From: a virus
IMG/VR virus record: IMGVR_UViG_3300047373_000579
Coordinates: 8,625 to 72,624 of that record
Length of the DNA: 64,000 bases
Strand: one strand, 5' to 3'
The notes under the pieces are model-generated. The model ran no database searches. It saw only the letters and a list, made by a program, of their open reading frames with translations, and was not told the DNA's origin. Position 1 is the first letter of the stretch. Every line of letters begins with the position of its first letter. The translations under genes and the position numbers were made by a program. Of the stretch, positions 1-64,000 are shown piece by piece.

Positions 1-642
1 AACGTCTTCATAACCTGCTAACTTCATTCTTTCCTTATCACTCAACTCTCTTGTATAAACCTGAAATCCATAATGACAAGGTGGAAGAACCATTTGGTCT
101 AACTCACCTACATTCCAAGCGTTAACCATTAATCGTCTACTATCTGGATTTGTTTTAAGGTCGTTGATTAGATTTTGGATTTGGTCAATACCATTTCTAA
201 AATTACCGTGAATAAAATCATCTCCATTCCAATTTCTCCATTGACGACCATATACGGGACCTAATTCACCCCACTTCTTTGCAAACTCATCATCTGTTTT
301 GATACGATTGATGAATTCTTCTTTTGTTGATGTTGGTTTTAGATAATGTTTTTCTTTGAATCCACTCTGATATGCTTTATAAGCATCACCATCCCAAATA
401 TGACAATCATTGTCAACAAGGTATTTAATGTTTGTATCACCACGTAAGAACCATAACAATTCCGTTACAATTCCTTTCCAATACATTTTCTTTGTTGTTA
501 GTAAAGGAAAACCTTGGTTCATTTTGTGTCTGATTTGTCTCCCGAATACTGAAATTGTTCCTGTTCCTGTTCTATCCTCTTTCTCTTTTCCGTTGTCTAA
601 AACGTCTTTTAATAATCTTAAATAATCGTGTTCTATATTCAT
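1..642 (-). CDS. thyA: Thymidylate synthase, 3' end runs off the window
   Basis: Hand translation from the ATG at 642 gives [69 protein letters not shown]. It is missing from the ORF track because there is no stop in the window. Confidence 0.96.
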
Positions 643-983
643 TTCCAAAACATTTGTATCATTAATATTGAAAAGGCTAGTAATAAAGTTACTAACGTTT
701 TTAAGTTAAGTCCTTGATTAAAAAAGTAACTAACCAACAACCCATAAATTATAATCCCTATAGCGAAACCAATAAATCTAGGTGGCCAAAATAAACCATC
801 AAAAGCACCCACACCCCATTTAGTTGCCCATATAAAAAGTATTGAAGCGGGAATACCAATTAAGGACACCAATAAAAGATTATCTTTCCAACCCTTCCAA
901 ATAAATTGACCGTTTAATTGGAACCATATCAAAATATGACCCAACAAGAAAAATAATGAACATATTAATAAATTCTTAACCAT
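639..983 (-). CDS. Small multi-pass membrane protein (about 4 TM helices, possibly SMR/DMT-like)
   Basis: 114 aa with four hydrophobic stretches; ATGA overlap with thyA. Confidence 0.7.
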
Positions 984-1084
984 CTACTTTTTTTGGTTTA
1001 CAGGGTTTATCACATTTATTACAGAAGTATACATTACCCATCCCTAAAAAATTAGGTGTGTATTGTACACTAGCCTGACAACAG

Positions 1085-1372
1085 TTACTTACTATTTCTT
1101 TTTCTTTTTTGGTTTCCATTAGCCCTTCTACTTAATTCGTTTTTTAATTTCCAGTAATTACTTTTTATAAATTCTTGGTTTTTTTCATTTTCTTCTTTAA
1201 CCATTACTCTAGTTGACGCAACCAAAATAGAACACACCACACCCATAATAATATTGTCGTAATTAATATCTTGGTTTAGTAAATAACATATAGGTACGTA
1301 TATGGATATAAAAAATATATAGACAACTATAAACTGTATTGTAAAATCTTTTATTTTGTTAAAGTATTTCAT
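1085..1372 (-). CDS. Hypothetical membrane protein (2 TM)
   Basis: Two hydrophobic segments and a basic tail; part of an overlapping minus-strand run. Confidence 0.65.
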   Translation of the reverse strand: MKYFNKIKDFTIQFIVVYIFFISIYVPICYLLNQDINYDNIIMGVVCSILVASTRVMVKEENEKNQEFIKSNYWKLKNELSRRANGNQKRKRNSK

Positions 1373-1604
1373 GTTTTTTTAATTTAAATTTTAATCTGAA
1401 TGCTTTTTGATTCATTATTTTATCGTAGTCTTCTCTGTAAAGTTCTACTGTTGTTCTATTACCACCTTGTTCAACAATAGTAACAAAACAATTTTTATCA
1501 GTCAAATAATTAATCTTTAAATCATACCACTTAAGTACACTTTCATAAGAAATCTCATCCCACCATAATTCATTTGGAAATCTAATTTTTATTATTCCAT
1601 CCAT
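1359..1604 (-). CDS. Hypothetical protein
   Basis: 81 aa ORF overlapping both neighbours in the same orientation. Confidence 0.6.
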   Translation of the reverse strand: MDGIIKIRFPNELWWDEISYESVLKWYDLKINYLTDKNCFVTIVEQGGNRTTVELYREDYDKIMNQKAFRLKFKLKKHEIL

Positions 1605-1800
1605 TTTTTAATTTCATTTTTTTACTAAAGATAATTTTTTTAAACATTTCACTAATTTCATCATGTTCGTCTATTTTATATTGTTGTTTAAACATGTTAA
1701 TATAACGTTCAGCGTATTTTAATTGTTCTAAAGTTTTACAACTATCTATTACAGACAAAGCTTTACTATAATCGGGTATCGGTGAGTCAAATAAGTCCAT
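1582..1800 (-). CDS. Hypothetical phage protein
   Basis: 72 aa (VIDSCKTLEQLKYAERY); ATATTTAT on the minus strand at 1817-1824. Confidence 0.65.
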   Translation of the reverse strand: MDLFDSPIPDYSKALSVIDSCKTLEQLKYAERYINMFKQQYKIDEHDEISEMFKKIIFSKKMKLKNGWNNKN

Positions 1801-1873
1801 TTATTTTAATGTTACTATAAATATAGAATATTATATTTACTATATCAACAGTGTTTGTTAATATTTATATTAA

Positions 1874-2191
1874 ATGGATAGTTTAGAGAAAACAGAAGAT
1901 AAGGTTAATTTTATGGTTGGGCTATTCAAATTTCACCAACCAACATTAACTATAGTTGAACAGGTTGCTTTGTTGACTGTGTGGGAAGAATCTTGTGTAT
2001 TACAAGAAGAATATGAAATAGCTGAAGCTTTATTAAATGAAATGTCCATAATACAAAATAACCCAAGTGAGGTACCACAAAAATCTGATTCAGATGTCAG
2101 TTATGATATTGTGGAAAAAAAAGTAATTAAAAAACCTTTTTATTTTAAATTTTTTAAATGGGTTAAAAGTTTGTTTAAAAATAAAGTTTAA
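1874..2191 (+). CDS. Hypothetical protein, possible UVR-like helix (EEYEIAEAL)
   Basis: 105 aa preceded by ATATTTAT at 1861-1868. Confidence 0.6.
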   Translation: MDSLEKTEDKVNFMVGLFKFHQPTLTIVEQVALLTVWEESCVLQEEYEIAEALLNEMSIIQNNPSEVPQKSDSDVSYDIVEKKVIKKPFYFKFFKWVKSLFKNKV

Positions 2192-3093
2192 CTTAAAATT
2201 AATTTATCATAACTTTTTTTATATTCTAACACAGCCAATTCTTTAGCTTTAGCCTCCATCATAATATCAATATCATGACCATAAGTGTTAACTTTTGTTC
2301 TGACATAATCATGGTGAGCTCTAAACATTTTTTCATCTCTTGGTTCTGATACGTGTACGGCTGGTGTAATATCTTTAGGCCATGTAGATATAGCCATTTC
2401 CAAAGCTTCTTGGTGAGACATACCATCAGGGTGACAAGTATGGTGATGATAATCAAAAACAATCGGTATCCCTGTATTTTCATGAATAAACATTAAGTCA
2501 CGTACAGTATATGCGGACTGCTTGTCATCATTCTCAACAGTTAAACGTGACTTCGTGTTTTTATCCAGTAACTTGAAGTTATCTACCCATCTTTGTAAAG
2601 CCGAACTTTTATCACCGTACACCCCACCAACATGTATATTTATTTTGTTGTATGGTGTAGTAGTAAGACCCATCATATCCATAATTTGGGATTGTTTGTT
2701 TAGGTCAGCAATTGTTTTTTTTACCACGTTTTCAGTTGGTGAAGCTAAAACATTGAAAGGTCCGGGATGAAAAGTAAGTCTTTGTCCGTATTTCTTAGCT
2801 AGATTACCAACGCCTAATAATAGGGTACATATTTTTTTATAATCAGGTAAGTCGGAAAAATCATACTCAGACATCCATGGAAACATGTCTGATGACATAC
2901 GGTAGAATTTAATATTGTTTTTTTCATTCCACTTAACGATGTGTATAAGGTCTCTAACGTTTTGTAAAACCAAACTAGAAACATAACGAATACCCTTGGT
3001 ATCAAAAGTTTTACGAATCATACCACGGTTGGTGGTAATTTTTGGTTTCTGAGAACCTAGGGTCATATTAATACAAGCATATCCAATATTCAT
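2188..3093 (-). CDS. uvsE: UV DNA damage repair endonuclease (UvsE/UVDE)
   Basis: Motifs IGYACIN, FYRMSS, RLTFHPG, NIHVGG, RLTVENDD, VFDYHHH, HVSE, AHHDY, MMEAKAKE. Confidence 0.95.
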   Translation of the reverse strand: MNIGYACINMTLGSQKPKITTNRGMIRKTFDTKGIRYVSSLVLQNVRDLIHIVKWNEKNNIKFYRMSSDMFPWMSEYDFSDLPDYKKICTLLLGVGNLAKKYGQRLTFHPGPFNVLASPTENVVKKTIADLNKQSQIMDMMGLTTTPYNKINIHVGGVYGDKSSALQRWVDNFKLLDKNTKSRLTVENDDKQSAYTVRDLMFIHENTGIPIVFDYHHHTCHPDGMSHQEALEMAISTWPKDITPAVHVSEPRDEKMFRAHHDYVRTKVNTYGHDIDIMMEAKAKELAVLEYKKSYDKLILS

Positions 3094-3097
3094 ACCA

Positions 3098-3129
3098 CAA
3101 ATATAACATTTATTTTGTGATTAAACAAG
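3098..3129 (-). promoter_or_regulatory. Bacteroidota sigmaA-type promoter for uvsE
   Basis: TATATTTG (TAnnTTTG) at 3105-3098 with TTG 20 nt upstream; only 4 nt from the ATG. Confidence 0.6.
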
Positions 3130-3151
3130 TTAAAATGATATTTATTAATAT

Positions 3152-3406
3152 ATGAGTGAGTTTTTAGATAAAATTAGTAAGGTTTATTTGATATTAAAAT
3201 CAATAAAAGATTCTAAATACAAATATATTGCCGTAATTAACCCTAAAAACAATGAAAAGATTATGAAAATAAAGATGAATTTAGAAGATAAAAGTTTAGT
3301 GGATTTTTTAGATACTTTTTTTGATGAAGGGTTTAAAATTGAGAGTATAGATAAAAAGGAATTTGATTCTTTATCCACAAAAGATGTTTTAAAATTCAAA
3401 ATATAA
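3152..3406 (+). CDS. Hypothetical protein
   Basis: 84 aa after ATATTTAT at 3138-3145. Confidence 0.65.
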   Translation: MSEFLDKISKVYLILKSIKDSKYKYIAVINPKNNEKIMKIKMNLEDKSLVDFLDTFFDEGFKIESIDKKEFDSLSTKDVLKFKI

Positions 3407-3418
3407 TAAATAATAAAA

Positions 3419-3820
3419 ATGAAAAAAAAAATGAAAAAAATTAAAAAAATTAGTTCTAACAATATAAAAGATATCGTTAAAGAACATTTTTTAGAAGATT
3501 CTTTATTACCTGAACATAAAATAGATACTATAATTAAAGAATACCTAAGTGAAAGAGAAGATTTTATTGATGATGATTCACCAATAAAAGATGAGTATGA
3601 GTTTAGTCCAAAAACTAGTGAGGCACTATCTGATATGGTAGATGGATTAAGTGAAATGCTTGACGACTTGGAGATAATTAAAGAGAAAGAGGGTAATGTT
3701 ATTGTTTATGATAATACCTATGCTGATGAGTATTTGGATGATATAATGAACAAATTAGAAGACTTAATGCATGATATTATGTTTTTAACTTCACTAAATT
3801 CCGATGAACAAATAGATTAA
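3419..3820 (+). CDS. Acidic protein with a basic leader (putative head-internal protein)
   Basis: N-terminus MKKIKKISSNNIKDIVKE resembles the shared leader; the body is acidic. Confidence 0.7.
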   Translation: MKKKMKKIKKISSNNIKDIVKEHFLEDSLLPEHKIDTIIKEYLSEREDFIDDDSPIKDEYEFSPKTSEALSDMVDGLSEMLDDLEIIKEKEGNVIVYDNTYADEYLDDIMNKLEDLMHDIMFLTSLNSDEQID

Positions 3821-3821
3821 T

Positions 3822-6536
3822 ATGGGTATTTATTCTAATTTAAGAAGAAATATAGTAGAAAGTGGTAGGGTTTATAAAATTAAAGACCTTTTTGGTGGTT
3901 TAATAAAAGAAAATCAAACAACTTTATTGGATGACCCAAAGTTTTACGACATTTCTACCAAAACATTAAAATTAGGTAATCTTTGTGCAAGAGATATTGA
4001 ACAAAATAAAACACCTAAAATTAATGTAGGGGGGCAGATGTACACCACTTACTGTGCTTTAGCTCATCTCACCTCAATCTTAGACCCTAATCTAGTAACA
4101 AAATTTCATTATAATATAGATAAAATTTATAATTTTTTAAGACGTGATTTAAAATACGACAATAGAGTTAAATTTCATAGTTTATTAAAAACTATTTTAG
4201 AATACGATGACCCCGCAAACACAATGAATATTATTGTTACTTTTATTGAGGGTGAAGATAATGTTGATGAGATTGCTGTCGCTTTAGATAGATTTAGAAA
4301 ATCAGAAGAAGTTACGGAATTAGAAATAGATGAGTTTTTACGAAGAGTTAAATCGGCTGGGCACCAAGAGTACGAAAAAAGTTTTTATGGTGACCATTTC
4401 CAAAAGTACCAAACTAGACTTTCTTTAAAATATAAAACTGAAAAAGAGAATTTAAGTATTTTAAAAAGAATAGAAGATGTGATAGATGGTAAATACACTG
4501 TTGGGGAAGCGGTTAATTCACTTTATAAAAATATAAATGAAAATTATTCAGCTCAAGAAATGATTAAAGCTGATTTAAAGTGTGTGAAAAGTGTTTATGA
4601 CAAAAATGGTGATGTTATCATAGAAAATGGTGAATTAATAGAAGTTAAAAAAATTGATTACGCAGCAGATAGTTATTTATCTGAATTTATGTCAATGTAT
4701 AAAAGTAGTCAATTACCAGATTACGCACATGAAACAAAATACCTAAAAACCTATAATCAAATAATAGATGGGTTATACCAAAAATTTGAGGGTAGGGGTG
4801 ATATATTGGAGGACGTAAAAAGTAATTTCGCTGGTATTATTTATGATGATAAAATTTTTATAGATAAGAAAGATGTTGAATTGTATTGGAGTAATAAAGG
4901 AAGGAGTAGTTGTTTAAAAGACCATAGATTAAGTATTAGATATAGAATTAAAAGTTCTAATTTAATGGGTTATGTTTATGAAGGTGGTGATGTTTTAACT
5001 GAAAAACCAATAAAAATAAACCTATCTACCGATAAAATTCTTTGCCCTATAACAAAACCAAGAAAAATAAAAGAATCTTATAACCTACAACAAATCTCCA
5101 ATTTATTATTAGAAGGTAGGAAAGAAGATATTCTTAAAAAATACGGGATAGACGAAGAAACCACAGATGCAATTAATTATTTTTCAGATAATGACCCATC
5201 TGGTAATAACAAATATTTAGAGTGGATGTTTAAAAATTGGTCAGGTCTAGGGAAAAATAGAGATTATGTACCATTAGACTATGAAGTCGTAGATGTTATA
5301 AAAACATTCCATGAAAATATACAAAGAATTAAAAATAAAGACATAAATTCTTATTCTTTCTTAGAACTTAAAAAAACAGTTAAAGAGGCAGAAGAAAAAA
5401 GAAAATTAGCTCAATTAAAAAAAGAAGCTAAAAAACAAAAAACTGTTATTTATGATGATGATAGGTGGTTAGTGGTTTCACCCCATTCTTGGAAAGCTTC
5501 TTGTTATTATGGTGCGGGAACCAAATGGTGTGTCACATCTAAAGATACAGCAAGTCATTGGAATAATTATTCAAAAAAAGCCACTTTCTTTTATATCATA
5601 GATAAAACCAAAACTAAAAAAGATAGGTATTACAAAGTTGCCTATAGACAATTAAAAAAGTCTAAGTTTGAGTTATGGGACGCTGAAGACATAGAATTTT
5701 CAAGTCGAAGGTTTGGTCGAGAATGGTTTAGTGAATTACCTGAAGAATTAAAAGAAAAAGCATTAATTTACCACAACGAAAAATTCCCAAAAATGGTCGG
5801 TGTACCAGAATGGGTAGATGATGACTATTCAGCCCAAGCTTTAGTTAATCATTTAAATACTGCAGATATAAGTCGAACAAATAGAGACCACTATGGTTTA
5901 GATGTTTATGAAGTAGATGGTGAGGACTGGTGTTCCGCGCAAGAAGATGATGTTGACGGGGCGGTAATGGAGTATTATACTAACTATAGTGACGAAGAAT
6001 TAATAGACTACTATGATGAGGAAGGTTATTATATTTACTTGGACGATGAAGAACAATATATAGAAAGTGAAGTATATTCTTATATTTCAGATTTAAGTGA
6101 AGAAGAAATTTTATCAATAACAGGTATAGATAGTGATATAGAAAGAATAGAGGAAAAGATAGAAGAATTACGTAATAAGTTAGAAAATACTGATGAAGAA
6201 GATGAAGATAGGGTTGAGGATTTAGAATCTGAAATAGAATCATATTTAGGTGAATTAGAACAAACACGTTATGAAGCTAAAACTACACTCGAAGATGATT
6301 ATAAAAACGATTGGGAAAGTTGTTTAGAAGATGGTGTGGTTAGTTGTTTAGTTTATGATAAAGGCTTTTATCGTAGTGCGAGTGATTTATATAGAGCAGG
6401 TTTTGTCTACCTTGAAAGGGAAGATTTAATAGACAGTTTAATTGGTTATAGTGATTATGAAATGTTAACTGATTATGGTTGGGAAGAAGAACAAGATGAC
6501 GATGGTGATGAGTTTATAGTATTTAGGGTGGATTAA
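3822..6536 (+). CDS. Multidomain protein: possible PD-(D/E)XK-like N-domain, a YGxGTKWC domain and an acidic C-domain
   Basis: 904 aa. KADLK..IEVKK lies in the N-terminal half; the middle is clearly paralogous to 46176..46916; the linker is IKES..LLLEG. Confidence 0.8.
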   Translation: MGIYSNLRRNIVESGRVYKIKDLFGGLIKENQTTLLDDPKFYDISTKTLKLGNLCARDIEQNKTPKINVGGQMYTTYCALAHLTSILDPNLVTKFHYNIDKIYNFLRRDLKYDNRVKFHSLLKTILEYDDPANTMNIIVTFIEGEDNVDEIAVALDRFRKSEEVTELEIDEFLRRVKSAGHQEYEKSFYGDHFQKYQTRLSLKYKTEKENLSILKRIEDVIDGKYTVGEAVNSLYKNINENYSAQEMIKADLKCVKSVYDKNGDVIIENGELIEVKKIDYAADSYLSEFMSMYKSSQLPDYAHETKYLKTYNQIIDGLYQKFEGRGDILEDVKSNFAGIIYDDKIFIDKKDVELYWSNKGRSSCLKDHRLSIRYRIKSSNLMGYVYEGGDVLTEKPIKINLSTDKILCPITKPRKIKESYNLQQISNLLLEGRKEDILKKYGIDEETTDAINYFSDNDPSGNNKYLEWMFKNWSGLGKNRDYVPLDYEVVDVIKTFHENIQRIKNKDINSYSFLELKKTVKEAEEKRKLAQLKKEAKKQKTVIYDDDRWLVVSPHSWKASCYYGAGTKWCVTSKDTASHWNNYSKKATFFYIIDKTKTKKDRYYKVAYRQLKKSKFELWDAEDIEFSSRRFGREWFSELPEELKEKALIYHNEKFPKMVGVPEWVDDDYSAQALVNHLNTADISRTNRDHYGLDVYEVDGEDWCSAQEDDVDGAVMEYYTNYSDEELIDYYDEEGYYIYLDDEEQYIESEVYSYISDLSEEEILSITGIDSDIERIEEKIEELRNKLENTDEEDEDRVEDLESEIESYLGELEQTRYEAKTTLEDDYKNDWESCLEDGVVSCLVYDKGFYRSASDLYRAGFVYLEREDLIDSLIGYSDYEMLTDYGWEEEQDDDGDEFIVFRVD

Positions 6537-6586
6537 TCAGTTTCTTTTTACCTTCTTTGATATTTATAATAAAAAAAGAATAAAAC

Positions 6587-9061
6587 ATGTCAATTCCATT
6601 AACATTAAGATTAGTAAAAGGTAGTAAATTAACTTTTGCTGAGTTAGACCAAAATTTTATTTCATTAAGAAATGCTATAAATACAGCAACTGGTTCAGAC
6701 ACATTTGTAACTGGGGGTACTTATAACCCGGCTACGGTAGAATTAAATTTTACTGGTAACGGTGGGTTTAATCCCTTTAATGTAGACGTTTCAAATTTAT
6801 TAGACACTTATGTAAGTGGTGGTGTTTATAACCCTACAACGGGTTGTGCTACTTTTACCACAACAAGTGGTTATACTTTTGATGTTTGTGGTTTCTTAAC
6901 AGGAGCTACAGGAACAGCGGAAGTTGTTTGGACAGGAGGTTCAGCCGGAAATTTCTCAGTAAGACAAATAACAGATACAACAACAGATGCGACAGGTAAT
7001 TATTCTGTCGCACAAGGATTTAACACCACAGCTAGTGGTGTAGGTTCCCACGCAGAAGGGTATCAAGCAACGGCTAGTGGTGATTATTCCCACGCAGAAG
7101 GCGGTTTTAGTGGTAAAGGTGGTGGTGGTAATACAGCTTTTGGTTTGGCGTCTCACGCTGAAGGAGCTAATACTATCGCTAGTGGAAGAACCTCACATAC
7201 AGAAGGGTTTAATACCATCGCTTTAGGTGCAAACGCTCACGCAGAAGGAGCAACAACAACCGCTAGTGGGTACGCTTCACACTCGGAAGGGTCTAATACA
7301 ATCGCAAGTGGTTTATTTTCTCACGCTGAAGGTAACCAAACTCAAGCAACAGGGACAACATCTCACGCAGAAGGTTATTTAACACAAGCTTTTGGTGATT
7401 ATTCCCATTCTGAAGGATTCGAAACACAATCTTTGGGTGATTATTCTCACGCAGAAGGATTGAGAACAACAGCAAGTGGTCGTTATTCTCACGCTGAAGG
7501 TATTGGGTTTACTGGAAAAGGTGGTTTTGCGAGTGGTATTGGTTCTCACTCAGAAGGTTATCTAACAAAAGCGATAGGAAACTATTCACACGCAGAAGGT
7601 GAGGATACAAGCGCTAGTGGGACTAATTCTCACGCCCAAGGTTGGGGTACAATAGCCAGTGGTATTGGTTCTCACTCAGAAGGTTACTTTACGACAGCTA
7701 GTGGTCGTTATTCTCACGCGGGTGGTGATAATTCTATTGTTTCTGGTGACACTTCTTTTATACATTCCACCGACTCATCTTTAACAGGTGATAGGAGTGT
7801 TTTATTAGGTGGTCGATTTTTAATAGGTACGGAAGATGATACAGTTTATGTTCCTTATCTTAATATAAACAATATTAACACGGGTACATCTATTAATAAC
7901 TTAGGTATTGATTCTAGTGGTAATGTTGTTGTAGGGACCACAGGAGCACCACAATTCACTGGAAACACATCCGCAACTTGTATAAACGAATTATGGGTAT
8001 CCAATATATCAGGGTGTAGTCCTGTAACAATAGGTACTGAGGTAGTAACCAATGGTCAAATAACAGCAAACAACGATATTAAATTACCAGACAATTCCCA
8101 AATAATGTTGGGTGACTCATCAGACTTTAGAATTTATCATGACGGTATTAATACTAGGGTAGGTGAGAGTGGTACAGGTAACTTACTTATTTCAGGTACA
8201 GAAATATGGTTATCTGATAGTACAACAGGAAAATCTTTTTTAAGAACTTATTCTTCCCAAGGTAAAGCAGAATTATTATGGAGTGGCTCCCCAAGACTTT
8301 ATACAAGTGCTGATGGAATAGTCATTCAAAATGAAGACTTATTAGTTGAAGATGGTAATGTTGGTGTTGGCACCCTGTCACCGTCATCTAGATTAGAGGT
8401 ATTAGGACTTACAGATAATTCAAGTGGAGATACTTTGGTTCTTAAAGGTTCGGGTGGTACTACAAATATGGTTGTCCAAGACGGGGGTTATGTTGGTATT
8501 GGTACATCTTCTCCGACAAAAACTTTAGATGTTGTAGGAGAAACAAGATTATCTGGAAGTGGACAAAATATATTAACAATAATCGGTTCAGGTGATACAC
8601 AACCTTTATTTACAGTACAAGGTTCTAGTGGTGAGTTATTTAGTATTACAGATAGTTTAACGGGTTCCTTATTCTCAGTTAATGATATTTCAGGGTTACC
8701 AATATTAGAAGTATTTGATGATGATACCGTACATATGGGTAGTTATCAAGCACCATCACTTAACACTACTGTGATTACAAATCCAGGTACTGGATTATCA
8801 ACAGTTTACTCATTACCTGTAAGTGCGTATACAGGGGCTTTCTTTGATTATACAGTTTCTAACACAACAGGGGCTAGAGCGGGTAATATAATGTCAATAT
8901 TTAGTGGTTCAACAGTTGAGTTTAATGAAACTACAACAAGTGATATTGGTTCGACCACCCCAATAACCTTTACTATGTCTTCTGATGGTTCTAATGCTAC
9001 TCTACAAGTGTCAGCTACTACCACAGGATGGGAAGTGAAGACGATTGTAAGAAGTATATAA
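6587..9061 (+). CDS. Fibre/adhesin-like virion protein with SHAEG repeats (YadA-head-like beta-roll)
   Basis: More than ten tandem ~14-aa TxASGxxSHAEG repeats; GNVGVGT and GYVGIGT fibre motifs; N-terminal KGSKLTFAELDQNF. Confidence 0.85.
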   Translation: MSIPLTLRLVKGSKLTFAELDQNFISLRNAINTATGSDTFVTGGTYNPATVELNFTGNGGFNPFNVDVSNLLDTYVSGGVYNPTTGCATFTTTSGYTFDVCGFLTGATGTAEVVWTGGSAGNFSVRQITDTTTDATGNYSVAQGFNTTASGVGSHAEGYQATASGDYSHAEGGFSGKGGGGNTAFGLASHAEGANTIASGRTSHTEGFNTIALGANAHAEGATTTASGYASHSEGSNTIASGLFSHAEGNQTQATGTTSHAEGYLTQAFGDYSHSEGFETQSLGDYSHAEGLRTTASGRYSHAEGIGFTGKGGFASGIGSHSEGYLTKAIGNYSHAEGEDTSASGTNSHAQGWGTIASGIGSHSEGYFTTASGRYSHAGGDNSIVSGDTSFIHSTDSSLTGDRSVLLGGRFLIGTEDDTVYVPYLNINNINTGTSINNLGIDSSGNVVVGTTGAPQFTGNTSATCINELWVSNISGCSPVTIGTEVVTNGQITANNDIKLPDNSQIMLGDSSDFRIYHDGINTRVGESGTGNLLISGTEIWLSDSTTGKSFLRTYSSQGKAELLWSGSPRLYTSADGIVIQNEDLLVEDGNVGVGTLSPSSRLEVLGLTDNSSGDTLVLKGSGGTTNMVVQDGGYVGIGTSSPTKTLDVVGETRLSGSGQNILTIIGSGDTQPLFTVQGSSGELFSITDSLTGSLFSVNDISGLPILEVFDDDTVHMGSYQAPSLNTTVITNPGTGLSTVYSLPVSAYTGAFFDYTVSNTTGARAGNIMSIFSGSTVEFNETTTSDIGSTTPITFTMSSDGSNATLQVSATTTGWEVKTIVRSI

Positions 9062-9062
9062 A

Positions 9063-10124
9063 ATGAGTTTTAATTATTCACCTAAAATAGTAACAGATGG
9101 TTTAGTGTTTTACACTGACCCATTTAACTTTAAATCTAGAGATAGGTCTGTAGGTTTAACTGGTGGTACTATTGTTGATTTAACTAGTTCTTATGGTTTC
9201 GAAGGTACTTTTACAAATGAACCTGATGTTTCTAATGATTATAAGTATATAAATTTTGATGGGACAGATGATTTCATTTTATTCCCATCTTCTTCCGCGG
9301 AGTCAATTCAAAAACAAATGCCATTTTATAGATACAAACCAAAAACTTTTACATTTTCAGCTTGGGTTAAATCAGGAACGACAGGTGGAGGTGGTGTTAT
9401 GTTTTTTGGTGGTGGTAACGATAGATTTCTAAAAATACCAGCATTGACTGCAACAACTTCTTATACTCCAGGAACTTATACAGGTGTCATTGGTGAAAAT
9501 TGGAGTGGGACAACTACAGGACAAACATCTTTAAATTTACCTTCTTTTGAGGTTACTATAGATTCGGGTGGTACAATAACAAAGGCAGTTGCAGAAACTA
9601 TTAACCCTATTGGTGGTGGTTCCGCACCAGGTAATGAACTAGTCATAGTAAAATTATCAGGTAATACTATTGGTGGTTCTACACCTGCAGATGACGCATA
9701 CTTATTTTGGAGAAGTGGTACATCTAGTCAAATGAGATGGGGTTTTGGGATAGGAAATAATTATGGAATGACAATTGGTGATAGTATTGATAGAGGAACT
9801 TTTACTACAGATAGAGTAAGTAACGAACCAAAAGAATGGAATTTAATTACTATCACAGATGTGGGAGAATTGGTTACTAATAATTTAAGTTGTTATGTTA
9901 ATGGTGAATTAGTTAATCAAGATACATCAACATTCCTAAATGGTTCACAAATGAATCCTGGAACTATAAACGCGGGACAAATAAATATTGGTAAGGGTGC
10001 AGCTTCTAGTTTCGGAACATTCTTAAATGGTTCTTTAGGTCCTTGTATGATGTATGATAGAGCATTAACACCTAATGAAGTATTACAAAATTACAACGCA
10101 TTAAAAAATAGATTTGAGATATGA
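9063..10124 (+). CDS. LamG/concanavalin A-like domain virion protein
   Basis: PKIVTDGLV..FDGTDD..FSAWVK..YVNG..YDRALTPNEVLQNYNALKNRF. Confidence 0.85.
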   Translation: MSFNYSPKIVTDGLVFYTDPFNFKSRDRSVGLTGGTIVDLTSSYGFEGTFTNEPDVSNDYKYINFDGTDDFILFPSSSAESIQKQMPFYRYKPKTFTFSAWVKSGTTGGGGVMFFGGGNDRFLKIPALTATTSYTPGTYTGVIGENWSGTTTGQTSLNLPSFEVTIDSGGTITKAVAETINPIGGGSAPGNELVIVKLSGNTIGGSTPADDAYLFWRSGTSSQMRWGFGIGNNYGMTIGDSIDRGTFTTDRVSNEPKEWNLITITDVGELVTNNLSCYVNGELVNQDTSTFLNGSQMNPGTINAGQINIGKGAASSFGTFLNGSLGPCMMYDRALTPNEVLQNYNALKNRFEI

Positions 10125-10402
10125 GTGGAACTGTAGGGGCAAAAACACAATTTTTTAGTTATAGGGTAGATTTACCTGGTACGGCTACAACATATATTAT
10201 AGAATGGCAAGATTCTGATGGTGTTAACCAAAAAATCACTTACGGTCCAAGAAAAACCCCAATTAGTTCCATTTTAAATTCCTGCGTCACATATGGTACT
10301 TTTATTATTAATGGTAGTCGAGTATTCGCAAGTGGTGAATCTTGTCCCGGTAATACCATATGTGTTGGAACCTCTTTAATAACAAATAATGGAAATTGTT
10401 AA
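10121..10402 (+). CDS. Small Cys-containing hypothetical protein (fibre-associated)
   Basis: 93 aa, ATGA-coupled to the LamG gene. Confidence 0.65.
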   Translation: MSGTVGAKTQFFSYRVDLPGTATTYIIEWQDSDGVNQKITYGPRKTPISSILNSCVTYGTFIINGSRVFASGESCPGNTICVGTSLITNNGNC

Positions 10403-10405
10403 ACT

Positions 10406-10666
10406 ATGTCACACACATTTGACCACAGAAATTTTATGATATTCAATGTATCCGAATTGGGTTCAGTGAATTTTAATGAAGTATTGGAAACTTCACAAGA
10501 TACGGTTAGAAAATCCGTTGATGAAACAAAAACATTTGTAAAATGGGAAGGAGAAACAACACCCACAAGTGTTGATTCATTAACAACTAAAGAAGGTCCT
10601 TACACATACAATGAAATACTAACAATATTGTCCACATCGGAGTGGAGAAATGAGGGGGTTGTATAA
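10406..10666 (+). CDS. Small phage protein next to LamG/fibre genes
   Basis: FNEVLETSQDTVRKSVDETKTFVKWEG..YTYNEILTIL..EW, a pattern I associate with fibre-linked phage proteins. Confidence 0.7.
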   Translation: MSHTFDHRNFMIFNVSELGSVNFNEVLETSQDTVRKSVDETKTFVKWEGETTPTSVDSLTTKEGPYTYNEILTILSTSEWRNEGVV

Positions 10667-11466
10667 TGAGTACTACTGAATGGGCAAAATATGGTGGAAT
10701 AGTAACTGAGAGTTTAGTGTTACACTATAATTCTTTAAGTAAAGAGTCTTACCCTAAAACAGGTAATGTATGGAAAGATTTAAGTGGTAATGGCTATGAT
10801 GCGATAATTACAGGAGTTACTTTTAATACAACAGATAACACTTTTAATTTTAATTCTCCTGCAACCCTTAATTATGGTGCGTATATAACAGGATTAAATT
10901 ATGTTACAGGACCTTCAGACCAAATAGAAAACTTAACCGTTGAATGTTGGTGTAAATCTAATAGTGCAACTGCGACAGGTAATGATGATGACGAAAGAAT
11001 AATCATATCTTTTGATAGAAGTTCTGTTTTTAGGTTTGGTATTGGAAAAGACACCAATGCTTTAGCGGAGGGTAAACCCCATTTTGGTTTTGAAACCCTT
11101 TCTGGTACGTTAGATGTGTTAGCCTCTTCCTATGTTGGTGATTTAAGAGACGATACTTGGCATCAAGTTGTTGTCACATTTATTGCAAACGAAACAAATG
11201 GGGTTAAATTTTATATTGATGGTTCTTTGGTTCACACCGAAGCCTCCACTTATGACCCAATAGGAGGTCAAAACGACCCTGGAGAAACCCCTAGATATGG
11301 ATGGGTTGGGACTGGTTCTGAAGCAACAACTGAAGGTGGTACTACTAATCCTGATAATACTTTTTATGGTTTTATCGGTAATTTAAAATATTATTATAAA
11401 ACTTTATCTGCGGATGAGGTATTAAGAAATTATAACGCATTATCAGGTAGATATTCTACTTTATAA
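10666..11466 (+). CDS. LamG/concanavalin A-like domain virion protein
   Basis: GIVTESLVLHY..WKDLSGNG..WHQVVVT..FYIDG..EVLRNYNA. Confidence 0.85.
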   Translation: MSTTEWAKYGGIVTESLVLHYNSLSKESYPKTGNVWKDLSGNGYDAIITGVTFNTTDNTFNFNSPATLNYGAYITGLNYVTGPSDQIENLTVECWCKSNSATATGNDDDERIIISFDRSSVFRFGIGKDTNALAEGKPHFGFETLSGTLDVLASSYVGDLRDDTWHQVVVTFIANETNGVKFYIDGSLVHTEASTYDPIGGQNDPGETPRYGWVGTGSEATTEGGTTNPDNTFYGFIGNLKYYYKTLSADEVLRNYNALSGRYSTL

Positions 11467-11508
11467 TATTTATTAATAAATAACAATTTATGGAAAGGGA
11501 AATAAATT

Positions 11509-11910
11509 ATGGCAAATGAATTTGTAATTAAAAATGGATTTATCTCAAAAGGAGATGGACAAATCGAAAATAATCTAAATGTTAACGGGGAATTTGAGTC
11601 TAGTGGACTAATAAAAACAACAGCAATTAACACAGCCGCCAATCAAAATCCTGTAATAACAAATACATCAGTATTAAGAGTAAGTGGTAGTGGTGGTACA
11701 GACACACCCACAATACCTAATGGAGTATCAGGTCAAAGACTAACACTATATTGTGTTAGTTTTCCGGGTGGTAGAATTACTTACAGTCCATTAACTGGGG
11801 CGGGTTGGTCTTCTTTCGAAATGGGTGCACTAGGTGATTCTATAGATTTAATATATGACTCACCATTTGGTTGGGTTATATTAGGTAATAGAGGTGGTTC
11901 GATAACTTAG
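11509..11910 (+). CDS. Small fibre-tip-like protein
   Basis: The C-terminal domain (GQRLTLY..GDSIDLIYD..GWVILG) is paralogous to the C-terminus of 13200..16190. Confidence 0.75.
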   Translation: MANEFVIKNGFISKGDGQIENNLNVNGEFESSGLIKTTAINTAANQNPVITNTSVLRVSGSGGTDTPTIPNGVSGQRLTLYCVSFPGGRITYSPLTGAGWSSFEMGALGDSIDLIYDSPFGWVILGNRGGSIT

Positions 11911-12046
11911 TATTAATTATGGGGTAATAAACCCAATTTCAGTAGTAGGAGAAGTAATTAACGAAACAGATACTCCTTAAACTAAATTTAATTTAATTCT
12001 TATTTTAATTAATTACTATTGCTAGATATTTATCAATAAAAGCAAT

Positions 12047-13192
12047 ATGTCATTAATAATCAACGAAGCAGAAAAAGCAAAACTTTTTAGACAAGTAAAA
12101 CACAGGTTGGGGGCTCCAATGAGAAAAATTGAATTGGAGGATGAAACTATGTGTACTTTACTTGAGATTTCAGTGGAAGACCACTCAGCTTACATTAATG
12201 AATGGTTAATAGAGGCACAATGGTCATCAGTTTATGGTAAAGATATTTCAGTCACAGACTTATCAAAATCTTTAACAACAAGAGAATTAAGTTATGAAGA
12301 TTCTTTTACCTACGCCTATTCTAAAATTGTCGGTTTACAAGCAAGAGGTCCTTGGGAGTTGAAACAAGATTATGTTGAAATTAAAACAGGTCAACAAGTA
12401 TATGAAATACCGGCTTGTAGAGAAATAAATGAAGTTTTATGGATAACCCCACCTACAATAGATAACGCACTATTTTCTAGTTTTGGATTTGGTGACTATG
12501 GTGGTTTTGGTGGTGGTTTCGCTCAAATGCCTTTTGGTGGAGGAGGAGGAGGTGCTGGTTACGCTGGTTTCTTTTTAGCTTCATCTTACGATATATTAAG
12601 TAGAGATGCTGACTTTGACCTTAAACAAAGAATTATATCTGGTGATTTAATTTATAAAATTACGGCTGGAGCTGATGGTAAAAAATTATTACACCTTATA
12701 CCACCACCAGGTTCAAGAATATCCTTTGGTTTGCCTAGCTTAACTAATGGTATTGATGCAACAGGTAGTAAAGTTTGGTATCATTATTATGAAGCTTGTG
12801 AAGAAGATAGACAAAAATGTTTAAATGATAATAAAGATGTTATTAAACTACCTTCAGATGTTCCTGTAGATGTTGTTAATTTTGATGAGTTAAATACCGC
12901 ATCAAAACAATGGGTTAGGGATTACTTTACAGCGATGTGTAAAGAAACTCTTGGTAGAGTTAGGGGTAAGTTTGGGGGTAATTTAGGTGTTACTGATGCT
13001 GAAGTTACTATGGATTATGATTCACTTTTAGGTGAAGCTAAAGAAGATAAATCAGCTTTATGGGAAAGACTTAAAGAACGTCTTGAGAGATTACAACCCG
13101 ATAAAATGTTAGAAAGAAAAGCTAATGAAGCTGAAAACCTTAATAAAACATTACAGTTTAGACCACTTGGTCATAATTGGAACGTAATATAA
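12047..13192 (+). CDS. gp13: Neck / head-tail adaptor protein (T4 gp13-like)
   Basis: N-terminal RQVKHRLGAPMRKIEL and C-terminal WVRDYFTAMCKETLGRVRGKF..GV, as in gp13-like proteins. Confidence 0.75.
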   Translation: MSLIINEAEKAKLFRQVKHRLGAPMRKIELEDETMCTLLEISVEDHSAYINEWLIEAQWSSVYGKDISVTDLSKSLTTRELSYEDSFTYAYSKIVGLQARGPWELKQDYVEIKTGQQVYEIPACREINEVLWITPPTIDNALFSSFGFGDYGGFGGGFAQMPFGGGGGGAGYAGFFLASSYDILSRDADFDLKQRIISGDLIYKITAGADGKKLLHLIPPPGSRISFGLPSLTNGIDATGSKVWYHYYEACEEDRQKCLNDNKDVIKLPSDVPVDVVNFDELNTASKQWVRDYFTAMCKETLGRVRGKFGGNLGVTDAEVTMDYDSLLGEAKEDKSALWERLKERLERLQPDKMLERKANEAENLNKTLQFRPLGHNWNVI

Positions 13193-13199
13193 TTAAAAG

Positions 13200-16190
13200 A
13201 TGCCGTTTTTAACAAGACCTCATTTCGAGGATAGACAAATAGTACAGTATGGTGAAGATGTTATTAAACTCTCAGGTACAACCAAAATAGCGCCAACAAT
13301 ATTAGATTTTAGTGGTGCAACCACGGGTGAAACCACGGTAACCATAAATACATTAACAGGTTATTTAAATGACCAAAGGTTGTCTGGTTTAGTAGTAGAA
13401 CCAGCACAATTAAAAATTAGTGGCTCAACAGGAACAACAACACAAAACGTAACAGGTTTTGTTTTACAATCAATAGACCCTTATGGTTCTGTAGAATGGG
13501 CACCAATTAGTGGTGTTAGTTGGTCTGTTTCTGCTTGTACCTCACCACTTTATGTTTCTACTATTGAAGCTTGTCCTAACCCAACAGACCCAATTTATAT
13601 AACAGCTGGAAATGTTCAATTTGGTGCAGCACCAAGTCTTATAGCTGATATAACAAATACTAGATTAGGTATTGGTACGGGTTCTCCTAGTGAGAGATTA
13701 CACGTTAATAGTGGTGATATTTTAGTTACAAATAACAACGGTAGTTTTTCTACTGACATTCAAAATTCTGCAGGACCATTAACTCTTTTAAGTGGTGCTA
13801 CAACTGAATTACCTAGGTTTGGTGTCAAAACCCCAACATATGACTCAGTAGTTTTTGGTATTAGGGGTGGTTCAGAACCTAATTTTACAGGTTATGGAAA
13901 ACAAGGAGACGCTTTTATTTATTCATCTAATGAAAATAATGGACTTAACATATTAAGTACTCCGGGGACAGGTACAGATGATTACATAAGATTTTATGCA
14001 GGACAAGATGCTAATGGTACAACACCTGACCTATACATACAAGGTAGTGGAACAACTAGAGGTAATATTGGTATAAATAATGACACACCAACAGAAAAAT
14101 TACATGTAGAAGGTTCAGTTAGAATTGTAGATGGGACAGAACAAAATGGTTATGTACTCACATCTGACGCTAATGGTGTTGGGAGTTGGCAAGCTTCTTC
14201 TGGGGGTGGTACATTCACAGGGAATACATCAGCCACATGTATTACCGATTTATATATAACAAACTTATATGGTTGTTCACCTGTTACAGTTCATGATACA
14301 ATAACCTATGATGGTTCTATAATAGATTCTGAAGCAACCAACTCTTTTATTTTTGGTACAAACCATGTATTAACCGCAACTTCTTTAACACATGGTGTTA
14401 ATGCTGATGCTAATTCAATTTTAGGTGGTTCTAATAATAGAATATTACCTTCCCAAATAGGTACATATAATACTATTATTGGTGGTTCTAACAATACATT
14501 GGGTATTTCTAGAATACAATCTTCAGGGATTATAAGTTCAAGTGGTTCAAGAATTGAGGCTTCTAATGGCCCCAATGTTATTTTAGGTGGTACAAATAAT
14601 AGTATAAACGGTGCCAATGGTAATGTTATTCTAGGGGGGATAAATAATACAACCCAAGGTGGTGGCGCCGCATTTAATGGTATTTTAGGTGGACAAAATA
14701 ATAACCTAACTACATCTGTTTTTCATAGTAACATACTTGGGGGTCAAAATATTACAGGTTCAACTAGTAACACAGTATACGTACCAAATCTAACAGTAAG
14801 AAATGACTATATTTTACATTCCGATTCTGTTTTGGAGGTTGAGGATTTACCGTCTACCTTCGAAGACGAACTTAAGGGTCAGGTAACTTACTTTAATTGG
14901 AGTGGTTTAACAACACATACAACATCCAATGATAACCCTGAAGGTCGTGTAGGGTTTCTTATGGGTAACTTTTCTAATTTCCCAACCACAAAAACTTATG
15001 GTTTTCTAACCTATTATAATTCTGGACATACTAGAAATGGTGCCCCACCTGTGGGGACAGATTTTTATCGTGATAAATTAGTATTAAAAGCAGCTGATGG
15101 AGCTAATGGTATAGTTATTAACCCACAAGCAAATAACCCTTCAGGCAATCTTTGGTTTGAAATGGATGGCACTTCAGTTATGAAACTAAAAGGTGATGGA
15201 GTTAGTAAAGCTAATCTAGGTATTGCAATGAACCCTGACGGCACTGAAGACGCGACCGCTAATTTACAAATAGGTGGTACAGGTACAACAGGTACATTTA
15301 AGTATAGAGACGGTAACCAACAATCAGGTTATGTTTTAACTTCTGATTCTGACGGTAACGCTAGTTGGGGTCCAGCGGGAGCATTTACAGGAAATACGTC
15401 AGCTACATGTATCACAGATTTATATATCACAAATCTTTACGGTTGTTCACCTATAACAGTACACGATAATATACAATCAAGTAACTCTTCAGCCACCGGT
15501 ACAACTTCATTCGCCTTCGGAGAAAATAATAAAGCTTTTGCGACCTCAACATTTGCTTTTGGTACAAATTTAACTGTAAATGGTGAACGTTCTTTTGCTG
15601 GGGGTGGTATTGATAATACTTTAGGCAGTGGTACTGATAACGCTATTATAGGTGGTGACACAAATACTATTGGTAATGGTAACGACTCTGTTATAATTGG
15701 TGGTACTAATAATACTATTCTACCTGGTGTTCAAAGAGCTGTAATTTTAGGTGGTCAAAATATTACTGCTAGTAAAAACGATATAGTACTTATGGATAGT
15801 CTAGGTACATTCAATCCATCTACAATGGCCGGTTTAACTGTTAATGGTGGTAACCTTGTAATCGCTGATGAGATGGTATTATCTAGTGGTGTTGTTACTA
15901 CAGGTAGTGTTGCCGCACCAGGTCCAACAATAACAGGTAAAACTACTTGGGTACTTAATCTAACAGGAGTTAACACATCAGCTTTACCAAACGCTGGTGG
16001 GGCAGGACAAAGATTAGCTGTATACATAAGAGCTGGCGGAGGTGGTGGTAATAGTATGACAATAACACCAGCAACACTTAACGGTTATTCAACAATAACA
16101 CTTACTAATAATGGTGAATCAGTAGATTTAATTTATGATTTTACTTCTGGATGGACTGTTATTGGTGGTAATGGATATATTTTAGCGTAA
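13200..16190 (+). CDS. Large modular fibre protein with ILGGxNN repeats
   Basis: 996 aa, G/T/S/N-rich; RLGIGTGSP and GNIGIN motifs; two GYVLTSD..W..FTGNTSATCITDLYITNLYGCSP blocks. Confidence 0.85.
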   Translation: MPFLTRPHFEDRQIVQYGEDVIKLSGTTKIAPTILDFSGATTGETTVTINTLTGYLNDQRLSGLVVEPAQLKISGSTGTTTQNVTGFVLQSIDPYGSVEWAPISGVSWSVSACTSPLYVSTIEACPNPTDPIYITAGNVQFGAAPSLIADITNTRLGIGTGSPSERLHVNSGDILVTNNNGSFSTDIQNSAGPLTLLSGATTELPRFGVKTPTYDSVVFGIRGGSEPNFTGYGKQGDAFIYSSNENNGLNILSTPGTGTDDYIRFYAGQDANGTTPDLYIQGSGTTRGNIGINNDTPTEKLHVEGSVRIVDGTEQNGYVLTSDANGVGSWQASSGGGTFTGNTSATCITDLYITNLYGCSPVTVHDTITYDGSIIDSEATNSFIFGTNHVLTATSLTHGVNADANSILGGSNNRILPSQIGTYNTIIGGSNNTLGISRIQSSGIISSSGSRIEASNGPNVILGGTNNSINGANGNVILGGINNTTQGGGAAFNGILGGQNNNLTTSVFHSNILGGQNITGSTSNTVYVPNLTVRNDYILHSDSVLEVEDLPSTFEDELKGQVTYFNWSGLTTHTTSNDNPEGRVGFLMGNFSNFPTTKTYGFLTYYNSGHTRNGAPPVGTDFYRDKLVLKAADGANGIVINPQANNPSGNLWFEMDGTSVMKLKGDGVSKANLGIAMNPDGTEDATANLQIGGTGTTGTFKYRDGNQQSGYVLTSDSDGNASWGPAGAFTGNTSATCITDLYITNLYGCSPITVHDNIQSSNSSATGTTSFAFGENNKAFATSTFAFGTNLTVNGERSFAGGGIDNTLGSGTDNAIIGGDTNTIGNGNDSVIIGGTNNTILPGVQRAVILGGQNITASKNDIVLMDSLGTFNPSTMAGLTVNGGNLVIADEMVLSSGVVTTGSVAAPGPTITGKTTWVLNLTGVNTSALPNAGGAGQRLAVYIRAGGGGGNSMTITPATLNGYSTITLTNNGESVDLIYDFTSGWTVIGGNGYILA

Positions 16191-16191
16191 A

Positions 16192-17886
16192 ATGGGAATC
16201 AATAATTACTATTTTAATAATATTGGAGCTCGTTTATGGGACGTGGACAATCAAGATTTTTGGTTATCTTCTGATAATCAAGGACAATGTTTAGATTATG
16301 CCACAGATTGTACAGGTGACTATGATGTTGTAACAGATGGTTTGGTTATTTGGTTTGATATTAACAACACAGGTACTACAATAGATGGTTCTTCTTTAAC
16401 TTCTTTGGTTAGTTGGGAAGACTATGAAATTAGTTATACTTCGGGTTCAACATCTAACTGTGGTTGTTATTTACCCCTACAACAAAACCCTACAGGAATA
16501 ACTTTTTGTGATTGGGGATTGACAGGTGTTGATAATGGTAGATTTGATATGTTATCAGGTATTACCCAAACCATAACTTCAGCTGACACAAAAGTTATTT
16601 TATACCCTGTTACAGGTTACACTGTTAATGACGCAGTTTCTGTTGGAACAAAAGGAAAGTATGATTATCCTTGGACCTTTAGAACAGGTACCACAACATC
16701 TGATGGTTGTTTAGTAGGTGATACTATATGCCTAAATGGCGGTTTTTATCAAGGTTATTTTAAGTTAGATTTAGAAAAACCTAATCCTATAAAATTTACT
16801 GCAAGTACTGTAACTAAATGTGGTAATGAAACTGAAACCGAATATAGTAATGTTGACCCTGATGCTTTAAAATATGATTTGGGTCCCACTAATTTTGATT
16901 GTGGTGAAGGTAATGGTGGTTGGTCCATGGAAACTTGGATTAAATGGGATAACTCTTATTGTTATGATGCCAAAAGAAATACATTAAATGATAATTTCAC
17001 AGGAAACACTGACTTCTTCTTTTATATAGGAACAAGAGCTGAGAATAAATTTAGAAATGTATTTTCAGGTGAATCAGGTTTATATACTTGTGACGGAATA
17101 ATACCACTTCAACCTGATGAAGACGGACCAAGATTAACCACTGATGGTCAATCTTGGTTTTCAATAAATACCTTTAATAGGGGCGGTTGTTGTAATCCTT
17201 GTACTGGGGATACGCCAACTATTATAACAGCGACTACTTATTGTGATGAATTATCTGAAAACGCTTTAGGGTTTAGATTTACACCTGAAGGTAGGATTGG
17301 TTATAGAAAAATGACGGTTGACGGCCATAATTATTGGTGTGAAGAAAGTGGTTCTACAGGTGGTAGTCATTATATGATAACAGGTACCAAAATGGAAGAA
17401 GGGTATTCTCCTGATTTTACCATTAGTGGTAATACTCAAAAGTGGTACCATGTTGTTGTTACTTATTCACAAAATAGTGTTAAAAATGGGTTACCAGCTG
17501 GAACTCTTAGATTTTGGGTCGATGGTAGAGTGGTTTATAGAGTAGAAGATTTTATTGGATTAAAATTAAGACCTTTAAATGACTATAGTTCAAAACAATT
17601 AGGTGTTCCTTATAATATTTCTTGGGGTGGTGGTTCACAAGGTTTAGTAGAATCACAAACTTTTGGTGGTCCCGACCCTAAAGACCAAGACCTACCGATA
17701 GCAACTTATTTTACAGGTACTTTTGAGGGTGAGTTATCACAATTAAGGTTCTATGATAGAACACTTAATTTAATGGAGATAAGAAATAACTTATATGTTG
17801 ACTGTGATAGGTATTGTGTTGAAGTTACTTATGGTGGTTCACAAATAACACAACCAGGTTCACCTTTTTGTGATAACTGTAATTAA
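16192..17886 (+). CDS. Cys-rich LamG-domain structural protein
   Basis: WYHVVVTY..LRFWVDG..FEGELSQLRFYDRTL; about 20 Cys in 564 aa. Confidence 0.8.
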   Translation: MGINNYYFNNIGARLWDVDNQDFWLSSDNQGQCLDYATDCTGDYDVVTDGLVIWFDINNTGTTIDGSSLTSLVSWEDYEISYTSGSTSNCGCYLPLQQNPTGITFCDWGLTGVDNGRFDMLSGITQTITSADTKVILYPVTGYTVNDAVSVGTKGKYDYPWTFRTGTTTSDGCLVGDTICLNGGFYQGYFKLDLEKPNPIKFTASTVTKCGNETETEYSNVDPDALKYDLGPTNFDCGEGNGGWSMETWIKWDNSYCYDAKRNTLNDNFTGNTDFFFYIGTRAENKFRNVFSGESGLYTCDGIIPLQPDEDGPRLTTDGQSWFSINTFNRGGCCNPCTGDTPTIITATTYCDELSENALGFRFTPEGRIGYRKMTVDGHNYWCEESGSTGGSHYMITGTKMEEGYSPDFTISGNTQKWYHVVVTYSQNSVKNGLPAGTLRFWVDGRVVYRVEDFIGLKLRPLNDYSSKQLGVPYNISWGGGSQGLVESQTFGGPDPKDQDLPIATYFTGTFEGELSQLRFYDRTLNLMEIRNNLYVDCDRYCVEVTYGGSQITQPGSPFCDNCN

Positions 17887-17905
17887 ATAGATATTTATAA
17901 TTGAT

Positions 17906-18304
17906 ATGGCACAAAATTTTTACATAAGAAAAAACTCACAACTACCCATTCTTAAAATGAAAGTTAATAATGATGGTAGAAACGATTATAAAAAGATATT
18001 TGAAAATTTAGAAAATGCTGCTGTAACTTTCTCAATGAAAGAAATGGATTGTAGTTCTTGTAAATGGAAAGTTTTCAATAAACAAGGTTTAATTATACCC
18101 GTTGTTGATTCTGATTGTGGTTCAGAACAAGAGTATTACATTGGTTATAAATTTTCTAAAAAAGAAACTAATGAATCTGGTATTTACAAAGGTGAGTTTA
18201 AAATAGATTTCTTAGATGATGGTTGTACTTTAATTGTACCCATTAGAGAAGATTTAATTATCCATATTTTGGATAGTCAAACAATGAGTAGAATTGTTTG
18301 TTAA
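17906..18304 (+). CDS. Structural protein, BppU-N/Ig-like
   Basis: FYIRKNSQLPILKM..GIYKGEFKIDF..LIVP; late motif at 17891-17898. Confidence 0.6.
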   Translation: MAQNFYIRKNSQLPILKMKVNNDGRNDYKKIFENLENAAVTFSMKEMDCSSCKWKVFNKQGLIIPVVDSDCGSEQEYYIGYKFSKKETNESGIYKGEFKIDFLDDGCTLIVPIREDLIIHILDSQTMSRIVC

Positions 18305-18308
18305 AAAC

Positions 18309-18332
18309 AAAACCCCCTTTCGGGGGTGTTTT
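18309..18332. terminator. Bidirectional intrinsic terminator
   Basis: ACCCCC-tttc-GGGGGT hairpin with A and T tracts, between convergent genes. Confidence 0.8.
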
Positions 18333-20799
18333 ATTTTACAGGTTCTATATCTACGGTAACATCACCCTTAGAGTAACCAATTTTAATAGTATCACCTTCT
18401 TTAAGGTCACCATCTAACATTCTTTCAGCTATTGGGTCTTCAACATATCTTTGGATAGCTCTGTTTAAAGGTCTAGCCCCATACTTTTCATCGTAACCAG
18501 CTTCAACTAGATAGTTTCTAAGTTTTGTAGATACTTTAATCTTATAACCCATTTCTAACATTCTTTCTCTTAAATCATTTAAAGGAATATCAATTATTTT
18601 CTTAATATCTTCTTTATCTAAAGATTTAAAAATAATAATATCATCTAACCTATTTAAAAATTCGGGTGAAAAAGCTTTTTTTACTGATTCTTCAATTACA
18701 TTATTTCTAATATCTTCTAAGTTATCAATCTTAGCTTTTGTACCAAAACCTACACCTGTACCGAAGTCTTGTAATTTTCTTGCCCCAACGTTAGAGGTCA
18801 TAATAATTAAAGTATTTCTAAAGTCTACCTTTCTACCCAAACCATCGGTTAGGTGTCCTTCATCTAATACTTGTAACAATATGTTAAATACGTCTGGGTG
18901 TGCTTTTTCAACCTCATCTAACAACACAACTGAATAAGGTTTTCTACGAATTTTTTCAGTTAACTGACCACCCTCTTCATACCCAACATATCCTGGAGGT
19001 GCCCCAACTAATTTAGATACCGCGTGTTTTTCCATGTATTCTGACATGTCTACTCTAATCATAGAGTCTTGTGTTCCAAACATCTCTTCAGATAGTTTTT
19101 TAGCTAAGTGAGTTTTACCTACACCTGTTGGTCCTAAGAATATAAAAGAACCGATTGGTTTTTCGTGATTCTTAATACCCATTCTATTTCTTCTAATAGC
19201 TTTAGATATCTGTTCCACTGCTGAATCTTGTCCAATAACTTTAGTCATAAGTGTTTTAGCCATGTTTTTGAGTCTAGTTAAATCATCTTGTGAAACTTTA
19301 GAGACAGGTATACCCGTAACCATTGAAACTACATTAGCAACATCTTCTTCAGTAATTTCTTTTCTAACTGTGTTTAATTCGTTAGTCCATACTTCGGTTT
19401 CTATTTCCAAATTTTCTTTTAATTTACGTTCTTCATCACGAAGTCTTGCTGCTTCTTCATATTTTTGTGCTTTAACAACGTCAATTTTCTTTTGGTCTAC
19501 CTCAACTATCTTACCTTCCAATTCTAAGATATGTTTTGGTGGTTTAAGGTGTACTTGTGACCTTGCACCAACCTCATCTAAAATATCAATAGATTTGTCA
19601 GGCTGTTCCCTATCAGTAATATACCTATCCGCTAATTTAGCACAAGCCTCTATAGCTTCAAGTGTGTAAAACACTTTGTGATGGTCTTCATACCTATCTT
19701 TAATATTTTTAAGTATTACTAAGGTATCCTCAAGTGAGGGTGGATTAACGGTAACTTTTTGAAATCTTCTAGTTAAAGCCCCATCTTTTTCTATGTTTTC
19801 ACGAAATTCATCTAAAGTTGTTGCTCCAATACATTGAATTTCGCCTCTAGCTAAAGCGGGTTTAAGTATATTAGACGCATCTAAAGCCCCTGAAGCATTA
19901 CCTGCTCCCATCATGGTGTGTATTTCATCTATAAATAAAATAACATCTGTAGTTTTTTCTAGTTCTTGCATGATACCTTTAAGTCTTTCTTCAAATTGAC
20001 CTCTATATTTAGTACCAGCAACTAATAAAGCTAAATCCAAACCAATAATCCTTTTCCCAAATAAAATTCTAGGACATTTTTTTTGAACTATCTTTAAAGC
20101 TAAACCTTCTACAATAGCCGTTTTACCGACACCAGGTTCACCGATAAGAATAGGATTATTCTTTTTTCTTCTTGAAAGAATTTGGGACACTCTTTCAATC
20201 TCTTCACCTCTACCAATAATAGGGTCAATACCACCTTTTGCAGCAATTTCAGTAATATCCCTACCAAAATTATCTAGTATCGGTGTTTCTGATTTTTCAC
20301 CACCTTTTTTACCTCTTATTTTTTCCATGTCTCCGTAATCATCTGTTATACTCATATTTATTTCTTTTTTAATTTCAAGTAATGTGTTTTTAAAATTTTT
20401 ATATTCAATACCTTGGTTTTTTAAAACTTTGGTACCATCTAATTCTTTATCTTTTAAGATTGCTAACATTAAATGTATATCACTTATCCCATCATCTCCT
20501 AATTTGTCTAATTCCATTTCAGAAACACTTAACATTCTTTTAGAACTTTTACTCAAAGATAGTAATTTTTTTTTAATTATAGGGCTTTTTATTTTTAATC
20601 TTAAATAAGCCTCTATTTTTGAGTTTAATTCTTCACAATCAAAACCCATTAAAGATAAGATATCATTTACCTCATTTTCTGGTTTAGATAGTATTGCCAT
20701 TAATATGTGGTCAGGTGTGATTTCACCATAACCCAATCTATCGGACTCCTTATAAGCGTCTTTTAATATTATTCTTATCCTTCTGTTAATAGGTTTCAT
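18331..20799 (-). CDS. clpC: ATP-dependent Clp protease ATP-binding subunit (ClpC-type)
   Basis: Clp N-repeats, GEPGVGKT, LFIDEIH, UVR segment KYEEAARLRDEE, GPTGVGKT, GAPPGYVGY, LLDEVEKAH, GARPL. Confidence 0.95.
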   Translation of the reverse strand: MKPINRRIRIILKDAYKESDRLGYGEITPDHILMAILSKPENEVNDILSLMGFDCEELNSKIEAYLRLKIKSPIIKKKLLSLSKSSKRMLSVSEMELDKLGDDGISDIHLMLAILKDKELDGTKVLKNQGIEYKNFKNTLLEIKKEINMSITDDYGDMEKIRGKKGGEKSETPILDNFGRDITEIAAKGGIDPIIGRGEEIERVSQILSRRKKNNPILIGEPGVGKTAIVEGLALKIVQKKCPRILFGKRIIGLDLALLVAGTKYRGQFEERLKGIMQELEKTTDVILFIDEIHTMMGAGNASGALDASNILKPALARGEIQCIGATTLDEFRENIEKDGALTRRFQKVTVNPPSLEDTLVILKNIKDRYEDHHKVFYTLEAIEACAKLADRYITDREQPDKSIDILDEVGARSQVHLKPPKHILELEGKIVEVDQKKIDVVKAQKYEEAARLRDEERKLKENLEIETEVWTNELNTVRKEITEEDVANVVSMVTGIPVSKVSQDDLTRLKNMAKTLMTKVIGQDSAVEQISKAIRRNRMGIKNHEKPIGSFIFLGPTGVGKTHLAKKLSEEMFGTQDSMIRVDMSEYMEKHAVSKLVGAPPGYVGYEEGGQLTEKIRRKPYSVVLLDEVEKAHPDVFNILLQVLDEGHLTDGLGRKVDFRNTLIIMTSNVGARKLQDFGTGVGFGTKAKIDNLEDIRNNVIEESVKKAFSPEFLNRLDDIIIFKSLDKEDIKKIIDIPLNDLRERMLEMGYKIKVSTKLRNYLVEAGYDEKYGARPLNRAIQRYVEDPIAERMLDGDLKEGDTIKIGYSKGDVTVDIEPVK

Positions 20800-20912
20800 T
20801 AATACTTAAGTATAGTAATCTTTTATCTTTAAGACAACTGGATTTACTTTTTTTAAAATATTTTTTATTTTTAATTACTTAATAATAACAATAAATTATA
20901 AATAACTAAAGA

Positions 20913-21137
20913 ATGGATTTAAATTTGGCACAGTATTGTCTTAAAATAAAATTAATAATTAAAAATACACCATACGATGATGATGAGTTTGGTGGTGGGA
21001 CTTATACTTTAGAATTTGAGGATTCTTTTTACAGAATAGATGGTGGGTATATAATAGTTGAAACTAAAAAAGGAGATGATATTATAGGCCAAATATTCGA
21101 ATTAAAATCAATTAAATCTTATAAAATATGTCAGTAG
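20913..21137 (+). CDS. Hypothetical protein
   Basis: 74 aa, divergent from clpC and overlapping the KTSC gene. Confidence 0.6.
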   Translation: MDLNLAQYCLKIKLIIKNTPYDDDEFGGGTYTLEFEDSFYRIDGGYIIVETKKGDDIIGQIFELKSIKSYKICQ

Positions 21138-21424
21138 TAAAAAAAGAAGAAAAAGAAAATGGGGTTATCGAATGTTTAATCGATTCCTCTAATATTTTAT
21201 TATCAGAATATAATAAATCTAAAAAAACCTTAAAAATAACATTTAAGGCGGGTACACAGTACCTTTATAAAGATGTCTTAGATAGAGACTATGTTAGGTT
21301 TGAAGTTTCTGAAAGTCAGGGTTCTGTTTTTAATAAAACAATGCGTAAGTATGAGTTTGAAAAACTAGAAAAAATAGATACTACTGAATTGTTGGAAAGA
21401 ATAGAAGAAAATAAAGGGGATTAA
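21128..21424 (+). CDS. KTSC domain protein
   Basis: DSSNI..Y..LKITFKAGTQYLYKDV..F..SESQGSVFN. Confidence 0.85.
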   Translation: MSVVKKEEKENGVIECLIDSSNILLSEYNKSKKTLKITFKAGTQYLYKDVLDRDYVRFEVSESQGSVFNKTMRKYEFEKLEKIDTTELLERIEENKGD

Positions 21425-21753
21425 GCTTTTGTATAAGCAACAACATCCATCACTTCCATACAAGGTGGTTGAGCTTCTGAATTACTTATCGCATCAACCA
21501 CAAAAATAGGTCCTTCGGTATAAATAATATATCGAAGGGTTTTTTTATCATTTTCACCATAGCCCAAAAATTTAATATTAACATTTTCAAAACCATATTC
21601 CATAAGTTTTTTACTTATTAAAGTTTTAATACCTTCACCCGTACAAGGGATGTCTTTAAGAACATTAGCCAACTCAATAGCACTAACCTCGTTAATTCTT
21701 GTTTCAGTTAGTTTATCTAACTGTGATTCTGTTAGTTTAATTATTTTTTTCAC
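21421..21753 (-). CDS. Hypothetical protein with shared leader (MKKIIKLTESQL..RINE)
   Basis: Leader shared with 38029, 39055 and 47049. Confidence 0.75.
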   Translation of the reverse strand: MKKIIKLTESQLDKLTETRINEVSAIELANVLKDIPCTGEGIKTLISKKLMEYGFENVNIKFLGYGENDKKTLRYIIYTEGPIFVVDAISNSEAQPPCMEVMDVVAYTKA

Positions 21754-22288
21754 CTCTATTTCTTTTTTTCTTTTTTTTATCTTTTGGTTCCGACTCTTCT
21801 TTTACTACTTCAACTAAAGATAGTTTATCGTTTAACAAATCTATAGTTTCTTCTAGTGATTTAATTTTACTGGTGTAAAAATTAACTAAATCTATTTTTT
21901 CATTTGTTAATTTTTCTCTAATTTCTACTAAAGAATCACCTAACTTAATTAATTTTTCTTCTTTTATTTTACATTTAGATAAAGCCAATTCTAATTCTTT
22001 CTTAGTTAATTGTAGGTTAGCGTCAATATCTTCAATTCTTTTAACCTTTCTATCAATAATGTATTGTTCTTGTTTTATTGTTTGTTCTAAGGAATCCATA
22101 ATAAATACCTTTTGTCTATTGTTTTCCCTTATTTTACCAATCTTACCGTCAGCATAAGATAATAAACTATCCGTTTTATTTATGACCTCAACATAATGTT
22201 TAGTCTTAACCTCTTCTTTAACCTCTATTGTTTTACCACAAGAGAATAAAGCTGTTGTAGATAATAAAATTAATTTATACTTAAACAT
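21737..22288 (-). CDS. Coiled-coil lipoprotein (o-spanin candidate)
   Basis: Signal peptide with lipobox LFS-C(G) followed by a long coiled coil. Confidence 0.6.
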   Translation of the reverse strand: MFKYKLILLSTTALFSCGKTIEVKEEVKTKHYVEVINKTDSLLSYADGKIGKIRENNRQKVFIMDSLEQTIKQEQYIIDRKVKRIEDIDANLQLTKKELELALSKCKIKEEKLIKLGDSLVEIREKLTNEKIDLVNFYTSKIKSLEETIDLLNDKLSLVEVVKEESEPKDKKKKKRNRGEKNN

Positions 22289-22500
22289 TCTAATAACTTT
22301 TCATTTATTTTATCTAGTTTTTTCTCTAGTTCTTGTTCTTCTGCTTCTAATTTTTCGATTCTTTTTTCATAATCATTAAAAATCCTTTCATTCTTTTTAT
22401 CGGCGTCAAGGTAAAGATAACCCACCACTATGACTAATAAGAAAGCTATAGCCGCTATAGGACTTTTTTTAAATTGGTCAAATGATACAGGTAATTTCAT
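22270..22500 (-). CDS. Single-TM coiled-coil protein (i-spanin candidate)
   Basis: N-terminal TM then coiled coil with a C-terminal Cys; overlaps the lipoprotein gene; late motif at 22506-22513. Confidence 0.6.
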   Translation of the reverse strand: MKLPVSFDQFKKSPIAAIAFLLVIVVGYLYLDADKKNERIFNDYEKRIEKLEAEEQELEKKLDKINEKLLECLSIN

Positions 22501-22512
22501 ATATTATAAATA

Positions 22513-23079
22513 TTAATCGTAATCTTCATCGTAATCTCTAGGGTCAAAACCAGACTGTCTTTTTTCGTATTCCTCTGACTCTAAACCAGATTCATATTCT
22601 CTACCTTCTTCAAAACCCCTATTATATATTATCGATTTTTGTTTTTTTATCTCATCTTCTAATTCCCCTCTCATATCAATTTTCCCATCTTCAAAACCTT
22701 CATCATAAGCCTCTTCAAGTTCATTGTCAATGTCATACTTAGCATCTATTTCACCATCATACACACCTTCTCTATAACCCTCATTATGACCTTCTTCCCA
22801 ACCCTCTCGTTGACCTGTATCTCTACCACTATCATAAATAGATTCAGAAAAATCATATAACACATCAGCCATTTCATCTAATTTTTCACCACTTAAACCT
22901 AAACGATAAATAAAGTCTACTAATTTATTTGAATCTACAAATCTTTCATGAATATAATAATCATTATCCTCTAAATTTTTTAATTTATTAGTGATTTCAC
23001 TTTTTGATGCGGGGTTGGTATTTTTAACCCAATCAAAATCATTATCTTCCTTTAATATTTTCTTAATTAAATCTTTCAT
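22513..23079 (-). CDS. Leader plus DW-motif protein with GxxxG (FliH/Yae1-like) repeats
   Basis: MKDLIKKILKEDNDFDWVKN then repeats such as GWEEGHNEGYREG. I place the start at 23079 rather than 23085 because of the promoter position. Confidence 0.75.
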   Translation of the reverse strand: MKDLIKKILKEDNDFDWVKNTNPASKSEITNKLKNLEDNDYYIHERFVDSNKLVDFIYRLGLSGEKLDEMADVLYDFSESIYDSGRDTGQREGWEEGHNEGYREGVYDGEIDAKYDIDNELEEAYDEGFEDGKIDMRGELEDEIKKQKSIIYNRGFEEGREYESGLESEEYEKRQSGFDPRDYDEDYD

Positions 23080-23088
23080 TATCATTTA

Positions 23089-23108
23089 ATAAATATCACG
23101 ATATTTAT
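23089..23108. promoter_or_regulatory. Back-to-back divergent late-promoter motifs
   Basis: ATAAATATC-ac-GATATTTAT inverted repeat between divergent genes. Confidence 0.75.
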
Positions 23109-23112
23109 GAAT

Positions 23113-24207
23113 ATGGACATAAACGAGAAAGAAATTGAACAAGCCAGCAGAAAGATAGATTTATCTGGATTTAAAATGCAGGATGAACTCAACCCTAAGA
23201 TATGGGATAAAGAACAAAAGATGAAACCTGATGTTAAAAAAACTCTATTAAAGATTGCTGATGATTATTTTGAATCTTTAGATTTACCTGGGGTAGATAT
23301 TGAAGATGTTACTATGACGGGTTCTTTAGCTAACTATAATTGGTCTAAGTACTCTGATGTTGATTTACATATTGTAGTGGATTATAATGATATTCCTGTA
23401 GATGAGGATTTAGTTGTAGATTTTCTTAAATCAAAAAGTTCTAATTGGAATAAAGAACATGATGTTAAAATATATGGGTACGATGTTGAACTATATGTTC
23501 AAGATGAAAATGAAGAGCATCACTCAACTGGGGTTTACTCTATACTAAAAAACGAGTGGATAACCAAACCACAAAAAAAGAAAATATCTTTTAACGATAA
23601 GTCCGTTAAAGATAAATCAAATCGTTTTATGGATAAAATAGAGGAGATTTATAGTGAAATGGACGATGTTGATAATAGTGAGACGATTAAACGTGTTGAT
23701 AAATTAACAGAAAAAATTAAAAAAATGCGTCAATCAGGTTTAGAGTCTGGTGGTGAATTTTCAGTTGAAAATATTGTTTTTAAAGTTTTAAGACGTAATG
23801 GTATGTTGGATAGATTGTATGATATTAAAACTGTCGCGTATGATAAATCCGTTACCTTAGAATCTACAATTATGAATGAGAGGTTGATGGATAAAATAAA
23901 AGAAATTAACCCAAAAGAAGAAATAGATAAAGCCAAAAAAAAATTAAAAAAGTTTGGTGAAGGTTTAAAACAAGAAGGGAAAGAAACAAAGAGGGCTTGG
24001 AATACTGTAGTTGATGCTATAAATAATAAAAGAGATTTAACACCCGAAGAAAGAAAAGAGGTTGGTGACCAATTAGGTGACTTATTAAAAACAACTGGTC
24101 TTACCTTAGCTACCTTTTTACCAGGTGGTATATTATATCTTTTATTAACAAGAGTTCCACGTTTTAAAAAATACCTAATTCCATCTTCTTTCAGGGATTT
24201 AAACTAA
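23113..24207 (+). CDS. Pol-beta-superfamily nucleotidyltransferase with a C-terminal LETM1-like domain
   Basis: TGSLANYNWSKYSDVDLH (GS..DxD) and DVELYVQ; C-terminus DLTPEERKEV..LLKT..FLPGG..LIPSSF. The ATG at 23107 overlaps the promoter motif, so 23113 is preferred. Confidence 0.8.
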   Translation: MDINEKEIEQASRKIDLSGFKMQDELNPKIWDKEQKMKPDVKKTLLKIADDYFESLDLPGVDIEDVTMTGSLANYNWSKYSDVDLHIVVDYNDIPVDEDLVVDFLKSKSSNWNKEHDVKIYGYDVELYVQDENEEHHSTGVYSILKNEWITKPQKKKISFNDKSVKDKSNRFMDKIEEIYSEMDDVDNSETIKRVDKLTEKIKKMRQSGLESGGEFSVENIVFKVLRRNGMLDRLYDIKTVAYDKSVTLESTIMNERLMDKIKEINPKEEIDKAKKKLKKFGEGLKQEGKETKRAWNTVVDAINNKRDLTPEERKEVGDQLGDLLKTTGLTLATFLPGGILYLLLTRVPRFKKYLIPSSFRDLN

Positions 24208-24237
24208 AATAAACATATTTATATATAAAAGAAAATT

Positions 24238-24522
24238 ATGGGCACTAGTTATTATGTATTACATACACCAGCTGAAGCTAATTATTCAGCTTACACCTAT
24301 TACCAAATATACGTTAATGCGGGTGGTACTTTAACCTATAAAGGTAGTGTACTACCATCACCATCAGGTGGACCAATTGTTTTAGATTTGACAGTTAATT
24401 CACCCACAGATGCAACAGGTACATTAATATCCTTTTTAGGTAAGAAAAAACCTGAAGCATTCGCACCAGGACCTCCAGGTCAAGGTGGTGTTAACACAGA
24501 TGGAACTTGGAGTATAAAGTAA
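24238..24522 (+). CDS. Hypothetical virion protein
   Basis: 94 aa after the late motif at 24215-24222. Confidence 0.7.
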   Translation: MGTSYYVLHTPAEANYSAYTYYQIYVNAGGTLTYKGSVLPSPSGGPIVLDLTVNSPTDATGTLISFLGKKKPEAFAPGPPGQGGVNTDGTWSIK

Positions 24523-24536
24523 AAAAATAAAATAAA

Positions 24537-26840
24537 ATGAAAAAAAGTACTTTAAATAGAATGTTAAAATTAGCGGATATTAAACCTGTTATAAAAGAAA
24601 GTAAAATGTCACTTTCTAATTTTGAATTAGTTAAAAATTCTGCTGATGGTAATACTTACGCAATTGTAAGAGAAAATAAAAGATACCACATAAAACAAGC
24701 CCAAACGAAAGAAAATTTAGTTGAGTCTGATTTTGATTACGTTGGTGGTGTGGCAAATAAAATAAAAAGGTCTTTTACTTCATTTAGTGAAGCAACAAAA
24801 AACCTTAATTTAATGTTTGAAGAAATTAATAATCACTATGAAAATGAAAGTACTAATATACTAGAATCTGATAGTGTTTTATCTGAAAAAAAGTTTGTTT
24901 TAAAATTAGACAAAAAGAAAAAAACTAAATCTGCTCCTCCAGCAGAAGAACCAATGGAAGAACCGGCAGCTGAAGAAGGTGGTGAAGATGAATTTGATTT
25001 TGGTGGAGAAGAAGAAACCGAAGAAGGTGGTGATGATTTTGACTTTGAAGGAGGTGAAGAAGAAGGTGGTGATGATTTTGACTTTGAAGGAGGTGAAGAA
25101 GAAGGTGGAGAAGAATTTGATTTCGAAGATGAAGAAGGTGGTGAAGAAGAATCTGATGTTGAGGAATTTGGTGGTGAAGAAGATGAAGATTTAGAGTTAG
25201 ATGACTCTGATGATGAAATTAAAGATATTCAAAGTACAACAGGAAAATTAGGACAACAATTAAGAGATGTTGAAGATATTTCTTCTGATATGCAAAAATG
25301 GGTTGCTAAATCTGTGTTATCAGCTTTAGACCTAGATACAATGGATTCAGAAGACAAAAAAGATATTATTAAAACCGTTAAAAAGAAATCAGATAAACCA
25401 GCTGAAGATGAAGAAGTGGAATCTTCTGAAGAAGAATTTGATTTTGAAGAAATGGAGGAGTCATATGATAACCATATGGGTGATGATTACGAAGATGACA
25501 TGGATGGTATGGATAATTATAACTGGGATGGTGTTAATATAGAAGACGAGTTCCCTTCTTATGAAGATGTTTATGATGAAACTGAAGAAACAGAACTTGT
25601 TGATGAGGATGAAGAAAGGTACATCAAACCAAGAAAAAGAAGAAATACTACTTCTGCTTTACCAGGTTTTCATAGACCAAATTTAAGAAATCAAGAACAT
25701 GATTCTGATGAGTATGATTCACATATGAGTGAAAAAAGCATGGAAGAGATTGATGAGTTTCTTATGGATATGGAAGAAACGGGTATTATAGAACCGTCTA
25801 ATGAGTATGATGATTATGATTCATATATGGATGAAACTACCGTTGTACAAGGAAACTCAGGAGAAGAAGAAGCAGGAGAAGAAGGTAACTATGACCCAAA
25901 TAGAGCGGCTTACGAATCTGAAGATAAAGGAGAAGATACTGAAATAGGTGGTGACGAAGATGATAAAGTTGCTGACCCTGATGACAAAAATGTTGAAGAT
26001 AAATTATTATTAGATATTGAAGAAGATATGGGACCTGAAGAAATGGAAGCTCTTTATGGACCTAATACAAAAAAATATGACAGGTCAGGTTCTTCTAGAG
26101 CTATGAGACAAGCTGATAAAGATATTTCAACCCATTACCATAGACCGGCAGCACCAGGTTATGATTTAGACCCTATAGAAAAATGGGCAAAACATAAATT
26201 ACCTTATGATACCGAATTTATGGGTGAAGGTGATTATATGACAGAAGACCACTTAAACGATAAGATGGAAACTTACGAACAAGAAAAGGCTTATGAAGAT
26301 GTAGAAACTGTTGTTAGAAGATATGGAATGGATGTTGAATTAAGAGAAAAGGCAACATCTGAAGACCCTGAAGAAAGTTTAATTTATTTAGACATTGTTG
26401 ATGGTGACACAAAATTACTTGTGGCTAGAATAAATTCAGTAGGTGATATTGAAGTTGGTGAGATGAGGGGTAATAAGTTTACAGGTGAACCGCTTGACAG
26501 TGTGGAAGATTTTATCGAAATTTTTGGTGAAGATTTAACTAAAAAAGAAAAACAAAAATTAGATATGGAAGAAAATATTGAAATGAGCCCAGCACCACAA
26601 AAAGCACCCGAAGAAAAACCAAACGAACCAGCAACAAAACCTGGTACACCCGATAAAACACCAGGAAAAGATAGACCTTCAAGAAGGCCGTTCACTCCAC
26701 CCCCAACAATTACGCCGGGAGAGGAACCAGGACCTAAAGCGGCTGACGGACAAGATAAAGTAGATAAAGATACGAGGTACGATAAGGATAATGAAAAGTG
26801 GAGTTGGGAAAAAGATAACGAAGACGTAGAATTCGAATAA
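24537..26840 (+). CDS. Very acidic, low-complexity prohead/core-associated protein
   Basis: 767 aa, D/E-rich; N-terminus LNRMLKLADIKPVIKES; Pro-rich C-terminal segment. Confidence 0.8.
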   Translation: MKKSTLNRMLKLADIKPVIKESKMSLSNFELVKNSADGNTYAIVRENKRYHIKQAQTKENLVESDFDYVGGVANKIKRSFTSFSEATKNLNLMFEEINNHYENESTNILESDSVLSEKKFVLKLDKKKKTKSAPPAEEPMEEPAAEEGGEDEFDFGGEEETEEGGDDFDFEGGEEEGGDDFDFEGGEEEGGEEFDFEDEEGGEEESDVEEFGGEEDEDLELDDSDDEIKDIQSTTGKLGQQLRDVEDISSDMQKWVAKSVLSALDLDTMDSEDKKDIIKTVKKKSDKPAEDEEVESSEEEFDFEEMEESYDNHMGDDYEDDMDGMDNYNWDGVNIEDEFPSYEDVYDETEETELVDEDEERYIKPRKRRNTTSALPGFHRPNLRNQEHDSDEYDSHMSEKSMEEIDEFLMDMEETGIIEPSNEYDDYDSYMDETTVVQGNSGEEEAGEEGNYDPNRAAYESEDKGEDTEIGGDEDDKVADPDDKNVEDKLLLDIEEDMGPEEMEALYGPNTKKYDRSGSSRAMRQADKDISTHYHRPAAPGYDLDPIEKWAKHKLPYDTEFMGEGDYMTEDHLNDKMETYEQEKAYEDVETVVRRYGMDVELREKATSEDPEESLIYLDIVDGDTKLLVARINSVGDIEVGEMRGNKFTGEPLDSVEDFIEIFGEDLTKKEKQKLDMEENIEMSPAPQKAPEEKPNEPATKPGTPDKTPGKDRPSRRPFTPPPTITPGEEPGPKAADGQDKVDKDTRYDKDNEKWSWEKDNEDVEFE
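25020..25108 (+). repeat. 39-bp coding tandem repeat (EEGGDDFDFEGGE)
   Basis: gaagaaggtggtgatgattttgactttgaaggaggtgaa occurs twice exactly plus a partial third copy. Confidence 0.85.
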
Positions 26841-26854
26841 TAAAAAAATAAATT

Positions 26855-27217
26855 ATGAACAACAACCCATTTAAACAACCAATGATGTCAAACATATCAG
26901 GACTCAAATGTGATAATCCTGAATGTGAATATAAAGATGATACGGTTGATAGTGTTGATTATGAACAACATATAGATAAACCATGTCCTGATTGTGGTGA
27001 AAGTCTTTTAACACAAGATGATTATGATAAGGTACAACAAATACAACAACAAATAATGGACCTTAACAAATTGTTTGGTAATATGTCTGGTATGGGAATG
27101 CCTACAGATGGTGATGAAGACCCACAGTACACAGAATTAAACCCTGATATGTTAAAAGGTTTAGGTGATGATGAAAACATGAACGAAACTATTAAGAGAT
27201 TTAATAAACTTATTTAA
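26855..27217 (+). CDS. Zn-ribbon protein
   Basis: CDNPEC..CPDCG; C-terminus MNETIKRFNKLI. Confidence 0.75.
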   Translation: MNNNPFKQPMMSNISGLKCDNPECEYKDDTVDSVDYEQHIDKPCPDCGESLLTQDDYDKVQQIQQQIMDLNKLFGNMSGMGMPTDGDEDPQYTELNPDMLKGLGDDENMNETIKRFNKLI

Positions 27218-27630
27218 TGTATCTAATCTACATCAACAGAATAGGAACAACATTTAAAGGGGAACACATTTTTGAGTTCCTCTTTTCGCATTCAATAGAA
27301 TGGGATTGGGATGATACGTGGTATGAGTCATCAGTTATGACAGATACTAGAGAATTAGCACCTGATGAATCTATAGTAAAAATTGTAGGAACATTAAAAA
27401 CGGATGAATTTAATTTAGAATTAGTGCAGGAGGATGGTGTTCGTGATATTTATAATGCAGTAGAAGGAATTATTGCGTTGGGTTGGGAAAAGTTGGAGGA
27501 TGAAGAAGAAATACCTGAAAAACGTAGGGTATTTAATTTTGGTGACACCAAAGAGTCTGTTGATGAACAACTTTATGAATATGACCTAGCGTTAAAATAT
27601 AAAGAAAATAAAATAACAAGAGATGTCTAA
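27217..27630 (+). CDS. Hypothetical phage protein
   Basis: 137 aa, translationally coupled on both sides. Confidence 0.75.
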   Translation: MYLIYINRIGTTFKGEHIFEFLFSHSIEWDWDDTWYESSVMTDTRELAPDESIVKIVGTLKTDEFNLELVQEDGVRDIYNAVEGIIALGWEKLEDEEEIPEKRRVFNFGDTKESVDEQLYEYDLALKYKENKITRDV

Positions 27631-29566
27631 TAAAGAAAAAAATAAAGAACCATATCTTTTACAAGATGAGAAGTCTTTGGATGAACTCAAAAATGTCGAC
27701 ACAACCATAATTGAGCCTGAAGACCAAGAAAAAGCTAGTAAAAATGACAATGAAGGTAAAAAAATAACCGATTTAATAAAAAAGGCTAAACCTGAAAATG
27801 TTAAATATCAGGAAGACGGTTCAATTGAAATAACAAATGAGGGTGATTTAGCTGAAGATGAGGTAAACGAATACAAAGAAACAGAAGGTTTTCATTTTGA
27901 TAAACTACAAATAAAAGGACAAGACGAAAAGAAATTTTTAGAATTTTTACAAGCTGTAGCGGATGGGAAAGTAGATGTTGGTTCTGTTTCTTTAGGGGCT
28001 AAGGGAGATTTAACAATACAAAAAGCTCACTATGACCCAACATTAAATAAAAAGGGAAAAATATTAACTAATGAATCATTTAAAAAATTAGTTAATAACT
28101 TTAATAGAATTAATTTGTCAGAGTCAGATATTATTAATATACTTGAAGAAACTCAGAACCCTACGATGACTAAATCTGAGTTATTGGAAACTATACAAAA
28201 CAATTTAATATCCGAAGCAAATATGAACGATAACGTAAGACAAAATTTTGAAAGTGGTGAAAACGATTACCAAGATATATTAGGTGGTGAACTAACTAAT
28301 CAGTTAGCCCAAGAAGCCTTCCAAGAAATAGCTGATGATATTAGAAGAAAAACAGGTAAACAAAATGTTACCTTAGGCGATGTACAAAACCTTTTGGGCA
28401 CATCTTTAATGGCGGCAGCAAAAGAAGAGTATAGAATTGGCACTGAAAGTTTGGAAAGAAAAGCGGTAGATATGATTCGTAAACAATACAACATCCCTGC
28501 TGATGCTGTTGAATTTGATGCTAAGATTGTGGGATTACCACCTCAAATGTTGGTTGGTGGTGATATGTCTCCTCAACAAATGGAACAATTATCAAACCAA
28601 GCTGGAATTAAGGTTGGTAAAATTAATCGTGAGGGTTTAAAAATGTCTAAAGGTGATAAACAACCACCCCAAGGTAAATCTCATGATGAATTAAAACCAC
28701 AAATAAAAAGACGTAGATTGACTAACGCTATGATGCATGGAGCGGCTAGAAAGTCACAAAATCTACACCATTTAGATGACCAATTAAGGGATGAAAACCC
28801 TCAGTTAGGTAGAAATTACGCTAATTTAATGGCAGCCAATGACGCTAACTATTTTTTAATAGATGATGAAACAATTAAAAGAGAAGGGGAGAGTGGTATT
28901 CACGCTGGTAATGTTAGAGTAGACCTTTCTAACAGAGAAAAACCAAAAATTATAGCTCAAGGGATGGTATTCCCAATACTTTTACATGAATTATCTAAAG
29001 GTGTGGTAGAGTTAATGTCATTATGGGGTTTACCTGAAGATGCTGAAACAAGAAGATATGTTTTAGATAAAACAGATAACTTATCTTCTGAAACAAATGA
29101 CATTCGTTTGGGTACAAAAATTTGGGAAAGGTTCGTATCTCAAATTCCTGTAGATAATCAAGAAGTGATTTCTTTAACTTGGAATATGTTACAAGAATTA
29201 CCCGATACTGAATATAATAACGTCATAGAGGGGTTAATTCAAAATAGTACTAACGCTGAACAAAAAGTTAGGAGATTGGCTGATGAAGCTTTAGAAGAGT
29301 TAAGAAAAGAATCTTCTGATGACGTTTTTGGTGGTTATGACGATAGCCCTGAAGAAGAAGATGATGGTGATACTTTAACACCACCAGAAGAAGAGGGTGG
29401 TAGAGAGGTAACACCTTCTCCCGAAATAGATGAACCATCTGAACCATCTGAACCTGACTATGAAAGAATGTCAAAAAGAGAATTAGAAAGAGAAATTGAT
29501 TCGGCTTTAGACACTGGGGATATGGAACTAGTTAGACATCTAGGTTCAATCCTAAATAAGAAATAA
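27623..29566 (+). CDS. Large hypothetical head-module protein
   Basis: 647 aa upstream of the terminase; several [IL]xE sites in the N-terminal third; ILLHELSKG (degenerate HExxH). Confidence 0.8.
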   Translation: MSNKEKNKEPYLLQDEKSLDELKNVDTTIIEPEDQEKASKNDNEGKKITDLIKKAKPENVKYQEDGSIEITNEGDLAEDEVNEYKETEGFHFDKLQIKGQDEKKFLEFLQAVADGKVDVGSVSLGAKGDLTIQKAHYDPTLNKKGKILTNESFKKLVNNFNRINLSESDIINILEETQNPTMTKSELLETIQNNLISEANMNDNVRQNFESGENDYQDILGGELTNQLAQEAFQEIADDIRRKTGKQNVTLGDVQNLLGTSLMAAAKEEYRIGTESLERKAVDMIRKQYNIPADAVEFDAKIVGLPPQMLVGGDMSPQQMEQLSNQAGIKVGKINREGLKMSKGDKQPPQGKSHDELKPQIKRRRLTNAMMHGAARKSQNLHHLDDQLRDENPQLGRNYANLMAANDANYFLIDDETIKREGESGIHAGNVRVDLSNREKPKIIAQGMVFPILLHELSKGVVELMSLWGLPEDAETRRYVLDKTDNLSSETNDIRLGTKIWERFVSQIPVDNQEVISLTWNMLQELPDTEYNNVIEGLIQNSTNAEQKVRRLADEALEELRKESSDDVFGGYDDSPEEEDDGDTLTPPEEEGGREVTPSPEIDEPSEPSEPDYERMSKRELEREIDSALDTGDMELVRHLGSILNKK

Positions 29567-29582
29567 CAGATTAGGACTGTTA

Positions 29583-29634
29583 TAGTCTACGGACTACGAA
29601 ACCCACTAAAGTTCGCTACTATGGTGGGTTTTTT
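29583..29634 (+). terminator. Intrinsic terminator preceded by a cUACGg hairpin
   Basis: TAGTC-TACG-GACTA, then AAACCCACTA..TGGTGGGTTT and a T tract. Confidence 0.7.
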
Positions 29635-29657
29635 CTTGCACATCGATATTTATAGGT

Positions 29658-31517
29658 ATGAGTATTAGTAAAGGACAAATGATGTATGAAATAGGGAAAT
29701 GTATGAAAGACCCTATATACGCGATTGAGTCTTACCTTGAAACTGAGGATAGGACACAAGGTGGGTTTGTTCCGTTTAAACTATTCCCTAGACAAAAAGA
29801 GTTAGTCGATGCTTATCGTGTTAATGACCATAATATAGTCATGAAACCTAGACAGGCAGGTATATCAACAACTACCGCAGCTTTTTTAGCGATACTAACA
29901 GCTTTAGCTTCAAATAAAAGTACCCAAAAAATTCTTATTGCAGCAAATAAACAAGAAACAGCAAAAGAATTCTTAAAAAAAATTAGAGATTTCACAGTAC
30001 AATTACCATCTTGGATGGATGTATATAGACCACCAAACTCAGAGTCGTGGTTTGACCCTGAAAAAAATTCTAGTTCACACTATAAATTATGGAATGGTTC
30101 TGAGGTTAAGGCGGTAGCTTCTTCAAAAGATGCTTTAAGGGGTTATACCCCATCAGTCATTGTTGTGGATGAGGCAGCTTTTATTGAAGGTAATAAAGGT
30201 GAAGAATTCTATACAGCCGCTCAACCTTCATTATCGACAGGGGGTAGGTCAATACTTATTTCAACACCCAATGGACATGACCCACTGTACCATAAAGCTT
30301 ATATTAACGCTGAAAGGGGTAAAAATAATTTTAATATTGTTTCTATGAAATGGTATGAAGACCCTAGATATAATGGTAGGAATAAAAATGAACAATTCCC
30401 ACATGGTATGACTTGGAATTTATTTGATGAGAAAACTGGTGATGTTGTTGAAACTATATTTGACCCAGCTAGTGGTGATATAAACCATTACACAGGTGAA
30501 AAATGTACTGTACCTGAAGAAACTTGGCCTGATATGATTGAGAAAGGGTTTCAACCCACGTCTGGTTGGTTTGATGGTATGTGTGCTCAACTTAACCACA
30601 ATGCTAGGTCAATTGCTCAAGAGTTACTTTGTTCATTTGTTGGTTCAGGTGATAATGTTATTGATGACAAATATAAAAACAGACAAAGTCGTGATAATGT
30701 TAAGGACCCAATAAGAAAAGAATGGATTGATGGTAATATGTGGATATGGGAAGACCCTATTAAGGACCACCAATATATTTTGTCCGCTGACCCATCTTCA
30801 GGTTCTTCTGATGATTTTGCTGGTCTTGTGATATGGGATTTTACAACAGGTAACCAAGTTGCTGAATATCACGGTAAAGTCGCTCCTGATGTATTGGGTG
30901 AAATATGTAAGTACTATGGTGAATCCTACAACGCTTTTATAGTGGTAGATATTACAGGTGGATGGGGAGCTTCGGTTGTTCTTAAGTTAATAGAACTAGG
31001 GTACCCAAAAAGAAACCTTTATTATGACGTAACTGTTGGTATTGATTCTGTAGAAAACAATAAAGCTTTACAGAAATATATGGATAAAGGTAAATTACCT
31101 GGTTTAAATTTCCAAAAAAATAGAAACACAATAGTATCAAAACTGGAAGAATCGATAAGAATGGATTCATTTAAAATTCGTTCTAAAAGAGCTTTAATGG
31201 AGATAGAAACCTTTGTATTTATTGGTGGTAGAGCAGACCACATGAAAGGTTATCACGATGACCTTTTAATGTCAATAGCCATGTGTTGTTTTGTTGGTTC
31301 TACTTCTTTTAAAGATTTAGAGAAATCGAAAGGACAAGCTAAAGCGATGATTAGTAGTTGGTCTGTAGAGACTACTGATAGTAATGATAGTGAGACACTT
31401 AAAGAAGTTGTTGGTTCTAGTTTTTACACTGACAAAAAACCAAAAAATAACGTTACTACCGAACAATTTAAAGAAAATATGTGGATTTTTGGTGGAATGA
31501 AAGGGTTTAGAAAATAA
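29658..31517 (+). CDS. gp17: Terminase large subunit (T4 gp17-like)
   Basis: LFPRQ, KPRQAGIST (Walker A variant), VVDEAAF, ISTPNG, QELLCSF, ADPSSG, HDDLLMS. Confidence 0.95.
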   Translation: MSISKGQMMYEIGKCMKDPIYAIESYLETEDRTQGGFVPFKLFPRQKELVDAYRVNDHNIVMKPRQAGISTTTAAFLAILTALASNKSTQKILIAANKQETAKEFLKKIRDFTVQLPSWMDVYRPPNSESWFDPEKNSSSHYKLWNGSEVKAVASSKDALRGYTPSVIVVDEAAFIEGNKGEEFYTAAQPSLSTGGRSILISTPNGHDPLYHKAYINAERGKNNFNIVSMKWYEDPRYNGRNKNEQFPHGMTWNLFDEKTGDVVETIFDPASGDINHYTGEKCTVPEETWPDMIEKGFQPTSGWFDGMCAQLNHNARSIAQELLCSFVGSGDNVIDDKYKNRQSRDNVKDPIRKEWIDGNMWIWEDPIKDHQYILSADPSSGSSDDFAGLVIWDFTTGNQVAEYHGKVAPDVLGEICKYYGESYNAFIVVDITGGWGASVVLKLIELGYPKRNLYYDVTVGIDSVENNKALQKYMDKGKLPGLNFQKNRNTIVSKLEESIRMDSFKIRSKRALMEIETFVFIGGRADHMKGYHDDLLMSIAMCCFVGSTSFKDLEKSKGQAKAMISSWSVETTDSNDSETLKEVVGSSFYTDKKPKNNVTTEQFKENMWIFGGMKGFRK

Positions 31518-31521
31518 TATT

Positions 31522-31761
31522 ATGGCAAATAAAATAACATCAAAGAGTCCTTTTAAAGGGAAACCAAATCGTAGAGCTGGTACTGGCCCAGTTTACAATA
31601 AGTTTAATACACCACCTAGAATTTCTAGTGGTAGAGTTAAAACTAATACATTAGAAAAAGAACCTTGTTTTGGGCCTTACGACAACATAACTAATTATGT
31701 TTGGGTAATAGATGTTTCTAATGGTAATCATTTGGCATATGTAGATTGTGATTATGTATAA
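31522..31761 (+). CDS. Hypothetical protein
   Basis: 79 aa between terminase and portal. Confidence 0.6.
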   Translation: MANKITSKSPFKGKPNRRAGTGPVYNKFNTPPRISSGRVKTNTLEKEPCFGPYDNITNYVWVIDVSNGNHLAYVDCDYV

Positions 31762-31832
31762 CATAACCTTCACATTAATAAATGTGTTAATTACATTTAT
31801 GGATGATATTTATAAGAGAATATTAAATAAAA

Positions 31833-33692
31833 ATGGCAGAAGAAAATAAAAATTTAACAGTATACCAAAAACTATTTTACCTTTTTGGTCAGGGTGGTGG
31901 ACCTAAAACTAATGCCACATACAACAAGTATAGTTTAAGTGACAAAGATTTAATCGTAACAAAATCAAAACAAGATTTCCAAAAAGAAAAATTACAGTTA
32001 CAACAACAAAAATATTTAGAGGGTCAATGGGCTAAAGTAGATAACGAACTCTACCAAAAATCAGTGTTTTATGAAACCTCTAGAGTGGCTTCTTATATGG
32101 ATTTTGAAGCTATGGAATTCACACCTGAAATTGCTGTGGCCTTAGATATTATGTCTGAAGAATCTTGTACTTTAAATGAACAGGGTAGAATAATGTCTAT
32201 ATACTCAGATTCAAATAGAATTAAAAAAATTCTTGATGATTTATTTTTTAATGTTTTAGATATTCACTCTAATTTACCAATGTGGACTAGAAATACTTGT
32301 AAATACGGTGATAACTTTGTTTACCTAAAAATAGACTATAAAGACGGTATTGTTGGAGCAAATCAATTAACCAATGTAGACATAGAAAGAAAAGAGGCTG
32401 ATTCATTTCCATTTCAAAGAAACACTGAAGAAATAGAAGGGGAGATGAAAAAGAAAAACGTCACTTTTGTATGGAAAGATAAAAGTTTAGATTTTAATGC
32501 GTGGGAAGTAGCTCATTTTAGGTTACTTGGTGATGATAGAAAATTACCTTATGGTACTTCAGTGTTAGAAAAAGTTAGACGTATATGGAAACAATTACTT
32601 TTAGCTGAAGATGCTATGTTGGTTTATCGTGTGACAAGGGCACCTGAAAGAAGGGTTTTTAAAGTTTATGTTGGTAATATTGATGACGCTGATGTTGAAT
32701 CTTATGTGCAAAAAGTTGCTAATAAATTTAAAAGAACACAAGTAACCGATAGTCAAACAGGTCAAGCAGATGTTAGGTATAACACATTAGCTGTTGACCA
32801 AGATTATTTTGTACCAGTTAGAGACCCTAACGCTTCAATGCCAATTGAGACTCTCCCTGGGGCAACGAACCTAGACCAAATAGCGGACATTCAATTTATT
32901 CAAAGAAAAATGGTTACAGCTCTTAGAGTACCAAAAACTTTCTTAGGTTTTGAAGAACCAACAGGTGAAGGTAAAAATTTAGCTTTAATGGATATTAGAT
33001 TCGCAAGAACTATTAATAGAATCCAACAAGCTATGATTCAAGAATTGAATAAAATTGCTATTATTCATTTATATATCTTAGGTTTTCACGATGAAATAAA
33101 TAATTTTAAACTATCTCTTAACAACCCATCTACTCAAGGTGAGATGTTAAAAGTAGAACAATGGAAAGAAAAAGTATTACTTTATAAAGATTTAGTCGCT
33201 CCTGTAGATGGTGGTATCGCACCAACATCACATACTTGGGCTAAAAAGAATATCTTTAATTGGTCATCGGAAGAAATACTAGAAGATTTAGAACAACAAA
33301 GACTAGAGAAGGCTGCATCAGCTGAATTAGAACAAACCCCTAATATTATTAAAAACACAGGATTCTTTAAGAAAGTAGATAAATTATACGGAGAATTACC
33401 GATGGACCAAGGGGAAGGAGCTGAGGCGGGAGCTGAAGGTGGTGATACAGGTGGCTTTGGTGGAGACACTGGAGGAGGCTTTGGTGGAGACACAGGTGGT
33501 GGATTTGGAGATGATACTGGAGGATTCGGAGATGATACTGGAGGAGATGATACTGGAGGATTCGGTGAAAGTTTTAGGGGGGATGAAGACACTATAGATA
33601 GACTTTTATTAGAAGGAAAAAGAAAAAATGAAGATATTTCTACGATGACTAAAGGTATCGATGACTTATTAAATGAAGAAAGTGAGGATTAA
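31833..33692 (+). CDS. gp20: Portal protein (T4 gp20-like)
   Basis: PEIAVALDI..EE, LAEDAMLVYRVTRAPERRVFKVYVGN, DYFVPVR, IETLPG, ALRVP. Confidence 0.95.
   Translation: MAEENKNLTVYQKLFYLFGQGGGPKTNATYNKYSLSDKDLIVTKSKQDFQKEKLQLQQQKYLEGQWAKVDNELYQKSVFYETSRVASYMDFEAMEFTPEIAVALDIMSEESCTLNEQGRIMSIYSDSNRIKKILDDLFFNVLDIHSNLPMWTRNTCKYGDNFVYLKIDYKDGIVGANQLTNVDIERKEADSFPFQRNTEEIEGEMKKKNVTFVWKDKSLDFNAWEVAHFRLLGDDRKLPYGTSVLEKVRRIWKQLLLAEDAMLVYRVTRAPERRVFKVYVGNIDDADVESYVQKVANKFKRTQVTDSQTGQADVRYNTLAVDQDYFVPVRDPNASMPIETLPGATNLDQIADIQFIQRKMVTALRVPKTFLGFEEPTGEGKNLALMDIRFARTINRIQQAMIQELNKIAIIHLYILGFHDEINNFKLSLNNPSTQGEMLKVEQWKEKVLLYKDLVAPVDGGIAPTSHTWAKKNIFNWSSEEILEDLEQQRLEKAASAELEQTPNIIKNTGFFKKVDKLYGELPMDQGEGAEAGAEGGDTGGFGGDTGGGFGGDTGGGFGDDTGGFGDDTGGDDTGGFGESFRGDEDTIDRLLLEGKRKNEDISTMTKGIDDLLNEESED
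33437..33566 (+). repeat. GGDTGG(G)FG low-complexity repeats in the portal C-terminus
   Basis: About six imperfect G[GD]DTGG(G)F units. Confidence 0.75.
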
Positions 33693-33739
33693 TTTTAAAT
33701 ACTTACAAATTAAGGCATATTTATTTTAAAAATAATACA

Positions 33740-34540
33740 ATGAATTTTGGTACATTAAAAGATATATTTTGTTTAAAACTAATAGAATCTTATTCTTCTG
33801 AAGACGAAATTTCTAAAGAACACGGTAAAGATTTATATAAAAAGTTTTTAAAAACAATAAATGAAAGTGAAACATTAAAAACAGCCTTTATTGTTTTTAA
33901 GAATATTGAAACTGAGACTTTAAGTAGTGAAATCTCAGCCAATGAGTATTTAAAAGAGTCTATTAAATTATTTAAAAATAAAAAATCATTAACTAAGGAA
34001 ATCAATAAATTAACTAATTTATTAGAGAGTAATGGTATTGATTATAAAGATTCAAAAACAACAAAACTACATAGAGATATACAAAATCTAATAACTTCAC
34101 CTAGAAACATTGGGACTTTACAAAAGTTACAAGAATCTAGGGAAAGTATAACTGAGTGGTTAGTTACAGATAAAATTAAAATAAACGAAACAGAATCAGA
34201 GGAGGATTTAATTAGGAAAAATGTTGACCCTAAAAAATTCTTAAACATTGCTGTAAATAAATTTAATGAAAAATATAAAGATTCATTAAACGAAGAGGAA
34301 AAATATATATTAAAAGTTTTACGTGAAAACAATGAAGACACAATTAAAGAATTAGTGTTAAATTTAGTGAAAGAAACAGTAACCCTTGTTAATAAACATT
34401 TAAATGAGAACGGAGAAAATATTAATATTAAAGGAAAATTGTTAGAAACTAAGGACACAATATACAGAATGTCTGAAGATAACGGCAATTTTAATCAAAA
34501 TATTTTAAAATTGTATGAGTTAAAAAAGAGTTTAAATTAA
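33740..34540 (+). CDS. Helical prohead-associated protein
   Basis: 266 aa directly after the portal, with its own late motif at 33717-33724. Confidence 0.7.
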   Translation: MNFGTLKDIFCLKLIESYSSEDEISKEHGKDLYKKFLKTINESETLKTAFIVFKNIETETLSSEISANEYLKESIKLFKNKKSLTKEINKLTNLLESNGIDYKDSKTTKLHRDIQNLITSPRNIGTLQKLQESRESITEWLVTDKIKINETESEEDLIRKNVDPKKFLNIAVNKFNEKYKDSLNEEEKYILKVLRENNEDTIKELVLNLVKETVTLVNKHLNENGENINIKGKLLETKDTIYRMSEDNGNFNQNILKLYELKKSLN

Positions 34541-34562
34541 ATTCTTAATAAAAAATCAGACA

Positions 34563-35159
34563 ATGTTAGAAGTTTTAATACCAATTTTTACTACTATTAT
34601 AGGTGTGGTCGGAACATTATTAACCATATGGCTTAAACACAAATTAGACGCTAGTAAAAAAGAAGATAAGTGTATAATCAATAAAACAGTAAAAGAAGAT
34701 ACTGAAATAATCTCAAGATTAGATGAAATTAAAGAAGAGATAGATGCGGACAGAATATCTATATACTCTTTCCATAATGGTGGAGAATATTATTCAGGTA
34801 AATCAATGCAAAAACTATCTTGTTCTTACGAGGTGGTAAAACCTGGTGTTTCTAGAACACAATTAACTGCACAAAATATTCCTGTTTCAGCTTGTTTAAC
34901 CACTTTACAAAATTTAATGGAAAATAAGGAGTTTCATTGTGTAGATGTAGAAAATAACTACCCTGAAAGTGCTTGTAAATTTCAGTTAGTTGAAAATGGT
35001 GTTAAATCAACTTATCAATATGCTATATTCAATTTAGAGAGAAAAGCTATAGGTATTCTTAGAGTTGATTTTGTTGGTGAGATGAATGAGTTAACTAATG
35101 AAGAAGAACACACTTTAAAATATTCCGCTATTAAACTTTCGGGATATTTACTTAAATAG
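34563..35159 (+). CDS. TM plus GAF-like domain protein (T4 holin T-like candidate)
   Basis: N-terminal TM, then ADRISIYSFHNG..SCSYE..GVKS..IGILRVDF. Confidence 0.6.
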   Translation: MLEVLIPIFTTIIGVVGTLLTIWLKHKLDASKKEDKCIINKTVKEDTEIISRLDEIKEEIDADRISIYSFHNGGEYYSGKSMQKLSCSYEVVKPGVSRTQLTAQNIPVSACLTTLQNLMENKEFHCVDVENNYPESACKFQLVENGVKSTYQYAIFNLERKAIGILRVDFVGEMNELTNEEEHTLKYSAIKLSGYLLK

Positions 35160-35188
35160 ATAATAAATAAATTAAATAGTTTTATAAT

Positions 35189-35473
35189 ATGTTTAAAGAT
35201 ATGCTAAAAGAAAGAGGCAAATGGTCACAAGGTAGAGTTTATCTACTAGTATCTGTAGTCGTATACTATATTACATTAGGGTTTTTAATGGTAGCTGGAT
35301 TACACAAATCTAATAACGATTTAGATTTAGATAAATTTAAAATTATTATAGATGCGTTAGAATACGCAATGGTATTATTTGGTGGTTATGTATTTGGTGG
35401 TAAGTTCTTAGATGTGGTTAAGGTTATTGGGGGTAAAAAAGATGACCCACCAAAAGAACAGAATATAGGATAA
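35189..35473 (+). CDS. Two-TM membrane protein (holin-like candidate)
   Basis: GKWSQGRV followed by two TM helices. Confidence 0.55.
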   Translation: MFKDMLKERGKWSQGRVYLLVSVVVYYITLGFLMVAGLHKSNNDLDLDKFKIIIDALEYAMVLFGGYVFGGKFLDVVKVIGGKKDDPPKEQNIG

Positions 35474-35482
35474 AAAACGGAT

Positions 35483-35515
35483 AAAAGCCTCCTTATACCA
35501 AGGGGGCTTTTTTTT
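35483..35515 (+). terminator. Intrinsic terminator
   Basis: AAAAGCCTCCTT-atacc-AAGGGGGCTTTT followed by a T tract. Confidence 0.8.
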
Positions 35516-35568
35516 GTTACATAAAATGGTTATAATTAATAACAAATAACAATTGATAAAAAATAAAA

Positions 35569-36678
35569 ATGAAAAAAGTTTTTTTAGAATACGTTTGGTT
35601 GGACGGAAATCAACCACAACAATTAAGAAGTAAAACTAAAGTAACTAGTTTTGAAGAGGTAAAAGATTACATCCATAGTGGGTTTGTTTGGAACTTACCC
35701 AAATGGTCTTTTGATGGAAGCTCAACAAAACAGGCTAAAGCCGGTAAAGGTGAAAATACAGATTGTATTTTAAAACCTGTGTTTTCTTGTAATGACCCAT
35801 TTAGAGGTGATAATCATTATATAGTCTTTTGTGAAGTCTTAAATCCAGACGGAACCTTACACCCAACAAATAAAAGAGGTGAGTTGAGAGAGTTTATGAA
35901 AAAAAATAAAATGATGGACTCTAAAGATAATCTAGAAAAATCTAATTGGTTTGGTTGGGAACAAGAATATACTTTAACCACGAAACCAAATTTTAAAGAA
36001 GGTGAAGGATTACCCCTTGGTTTTAGACCAAAAGAAGAACCTAGACCACAAGGAGATTATTATTGTGGTGTTGGAGCAGATAATATCACAGGTAGAAGAA
36101 TCGTGGAAGAACATTTAGAAAAATGTGTTGAAGCGGGTCTAGATATCTCAGGTATTAATGCTGAAGTTATGTTAGGACAATGGGAATACCAAATTGGGCC
36201 TGTAACTTCTCTTGAGGGTTCAGACCAATTATGGGTTTCTAGGTACATTTTACAAAGAGTGGCAGAGGAAAACGGAGTTAAGGTATCTTTCCACCCCAAA
36301 CCTAAAACAGGTGATTGGAATGGTTCAGGATGTCACGTTAATTTTTCAACCCCTGAAATGCGAGAAGAGGGTGGTATTGAATTAATTAAAGATTCTGTAG
36401 AGAAATTGGCTTTAACACATGACGAACATATGAAAGTTTATGGTTTACATAATGATAAACGTATGACAGGTGAACATGAAACTTCTAGTATAGACGATTT
36501 TAGTTATGGGTATAGTACTAGAGATACTAGTATTAGAATACCCGCTCAATCAAGTATCGATGGTAAAGGTTATTTTGAAGACCGTAGACCAGCTTCTAAT
36601 TGTGACCCATACAGTGTGGCATTACGTATGTTACAAACTGTATATAACGAAGTTGAAGAACTTATGAGTATTGACTAA
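35569..36678 (+). CDS. glnII: Glutamine synthetase type II
   Basis: EYVWLDG, LRSKT, WSFDGSST, WFGWEQEY, PQGDYYCGVG, GINAEVMLGQWEYQIGP, DWNGSGCHVNFST, RMTGEHET, YFEDRRPASNCDPY. Confidence 0.96.
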   Translation: MKKVFLEYVWLDGNQPQQLRSKTKVTSFEEVKDYIHSGFVWNLPKWSFDGSSTKQAKAGKGENTDCILKPVFSCNDPFRGDNHYIVFCEVLNPDGTLHPTNKRGELREFMKKNKMMDSKDNLEKSNWFGWEQEYTLTTKPNFKEGEGLPLGFRPKEEPRPQGDYYCGVGADNITGRRIVEEHLEKCVEAGLDISGINAEVMLGQWEYQIGPVTSLEGSDQLWVSRYILQRVAEENGVKVSFHPKPKTGDWNGSGCHVNFSTPEMREEGGIELIKDSVEKLALTHDEHMKVYGLHNDKRMTGEHETSSIDDFSYGYSTRDTSIRIPAQSSIDGKGYFEDRRPASNCDPYSVALRMLQTVYNEVEELMSID

Positions 36679-36686
36679 ATTAATTT

Positions 36687-37124
36687 ATGAAAAGAGGAAA
36701 AGAAATGAAGATAGAAACACCATATCAATATAACATAAAATCAGGAACAGTAGATAACAAAAATCCAAAATCAGTTTATATTCAAATATCAGCTTGGGGT
36801 AAACCTAAAGACTCTGATATCGAGGACTATGAATCTATTTTAAGGAAAAAATCTAAAAGAGTTAAAAGAAAGTTATTCGAGGTTTTAGATAATAATAACT
36901 TTTATAAAGATAAATCTATTGTTGATTTTAATATGGCTTCTTCAGGTGTTAGTTATGGAAAAAGAAGTTTTATGTCAGTGGAAGTTACTTTATTTAAAAA
37001 AGAACCATTATTACCAATAAATTCAGATAAAATGATTCCAATGGTAAAAAATATATCAGAAAAAATAATAACCGATGTTTTTGAAAAAGATGAAAATTTT
37101 AAATTTTTTAAGAAAAAAAGTTAA
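36687..37124 (+). CDS. Hypothetical phage protein
   Basis: 145 aa, GTVDNKNPKSVYI..GKRSFMSVEVTLF. Confidence 0.75.
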   Translation: MKRGKEMKIETPYQYNIKSGTVDNKNPKSVYIQISAWGKPKDSDIEDYESILRKKSKRVKRKLFEVLDNNNFYKDKSIVDFNMASSGVSYGKRSFMSVEVTLFKKEPLLPINSDKMIPMVKNISEKIITDVFEKDENFKFFKKKS

Positions 37125-37212
37125 AATAAAAAAACTAACACTAAAAAGCAAGTCTCCTAGTTTAATAGAAAAGGAAAACTGGTTAAACGGTGAAGGTCCA
37201 CAAACTGATTAA
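37090..37212 (+). CDS. Possible 40-aa ORF not in the track
   Basis: MKILNFLRKKVKIKKLTLKSKSPSLIEKENWLNGEGPQTD*, filling the gap before a terminator. Confidence 0.35.
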   Translation: MKILNFLRKKVKIKKLTLKSKSPSLIEKENWLNGEGPQTD

Positions 37213-37217
37213 TAATT

Positions 37218-37242
37218 AAAAGGGCTTTTTGCCCTTTTTTTT
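37218..37242 (+). terminator. Intrinsic terminator
   Basis: AAAAGGGC-ttttt-GCCCTTTT followed by a T tract. Confidence 0.75.
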
Positions 37243-37297
37243 ATTGGTAAACCTAAAACATAAGGTTTATTAGCATATTTATAGAAAAAGTATAGAT

Positions 37298-38029
37298 ATG
37301 AAAATATTAAAACCAGGTGAAGAAGGTTATGGATTCCTAGTAGAATACGATTCTGGATTTGTATCGTCTGAACTAACCTGCCAAGATGGGGTGTGTTCAA
37401 ACCACAATTTAATTAACGAATTTAAATCAGGATTAAGTCTAGGACAAGATGGTTCTTTACCAGACAAAATAGAAATATATGCTGTACTCCAAAAATGGGG
37501 TGTAGAAAATAAAAACGGGAGAGTCTATCCCGAAGAAATCCTTAAAAGAGAGGCAAAAAGATACCAAGAATTTATTGACATGGGGACTTCACTAGGTGAG
37601 TTAAATCACCCCGAATCTTCAATTATTGATGCTGATAGAGTGTCACATATGATTTCAGAGATTTGGTGGAACGGTAGAACACTTATGGGTAAAATGGAAT
37701 TGGACACAACTCCGGGTTATCTTAAGTCAGGTATTATTTCATCTGTAGGTGACAAAGTTCTTAATATGATTAGGAAGGGTTGGACCGTTGGTATTTCTTC
37801 AAGGGGTGTTGGTTCACTTAAAAATGAAAATGGTAAGAATGTGGTACAAGATGATTTTGAATTAATTTGTTGGGATATCGTTACGTCACCATCAACTCCA
37901 GGTTCTTGGATTTCTTCAAGTGAAAAAGATTTGAAACCTTATATGGAATCAACAAAAGATAATAAAACAAAATTAGTGGTTGAGAATGACTCTGACTTAC
38001 TAGATAATTTAAATAAATTTTTATTGTAA
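37298..38029 (+). CDS. gp21: Prohead core protease (T4 gp21-like)
   Basis: NKNGRVYP, LGELNHP, VSH, GISSRGVGS, DFELICWDIVTSPSTPGS. Confidence 0.95.
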   Translation: MKILKPGEEGYGFLVEYDSGFVSSELTCQDGVCSNHNLINEFKSGLSLGQDGSLPDKIEIYAVLQKWGVENKNGRVYPEEILKREAKRYQEFIDMGTSLGELNHPESSIIDADRVSHMISEIWWNGRTLMGKMELDTTPGYLKSGIISSVGDKVLNMIRKGWTVGISSRGVGSLKNENGKNVVQDDFELICWDIVTSPSTPGSWISSSEKDLKPYMESTKDNKTKLVVENDSDLLDNLNKFLL

Positions 38030-38394
38030 TGAAAAAGAAAATAGTAAAATTAACAGAACAAGACCTAGAAAAGTTGGTCAAAAAAATCATTAAGGAAGAT
38101 GACAATTATGATGATGACAATTATGAAGCCTTTTATGAAAGAAGTCCTCAATTAGCTGATTTACATGATGAGGTTTTATATTTAACACCCGGCTTTGGAA
38201 TGGGTGGTACCGCAGGTGGTGTTGAAGTATTTGAACAAATGATGGATGCAATAGACATGGATGGTACAGAACTTTCTGATGAAGCTAAAGGAATAATTAA
38301 AAGACTTAGGTATGACCTTGGTGCTTTAGAAGGTTTCAATGAAAGAGTGGTGAAATTATATGAGGTCATCAGTGGTGAAAATCTTAGTGATTAA
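38029..38394 (+). CDS. Leader-bearing small protein (putative internal head protein)
   Basis: MKKKIVKLTEQDLEKLVKKIIKED. Confidence 0.8.
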   Translation: MKKKIVKLTEQDLEKLVKKIIKEDDNYDDDNYEAFYERSPQLADLHDEVLYLTPGFGMGGTAGGVEVFEQMMDAIDMDGTELSDEAKGIIKRLRYDLGALEGFNERVVKLYEVISGENLSD

Positions 38395-38406
38395 AATAAA
38401 TAAATT

Positions 38407-38970
38407 ATGAAAAACATTATATCAGAAAGAGAATTAAAAAGAATGGTTAAAAAAGTTGTTAGAGAAGAAAAACTAAACAACATTAACGAAGATAGAACTG
38501 ACTTTGAAATGAGTGGTGCTAGAAGTCGTAAAGATTATACATCAAACCCAAGAGAAAGAGACATCTCTTCTATGTTTGGTAAATACGCTGATGATGTTCC
38601 ACCAATAGTAATTAGATATCTAAGAAAAAATCCTGAAGCTATTGTAAAAAGATTATTTAAAATTTATGGTGAAAAAATATTTGACTATCTACCACAACAA
38701 GAAATGGAGGAAGAGTATGATTCTTATATGGATGATGTTCATGAAGATAAGGATTGGATTAAAAAAGCTGTTGAGAAACCTGGTTCTCTAAGAAAAAAAA
38801 TGGGACTTAAAAAAGACCAAAAATTAACTTCAGCTGATATTAGAAAAAAAATGTCTCAACTTAAGAAAAAAGATAAAGACCCTAGTAAAAAAGGTGTTCA
38901 AGGTTTAGGTAAAAGAGATTTAAAAACTTATAGACAATTGAATTTGGCTAAAACTTTACGTGGCTTATAA
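38407..38970 (+). CDS. Leader-bearing protein with a basic C-terminal DWIKKAVEKPGSLR domain
   Basis: MKNIISERELKRMVKKVVREE; internal VHEDKDWIKK. Confidence 0.8.
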   Translation: MKNIISERELKRMVKKVVREEKLNNINEDRTDFEMSGARSRKDYTSNPRERDISSMFGKYADDVPPIVIRYLRKNPEAIVKRLFKIYGEKIFDYLPQQEMEEEYDSYMDDVHEDKDWIKKAVEKPGSLRKKMGLKKDQKLTSADIRKKMSQLKKKDKDPSKKGVQGLGKRDLKTYRQLNLAKTLRGL

Positions 38971-39054
38971 GTATTTATATATAAGTTGCGCTGCAGCAAG
39001 CAGCTTAAGCAAAAAGCAGCAAGCAAATAAATAAAAATATAATATATAATAAAA

Positions 39055-39327
39055 ATGAAAAAAAGAATCGTAAAATTAACTGAAAATGATTTAGAAATGT
39101 TAGTTCAAAAAATCATCAAAGAAGAAGGTGAAATGTCTTCTGGTATTGAAAAGAAAACTGGTAGGATTATTGAGTTACCCGTTTTTGGTCAATTAACTAA
39201 ACAAATTAAATCTAAAAACGTGGATGAACAGGTTGAGGTCTTTATGACTTTATTAGGTCAAATGGATTTAAAAGGTAACTTTGGCATTAAACTTAAAAAA
39301 GCGATGCAAGAAAAAGGTTTAATGTAA
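39055..39327 (+). CDS. Leader-bearing small protein
   Basis: MKKRIVKLTENDLEMLVQKIIKEE. Confidence 0.8.
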   Translation: MKKRIVKLTENDLEMLVQKIIKEEGEMSSGIEKKTGRIIELPVFGQLTKQIKSKNVDEQVEVFMTLLGQMDLKGNFGIKLKKAMQEKGLM

Positions 39328-39328
39328 T

Positions 39329-39853
39329 ATGAACATTCGTAAAATCATAAAGGAAGAACTTCTTAAGGAAGTGGGTGGTTATGATGACCCAAGTGTCATG
39401 GCTCAACATGCTGGAAAGTCAATGGGAGCACTCGCTAGTAGTCATAATGATTTATCTAACTTATTAGCTGGTATAGCTAATCAAGTTATGGATAGAGCTG
39501 ATAAAAATGATATCAGTGATTCTTTAAGGGAAACATCAAAAGAAATAAATTTTTTCATAGACATTATCAAAACCGCTATAAGTGAAGTTATGGAAGATGA
39601 TGTTATACTCCAAGCTAAAAAAGTTATTAAGTCACTTAATTCTTTTAGAAGAAGAATAGATGTTCTTTCTAATTTTTCAGACTCTATGGGTAATGATGAA
39701 CAGTTTATTGAAAGGGTTAAACTTTTATTAATGGATTTAATACCTACACTAGAAGAATACGGTAAACAATTAATGACCACTAACAAAATGTTCGGTGATA
39801 GATTGTCCAATATGGGTCGTAGTTCTTTTGGTTCTGGATTTAGTTCTAACTAA
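39329..39853 (+). CDS. Leader-bearing helical protein
   Basis: MNIRKIIKEELLKE. Confidence 0.8.
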   Translation: MNIRKIIKEELLKEVGGYDDPSVMAQHAGKSMGALASSHNDLSNLLAGIANQVMDRADKNDISDSLRETSKEINFFIDIIKTAISEVMEDDVILQAKKVIKSLNSFRRRIDVLSNFSDSMGNDEQFIERVKLLLMDLIPTLEEYGKQLMTTNKMFGDRLSNMGRSSFGSGFSSN

Positions 39854-39928
39854 TACTTCACATATTAATATATTACCACTATAATTATATCTCACAAATA
39901 ATTATTAATTAAAAAAAAGTTTTAAATT

Positions 39929-40162
39929 ATGGGAGACCAAATCACAAATTTTTTCCTGGTTAGAGTAGAGTTCGAATCAATTAACGAACAAACAGGAAAA
40001 CCAAAAAAAATCAAAACACAATATCTTGTAGATTCAATGACTTGTACTGAAGCTGAGGCTAGAACTCACCAATACCTTAATGGTACAGTATTAGATTATG
40101 AAATTGTATCCGCAGTTAAATCACCAATCGAAGACGTTATCCGTGTAGAAGTACCGGCATAA
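39929..40162 (+). CDS. DUF4494-like protein (Bacteroidota family)
   Basis: FF.VRVEFE..G..KK..YLVDSMTCTEAEAR..YEIVSAV..I.DV. Confidence 0.7.
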   Translation: MGDQITNFFLVRVEFESINEQTGKPKKIKTQYLVDSMTCTEAEARTHQYLNGTVLDYEIVSAVKSPIEDVIRVEVPA

Positions 40163-40185
40163 TAATAATAAAATTGGTTAGAAAT

Positions 40186-40218
40186 AAAAAAAGACTCAGA
40201 AATGGGTCTTTTTTTTTT
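40186..40218. terminator. Bidirectional terminator
   Basis: A7-GACTCA-gaaa-TGGGTC followed by a T tract, between convergent genes. Confidence 0.8.
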
Positions 40219-40645
40219 AGTCTTGATATTCTTTAGGTAATCCCATTTCATCAGCTATTTTTTTAAATAACCCCTCATGTTCTTTATGTTTGGGTAAATC
40301 TTTTCCTACACACGCGTGAATCAATTCGTGTACAATCACCCATTTAAGGTATTCTTTATCTTCTAAAGCTTTTGGTTTAATACCCATTAAACCGTTTTTC
40401 CCATTTTTAGGGTGATTAAATCCAGCTATTTTACCATCCTCTATTTTACTATCTAGTTTAATATCTATTTTAGGTAAATCTAATTCTTTTCCTGTCACTT
40501 TTTTATAAACTTTTTTTAATTCCACCTCAATACTATTTTTTAATGTATTAATAGTCTTTAAATCATCGTTTTTTTCTTTTAAACGTAGATTTGTCATTTC
40601 CATAGAAAGACTTTCCTTAATCATTTTTTTAATAAAATCAACCAT
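40217..40645 (-). CDS. SprT-like Zn metallopeptidase with leader
   Basis: VIVHELIHA..HEGLFKKIA; N-terminus FIKKMIKES; late motif at 40652-40659. Confidence 0.8.
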   Translation of the reverse strand: MVDFIKKMIKESLSMEMTNLRLKEKNDDLKTINTLKNSIEVELKKVYKKVTGKELDLPKIDIKLDSKIEDGKIAGFNHPKNGKNGLMGIKPKALEDKEYLKWVIVHELIHACVGKDLPKHKEHEGLFKKIADEMGLPKEYQD

Positions 40646-40790
40646 ATAAAAATAAATATCACCATTTTTTAAACAAGTCCCATAAAAAAATCAAACTTTT
40701 CCACATTTATTGGATATTTATTTTAAAAACAACGCATTTTATTGCGCTGTTTTTTAATAATAATAATTTTTTAAATAAAAAAAGAAAAAA

Positions 40791-41942
40791 ATGGCTGAAA
40801 CAAGAAAGTCTATCATCGATGAAGCTTTTATGGAAGCGGAAAGTATAGAACAAGCTTTCAAAGCTAACTCAAAAGAAATACTGGCTCATACAATGGGTTC
40901 AGAAATTGAAGAAATGGTAAAGGAATCTTTAGAAGGTTCGGTAGCTTTAAACGAAGACGAAGATGATGAGAATGTTGATTTAGAGTTAGACTTAGGTTTA
41001 GACTCTGACGAGGCCGGCGAGGATGCTGGTGACGACCTTGACCTAGAATTAGGTGATGAGGATGATGAAATTGAAATGGACGATGAGGATATGGATATGG
41101 ATTCTGATGACCTTGAAATTGTAGACCTTACAGATGAAGATGACGAGACAGTAGTTAATGTTTTCAAAAAAATGGCTGACGAAGACGAAATCGAAGTTGT
41201 TCAAACTGAAGACGGGGTTGAAATCAAGGATAACGAAACTGGTGCCGAGTACAAAATAGAACTTGGTGGTGATTCTGAAATGGATGATGAAGACATGGAA
41301 GATATGGATGATGAAGATATGGAAGACATGGAAGACATGGAAGGTGAAATTGAGTATCAAATCGAATTAGATGATGAGGAAGACGAAGAAGAAATGGAAG
41401 ACGAAATGTCTGAAGATTCTAGACGTACACCTTCTAATAGAAGAAAACGTAATTTAAAACCTGCTAGTCTAAAAAACGAGTCTAAAAAACCAAAGTTCTT
41501 AAAGTTAGTAAACGAAAATAAAGTTCTAAAAAATAAAATGAGTTCAATCACGACTGAAAACGAAACTTTAAAAGAAGACTACAACAAAATGGTAGACGCT
41601 CTTAAAGAATTCAGACAAAAGTTGAACGAGGTAGCTGTTTTTAACAGTAACCTTACATATACAGTTAGATTGTTTACTGAACACACAACAACTAAAAGTG
41701 AAAAAGTTGATATCATTAAAAGATTTGACGATTCAAAGTCACTTAAAGAATCTAAGGCTACATACAAAAATTTAGTTAAAGAAATCTCTAAGACAAAGAC
41801 ACCAATTAAAGAATCAATTGATGAAAAACTTAATGAAACTAAAAGTAGTGGTTCAGCATCTGAAATAACTGAATCAAAAGTTTATGTAGACCCACAAATA
41901 GAAAAAATGAAACAATTGTGGAACTACGAATATAAAAATTAA
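40791..41942 (+). CDS. Prohead scaffold/core protein (gp22 position)
   Basis: Acidic middle, coiled coil and C-terminal QIEKMKQL, immediately upstream of the major capsid gene. Confidence 0.8.
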   Translation: MAETRKSIIDEAFMEAESIEQAFKANSKEILAHTMGSEIEEMVKESLEGSVALNEDEDDENVDLELDLGLDSDEAGEDAGDDLDLELGDEDDEIEMDDEDMDMDSDDLEIVDLTDEDDETVVNVFKKMADEDEIEVVQTEDGVEIKDNETGAEYKIELGGDSEMDDEDMEDMDDEDMEDMEDMEGEIEYQIELDDEEDEEEMEDEMSEDSRRTPSNRRKRNLKPASLKNESKKPKFLKLVNENKVLKNKMSSITTENETLKEDYNKMVDALKEFRQKLNEVAVFNSNLTYTVRLFTEHTTTKSEKVDIIKRFDDSKSLKESKATYKNLVKEISKTKTPIKESIDEKLNETKSSGSASEITESKVYVDPQIEKMKQLWNYEYKN

Positions 41943-41975
41943 AAAATAATAATAAAAAATTAAAAACCAAAAAAA

Positions 41976-43754
41976 ATGGGATATTTATTAAAATCTGGAG
42001 AAGTTGGTAATATCGGACTTAAGCACCAAAAAGCTGTTCGTGAAGCAACTGTCTCTAAATGGAACGACCTAGGATTCTTAGAAGGATTAGAAGGTCACGT
42101 AAGAGAGAACATTGCTTTGTTATATGAAAACCAAGCATCTGTTCTTATCAATGAAACTACTGACGCTGGTTCAAGCGGTTCTTTCGAGACTGTAGTTTTT
42201 CCTATCGTTAGAAGAGTTTTCTCTAAATTATTAGCTAACGATATCGTATCTGTACAAGCTATGAACTTACCAATCGGTAAATTGTTCTACTTCGTACCTA
42301 AAGCTTCTGAAAGAGTTACTGGTGCCGATGGTAAAGAAAGACACGGTGAGCCAGTTGTTACAACTTGTATCAATGATAATGTAGCTTGTGACGAAACAAC
42401 TTACTCTGATTGTGCTAAGAATCTTTATGACAGATTCTACAACGATGAGTTCTTTGACCAATCAAAAGGTGCTTTCTCAGCAGTTACAAGAAACGCAGAC
42501 CCTGTAATTTGGACGGCATGTTCTACTGGTTCTGAATTTACTGACGGTGTTTCTGCATTCGGTGGTGACGGTTCGGTTAGAACTCAAATCTTAAAATTAT
42601 GTGGTTTCAATACATCTGGAGCTGGAAGATTAACAGGACCTAACGGAAACGAAATGGATACTGAAGAGTTTTTAGCTTCTTTAGACCTTACTGTTACTGG
42701 TGACTTAGTTGATAAAGATGGTCAAGTAATTTTAGCGTCAGGTGACCAAGTTCCTTTTAGAGTTGTTACTCAAAGATATGGAAAAGGTATCGTTGATTAC
42801 GGTGATATCTGTACTCCTGATGGATGTATCTATTTAGAGGCTGATTTAACTCACCCTGTATGTGTTACTTGTGATGACGGTACTTTCGATGGTTACATTG
42901 GAGCACAATCAGGTACAACTGCTATCGTTCCTGGAGCTGGTGTAGCTAACTTAGGTGGAACTTCATTCGCAGCAGTTTGGAGACAATACGAAGACCTAGA
43001 GCTTGAATCTCAAATGGGAGAAGTTTCTTTCGAACTTGATTCTGTTACAGTATCGGTTACTGAAAGAAAACTAAGAGCTACTTGGACTCCTGAATTAGCA
43101 CAAGACGTATCAGCATTCCATAACATTGATGCTGAAGCTGAATTAACAGCTTTATTGTCTGAGCAAGTTGCAGCTGAAATCGATAGAGAAATCTTGAGAG
43201 ACCTTAGAAAAGGTGCAGCATGGCAATTACGTTGGGATTACAACGGTTATAAGAGATTACCACAATCTAACGCTTACACTCAAAAAGAGTGGAACCAAAC
43301 GTTAGTAACGGCAATCAACCAAATCTCAGCTCAAATTCACAAGTCTACATTAAGAGGTGGAGCTAACTTTATCGTGGTATCTTCTGAAGTATCAGCAATT
43401 TTTGATGATTTAGAGTACTTCCACGTATCAAACGCTTCTCCTGAGCAAGACAACTATAACATGGGTATTGAGAGAGTAGGTTCTTTATCAGGTAGATATA
43501 CTGTATACAGAGACCCTTACGCTCCAGCTAACTCAGTATTAGTAGGTCATAAAGGTAAGTCATTGTTGGATACTGGGTACATTTACGCACCTTACGTACC
43601 ATTACAATTGACTCCTACAATGTACAACCCGTTCAACTTCGTACCTGTTAAAGGTATCATGACTCGTTACGCTAAGAAATTTGTTAACAACAGATTCTAC
43701 GGACAAGTTAATGTTGATGGATTACGTACATTTGACGTGAGAGAATTAAGATAG
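41976..43754 (+). CDS. gp23: Major capsid protein (T4 gp23-like)
   Basis: LLYENQ, PIVRRVF..LANDIVSVQAM..P.G..F, RKLRATWTPELAQD..AFH.IDAEAEL, EIDREI, RGGANF, GYIYAPYVPL, GIMTRY. Confidence 0.97.
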   Translation: MGYLLKSGEVGNIGLKHQKAVREATVSKWNDLGFLEGLEGHVRENIALLYENQASVLINETTDAGSSGSFETVVFPIVRRVFSKLLANDIVSVQAMNLPIGKLFYFVPKASERVTGADGKERHGEPVVTTCINDNVACDETTYSDCAKNLYDRFYNDEFFDQSKGAFSAVTRNADPVIWTACSTGSEFTDGVSAFGGDGSVRTQILKLCGFNTSGAGRLTGPNGNEMDTEEFLASLDLTVTGDLVDKDGQVILASGDQVPFRVVTQRYGKGIVDYGDICTPDGCIYLEADLTHPVCVTCDDGTFDGYIGAQSGTTAIVPGAGVANLGGTSFAAVWRQYEDLELESQMGEVSFELDSVTVSVTERKLRATWTPELAQDVSAFHNIDAEAELTALLSEQVAAEIDREILRDLRKGAAWQLRWDYNGYKRLPQSNAYTQKEWNQTLVTAINQISAQIHKSTLRGGANFIVVSSEVSAIFDDLEYFHVSNASPEQDNYNMGIERVGSLSGRYTVYRDPYAPANSVLVGHKGKSLLDTGYIYAPYVPLQLTPTMYNPFNFVPVKGIMTRYAKKFVNNRFYGQVNVDGLRTFDVRELR

Positions 43755-43776
43755 TATAAATCTTAAACAATAACTG

Positions 43777-43804
43777 AAGGGGAACTTAATGTTCCCCTTT
43801 TTTT
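43777..43804 (+). terminator. Terminator after the capsid gene
   Basis: AAGGGGAAC-ttaat-GTTCCCCTT followed by a T tract. Confidence 0.85.
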
Positions 43805-43828
43805 ATGCTTTATTAGATATTTATTAAT

Positions 43829-45088
43829 ATGAATCTAAAAAGAATCATAAAAGAAGAAATTGACGATAGTCTAGATTGGATTAAGGATACACCAGAAGTT
43901 TCTATTGGGGGTAAAAACGGTTTACCAATAGAAAGTGTTCCTTTAGGTACCAAGATAGTAACACCTGACGGTGATGTATTCACTATAGAAGATGTTACTG
44001 GCTTTCATATGCCACATCAATTTGTGTGGGGTAGAGACTTAAAACCAGCTTGGTTGGGCCCTAAAAATGATGAGGATAATAAGAATTGGCATAACGCTTT
44101 ATGGTTACGAAGAGCAACCCCTGAAGATTTAAACGAATCTGAAGAGTTAGATTGGATTAAAGGTGTTGACACATATTATAAGGTAGAACAATTAGAAGTT
44201 GGTAAGATGTATGAGTTCATACCTGATTATTCTATCATGGGCAAATACGATGGTTATGATGATTTCCCTAATTGGGTTTCTAGTTATGAGGGTCAAAACT
44301 TTTATATTATTAAACAAGAGCCCAAACCTAGATTTCCAAAAAGTGGTGAGATTACCTTTAAACAGATTGGTAAGTCTAATAAAATGATTTACGATGGTAA
44401 ATACGTTAAACTACCATACAACGCTAGAGTATTTTTATGGGGTAAGTTTAAAGAGGTTGAAAACCCTGAATTTGTTACGGAGAATGAAGAATTAGATTGG
44501 ATTCAAGATACACAACCTGATAAAAAAGACATTCTTAATTTTAATAAAAAAATGTATAAAACAACCCTTGATTATGATGATATTAAGATAGGGGATAAGT
44601 TTATACCACCCGGTAGCCATCATATATGGACCGTTGATGATATGTATGATTGGGGTGTAAGTAGACGTGACTATCGTTTCATGGTTTGGTTAAAAAATGA
44701 TAAAGGAAGTATTAGAAGAAAAATTTATAACCGTGGTAATAAATTTCCTGGTGATTATAGGCCTTGGAGAAAAATTGTTAATGAACAAATAAAAGAATCT
44801 AATAAAGAATGGGATTGGGCTAAAGATATTACTCCTGTTGAATTGGAAGACCCTGAAGATTGGATTGGGAGGTCGTTTGGTTATGGTCCTGAAATAATAG
44901 ATGAAATGAGTGATATGGAAATAATTGAAGGTGACCATGAAGAATATTATACAATAAAAGAAATTGATGTTAATGGTAATTTATCCTTAACCAAGTACCA
45001 CCCAAAGTATGGTAAAAATCATGATAGTAGTACATCAGTTAATTTTTTAAGAGAGTATATTAGTAACGGTAGATGGGTATGGAAATAA
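43829..45088 (+). CDS. Four-module DW-repeat protein (putative polyprotein)
   Basis: Module starts IIKEEIDDSLDWIKD, LNESEELDWIKG, VTENEELDWIQD and IKESNKEWDWAKD. Confidence 0.8.
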   Translation: MNLKRIIKEEIDDSLDWIKDTPEVSIGGKNGLPIESVPLGTKIVTPDGDVFTIEDVTGFHMPHQFVWGRDLKPAWLGPKNDEDNKNWHNALWLRRATPEDLNESEELDWIKGVDTYYKVEQLEVGKMYEFIPDYSIMGKYDGYDDFPNWVSSYEGQNFYIIKQEPKPRFPKSGEITFKQIGKSNKMIYDGKYVKLPYNARVFLWGKFKEVENPEFVTENEELDWIQDTQPDKKDILNFNKKMYKTTLDYDDIKIGDKFIPPGSHHIWTVDDMYDWGVSRRDYRFMVWLKNDKGSIRRKIYNRGNKFPGDYRPWRKIVNEQIKESNKEWDWAKDITPVELEDPEDWIGRSFGYGPEIIDEMSDMEIIEGDHEEYYTIKEIDVNGNLSLTKYHPKYGKNHDSSTSVNFLREYISNGRWVWK

Positions 45089-45783
45089 GAAAAATAATAC
45101 GAGAAGAAATAGAAGACTTTAGTGACTTTGAATGGGCTAAAGGTGAAATAGAATACCCAATATATTCAATAGATTTTCTTATTGGTAAAAAGGCGTATTA
45201 TAGAGAGAATAACATGGAAGAGGTCCAAAAAACTCAAAAATGTACTATGTCAGATTTAAATAAGTCAGACTTAAATTTAGGTGAAATAAAAAATGGTATT
45301 GGTTGGACAATAAAAAAAGGTAATTTACCAGGTCCGAAGAATAGTGTTAGTATAATACTTGACAACAACAAAGGTACACAGCATTGGTTTGAAGACGATG
45401 TATTAGAATTTGTTAGGTTAGGTATTTGGGTTGTTGAGGGTGATGACGGTAAATTTATAAATGAATCAGAGGAATTTGATTGGATTAAAGATATTGAACC
45501 TGAAATCACTAATGAAAATTTTCATATGTTTTATAATAAACCTTTTTATTGGTATAGTCCCTTGAGTCCAAATAAATGGGTTACTTCTCAAGGAATGCCT
45601 AGAGTTTATTGGTTTGAAGAGTCTGGTATTCATTCAAGAGATAACGATGAGATAGCTTTGTTTTGTTATAAAGATTTTGAAAGAGATGAGTGTACGGATA
45701 TGTTCCATTCAACAGCTATTAACTATATAAAAAAAGGGGTTTTACAACACCAACCACAATTAAGTGATATTAAGGATGATTAA
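45073..45783 (+). CDS. Two-module DW-repeat protein
   Basis: IIREEIEDFSDFEWAKG and INESEEFDWIKD. Confidence 0.8.
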   Translation: MGMEIRKIIREEIEDFSDFEWAKGEIEYPIYSIDFLIGKKAYYRENNMEEVQKTQKCTMSDLNKSDLNLGEIKNGIGWTIKKGNLPGPKNSVSIILDNNKGTQHWFEDDVLEFVRLGIWVVEGDDGKFINESEEFDWIKDIEPEITNENFHMFYNKPFYWYSPLSPNKWVTSQGMPRVYWFEESGIHSRDNDEIALFCYKDFERDECTDMFHSTAINYIKKGVLQHQPQLSDIKDD

Positions 45784-46106
45784 ACACCGTTTTCAAGGTC
45801 TTCTTGTAAAATATTATAATATTCTTCCCTAAAAATTTCCCTAACTCTTTCTTCTGTCATTAAATCACTACCATTCCAAGTTATTTGATTTTCGTTTGCC
45901 TCAAAAATAACACCACCTTGACCATTTGTAACAGTAACACCTTGATATGTTGGTGTATCGGTTATTGTTGTGGTAAAGTCTACATCATAAGGAATGTTAA
46001 TTTGACCCGTTAATTCATCAATATAACCCCACTCTCTTTGTGAAACATAATAAAAAGGGGAACCATCTAGGAAACTATGTTTTGGTATTGTTTTAAAATT
46101 AAACAT
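45780..46106 (-). CDS. Hypothetical protein
   Basis: 108 aa ORF convergent with the DW genes. Confidence 0.55.
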   Translation of the reverse strand: MFNFKTIPKHSFLDGSPFYYVSQREWGYIDELTGQINIPYDVDFTTTITDTPTYQGVTVTNGQGGVIFEANENQITWNGSDLMTEERVREIFREEYYNILQEDLENGV

Positions 46107-46130
46107 ATAAAAATATATGTTTATAAATAA

Positions 46131-46158
46131 AAAAAGGAAGTCTTTCGACCTCCTTTTT
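46131..46158 (-). terminator. Terminator of 46176..46916
   Basis: Minus strand reads AAAAAGGAGGTC-gaaa-GACTTCCTTTTT. Confidence 0.75.
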
Positions 46159-46175
46159 ATGACAAAAATAGTTGG

Positions 46176-46916
46176 CTAGTCTCTCACACCCTTTTTATTC
46201 GCTAACTGTCTGTTTGTAGGACCACTCTCAAGTCTTTCGTTAATGATTTCCATTATGTCGCCACCCAACATACTGTAAACTTTCATGGCGTTTCCTACAT
46301 TCATTTGTTTGTCTTTGATGTCCCACAAAGTGATACCATCGTTTTTCTTCTTATCGTTATGAAAAGCCACTTTAGCTAAGTCATTAGTTCGATATTCAGA
46401 TTCTTTTGCTTTCTTGTCGATTACAAAAACTAGTGAACCATTTTCGGTGTACTGTTTGTAGTACTTACCGTAGTTGTTGTCTTCACTAGAGACACACCAC
46501 TTTGTTCCTTTACCGTAAAGGTTAGAACTACGAACACTTAAGGGGTATACAACTAACCAACGATTATCTTCAAATAATACTTCAGTTTCTTTCTTTTTAA
46601 CTTCAGAACGAGTAATCTTTTCTTTCGCAGTTTTAACCGCTTCAATTATATCTTGATTTGACTCGTAGGTGTAGATGTCTTTATTTTCTAATAAATTTCT
46701 TTTAGATAGGTCTTCAAAATCTTGAATAACCTCAAACATTTCCTTAAACGTTTCATTTGTCAATTCATTGTGAATCCATTCTACCCAATCAGAAGTACAC
46801 TTAATCATGAAAGGTAAGTATTTGTTGGTTTTTGTTGGGTCCATTTTTGATAAAACAGAGATAACGTCTATTAGATAATTTGGGTTTTGTGCTTTTAATT
46901 CTTTAATTTTTGCCAT
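46176..46916 (-). CDS. YGxGTKWC-domain (PcfJ-like) protein
   Basis: DPTKTNKYL..KDIYTY..RWLVVYP..YGKGTKWCVSS; paralog of the middle of 3822..6536. Confidence 0.8.
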   Translation of the reverse strand: MAKIKELKAQNPNYLIDVISVLSKMDPTKTNKYLPFMIKCTSDWVEWIHNELTNETFKEMFEVIQDFEDLSKRNLLENKDIYTYESNQDIIEAVKTAKEKITRSEVKKKETEVLFEDNRWLVVYPLSVRSSNLYGKGTKWCVSSEDNNYGKYYKQYTENGSLVFVIDKKAKESEYRTNDLAKVAFHNDKKKNDGITLWDIKDKQMNVGNAMKVYSMLGGDIMEIINERLESGPTNRQLANKKGVRD

Positions 46917-46960
46917 ATCGTTTAAAAAGTTTTTTTTTATTTATTTAATCATTAACAATA

Positions 46961-46992
46961 CAAATATAGAAAACTTTTTTTGTTCTGACAAA
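46961..46992 (-). promoter_or_regulatory. Bacteroidota sigmaA-type (early) promoter
   Basis: TTTG (46992-46989), 20-nt spacer, TATATTTG (46968-46961), matching the -33/-7 consensus. Confidence 0.75.
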
Positions 46993-47048
46993 TAAAAACC
47001 TAAAAATTTTTACACTTTCTTTGATATTTATATAAAAAGCATTTTAAA

Positions 47049-47465
47049 ATGAAAAAAAGAATAGTAAAATTAAACGAATCTGACTTAGAAAAGTTAGTTA
47101 AAAGAATTATAAAGGAAGAGGAGGATACTAAAGAAAAGAAAACTACTCTTACCAAACACCCAGCTTATCCGGCTGTAGATAGATTAGAGAGAGCTCTAGA
47201 AGACCTTAAAATGAATTTTAAAGATACCATCGCAAATGAAGTATCTGGTTCTGATGGTTATCATAGTGAAATAGATAAGTTTTCTGAAGATTTTGGTAAG
47301 TTTATTACTAAAGTATCTAAGATGAAGAGTAAAATCAATGACTATCAAATAGCGAATAAAGATAAGGAGGTGGCTGAAGCTAAGAAACGGAAAGAAAAAC
47401 AACGACAATACCAACATCATATGAGAGAAAGAGCTAGAATGGAGGGTCGTAATTATTCATACTAA
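47049..47465 (+). CDS. Leader-bearing protein
   Basis: MKKRIVKLNESDLEKLVKRIIKEE; late motif at 47024-47031. Confidence 0.8.
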   Translation: MKKRIVKLNESDLEKLVKRIIKEEEDTKEKKTTLTKHPAYPAVDRLERALEDLKMNFKDTIANEVSGSDGYHSEIDKFSEDFGKFITKVSKMKSKINDYQIANKDKEVAEAKKRKEKQRQYQHHMRERARMEGRNYSY

Positions 47466-47476
47466 AATATAATACA

Positions 47477-47725
47477 ATGAGAAGACAAGATAAACTAAAA
47501 TCAATAGAGGAAGCTAACAAAAGATTACTACAAGAAGGTTCAGGACCTGGTGGTAGAGTATCTTTTGATGTAATGATACATAAATTAACTATGGGTAAAG
47601 AATTGGGTGAACCTGATTTAAGTCAAATGGTTGATGAGGTTATAACTGATTTAAAGACATATCTAGATTATGATGTTATTAAAAAAGATGATAAAGGTAT
47701 GTCTGATACCGATAGATTAAAATAA
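47477..47725 (+). CDS. Small protein with an MRRxDK..EAN leader
   Basis: MRRQDKLKSIEEANKRLLQE. Confidence 0.75.
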   Translation: MRRQDKLKSIEEANKRLLQEGSGPGGRVSFDVMIHKLTMGKELGEPDLSQMVDEVITDLKTYLDYDVIKKDDKGMSDTDRLK

Positions 47726-47731
47726 AGTAAA

Positions 47732-48271
47732 ATGAGAAGATTTGATAAAAAATTAGTTATAACTGAAGCTAACCAAAAATTAGAAGAAAAATATCTTAAA
47801 GATAAAGGCTTATTAAAAGAAGATATTTTAGAGTTAAAACAAATGTCTAAACAAATCTATTCTTATCTAAAAAAGAAAGGTTATGAGGTTAAAATAAAAA
47901 CTGAAAAAGGTGATAAGTCTAGAGATTCTTTTAATACTAATTTAGATTTAAATGATACTATTCAGTTAGTGGTAAAAGAAGGGTCAGAAGTGGTCATGAT
48001 AGCTTTACCAGTTATTGCCGTTGTTAAGGACTTAACTGGTGATAAACAACTTCTTTCAACTACAGAAAATAAATACGGTAAGGGTTACCAAGATTGGTAT
48101 GTAAATAAAGAAGTGACTAATTATGTCAATAAATTAGGTGATGAATTAATTTCACAATTAAAATCTAAATACCCAAACATGAAACACGGTTTTGATAAAG
48201 ATGATTCTAGAATGTTTTACTTTATGAGGTTTGGTTATGGTAGAAATAAAAAGGGTGGTGACATAAAATAA
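47732..48271 (+). CDS. Protein with an MRRxDK..EAN leader
   Basis: MRRFDKKLVITEANQKLEEKYLKDKGLLKE. Confidence 0.75.
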   Translation: MRRFDKKLVITEANQKLEEKYLKDKGLLKEDILELKQMSKQIYSYLKKKGYEVKIKTEKGDKSRDSFNTNLDLNDTIQLVVKEGSEVVMIALPVIAVVKDLTGDKQLLSTTENKYGKGYQDWYVNKEVTNYVNKLGDELISQLKSKYPNMKHGFDKDDSRMFYFMRFGYGRNKKGGDIK

Positions 48272-48272
48272 G

Positions 48273-48551
48273 GTGAAAAGTTTAATCCGTAAGATATTAA
48301 AAGAAGAGTCAGACAAACAAACTGATTTAGCAAACTCCAATACTAAAGAACATAATATATGTGATGATTTTAGTGCTGAAAGTTATGAAGACTTAGTTAA
48401 CTTAATTAATAAGTCCCATGTATCTAAGGAAGACCACGGTAATATAGAAAAATTATTAGATGACTTAAAAAAAGAAATGAAAATTTTAGGTACTGATAAA
48501 GATTTAATTAATACCTACCAACATAAAATTGCGAACCAACTATGTAAATAG
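48273..48551 (+). CDS. Leader-bearing small protein (GTG start)
   Basis: MKSLIRKILKEE. Confidence 0.75.
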   Translation: MKSLIRKILKEESDKQTDLANSNTKEHNICDDFSAESYEDLVNLINKSHVSKEDHGNIEKLLDDLKKEMKILGTDKDLINTYQHKIANQLCK

Positions 48552-48553
48552 TA

Positions 48554-48585
48554 AAAAGGTCTGAGAAATCAGACCTTTTCTTTTT
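48554..48585. terminator. Bidirectional terminator
   Basis: AAAAGGTCTGA-gaaa-TCAGACCTTTT between convergent genes. Confidence 0.85.
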
Positions 48586-50113
48586 AACACCAATCTTTTT
48601 CAGAGACTATTTCAAATTGTATAATATCGTGGTAAGTTCTAACTTCGTTACCTGATTCTATTTTAAATTCCATATAATAATCATTAGGAATAAACCAAGA
48701 AGTATCAACTAAGAAATAATTACTGTCATCAGTCCTATTAACTTCTTTCCAAGGAACGTATTCTATTTGTGTCTCCCCCTCTTTAATGTATATTCTATAG
48801 GATATCTTATCCAATGGTTTGTAACTGTTTGTGTAAGGTAACATAGCTTCAATATCTACTCTTCTAGTGTCACCACGTTTAATTTTTTCTTTACGTTTAA
48901 TCCCACTAAAAGAAAAATGGTAATCATAAATAGAAATGTTACGGGAGTTACCAACACCTCTACCACTCTTATCACCTGAACCAATATTATAGTAAGATTC
49001 ATCATCTTTTATCACAAAGTCTAATTCTACATTACCTAAATCTCTACCGTTGACAACCACACCTTGCCAAACATCCCTAAATTGAATGTTACCACAATAA
49101 CCACTAGTAGGGTTACTACTAACAGACACATCAACATAATAAACACCTGTTGTTGTTTGTTTTATATCACCACTTGTTAAATTTTGGTATACATTATCAT
49201 TTTGGTCGTATATTGTAACACCTGAAATGGTAGCATTAACACGTTCTCCTCCCGCATTAACGTACAAGTATAGTCTATTACTCTTATCTAAATGAAACTC
49301 ACACCTATCGTCTTGTATTAGGTCATCATAAGTTGTTTCCATAAAGGGTTCATATACCGTTTGAGTATCTCTAGTAAAAAAACCTGTGTAACAAAGTGAC
49401 TCTTGTGGTGCGGACTCTAATCCAGGTGAATAAGCTAACCCTAAATTTGCTTCAGTAATACCACTACTAATTAATCCATTAATATAATCAGTTATATCTA
49501 TACAAACGTTTTCACTACCCTTTTCAAAGTATTGTTCACTTTTAACTAAATCTATTGTTGTCCCTGTATAACCTGAAGTATTCCCTGAATACCACATTGT
49601 TGGGTCATTGTAGACCCCAGGTTGTGACCACACTGTAGATGATAGTCTATCTTCCCAGTTTGAGGGTCCTTCACAATAAGCTTGGTCTCTTATATCAGCG
49701 AAAACTCTATTTTGCTTATTAGGTTGGATTATTAAATTACTTTCAACATAATCATACCCATTCCCTTCAGCCCATTTTTCAGGTACTTCAAAAAGTATTA
49801 AATCAAAAGCCGTTGCTCTTGTTGATTCTCCATAAGAAGAACAAAATGTTTTACAAAATAATTCTGAATCAAAACAAGAAGTGTTTGTGATGTTAATTTT
49901 GTGTGTCATTCCCGACAAAGAATATTCTTTACTATTAACCCTATTTATTAATTCAGTTAAGTCAAAACCAAACAAATATCTTGAATAAGTTATATTATCA
50001 GAATCTAAAGAACCACCGTGAAATAATTCAGCTATTGGGTTTCTACCTGTGTTAGCGCATGAATTTTTAACAATCACAGTATCCCTATCGAAATAAGTTC
50101 TATATATACTCAT
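48584..50113 (-). CDS. Virion structural protein (beta-rich)
   Basis: 509 aa with WAEGNGYDY..W..PG..FFTRDTQTVYEP; late motif at 50129-50136. Confidence 0.7.
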   Translation of the reverse strand: MSIYRTYFDRDTVIVKNSCANTGRNPIAELFHGGSLDSDNITYSRYLFGFDLTELINRVNSKEYSLSGMTHKINITNTSCFDSELFCKTFCSSYGESTRATAFDLILFEVPEKWAEGNGYDYVESNLIIQPNKQNRVFADIRDQAYCEGPSNWEDRLSSTVWSQPGVYNDPTMWYSGNTSGYTGTTIDLVKSEQYFEKGSENVCIDITDYINGLISSGITEANLGLAYSPGLESAPQESLCYTGFFTRDTQTVYEPFMETTYDDLIQDDRCEFHLDKSNRLYLYVNAGGERVNATISGVTIYDQNDNVYQNLTSGDIKQTTTGVYYVDVSVSSNPTSGYCGNIQFRDVWQGVVVNGRDLGNVELDFVIKDDESYYNIGSGDKSGRGVGNSRNISIYDYHFSFSGIKRKEKIKRGDTRRVDIEAMLPYTNSYKPLDKISYRIYIKEGETQIEYVPWKEVNRTDDSNYFLVDTSWFIPNDYYMEFKIESGNEVRTYHDIIQFEIVSEKDWC

Positions 50114-50145
50114 TAGTTTCTTTTACTAATAAATATCTAAAAAAA

Positions 50146-51285
50146 TTAATTAATCTTAATGTTGTTAGATATTAAGTCCCCTTGGTATTCATAATATGTC
50201 TTACCATTGGGGCTAATCTTTTCTTTGGGGTTTCCACCTAAGGCTTTATCTATCATACTTAGTAGTTCCGTAGTTTCAATATCTCTAGATGGTGTTGTGT
50301 AAGCTACACCACCACCAGAGTGTTTATGTTCACTAACCCATGTTCTTAACTTTTTTAAAACTTCCCATAACACATCACCATAAACGGTAGGTCTTAATTG
50401 TAAATTTTCTAAATCAATTTGTTTATTTGGTTCACTAGAATTTAATATAAGACCATCACTTTTTGCTGGTAACCCACCTAAAGAATTTATTGGGTTTAGT
50501 GGTGAACCTTTGTAAGAAATTAAGTTTATTTGGTCTGCAACAATATTAACAGATGATTTATCTTCATTTAATTCAGGTATTTTACTAGAATCATAAGAAA
50601 CTATGGATATATAACCAGGGTTTTTAAGATTTAACTCTAAATTATTATCTTTTTTGTACTTTGCTGTTCTAAGTAGAATTTCGTCATAAAAATCACCACT
50701 TCTTAATATAATATCTTCATTACCCCTACCGTTGATAGCTACATCTGTAGGGTCTTTTGGGTGACTGGGGTAAATAGACCAATTAGAATCACTGGATTTA
50801 CCATTTAACCTAGAACCTTCATTATCGAACCAAGCTGTTTCATAATCAAATAATCCACTACTTGTACCAAACATACCGTCAAGAATACCTAATATTTTAC
50901 TAACTCCACTTAGTTTTTGTGGTTGTGAAACTATAGGCCCAATATAATATCTATTAAATCTCTTGTTTTGTTTTTCATTTAAAAAAACTATAACTGTTTC
51001 ACCTAACTTGGGTAATGAGAAAAAAAACTTAGTTTCTATTGCGTATGAGTCAGGCAATCTATCAATTAAATTAGAATAGTTTTCTGGGTTTTCTTCTAAA
51101 TCTTTAGTTTTAATCCCTTTGTTTCTTAAATCCCTATCCAATGTTCTAATAAAAACTTTACATCTACCTGCACCAGAAGGGTCTTTTAATGGGTCTGTAA
51201 TTACTTGACCAAAATAAAAATTAAAATTTTGATACTCTTCATTATTAATATCACCCCAATCGTTATCGTATCCTTTAATTGCCAT
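50146..51285 (-). CDS. Baseplate hub/spike protein (gp5/VgrG OB-fold-like)
   Basis: GQV..DPSGAGRCKV..LPKLGETVIV..RYYIGP and a C-terminal HKH spike motif. Confidence 0.75.
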   Translation of the reverse strand: MAIKGYDNDWGDINNEEYQNFNFYFGQVITDPLKDPSGAGRCKVFIRTLDRDLRNKGIKTKDLEENPENYSNLIDRLPDSYAIETKFFFSLPKLGETVIVFLNEKQNKRFNRYYIGPIVSQPQKLSGVSKILGILDGMFGTSSGLFDYETAWFDNEGSRLNGKSSDSNWSIYPSHPKDPTDVAINGRGNEDIILRSGDFYDEILLRTAKYKKDNNLELNLKNPGYISIVSYDSSKIPELNEDKSSVNIVADQINLISYKGSPLNPINSLGGLPAKSDGLILNSSEPNKQIDLENLQLRPTVYGDVLWEVLKKLRTWVSEHKHSGGGVAYTTPSRDIETTELLSMIDKALGGNPKEKISPNGKTYYEYQGDLISNNIKIN

Positions 51286-51287
51286 AT

Positions 51288-51464
51288 CTATCTAATCCCA
51301 TACCTTATTTTTAACTCTTCTAAAACTCTAAGGTATTCTTTTTTTATTTTTTCTAAATGTTTAGTTTTTAAGTATAATTCTTTTTTAACAAATTCAAAAT
51401 CACTCTTTAAACCTTGTTGATAGCTTTGTAGTTCGTTGTTTGTTTTTTTACTTAAATCTTCCAT
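51288..51464 (-). CDS. 58-aa coiled-coil protein (below the track cutoff)
   Basis: MEDLSKKTNNELQSYQQGLKSDFEFVKKEL..EELKIRYGIR*, exactly filling the gap in the operon. Confidence 0.7.
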   Translation of the reverse strand: MEDLSKKTNNELQSYQQGLKSDFEFVKKELYLKTKHLEKIKKEYLRVLEELKIRYGIR

Positions 51465-51468
51465 ATCT

Positions 51469-51903
51469 TTAACTAGCTACCGCATTCCCACCAAGGATAG
51501 TTGTTATCACAGAATTCCCTACAACAGGTAAAGGACCTGCGGTACCAGTAACTGCACCAACACCACCAGGTGTTACAGCTAAATCAATCTTCATTTCGGT
51601 TGTTATAGCGTCTACAATTTCTTCCATTCTAATTTTTTCCATTATTTCAGCCGGTGATATTTCTCCAGTACCTAAAGGACCAACATTTAATCCAGCTTCA
51701 GATTGTCTTTGTATAACTCTAGCTGCCATTTTTTTAGCGCTTAAACCTGGTCTACTTTTTGAGGCTAAAATTAATTGTTTAGGAATACTACTATTATTTG
51801 TTGTAGGTATTTTAAATAAACTTAATAATCCATTTAAGATTGATTTTGGTTGTTTAAAATTTATTTCGCTTGAACTTACTTTTTCACACCCTAATTTTGC
51901 CAT
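51469..51903 (-). CDS. Hypothetical (baseplate-region) protein
   Basis: 144 aa with RPGLSA..GLNVGPL and a G/T/V-rich C-terminus. Confidence 0.7.
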   Translation of the reverse strand: MAKLGCEKVSSSEINFKQPKSILNGLLSLFKIPTTNNSSIPKQLILASKSRPGLSAKKMAARVIQRQSEAGLNVGPLGTGEISPAEIMEKIRMEEIVDAITTEMKIDLAVTPGGVGAVTGTAGPLPVVGNSVITTILGGNAVAS

Positions 51904-51925
51904 TTTTATTTTTTTTTATTAATTG

Positions 51926-53443
51926 TTATGAGCCTATTGATTTTAATGCGGAAATACCAGAACTAACATCAAACCCACCCGTTAGACTTTTTAATTGTTT
52001 TAATTTTTTATCTATACCTTCTTTAATTAATGTTACTGTTATACAAGCAACAATTTTTAATATTTCTTCTTTTAGTTGATTGTATAATATTTCTAAAAGA
52101 GCTGCTCCAGATTCTCTAACTACAAACTCAAAAAAAACTCTATTAGCAATCGCAAAATCAAAATTATCTTTAAAATCATCAATAGTATTAGTTACTAGTT
52201 TTTTTGAGACTTGAAATAGAACCATTATTTTAGGTGTAAATATTATATTTGTACTTAGTTTAGGTAAAGCCAAAGCTAAATCAAAACTAAGTGAACGTTT
52301 AACATCTTCATTAGTATCACCTTGTGGACCAACCGCTCCATCCACTTCACCACTTAGGTCAAATAATAGTTTTTCTGTTGCTTTTTTAGTTATTAATTTG
52401 GCCTGTGAAGGCTCATTTTTAATTAACTCACCCACATCCCTAAAAGATTCTAAGGAATCGGAACCGACCATGGTTGGGGTACAACTATAATTTATTAATT
52501 TTTTACCTAAAACTCTGTTTTCTGCTCTTTTTTCTATATCCAATAAAGTATCAGAATCAAAAGTAAAAAAACTATCATCTAAATTAAAAGTTTCTTCACA
52601 AGGGTCTGTGTCAAGAATTTTTTCAATCATACTATTAACCTTTTCTTTTTCAATTGACTTCTCAATATTAAGACTTAAAGAACCTTCTGTTTCGGCTAAT
52701 AATGCTGTTATTGAACCATTTAATTCTTCCATTAGGTTGGGTACGAAGTTTTTAAAATTAAATAATTCAATACTATTAATATAATCTTTAAGAAAAACAT
52801 CGTATTCTTTACCTATATAAGAGCTATTAATAGTTACTTTTAACCCATTTGTGTTAGAACTTGTTGACAAAGGGTAACTAATTACTTCAAAATCTAAAAT
52901 ATTTTTCCAAACCCCAGTTGAACCAACCCCACTTTGCATTAAATCGGCTAAGAAAATATTTAAATCATTTTCAGGTTCACCAAAAAAAAGACTTGCGGGA
53001 AATTGTGTTGGGTCTAGTGTTGTTAACTTATTTGAGTCGAACTCATTAGGTTTTAAACTAACCGTTGGTGCTGGTGTAGGTATTTTAAAACTTGCTGGAC
53101 AAAGTAGACCGGCTTTTATACCTTTAATAATGCCTTCTTTTATTATCCTTATGAATATTGGAAAAAATTCTACTAATATTTCAATTAGTATTCTAATTAA
53201 TTCACATTTAAGTCTAGATTTATTTATACTATTACCCTTTTTAACACTAGGTAAACACCCATTACCACTACCCCCATCTCTACAAGCTATAGATAATAAG
53301 TCTAATAAATAAGGTATTAAATTTTTTGATGTTGACTTTACTGATGCTATATTAGATATAAGTTTATTGCCAGGTAAATCACCTAAAACTTCTGAAAGAT
53401 TTATTTGTTGTACAATATTATTTTTATCATCAATAAAACCCAT
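51926..53443 (-). CDS. Hypothetical structural protein
   Basis: 505 aa in the late minus-strand operon. Confidence 0.7.
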   Translation of the reverse strand: MGFIDDKNNIVQQINLSEVLGDLPGNKLISNIASVKSTSKNLIPYLLDLLSIACRDGGSGNGCLPSVKKGNSINKSRLKCELIRILIEILVEFFPIFIRIIKEGIIKGIKAGLLCPASFKIPTPAPTVSLKPNEFDSNKLTTLDPTQFPASLFFGEPENDLNIFLADLMQSGVGSTGVWKNILDFEVISYPLSTSSNTNGLKVTINSSYIGKEYDVFLKDYINSIELFNFKNFVPNLMEELNGSITALLAETEGSLSLNIEKSIEKEKVNSMIEKILDTDPCEETFNLDDSFFTFDSDTLLDIEKRAENRVLGKKLINYSCTPTMVGSDSLESFRDVGELIKNEPSQAKLITKKATEKLLFDLSGEVDGAVGPQGDTNEDVKRSLSFDLALALPKLSTNIIFTPKIMVLFQVSKKLVTNTIDDFKDNFDFAIANRVFFEFVVRESGAALLEILYNQLKEEILKIVACITVTLIKEGIDKKLKQLKSLTGGFDVSSGISALKSIGS

Positions 53444-53445
53444 TA

Positions 53446-53796
53446 CTATTCTTCTTTTTTATCGAACATGTCCCTTAAAAGTTCCATATCTTCAGGTGTT
53501 AGTGAACCATCAACCTTTTCACCCACATTATCACCTTTAAAAACTAAAGTACTCATTAATTTTACTAAAGATAATTTTTTATCTATTGTATTATCAATAA
53601 GTTTAAGTAAATCGGTGTTAGCCTTATTTAGATTAACTAAATCGTGCATATCATCTACCTCAACCTTCTTTTTATTTTCATTGATTTGTCTAATAGCGGT
53701 TGTACGTTGTTCAACAAGTTCATTATAAGCTTCTTGGGCCATACCCAAAAAACTATCCGTAGATATTTTAACTTCTTTTTTCTTTGGTCTACCCAT
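53446..53796 (-). CDS. Helical hypothetical protein (small-terminase-like architecture possible)
   Basis: 116 aa coiled coil after the late motif at 53810-53817; the function is speculative. Confidence 0.55.
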   Translation of the reverse strand: MGRPKKKEVKISTDSFLGMAQEAYNELVEQRTTAIRQINENKKKVEVDDMHDLVNLNKANTDLLKLIDNTIDKKLSLVKLMSTLVFKGDNVGEKVDGSLTPEDMELLRDMFDKKEE

Positions 53797-53831
53797 AATC
53801 TTTTTTATTATAAATATCTTTTTATTTAATT

Positions 53832-54614
53832 TTAAATTGACTCTTCTTTTAATACATTGTAGATAATTTTATACCTTTTCATTGCATTCCTAATGTCTTT
53901 AGTATTTAAAGCAGTCATTTCTCTCATATAATAAAGAATTAAATTTTTATTAAATTTATTTTTTCCGGGAACGTTATCATCATCAAATAAAGTTTCCCAG
54001 TCATCTAAAATAGAAGTTAAAGCATTACCAACCTTCATTTCATTTTCGTTTAAAACTCTTTCTTCCATTTCTTTTTTAATAGATTTAGAGATTCCTTCTA
54101 TTAATTTTGTTAAATCAAGACCATCATTATCTATGGTATAAATTAACTCATCTTTTTCTTCAACAGCAGGAGCAACTTCATCAAAACTTAGGTTTTGTTT
54201 CATTTTTTTATCTTCTTTAATTAACTTACCTAATAGGTAATGTTTAACTACTGTTCCGTAATATGAATATGATTTTTTGTTTTTAGCTGGTTTAAATTTA
54301 TGAAATTTAACATGTAAAAAGCCTAAAGTATCGGCGTGAAGGTCTTCAAACTCCATTGTTTTAGAATAGAGTTTGTACCTTCTAATAATACTTTCCACCA
54401 TTTTATCTAGTGGGGCTTTTAATTGTTTGAGGTATATTCTATTTCTTTGTATATCCTCATGTGTCGTACCCGTCCATCTGTACCCATCTTGTGTATTAGG
54501 GTCTTTTATAATTGTTCCAAGTTCAAGATATTTCTTTACTGCTTCTTCCTCTTCTGGACCAAAGTAAGGCTTCTTTTTTGGTTTTCTACCCCTTTTCTTT
54601 GGTTCTACTGACAT
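53832..54614 (-). CDS. Phage late-transcription sigma factor (gp55-like)
   Basis: YF..EEEAVKKY..LDKMVESIIRRY..EDLH..KFHKFKPAKNKKSYSYYGTV, similar to sigma region 2 (KFDPEK..FAYFT). Confidence 0.75.
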   Translation of the reverse strand: MSVEPKKRGRKPKKKPYFGPEEEEAVKKYLELGTIIKDPNTQDGYRWTGTTHEDIQRNRIYLKQLKAPLDKMVESIIRRYKLYSKTMEFEDLHADTLGFLHVKFHKFKPAKNKKSYSYYGTVVKHYLLGKLIKEDKKMKQNLSFDEVAPAVEEKDELIYTIDNDGLDLTKLIEGISKSIKKEMEERVLNENEMKVGNALTSILDDWETLFDDDNVPGKNKFNKNLILYYMREMTALNTKDIRNAMKRYKIIYNVLKEESI

Positions 54615-54615
54615 G

Positions 54616-55425
54616 TTACTGGGTCATTTCTTCTTCGTATGTTATGCCTCTGTCTTGTTTAAAATAACATTCTTTTTTTGCTTGGCTAAACCACCATTTA
54701 GCTTCATCAGGCCTCATTTTTTCATCCCCATCAACGTAATATCGATGGAAAAGAGAATCTTTTCTCATATTTATTTTTTTATAACCTAATCTAGGAATTG
54801 TCATTATTGTTTTATCGTAGTAAGTCATTCTTAGTAAAAATTCATAAACAAAATGTAGTTTAATTCCAGGTTTAAAACCTCCAATAGAAAGGAAAGTTTC
54901 TGTTTTATAAACACCACCTGAAGTTTGAAAATTTGGGTAATTTAAAAGTGAATCGTTATCTAAAAAACCCATTTTATCACTAAATTCAGGGGCCCATACT
55001 GGTTCATTTGTAAATTGTAAAAATTTACCTTCAGAGTTTACATCTAAAACTAATGGTAAAAACACTTCAACATCATTATAGTGTCCTACATATTCCTTAA
55101 CATTTGAAAACCATATTTTAGAGTATTCATCATCAATTTCTAAGATAGAAAACCATTCAGTTGTTATATTTTTAACACCAAAATTTACTTGTGAACAAAA
55201 ATCAGACTCACCATCATTTATTAAAACTTTTACATTTTCTTTAAATTCTTCATCGTAATCAAAAGACTCAACCTCTTTTTTTAGTTCTTCATTCGTTACG
55301 ACAATCAATAGTTGTGGTTTATTTTCTATTTTTTGTGTGACAACACTTTTAACAGCGTTAGCAAAATAATCTTTTTCTTTTTCATTTAACCTATATATAG
55401 GTAAAATTACTGTTACATTATCCAT
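54616..55425 (-). CDS. Glycosyltransferase family 2-like
   Basis: VTVILPIY..AVKSV..VNFGV..EWFSILEIDD..IGGF..YEFLLR. Confidence 0.8.
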   Translation of the reverse strand: MDNVTVILPIYRLNEKEKDYFANAVKSVVTQKIENKPQLLIVVTNEELKKEVESFDYDEEFKENVKVLINDGESDFCSQVNFGVKNITTEWFSILEIDDEYSKIWFSNVKEYVGHYNDVEVFLPLVLDVNSEGKFLQFTNEPVWAPEFSDKMGFLDNDSLLNYPNFQTSGGVYKTETFLSIGGFKPGIKLHFVYEFLLRMTYYDKTIMTIPRLGYKKINMRKDSLFHRYYVDGDEKMRPDEAKWWFSQAKKECYFKQDRGITYEEEMTQ

Positions 55426-55442
55426 TTTTTTTTATTTTATTT

Positions 55443-56531
55443 TTAGTTATTTATTGGTTGTAATGTCTCTAAATTAGTTTTAAATTCATTTATCCTATTC
55501 TCTACCAATTGTTGGTAAACTTCCAATACTTTTTCTTTTTGTTGTTCGTCATTATATTTTTTAGAAGTTTCACCCATTTTTTCGTATAACTCATCAGGTG
55601 ATGCATCTTCTAACCAAGCTTGTATGTAATTAGCTAAAATATCGGGTATTGTGTTAAAATCGTGTACCCACAAACCATTCTTATCTTCCATCCATTCTGG
55701 GACTACGTTAGGTACTTTACCTAAAACAGGTACGTTACATTTCATAGACTCTATTGGGAAAGTACCGAAACCAGAAATTTCATCAACCCATACCGAAATA
55801 CAACATTCTGATAAATTTTTTGCGAAATTATCTGTTGACATACCTCTCATATCCCTAAAGGTAAACCATTTTAGGTGTGGGTATTTTAAATAAAAAGTTT
55901 TAAATATTTTAACAGTGTCTCTTTGGTCTCTAGTATGTATAGCTATAATAGGTTTTTTAGGTTTTTCTGATGGTTTAAAGTTTTTTGGTATCGACACTGG
56001 TATTGTATAAGTTTTTAAACCCCCTGACATTAAACTTTTTACAAATTCAGCTTGTTTTTCTGTTGTTGTAATACATTCATTAATACCATAATCTGCCCAT
56101 CTTTTCCCTGGCATCATCATTTCTAAAATATAGTCGTAAGCTTGGGATATAACCACCCTCTTACAAGGTAGGTTTGCTGTTTGTTCCATTACATTAGCAA
56201 AAATTTCTGGAATAAAAACAAAATCATCAGCCTTAACTTTTAACTGTTGTTCCTCAATAGATACGTGAGGTAATTCCGAATACTCTTTACCTAACCAAGA
56301 CTCAACACTAGTATATTCTGTTTTTTCGTGTAATATTTTAGCTTCATAACCCAACTCACGTAATGTTTTAACGTGTTTATATATGTTAGCCATTCCAGCT
56401 GTAGCGTTACCTTTTGTGTCCATCACAAAAAAATACATAGAAGATTTTTTCTCCTCTAGACGCTTAATTTGTTCTGTTAGAACATCTTTTAAATCAGGTT
56501 TTTCACCACTTGTTTCTTCAACATTTTCCAT
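55443..56531 (-). CDS. GT-B (family 4-like) glycosyltransferase
   Basis: AGMANIYKHVKTLRELG..FIPEIF..SGFGTFPIESMKCNVPV. Confidence 0.75.
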   Translation of the reverse strand: MENVEETSGEKPDLKDVLTEQIKRLEEKKSSMYFFVMDTKGNATAGMANIYKHVKTLRELGYEAKILHEKTEYTSVESWLGKEYSELPHVSIEEQQLKVKADDFVFIPEIFANVMEQTANLPCKRVVISQAYDYILEMMMPGKRWADYGINECITTTEKQAEFVKSLMSGGLKTYTIPVSIPKNFKPSEKPKKPIIAIHTRDQRDTVKIFKTFYLKYPHLKWFTFRDMRGMSTDNFAKNLSECCISVWVDEISGFGTFPIESMKCNVPVLGKVPNVVPEWMEDKNGLWVHDFNTIPDILANYIQAWLEDASPDELYEKMGETSKKYNDEQQKEKVLEVYQQLVENRINEFKTNLETLQPINN

Positions 56532-56534
56532 TGT

Positions 56535-56867
56535 TTAATTTTTTTTTATTAATTTTTGTTTTATTAGTGTATTAAACGATAAACGACATGGTATTGAAAG
56601 TTGTTTTCCTAACATTGTATGACCCATACCTTCATCTACGATACCATTTTCAGTTAATATAGTCTCTACCATAGCTTTTACCAAGTCCCACCTAGTCATA
56701 TCAATTAGTGGTCCTTGTAGCTCAATATTTTCTTTATTTTCTTTATTTTCTGAGGTTTCTAACAAATCCTCTAAACCTTTTGGTTCTTTTCCATCAATTC
56801 TAACAAAATTAGCTATTTCGTCTAAGTCAAAATAAAATTCATTACCAGCTATATCAAATAATTCCAT
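56535..56867 (-). CDS. Hypothetical phage protein
   Basis: 110 aa ending LSIPCRLSFNTLIK. Confidence 0.7.
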   Translation of the reverse strand: MELFDIAGNEFYFDLDEIANFVRIDGKEPKGLEDLLETSENKENKENIELQGPLIDMTRWDLVKAMVETILTENGIVDEGMGHTMLGKQLSIPCRLSFNTLIKQKLIKKN

Positions 56868-56905
56868 GATTAATTATTAATTATAATTTATTATTTGTAA
56901 ACACT

Positions 56906-57586
56906 TTAATCATCATTTAAAATAGACGCTATCTTACTTAAGGTATTAGAGTCAATCTCTTTAATGGTTTTAAACCTCATTTTATTTTGGTTAAAGTCTT
57001 TATTATAGTCTTTGTCAATTATAATACTTACTTTACCATTAGGTTTTTTATCTATTATTTTTGGGTGGTCTGTCACCATAACATCAACATAATCCCAAAC
57101 CTTACCATACTCAGTAACAAACTTTATATTAGGACAAGTAGATTTTGTTTTTGCTAAGAAGAATAGGGTAGAAGGTATTGCCATGCCACCCTCTCTACTC
57201 ATTAAAATAAATTCGTGTTGTGGGTTGTCTAATATTAATTGGTTTAGGGTTTCTACAGCCGAACTAATAGATTCTTCAGCATAACCAAAAATCTCTACCG
57301 TACACCTTTCATATAAAAATTCATCTAAAGTAACTTTATCTTTTACTTCAGTCAATTCAGTTTCTTCTTTAGATTCTAAAAAAGATTCTTCATCAAAATC
57401 AGGGTTAAACTCCATCTCACCTTGTTTAACTTCTTCTTCAGGAAAAGTTACCCATTTATCTAGTTCATAATCAGAGACCTCAATCTCCTCCTCACCTTCT
57501 ATGGTTGGGAAGTATTTTAAATGAGTTTCTTTTACTTGTCCTAAGAAATCTCTTAAAACACCATCTATTGATATACCTATCTTCAT
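56906..57586 (-). CDS. HAD-fold 5'(3')-deoxyribonucleotidase-like protein
   Basis: MKIGISIDGVLRDF..ILMSRE..VDVMVTDHP..DYN. Confidence 0.7.
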   Translation of the reverse strand: MKIGISIDGVLRDFLGQVKETHLKYFPTIEGEEEIEVSDYELDKWVTFPEEEVKQGEMEFNPDFDEESFLESKEETELTEVKDKVTLDEFLYERCTVEIFGYAEESISSAVETLNQLILDNPQHEFILMSREGGMAIPSTLFFLAKTKSTCPNIKFVTEYGKVWDYVDVMVTDHPKIIDKKPNGKVSIIIDKDYNKDFNQNKMRFKTIKEIDSNTLSKIASILNDD

Positions 57587-58371
57587 CCTTTTAATAGAAC
57601 TTTATTTTTATTAGTAGATTCATCCATTTCATCAAAAGTCTCCTCTATAATTTTTATTATTGGGTTTCTTACCACATCATTAGGGTCTCTTAATTCAACA
57701 CAACCAAAATCAGTAACATTATTAAATTTATCTATAATAACCTCCAACGAACTATCTTTTTTATTTCTAATATCTTTTTGTTTAACATCACCTAAAATAA
57801 TCATCTTAGAATTATCACCGATTCTAGTCATAAGTGTTCTCATGTTATCTATTGATATATTTTGAGCTTCATCAACAATAATAATTGTGTTATCAATACT
57901 TCTACCTCTAACAAAAGCTAATGGCTGTATATTAATTAAACCTAATTCTCTAAGTTTACGAGTTAGAGACTCACCAATAATTTTTTCAAAGTTATCTACG
58001 AAAGAACCCATATAAGGGTCAAATTTTTCATTTAAATCACCGGGTAGATGACCTAACTCTTCACCTTTTAATTGAACTACTGACTTAACTAATAGTATTT
58101 TTTTATATTTAGGTTTGGATTTTATCATCTTAAGTGCTTCAGCACAAGCGATATATGTCTTACCTGTACCAGGTAAACCTGAAACAATAGTTATTTCCTT
58201 GTTTCTAATTGATTCCCTTAATTTTCCTTGGTTTTCAGTTCTACATTTGTAGTTAACTGACATTGATTTTAAAAACTTATCTTCTTCTATGTTTTTACTA
58301 TATACAAACTCCTCAATCTCTTTTAATTCATCTTCCGATAGTCTTTTACTTCTTCTTCTTTTTTGACTCAT
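57583..58371 (-). CDS. phoH: PhoH family ATPase
   Basis: GLPGTGKT, LGHLPG, PLAFVRGRS, IVDEAQN, TRIG, GDVKQKD, DVVRNP. Confidence 0.95.
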   Translation of the reverse strand: MSQKRRRSKRLSEDELKEIEEFVYSKNIEEDKFLKSMSVNYKCRTENQGKLRESIRNKEITIVSGLPGTGKTYIACAEALKMIKSKPKYKKILLVKSVVQLKGEELGHLPGDLNEKFDPYMGSFVDNFEKIIGESLTRKLRELGLINIQPLAFVRGRSIDNTIIIVDEAQNISIDNMRTLMTRIGDNSKMIILGDVKQKDIRNKKDSSLEVIIDKFNNVTDFGCVELRDPNDVVRNPIIKIIEETFDEMDESTNKNKVLLKG

Positions 58372-58383
58372 AAATAAAATATA

Positions 58384-59319
58384 TTAGATTTGGTTAGAAT
58401 GTATAGACTTTTTTCCACGAACATTCTCATAATTTTTTTCGAACCATTCTATTGTTTCTTTAAGGCCATCGTATAAAGGTGTGAATTTAAATTCGGGTAG
58501 ATAATTTTTTATTTTAGAATTATCACTAGGTTTTCTAAACTGTCCATCAGGTTTATCTGTATCCCATTTAACCCCACCTTTAAAATTCATTAACTCTATA
58601 ATCATTCCCACGACTTCTTTTATTGATATCTCTTCAGATGTTGATAGGATTACAGGTTCATCTTCATTATAATTTTCTAAAACCCATTCAGTTAATTTTG
58701 CTACATCTTTATTATAAATAAATTCCCTAAGTGGTACACCACTACCCCATATAGTTAATGGTGTATTAGTCTCTCTAGCAATATAACATTTATGTATTAA
58801 AGAAGGTATCACATGACCATTATCAATGTCAAAATTATCATTAATCCCATATATGTTGGTTGGTATAACAGATTTATAATTTAATCCGTATTGTTCTCTA
58901 TACGCCCTAATCTGAACTTCTGCCATACGTTTTGCATAAGAATACGCATCATTACTAAAGTGTGGTGGACCTAAGTGTATTTTTTTTTCGGTTAAAGGAT
59001 ATTCTACATCGTTTGGGAAAACACATGTAGATAAAAATACTACTAAATTTTTAACATCTGATTGTCTACATGATTCTATCACATTAGTATTCATCATAAT
59101 ATTTTGGTAAAAGAATTCACCTTTATAATTCATATTACCACCAACACCCCCAACTTTCGCTGCGGTATGGATAACACCATTCCATTTTCTTTTTATTATA
59201 TTATAACTTTCTTTTTGATTAATTAAATTATAATCTTTAGAACCTATTTTATGGTATTTTTCACCTATAAATTGTGAACCAACTAAACCATTACCACCTG
59301 TAACTAAAACTCTTTTCAT
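58384..59319 (-). CDS. fcl: GDP-L-fucose synthase
   Basis: VTGGNGLVG, AAKVGG..N, LSTCVFP, YSYAK, PTNIYG.NDNF, HVIPSLI, WGSGVPLREF, KPDG. Confidence 0.93.
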   Translation of the reverse strand: MKRVLVTGGNGLVGSQFIGEKYHKIGSKDYNLINQKESYNIIKRKWNGVIHTAAKVGGVGGNMNYKGEFFYQNIMMNTNVIESCRQSDVKNLVVFLSTCVFPNDVEYPLTEKKIHLGPPHFSNDAYSYAKRMAEVQIRAYREQYGLNYKSVIPTNIYGINDNFDIDNGHVIPSLIHKCYIARETNTPLTIWGSGVPLREFIYNKDVAKLTEWVLENYNEDEPVILSTSEEISIKEVVGMIIELMNFKGGVKWDTDKPDGQFRKPSDNSKIKNYLPEFKFTPLYDGLKETIEWFEKNYENVRGKKSIHSNQI

Positions 59320-59321
59320 AA

Positions 59322-60359
59322 CTATCTAGGTTTAAGAATAGTGTTCATAACTTCGTTTGGTATACCCATTGTAATTTCAGACTCTTTGTGATAGTCTAAC
59401 CAATAAGAAACCATTTCATCTAACATTGTTTCAAAAGTGTATTTAGGTCTCCAATCTAAATCTCTCCTCATTTTAGTTGAATCCCCTTTTAAATCATGTA
59501 ACTCTTCAGGTCTCATATGCTTTTCATCAATCACTACATAATCTCTATAATCTAAATCTAATCTATTAAAAGTATATTCACATAAATCTCTAACCGAATG
59601 TGATATTCCAGTTGAACAAACATAATCATCTGGATTATCAGTTTGTAACATTAACCACATAGCTTCAACGTAATCTTTAGCGTGACCCCAATCTCTTGTC
59701 GCGTCTAAATTACCTAAATGTAAATTATCCTGTAACCCTAATTTAATTTTAACTGCTGCCTTTACCACTTTATTAGTTACAAAGTTTGTCCCCCTTCTTG
59801 GGGATTCATGATTAAATAAAATACCATTCCATATTTTCATCCCATATGAATTTCTATAATTCCTACAAATATTATAAGAAAATACTTTTGCACAACCATA
59901 AGGTGATACTGGTGATAGTGGGGTAGTTTCTCTTTGGTACCCATCCTCATCTATATTATTACCAAACATTTCTGATGAACTTGCTTGATATATTTTTGAG
60001 TGTGGTGACACCATTCTAACCGATTCTAATAAATTAAGTGTCCCTAAACCTGTTACATTAGCGGTGTATATTGGTTGGTCGAAACTGACTCTTACATGTG
60101 ATTGTGCAGCTAAATTATATATTTCATTTGGTTGAATCTCTTTTAAAACTCGTACTAAGGATGACATATCAGTTAAATCAGCATATTCTAAATTAATTTT
60201 ACCTGATGAACGAAGATGTTCTATTCTTGTTGATTGAGTTTCAGATACGGAATTTCTCTTTACCGTACCCCATACTTTATATCCTTTTTCTATTAAAAAT
60301 TCAGCGAGATATGAACCGTCTTGTCCATTTATTCCTGTTATTAATGCCTTTTTACTCAT
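59322..60359 (-). CDS. gmd: GDP-mannose 4,6-dehydratase
   Basis: ITGINGQDGSYLAE, YNLAAQSHV, QASSSEMFG, YGCAK, FNHESPRRG, GNLDATRDWG. Confidence 0.96.
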   Translation of the reverse strand: MSKKALITGINGQDGSYLAEFLIEKGYKVWGTVKRNSVSETQSTRIEHLRSSGKINLEYADLTDMSSLVRVLKEIQPNEIYNLAAQSHVRVSFDQPIYTANVTGLGTLNLLESVRMVSPHSKIYQASSSEMFGNNIDEDGYQRETTPLSPVSPYGCAKVFSYNICRNYRNSYGMKIWNGILFNHESPRRGTNFVTNKVVKAAVKIKLGLQDNLHLGNLDATRDWGHAKDYVEAMWLMLQTDNPDDYVCSTGISHSVRDLCEYTFNRLDLDYRDYVVIDEKHMRPEELHDLKGDSTKMRRDLDWRPKYTFETMLDEMVSYWLDYHKESEITMGIPNEVMNTILKPR

Positions 60360-60361
60360 AA

Positions 60362-60985
60362 TTATTTTTTCATGTAAACATCATCTATTGTTAGTTTATG
60401 GACCTTTTGATATCCCTTACTAGACAATAACTCACCAACCTTAGTGTCACGGTAGTTATTCTCAACTATAATAAATTTGATGTTGTATTTATCGAAGTCG
60501 ACTGTTTTTAAAATATCGTACTCACCACCTTCTGTGTCTATAGTACAAAAATCAATCTCGGTAATCCCATGTTTATCTAATAGATTAGGTAACAATTCTG
60601 TATTAACTGTAACAACCTCTCTACCTTTATTTAATGGGTGTTTAACCTCACCTTCAATACGTAATTTATGTTGATTATCGTATTTGTCAACGATACCACT
60701 CAAACCTTTACCCCATCCAGTGATATCCATGAATTCAACTTCACCGATACTATCAGATACAGCGTAATTTTCACATACACAGGTCCTATTTTGTTCTAGT
60801 AGTTTAAATCTCTTAGGACTAGCTTCGATACACATACCATTCCACCCTTGTTCTTCGAAGAATTTAGTGTTACTCTTATCGATACCATCATCAGCACCTA
60901 TCTCTAAAAAGGTACCATCTTTTTTGTCTTTAAAATGGTTATTGTATAACCATTCGTCTTGTTTGTATTGTGAATAAAATTTCAT
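60362..60985 (-). CDS. FkbM family methyltransferase
   Basis: FLEIGADDG..SNT..W.G..IEA..IDFCTIDTEGGE..VENN. Confidence 0.9.
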   Translation of the reverse strand: MKFYSQYKQDEWLYNNHFKDKKDGTFLEIGADDGIDKSNTKFFEEQGWNGMCIEASPKRFKLLEQNRTCVCENYAVSDSIGEVEFMDITGWGKGLSGIVDKYDNQHKLRIEGEVKHPLNKGREVVTVNTELLPNLLDKHGITEIDFCTIDTEGGEYDILKTVDFDKYNIKFIIVENNYRDTKVGELLSSKGYQKVHKLTIDDVYMKK

Positions 60986-61800
60986 TATAACGATTTGATT
61001 TTTCTATTTATTACCTCCCATATGTTATACTCATCTAACACGATATTTCTAGCCTTGGTTAATGCTTCGATATCTACAGGTTGTTTTATTATCTCTTTTA
61101 CTTGTTCAATAGGATTAGGGTGTTTCATATCTAAGATATGATATGAATTCTCAGGGAAGTAATCTGACATATTCGGACAACCCCAATAAAGTGGAACCGA
61201 CCAAGATAAGTAAGCGTCAGCTAATTTCTCCGTCCAATAATTCTTTTGTTGTGAATTTTCTAATACGACACTATATTTGTAGTCTTGTAATCCTTTAAGT
61301 TTACATTTACCATCGTAATTCAGTTGTCCTTTGTAGTTACTACCATAGTAACGACTATCGTGACCTCTACCGTATAAATCTATTGGTGAGTTTCCTTTGA
61401 ATAGAGACTTAACGTAGTTGTTTCTGTGTGAATGTTTAGAAGATACGACACAACTAATATCTTTATTTTTTTCACCATATCCCATCGATTTTAATTCATC
61501 ATATGTTCTATTAATCCACCATGTGATACCACAATTTGTGTCATCCCAATGAATCATGTTTTTATAGTTCTGTTTGTGGGGGTTAATGAAGTTTGGTTCA
61601 CGTTTTACAAATATTGTCTTGTCTTGTGGTAACATTTTAGAATAACCATCAAGGACAATGTAGTAATCAGCCTCATTAAAATTTGATGTACCTTCAACAT
61701 CACCCCATTTACCTGATTGACCAGGTGTTTGACTTGAGTATCTTTTTAGTAATTGTTCAGGTGTCTCACCCCAATTACACAGAAATATTATCTTCTTCAT
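60985..61800 (-). CDS. GT10 (alpha-1,3/4-fucosyltransferase-like) glycosyltransferase
   Basis: IDLYGRG..YKYSVVLENSQQKNYWTEKLADAY..VPLYWG. Confidence 0.85.
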   Translation of the reverse strand: MKKIIFLCNWGETPEQLLKRYSSQTPGQSGKWGDVEGTSNFNEADYYIVLDGYSKMLPQDKTIFVKREPNFINPHKQNYKNMIHWDDTNCGITWWINRTYDELKSMGYGEKNKDISCVVSSKHSHRNNYVKSLFKGNSPIDLYGRGHDSRYYGSNYKGQLNYDGKCKLKGLQDYKYSVVLENSQQKNYWTEKLADAYLSWSVPLYWGCPNMSDYFPENSYHILDMKHPNPIEQVKEIIKQPVDIEALTKARNIVLDEYNIWEVINRKIKSL

Positions 61801-62737
61801 TTTCTAGTATTTTTAAATCATGTGAGACCATAATTCTCACCATTTCATCAAAACTTGTTTTAGGTGACCATCCGATGTTCTTTAGTTTGGTGTTATCACC
61901 CACCAACGGGAATTCTTCAACTGGTCTAACAAATCTATCATCGACACCAACATATTCAGACCAATCACTAATACCAACAACATTAAAGGCTGAATCTAAA
62001 AAGTCCTTAATTGTTCTTGGTGTTCCACTAGAGATTATGTAGTCATCAGATGTATCTTGTTGCAACATCATCCACATAGCCTCACAGTAATCTAAAACAT
62101 AACCCCAGTCTCTAATAGTGTCAAGGTTACCAAGTGTTATCTTATCAGATAAACCCAAAGAAATTTTAGCCACACCGTTGGTTATCTTTCTAGTAACCAT
62201 TTGTACACCTCTTAACTCTGATTCGTGATTATATAATATACCTGTACAACCAAACACACCGTATTGGTTTCTGTAATGTTTCACCATGTCATGAGCATAA
62301 ATTTTTACAGAACCGTAGGGGTTCCTTGGTAAGAATTTAGTATTTTCTGTTTGGGGGAATTCTTGTGTGTAACCAAACATTTCTGCTGAACCAGCATTGA
62401 AAAGTTTGGTGTTGGGTGATTTTGTTCTGATATATTCTAGGAAATCAACAATAGACACACCATTCACCTGTAGGTGTTGTTTGGGGTTATCCCAACTAGG
62501 TTTGATTTGTGCTTCAGCACCTAGATTATATATTTCATCGGGTTTAACTGAATCTAAACAACGATATAATGATTCTGTGTCTGATAAATCACCAAACACA
62601 TACGTAACACCTATTATTGGATTGGATATCTCTTTACGGGTTAACCCAAAAACTTCATAATCTTTATCTAATAAAAATTGAGCCATGAATGTACCATCCA
62701 TACCGTTTATACCAGTTATTAAAACTTTTTTAGACAT
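61775..62737 (-). CDS. gmd: Second GDP-mannose 4,6-dehydratase-like protein
   Basis: MSKKVLITGINGMDG, NAGSAEMFG, YGSVK, YNHES, GNLDTIRDWG. The likely start is 62737, not 62779. Confidence 0.85.
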   Translation of the reverse strand: MSKKVLITGINGMDGTFMAQFLLDKDYEVFGLTRKEISNPIIGVTYVFGDLSDTESLYRCLDSVKPDEIYNLGAEAQIKPSWDNPKQHLQVNGVSIVDFLEYIRTKSPNTKLFNAGSAEMFGYTQEFPQTENTKFLPRNPYGSVKIYAHDMVKHYRNQYGVFGCTGILYNHESELRGVQMVTRKITNGVAKISLGLSDKITLGNLDTIRDWGYVLDYCEAMWMMLQQDTSDDYIISSGTPRTIKDFLDSAFNVVGISDWSEYVGVDDRFVRPVEEFPLVGDNTKLKNIGWSPKTSFDEMVRIMVSHDLKILENEEDNISV

Positions 62738-62829
62738 ATATCTCCTTACATAAGTTATATAATTTATAATCAATTTCATTTTTTTCCTTAAATAATGAAA
62801 TAGTTTTGGGTGTTTTTACGTATAATATG

Positions 62830-64000
62830 TTATATATCTCCACCTATTATTTCAAATTTAGGGCATGGTACAATAAATTTACCACCATTATTTAAGTAAT
62901 CTTTCTCTCTTTTAACAAATTCATCGATGAAATGCCAAGGTAAGACAATCATATAATCAGGTTTAGCTTTTCTCATCTCATCTTCTGAGTAAATTGGAAT
63001 GTTTGTTCCCACGGTTTTAAGACCGAACTTATATGGACTACGTTCAGCAATACCATCGATAAGTGTGTGGTCTAAACCGAACCATTGTAATAGTGTGTTA
63101 CCTTTTGTTGATGCTCCGTAACCCCATACTGTTTTACCTTCTGATTTTACTTTCTTAATAAACTCTACAGTTTCGTCTTTAAGTTGATTAATCTCATCCC
63201 AAAACTTCATGTAAGGTTCAGGTGTGTCCATCTTATCTGTTTTCTCCATCTCTAGAAGACTTTCAATACGATAGTTAGCCACATCTCTATATGGTGATGT
63301 TTTGAAGTCTCTAACATCAGCACTAGCCTTTCTGATATAAACTCTGAAACTACCACCGTTAACATCATTTAACTGACAATCAACCACACTAAAACCAACA
63401 GATTCCAATAAACCTTTAATGGTAGTCAAGTTGTAGTAATATACGTGTTCGTGACAGATATTATCAAACGCTAATTGTTTCAACATTAGTGGTGTGTAAC
63501 TCATTTGTAAGATGAATAACCCATCATCTTCCATTACATCATAAACATCTTCTAAGAATGAAACGGGGTCATCCAAATCATAGAACATAGCGATAGTCGT
63601 AACTATCTTAGCTTTCTTATCACCGTATTTAGAATCCTCATATGATTTCTTATTGAAGTAGTCTTGGATTACTAGGTCCGCCACCTGTCTAGACTCATAC
63701 GTGTATGTGTCATCAGCCGGGTCAACACCTATCTTCACCATATTCTTAGGTACTTGTTTAAGTAATGTACCGTCATTACAAGCAATATCTAACCAAACGT
63801 CACCATCGTTAGTCTTAATACTTTCAGTACATGATTTAACAATATCACCCAACTCCCTAGTCATTGTGGTGTTAATACCTGAACGATACCAATATTGTCC
63901 ATACATAACATCACCATCGGGTACCTCAGTCAGTCTTACAGCCCCAGTACTTTCTTCTAATACTAAAGTTAAAGGGGATTTAGGTCCCCTTGGTTCTTCA
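62830..64000 (-). CDS. NDP-sugar C-methyltransferase (class I SAM), 5' end outside the window
   Basis: YWYRSG, LDIACNDG, GVDP, FDNICHEH, NGGS, YGASTKGN, PWHF; the frame stays open to the window edge. Confidence 0.9.
   Translation of the reverse strand, partial: EEPRGPKSPLTLVLEESTGAVRLTEVPDGDVMYGQYWYRSGINTTMTRELGDIVKSCTESIKTNDGDVWLDIACNDGTLLKQVPKNMVKIGVDPADDTYTYESRQVADLVIQDYFNKKSYEDSKYGDKKAKIVTTIAMFYDLDDPVSFLEDVYDVMEDDGLFILQMSYTPLMLKQLAFDNICHEHVYYYNLTTIKGLLESVGFSVVDCQLNDVNGGSFRVYIRKASADVRDFKTSPYRDVANYRIESLLEMEKTDKMDTPEPYMKFWDEINQLKDETVEFIKKVKSEGKTVWGYGASTKGNTLLQWFGLDHTLIDGIAERSPYKFGLKTVGTNIPIYSEDEMRKAKPDYMIVLPWHFIDEFVKREKDYLNNGGKFIVPCPKFEIIGGDI

Follow-up and report, generated by a model that had tools for sequence, protein, structure and literature searches.

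Within the window analysed here, a stretch of 64,000 nucleotides that represents a fragment of an approximately 300-kb uncultured T4-related phage, about 13 otherwise unrelated proteins open with a common short peptide, hereafter the leader. All the N-termini quoted in the initial annotation are present in the sequence at the coordinates given there. The long form of the leader has 23 residues and, as had been proposed, is near-identical on the genes starting at 38029, 39055 and 47049, which score 48–52 bits against a profile built from 56 relatives' leaders; diverged long forms occur at 21753 (minus strand) and 38407. A short form of 9–14 residues corresponds to the last third of the long leader, matches profile positions 14–28 and is carried by the genes starting at 39329, 43829, 45079 and 48273 and, on the minus strand, at 23079 and 40645. 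A second leader class (class 2, MRRxDK) is found at 47477 and 47732. The leader consists of two parts, a basic strand (KK-I-V-K-L) and after it an amphipathic helix (TESDLEKLVKKIIKE), of which the short form retains the end only, and every leader ends in hydrophobic-x-Glu. Upstream of the window, the contig contains three further leader copies. The features discussed below are as follows.

3419..3820, plus strand: weak candidate only, with ..DIVKE at residues 18–22 and no profile match placed at the N-terminus
18331..20799, minus strand: 822-aa Clp-type ATPase, also encoded by the contig
21421..21753, minus strand: 110-aa protein, long-leader-like N-terminus ending RINE (21.4 bits, profile positions 1–15 only)
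22513..23079, minus strand: 188-aa protein, short leader, then an FDWVK junction
37298..38029, plus strand: prohead protease of the T4 gp21 family (Pfam PF03420 Peptidase_S77, E 8.6e-28, 97.6 bits against a cut-off of 27)
38029..38394, plus strand: 121-aa protein, 23-aa long leader (38029–38097; 51.7 bits), then an acidic body
38407..38970, plus strand: 187-aa protein, diverged long leader ending VVRE (10.4 bits at residues 4–28)
39055..39327, plus strand: 90-aa protein, long leader (48.8 bits), six orthologues in relatives' loci
39329..39853, plus strand: 174-aa protein, short leader ending LLKE, then VGGYDDP
40217..40645, minus strand: 142-aa SprT-like protein, short leader-like N-terminus ..FIKKMIKE/S (1.8 bits, weak)
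40791..41942, plus strand: acidic scaffold protein, four invariant [ILV]-[KT]-E-S sites in an alignment of 36 orthologues
41976..43754, plus strand: major capsid protein of the gp23 family (Pfam PF07068, E 4e-72; 30% identity to T4 gp23)
43829..45088, plus strand: 419-aa protein, short leader and four modules
45079..45783, plus strand: 234-aa protein, short leader and two modules, junction as in the preceding protein
47049..47465, plus strand: 138-aa protein, long leader (48.1 bits)
47477..47725, plus strand: 82-aa protein, class-2 leader MRRQDK...RLLQE
47732..48271, plus strand: 179-aa protein, class-2 leader MRRFDK...GLLKE
48273..48551, plus strand: 92-aa protein, short leader, GTG start (9.9 bits at residues 3–17)

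The long, short and class-2 forms listed by the initial annotation thus hold, except that the gene at 3419 is a weak member, its best profile match falling at residues 86–93 and not at the N-terminus. The diverged leader of 38407 is kept in an orthologue from a relative (L009:10759). No Pfam or PHROG family was found for 38029..38394, and the SprT-like protein reaches 25.2 bits against the corresponding Pfam family, slightly below the cut-off of 25.6.

When the 93-ORF proteome was searched with the leader profile, 13 of the 14 best matches fell at protein N-termini, and the frequency of the pattern [ILVM][ILVM][KRNQ]E per 100 aa is 0.72 within the first 30 residues and 0.16 in the remainder. 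The leader is present in 11 of the 16 genes of the 38029–48551 region; of the 60 genes in the rest of the window, 3 have one (Fisher p 2e-7). The proposed clustering around head genes is seen in the window, but not in two near-complete relatives (G001 and G002), where six profile matches each are dispersed over 150–235 kb and do not lie beside head genes.

We found that similarity indeed ends right after the Glu, as first suggested: across 130 sequences, each leader position holds 2.3–4.3 bits of information, and the value falls to about 0.3 within the next four residues. Because these sequences were picked by the profile, the high values in the leader partly reflect that choice. Among the 150 best public matches, which contain 166 leader copies, the leader starts within residue 12 in 145 matches; 164 copies end in E, and the position two residues ahead of the end is I in 150 copies and I, L, M or V in all 166. 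The bodies behind it are unrelated, in line with the earlier claim, as body-versus-body blastp of 17 proteins gave no match at E ≤ 0.001; five marginal matches (E 0.003–0.009) lie mostly on a common junction motif.

Such sharp conservation could in principle reside in the nucleic acid, i.e., in a shared translation-initiation region or a gene-shuffling recombination module with the peptide as a by-product. AAA-rich starts (MKK..) are frequent in AT-rich phages and bodies are clearly shuffled behind the leader. Yet the three long-leader copies of the window differ pairwise at 12–14 of 69 nt (17–20%), with 5–9 of the 23 codons changed synonymously and the peptide kept; their flanks are unrelated on both sides, and internal leader copies (see below) are in-frame. 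The codon changes indicate that the leader is conserved as a protein while its DNA drifts synonymously, selection acting on the protein, and we regard the nucleic-acid explanation as highly improbable.

The protease gene at 37298 encodes a protein with 35% identity to T4 gp21 over 167 aa (E 6e-28). In the scaffold protein, the sites at residues 43–46, 318–321, 339–342 and 359–362 are invariant in 36 of 36 orthologues, and no other protein of the proteome is as dense in the tetrapeptide. There are 19 occurrences of [ILVM][KNT]ES, clustered in the scaffold protein and the junction proteins, and 200 shuffles gave 6.3 ± 2.4 with at most 13; a profile test found no similarity between leader and scaffold. 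The LINE noticed earlier at capsid residue 60 is confirmed as a candidate maturation site, L-I-N-E (residues 57–60, nt 42144–42155). L-[IL]-x-E is kept in the N-termini of all 44 full-length relatives, followed by an indel-rich stretch, and the predicted capsid propeptide thus ends in L/I-x-E. Single hydrophobic-x-Glu sites weigh little, because the motif is short and the proteins are rich in Lys, Glu and Ile.

The leader genes had also been said mostly to follow a late motif, and this agrees with what we observed: the promoter-like motif ATATTTAT precedes by 11–27 nt the terminase, portal and protease genes (23 nt for the last) and the leader operons at 43829 (12 nt), 47049 (25 nt), 40217 on the minus strand (14 nt) and 22513 on the minus strand (about 11 nt from the ORF start). 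It occurs 27 times versus 14.8 in shuffles, i.e., about twofold, a count reached by 1 of 100 shuffles, and is a putative late promoter.

The same leader recurs on different bodies among relatives. The 71 long-leader genes from 81 sources fall into 12 body clusters; the body of 39329, which has a short leader in the window, carries a long one in two relatives' loci (L008:5974 and L016:13076). In the 47049 family, identity is 0.72 in the leader versus 0.40 in the body, and an acidic linker of variable length follows the leader's E. Judged from these comparisons, the leader is portable between bodies. In public data the profile retrieves 4,108 protein clusters at 50% identity, almost always with the match at residue 1, and their bodies are very diverse (27–410 aa); only one of 56 leader proteins of at least 120 aa reaches a Pfam cut-off. 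A long leader is found within 10 kb in 39 of 41 loci with a protease at least 65% identical, and PF03420 in 8 of 9 long records found via the leader alone (the sole miss being a 59%-complete fragment), counts that all stem from a single clade and do not represent independent events. When 185,579 prokaryote genomes were searched with narrow patterns, one leader locus emerged, from a MAG contig of 4.6 kb; the leader is nearly confined to viruses. No cultured phage in a collection of 50,697 records matched the leader proteins.

Orthologues conserved across 6–16 loci make up six of the 12 body clusters, which would suit an assignment of the leader proteins to the prohead core. They would then be analogues of T4 gp67 and gp68, the shared N-terminus serving as a co-assembly helix, and would be degraded with the scaffold with nothing functional delivered to the host. 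Several leader genes directly follow the protease gene, just as T4 has gp67 and gp68 beside gp21; the proteins are small and helical, the acidic body of 38029 resembles the gp67 tail, and ..DLIKEE.. is found within T4 gp67. However, the thousands of clusters with such diverse bodies, some encoded far from the head module, and the presence of the leader on multi-module proteins, one of which has a relative with a lysozyme domain, represent variation not expected of a dedicated core part. As an account of the leader proteins in general it seems rather unlikely to us, but some of the small ones beside the protease are conserved orthologues and could be prohead-core parts and not variable cargo.

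The multi-module proteins deserve separate attention. At each module junction of 43829 the sequence reads [ILV]-x-E-x(2-5)-[LW]-D-W-[IA]-[KQ]. In the structure model of this protein, leader and junctions have pLDDT below 50 and separate confident beta modules, with modules 1, 3 and 4 scoring 64–93. The model of 47049 has a leader helix at 10–27, a linker at 24–34 with pLDDT below 50, and then a helical hairpin. Both predicted structures fit an exposed cut site. Among the 150 best public matches, 17 proteins contain a second, in-frame internal leader copy, often preceded by another hydrophobic-x-Glu. What is new here are these internal copies and the "beads-on-a-string" proteins in which the cut motif is repeated at module junctions.

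The helix itself, predicted to be amphipathic, might also be an uncleaved interaction element with no link to the capsid, either a docking or oligomerisation device of fast-evolving cytoplasmic proteins (host-takeover, anti-defence) or a tag for the phage's Clp-like ATPase. The dispersal of leader genes in the near-complete relatives, the "dark" bodies that so rarely reach a Pfam cut-off and the 822-aa ATPase on the contig are compatible with it. It fails to explain, though, why conservation stops exactly at a Glu that fits the motif of the phage's own protease, why scaffold and capsid propeptide keep this motif without variation, why a variable, low-confidence linker follows the leader, and why hydrophobic-x-Glu often precedes the internal copies. 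We therefore consider an uncleaved helix distinctly improbable.

Altogether, the leaders are best explained as N-terminal propeptides, i.e., the capsid-targeting label of a T4-type head-assembly system, to which we assign a probability of roughly 0.6. The earlier interpretation is supported by analogy, each sequence-level test able to refute the propeptide reading having favoured it. It draws support from the gp21-family protease, the gp23-family capsid protein and the terminal L/I-x-E motif, from the invariance of the cut motif in scaffold and capsid propeptide and the movement of the leader between bodies, and from the position of leader genes behind ATATTTAT and the near absence of the leader from cellular genomes. 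During prohead core assembly, the leader would retain the protein behind it within the scaffold core. Once activated, the gp21-family protease would cut the terminal [ILVM]-x-E behind its Glu, freeing the body inside the head while the small leader peptide is lost. The same enzyme would cut the capsid propeptide after L-I-N-E(60) and the scaffold at its conserved [ILV]-[KT]-E-S sites, and multi-module proteins would probably be split wherever an [ILV]-x-E-S..(F/L)DW junction or an internal leader copy occurs. Core binding, cleavage, presence in the virion and ejection into the host are all presumed steps. A bolder and still doubtful extension is that the 23-residue label, the short form and the junction version serve a large clade of approximately 300-kb aquatic T4-related phages as their shared signal for loading and cutting. 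Thousands of unrelated "dark" proteins might thereby be sent into the capsid, some as polyproteins chopped into modules by the head protease, as a fast-evolving arsenal of injected effectors.

As for known systems, encapsulin cargo-loading peptides are short, usually C-terminal, and bind the inside of an HK97-fold shell with no proteolysis involved. The signal here does not match this type: it is N-terminal and ends on the protease motif, and the shell belongs to a tailed phage that has portal and terminase genes. In phage P1, according to the available excerpts of one report, an N-terminal 30-residue signal of DarB suffices to direct a reporter to the capsid interior, and entry of the cargo into the host is presumed (PMC9024508). 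P1 is an unrelated phage, and those excerpts describe neither a family-wide leader nor a gp21-type cut motif (PMC9024508).

Parallels are also offered by the propeptides of head and ejection proteins in the giant phages phiKZ, 201phi2-1 and SPN3US, for which the accessible parts of two papers describe a gp21-related protease cutting after Glu and many processed internal proteins; SPN3US gp53 and gp54 have an identical N-terminus and diverged bodies (PMC5694885, PMC9026906). Unlike here, their motif is S/A-x-E, propeptides often exceed 100 residues, and these parts mention no single short leader common to many families (PMC5694885, PMC9026906).

In T4 itself, whose scaffold gp22 and core proteins gp67 and gp68 are cut at several L/I-x-E sites, similarity extends to small helical or acidic proteins beside the protease gene and to several conserved cut-motif sites in the scaffold; unlike gp67 and gp68, the leader proteins have many unrelated bodies, some distant from the head module. 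The internal proteins IPI, IPII, IPIII and Alt carry a capsid targeting sequence (CTS) removed by gp21 (Mullaney and Black 1996, cited by PMC9026906 and PMC5694885); gp21 cuts at L/I-X-E and T4 CTSs have 10–19 residues (PMC9026906). In the T4 record, IPII and IPIII have MKTYQEFIAE and IPI has a 19-residue form, and the gp23 propeptide ends FLTE at residue 65. Like the T4 CTS, the leader is N-terminal, sits on otherwise unrelated proteins and ends in hydrophobic-x-Glu, in a phage with gp21-like, gp22-like and gp23-family head genes, and its short form resembles the CTS in size and in the hydrophobic-I-x-E end. Beyond this end and the "MK" start, no sequence homology between leader and T4 CTS was detectable, so the leader would be an analogue within a homologous head system and not an orthologous peptide. 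It also differs from the CTS in its 23-residue main form with a strand-plus-helix build, in the coexistence of three leader classes, and in its in-frame internal copies and junction motifs repeating the cut site in multi-module proteins. Finally, the spread of the leader, at 4,108 clusters (50% identity), is much wider than that of the CTS, and its targeting and cleavage are putative.

The window covers 64 kb of a single virus contig of 72.6 kb with a GC content of about 31%. Because CheckV places the completeness of this contig at 22% and its near-complete relatives measure 295-298 kb, it represents a fragment of a jumbo phage. Its head module is T4-like, and the nearest cultured relatives of its capsid protein, Microcystis phage Mel-JY01 and Flavobacterium phage immuto, show 41-42% identity over 55-60% of the protein. 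Genes are named here by their ORF starts in the window.

Head module and other annotated genes of the window
29658-31517: large terminase (PHROGs)
31833-33692: portal (PHROGs)
33740-34540 (+): gene with no assigned function, its position in the portal-protease interval kept in all relatives inspected; product with two [ILVM][KNT]ES sites
35569-36678 (+): glutamine-synthetase-like gene between the portal and protease genes (Gln-synt_C, E 3.8e-19; Gln-synt_N, E 9e-10)
36687-37124 (+): gene with no assigned function, position kept as for 33740-34540
37298-38029: prohead protease, 243 aa (Pfam PF03420 Peptidase_S77, E 8.6e-28; 35% identity to T4 gp21)
40791-41942: acidic scaffold
41976-43754: capsid protein, 592 aa (PF07068 Gp23, E 4e-72; 30% identity to T4 gp23)
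18331-20799 (-): phage-encoded Clp-type AAA+ ATPase, 822 aa (phrog_4871, E 1e-263)
57583-62779 (-): sugar-modification block of a PhoH-like gene, three nucleotide-sugar epimerase/dehydratase-like genes (phrog_540) and a methyltransferase-like gene

The N-termini quoted in the initial annotation, which had read them as a shared leader on unrelated proteins, were all found in place. A leader profile built on 56 distinct leaders from the window and its relatives (alignment A1) was run on 93 ORFs picked on the contig, and 13 of the 14 best matches were N-terminal. The three near-identical long leaders of 23 residues (38029, 39055 and 47049) scored 48-52 bits; 21753 (-) reached 21 bits with an alignment limited to profile positions 1-15, and 38407 reached 10 bits. 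The inclusion of 3419 among the leader genes proved weak, the profile giving it no N-terminal score. The short forms, encoded by 48273, 23079 (-), 43829, 45079, 39329, 40645 (-) and two genes upstream of the window, align at profile positions 14-28, the equivalent of the final third of the long leader. A class-2 leader beginning MRRxDK was found in nine genes from 4 of 81 sources, always N-terminal and with differing bodies, i.e., the protein parts behind the terminal Glu of the leader. By blastp the bodies were unrelated, as had been claimed: among 17 proteins nothing was returned at E<=0.001, and five marginal body-body matches lay mostly on a junction motif of the module proteins treated below. 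The proposed clustering of the leader genes was likewise borne out, with 11 of the 16 genes in 38029-48551 carrying a leader versus 3 of 60 in the rest of the window (Fisher p 2e-7).

In the same region, the gene at 40217-40645 (-) encodes a SprT-like putative zinc protease with a HELIH motif (Pfam 25.2 bits, slightly below the cut-off), which has a short leader-like N-terminus and its own copy of the promoter-like motif ATATTTAT; should the leader reading be right, this protease would itself be packaged. Between leader genes 38407 and 39055, a GC-rich repetitive stretch (38975-39050; ..gcagcaagcagc..aagcagcaagc..) stands out from the AT-rich surrounding DNA and might be a terminator or RNA element.

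We confirmed 418 relatives of the protease in IMG/VR and compared 80 loci. A strict long-leader pattern was present in 71 genes in 81 sources, 66 of them with the leader starting within 15 residues of the ORF start and the rest sitting behind upstream alternative start codons. At least one long leader was detected in 39 of the 41 loci in which protease identity is at least 65%, and the two leaderless loci of this group end at the protease gene. The long leader is absent from all 39 loci with a protease of about 50% identity (L042-L080), where the scaffold and capsid genes come straight after the protease gene; eight genes just 3' of the capsid gene in these loci begin with a MKxLIKKLLRE-type peptide (e.g., L048:14127 and L079:14589). 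One of these loci, L045, carries two class-2 leaders.

The bodies of the 71 long-leader proteins fall into 12 blastp clusters, and the body of 39329 (..|VGGYDDPSV..), which has a short leader in the window, has the full long leader in two relatives (L008 and L016); the leader is portable. Within the family of 47049, a 138-aa long-leader protein, mean pairwise identity is 0.72 for the leader and 0.40 for the body, and an acidic stretch of variable length directly follows the leader Glu. Near-identical copies of this kind might also reflect conservation of a nucleic acid element. The three long copies of the window, however, differ at 12-14 of 69 nt, with 5-9 synonymous codon changes and 4-5 mostly conservative replacements, and their flanks are unrelated, which argues for selection on the peptide and against recombination or an RNA element, so that we regard a nucleic acid explanation as very improbable.

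A 32-position leader profile searched against 1.84 billion representative proteins matched 4,108 proteins at E<=0.001, of which 21 also pass E<=1e-10. Among the best 150 of the 4,108, which range from 27 to 410 aa in length, the leader starts at or before residue 12 in 145, and four more have a Met directly before the leader, which points to over-extended gene calls. These 150 proteins hold 166 leader copies, of which 164 end in E, 150 have I two positions ahead of that final residue, and 144 are followed by D, E, S or Q. The abrupt end of similarity behind the Glu, noted at the outset, was evident in 130 sequences, in which the information content, 2.3-4.3 bits per position over the leader, is down to about 0.3 bits by the fourth residue past the Glu; only the sharpness of this edge is informative, since the sequences were selected by the profile. 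A single one of 56 leader proteins of at least 120 aa reached the Pfam cut-off (DUF3008), and otherwise no family was assigned to leader proteins in Pfam or PHROGs.

In prokaryotes (185,579 species, one genome each), a narrow leader alignment recovered a single locus, indicating that the leader is essentially confined to virus contigs. This locus (L167) lies on a 4636-base MAG contig, CAYHAI010000036.1, which is binned as Planctomycetales and is probably mis-binned viral DNA. For cultured relatives, megablast of the region gave no match, and tblastn of the 419-aa protein (43829), the 138-aa protein and a 36-aa leader-bearing match found nothing usable among the cultured phages in a 50,697-record collection. 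Phages immuto and Mel-JY01 are without this leader; other N-termini of theirs end in hydrophobic-x-Glu. A literature search, with supplements outside its scope, returned no description of the leader, and the work on capsid-targeting sequences that it found does not concern this clade.

According to the T4 account in PMC9026906, the prohead protease gp21 cleaves after L/I-X-E, the gp23 propeptide comprises 65 residues, and the internal proteins carry an N-terminal capsid targeting sequence (CTS) of 10-19 residues that retains them in the core until gp21 removes it; exchanging the Glu for Asp blocks processing. In the T4 record, IPII and IPIII begin with MKTYQEFIAE, IPI has a form of 19 residues, and gp23 reads FLTE at 62-65. 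In our phage, L/I-x-E-type sites occur wherever its protease should act. The LINE of the capsid protein, which the initial annotation had placed at residue 60, belongs to an L-[IL]-x-E signature that all 44 full-length relatives retain at residues 57-60, with an indel-rich stretch right behind it. Four [ILV]-[KT]-E-S sites of the scaffold do not vary among 36 orthologues, and the proteome contains 19 copies of [ILVM][KNT]ES, concentrated in the scaffold and module proteins, versus 6.3 +/- 2.4 after residue shuffling (at most 13 in 200 shuffles). PF03420 is present in 8 of 9 long records recovered via the leader alone, a count that does not represent independent events because the records form one clade; the one miss is a 59%-complete fragment.

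Taken together, the leader is best explained as a T4-type capsid-targeting propeptide that would be removed by the gp21-family protease, a reading to which we assign a probability of roughly 0.6. Alternatively, the small leader proteins would be components of the prohead core and not cargo, which we consider unlikely. Another candidate, the leader as a mimic of a scaffold helix, was rejected: the scaffold segment EIEEMVKESL resembles the leader by eye, and the scaffold is absent from the 40 best leader-profile matches in the proteome. As a separate observation, the 767-aa family-less protein encoded at 24537-26840 (+) has ..PVIKE|S at residues 17-21 near its N-terminus, and an acidic segment aligns with the scaffold (29.5% over 200 aa, E 1.6e-10), possibly for compositional reasons; it may be a further processed head protein.

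Sites of the same type recur inside a set of module proteins. The junction [ILVM]-x-E-x(2-5)-[FLW]-[DE]-W-[IVAM]-[KQR] was found in 14 copies in seven contig proteins, including those listed here.

Module proteins with junctions of the form hydrophobic-x-E-S-(acidic)2-(F/L)DW(I/V/A)(K/R)
43829-45088: 419-aa module protein
45079-45783: module protein
22513-23079 (-): module protein (ORF start 23079)
L083 (contig bases 1-8700): stretch encoding a 947-aa module protein upstream of the window

At the N-terminal junction, the part ahead of the Glu is the short leader. Among 39 homologues of 43829, modules are gained, lost and reordered with the junction almost fixed, and two homologues add a T4-type Phage_lysozyme domain (PF00959). 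Such proteins may be cargo made as polyproteins and cut at every junction. The AlphaFold model of 43829 has a mean pLDDT of 59.7, with values under 50 for the leader and for the junction at 320-334; modules 1, 3 and 4 come out rich in beta structure, their 10-residue blocks mostly averaging 64-93, and module 2 was left unmodelled. A fold search of this model against the PDB gave nothing at E<=0.001, the weak matches being small beta-barrel domains of the EF-P/eIF5A type. For 47049, the model (mean pLDDT 75.9) has a leader helix at 10-27, residues 24-34 below 50, and a helical hairpin as body. Both models fit an exposed cut site, low confidence not being proof of disorder. A leader helix might instead serve, uncleaved, in interactions without any link to the capsid, which strikes us as improbable.

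The propeptide reading may also extend to internal copies of the leader. Among the best 150 of the 4,108 matches, 17 proteins, several of them interrelated, contain a second, in-frame internal copy, which in 10 of the 17 is preceded within about 8 residues by another hydrophobic-x-Glu (by eye; e.g., LFE|N, LAE|S, ILE|N), and the internal leader could thus be excised on both sides. Three of the 17 have an internal copy beginning with Met and might therefore be fused gene calls.

As for expression, ATATTTAT occurs 27 times in the window versus 14.8 in shuffles, a number reached in 1 of 100 shuffles. For twenty of the 27, a chosen ORF on the same strand begins no more than 70 nt downstream, mostly at 11-27 nt, and the motif precedes the terminase, portal and protease genes as well as the leader operons 43829, 47049, 22513 (-) and 40217 (-). 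The earlier statement that leader genes follow a late motif thus holds for position, as ATATTTAT heads four leader operons and most other leader genes come closely behind such a gene on the same strand; its late half is our inference, and ATATTTAT is presumably a late promoter. The two near-complete relatives have six profile matches each, dispersed over 150-235 kb. In the 80 nt upstream of their eight pattern-confirmed leader genes, ATATTTAT or TATTTATA was found at 23-26 nt in four and TATAAATA at -52 in one, and three had none of these motifs.

If the propeptide reading is true, a simple sequence rule, namely a leader or junction ending in hydrophobic-x-Glu, would tell which proteins ride in the capsid in a large group of uncultured aquatic phages, and the proteins so marked would probably enter the host with the DNA. 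Thousands of annotation-free protein families would gain a first clue to their function, and the cleavage specificity of a gp21-family protease distant from T4 could be predicted. The leader, longer than the T4 CTS and very strongly conserved, would be a further tag to try for packing foreign proteins into phage heads, a use that the T4 CTS already has. The reading would also suggest polyprotein-style cargo, of which the T4 literature drawn on here holds no description.

The principle itself has been known since the work on T4, and P1 DarB and giant phages provide further precedents. Internal copies and module junctions are features beyond the T4 picture. Compared with these systems, what is particular here is the 23-residue strand-plus-helix leader with its nested short form, the coexistence of three leader classes, the internal copies, the junction-delimited module proteins and the scale of the spread.
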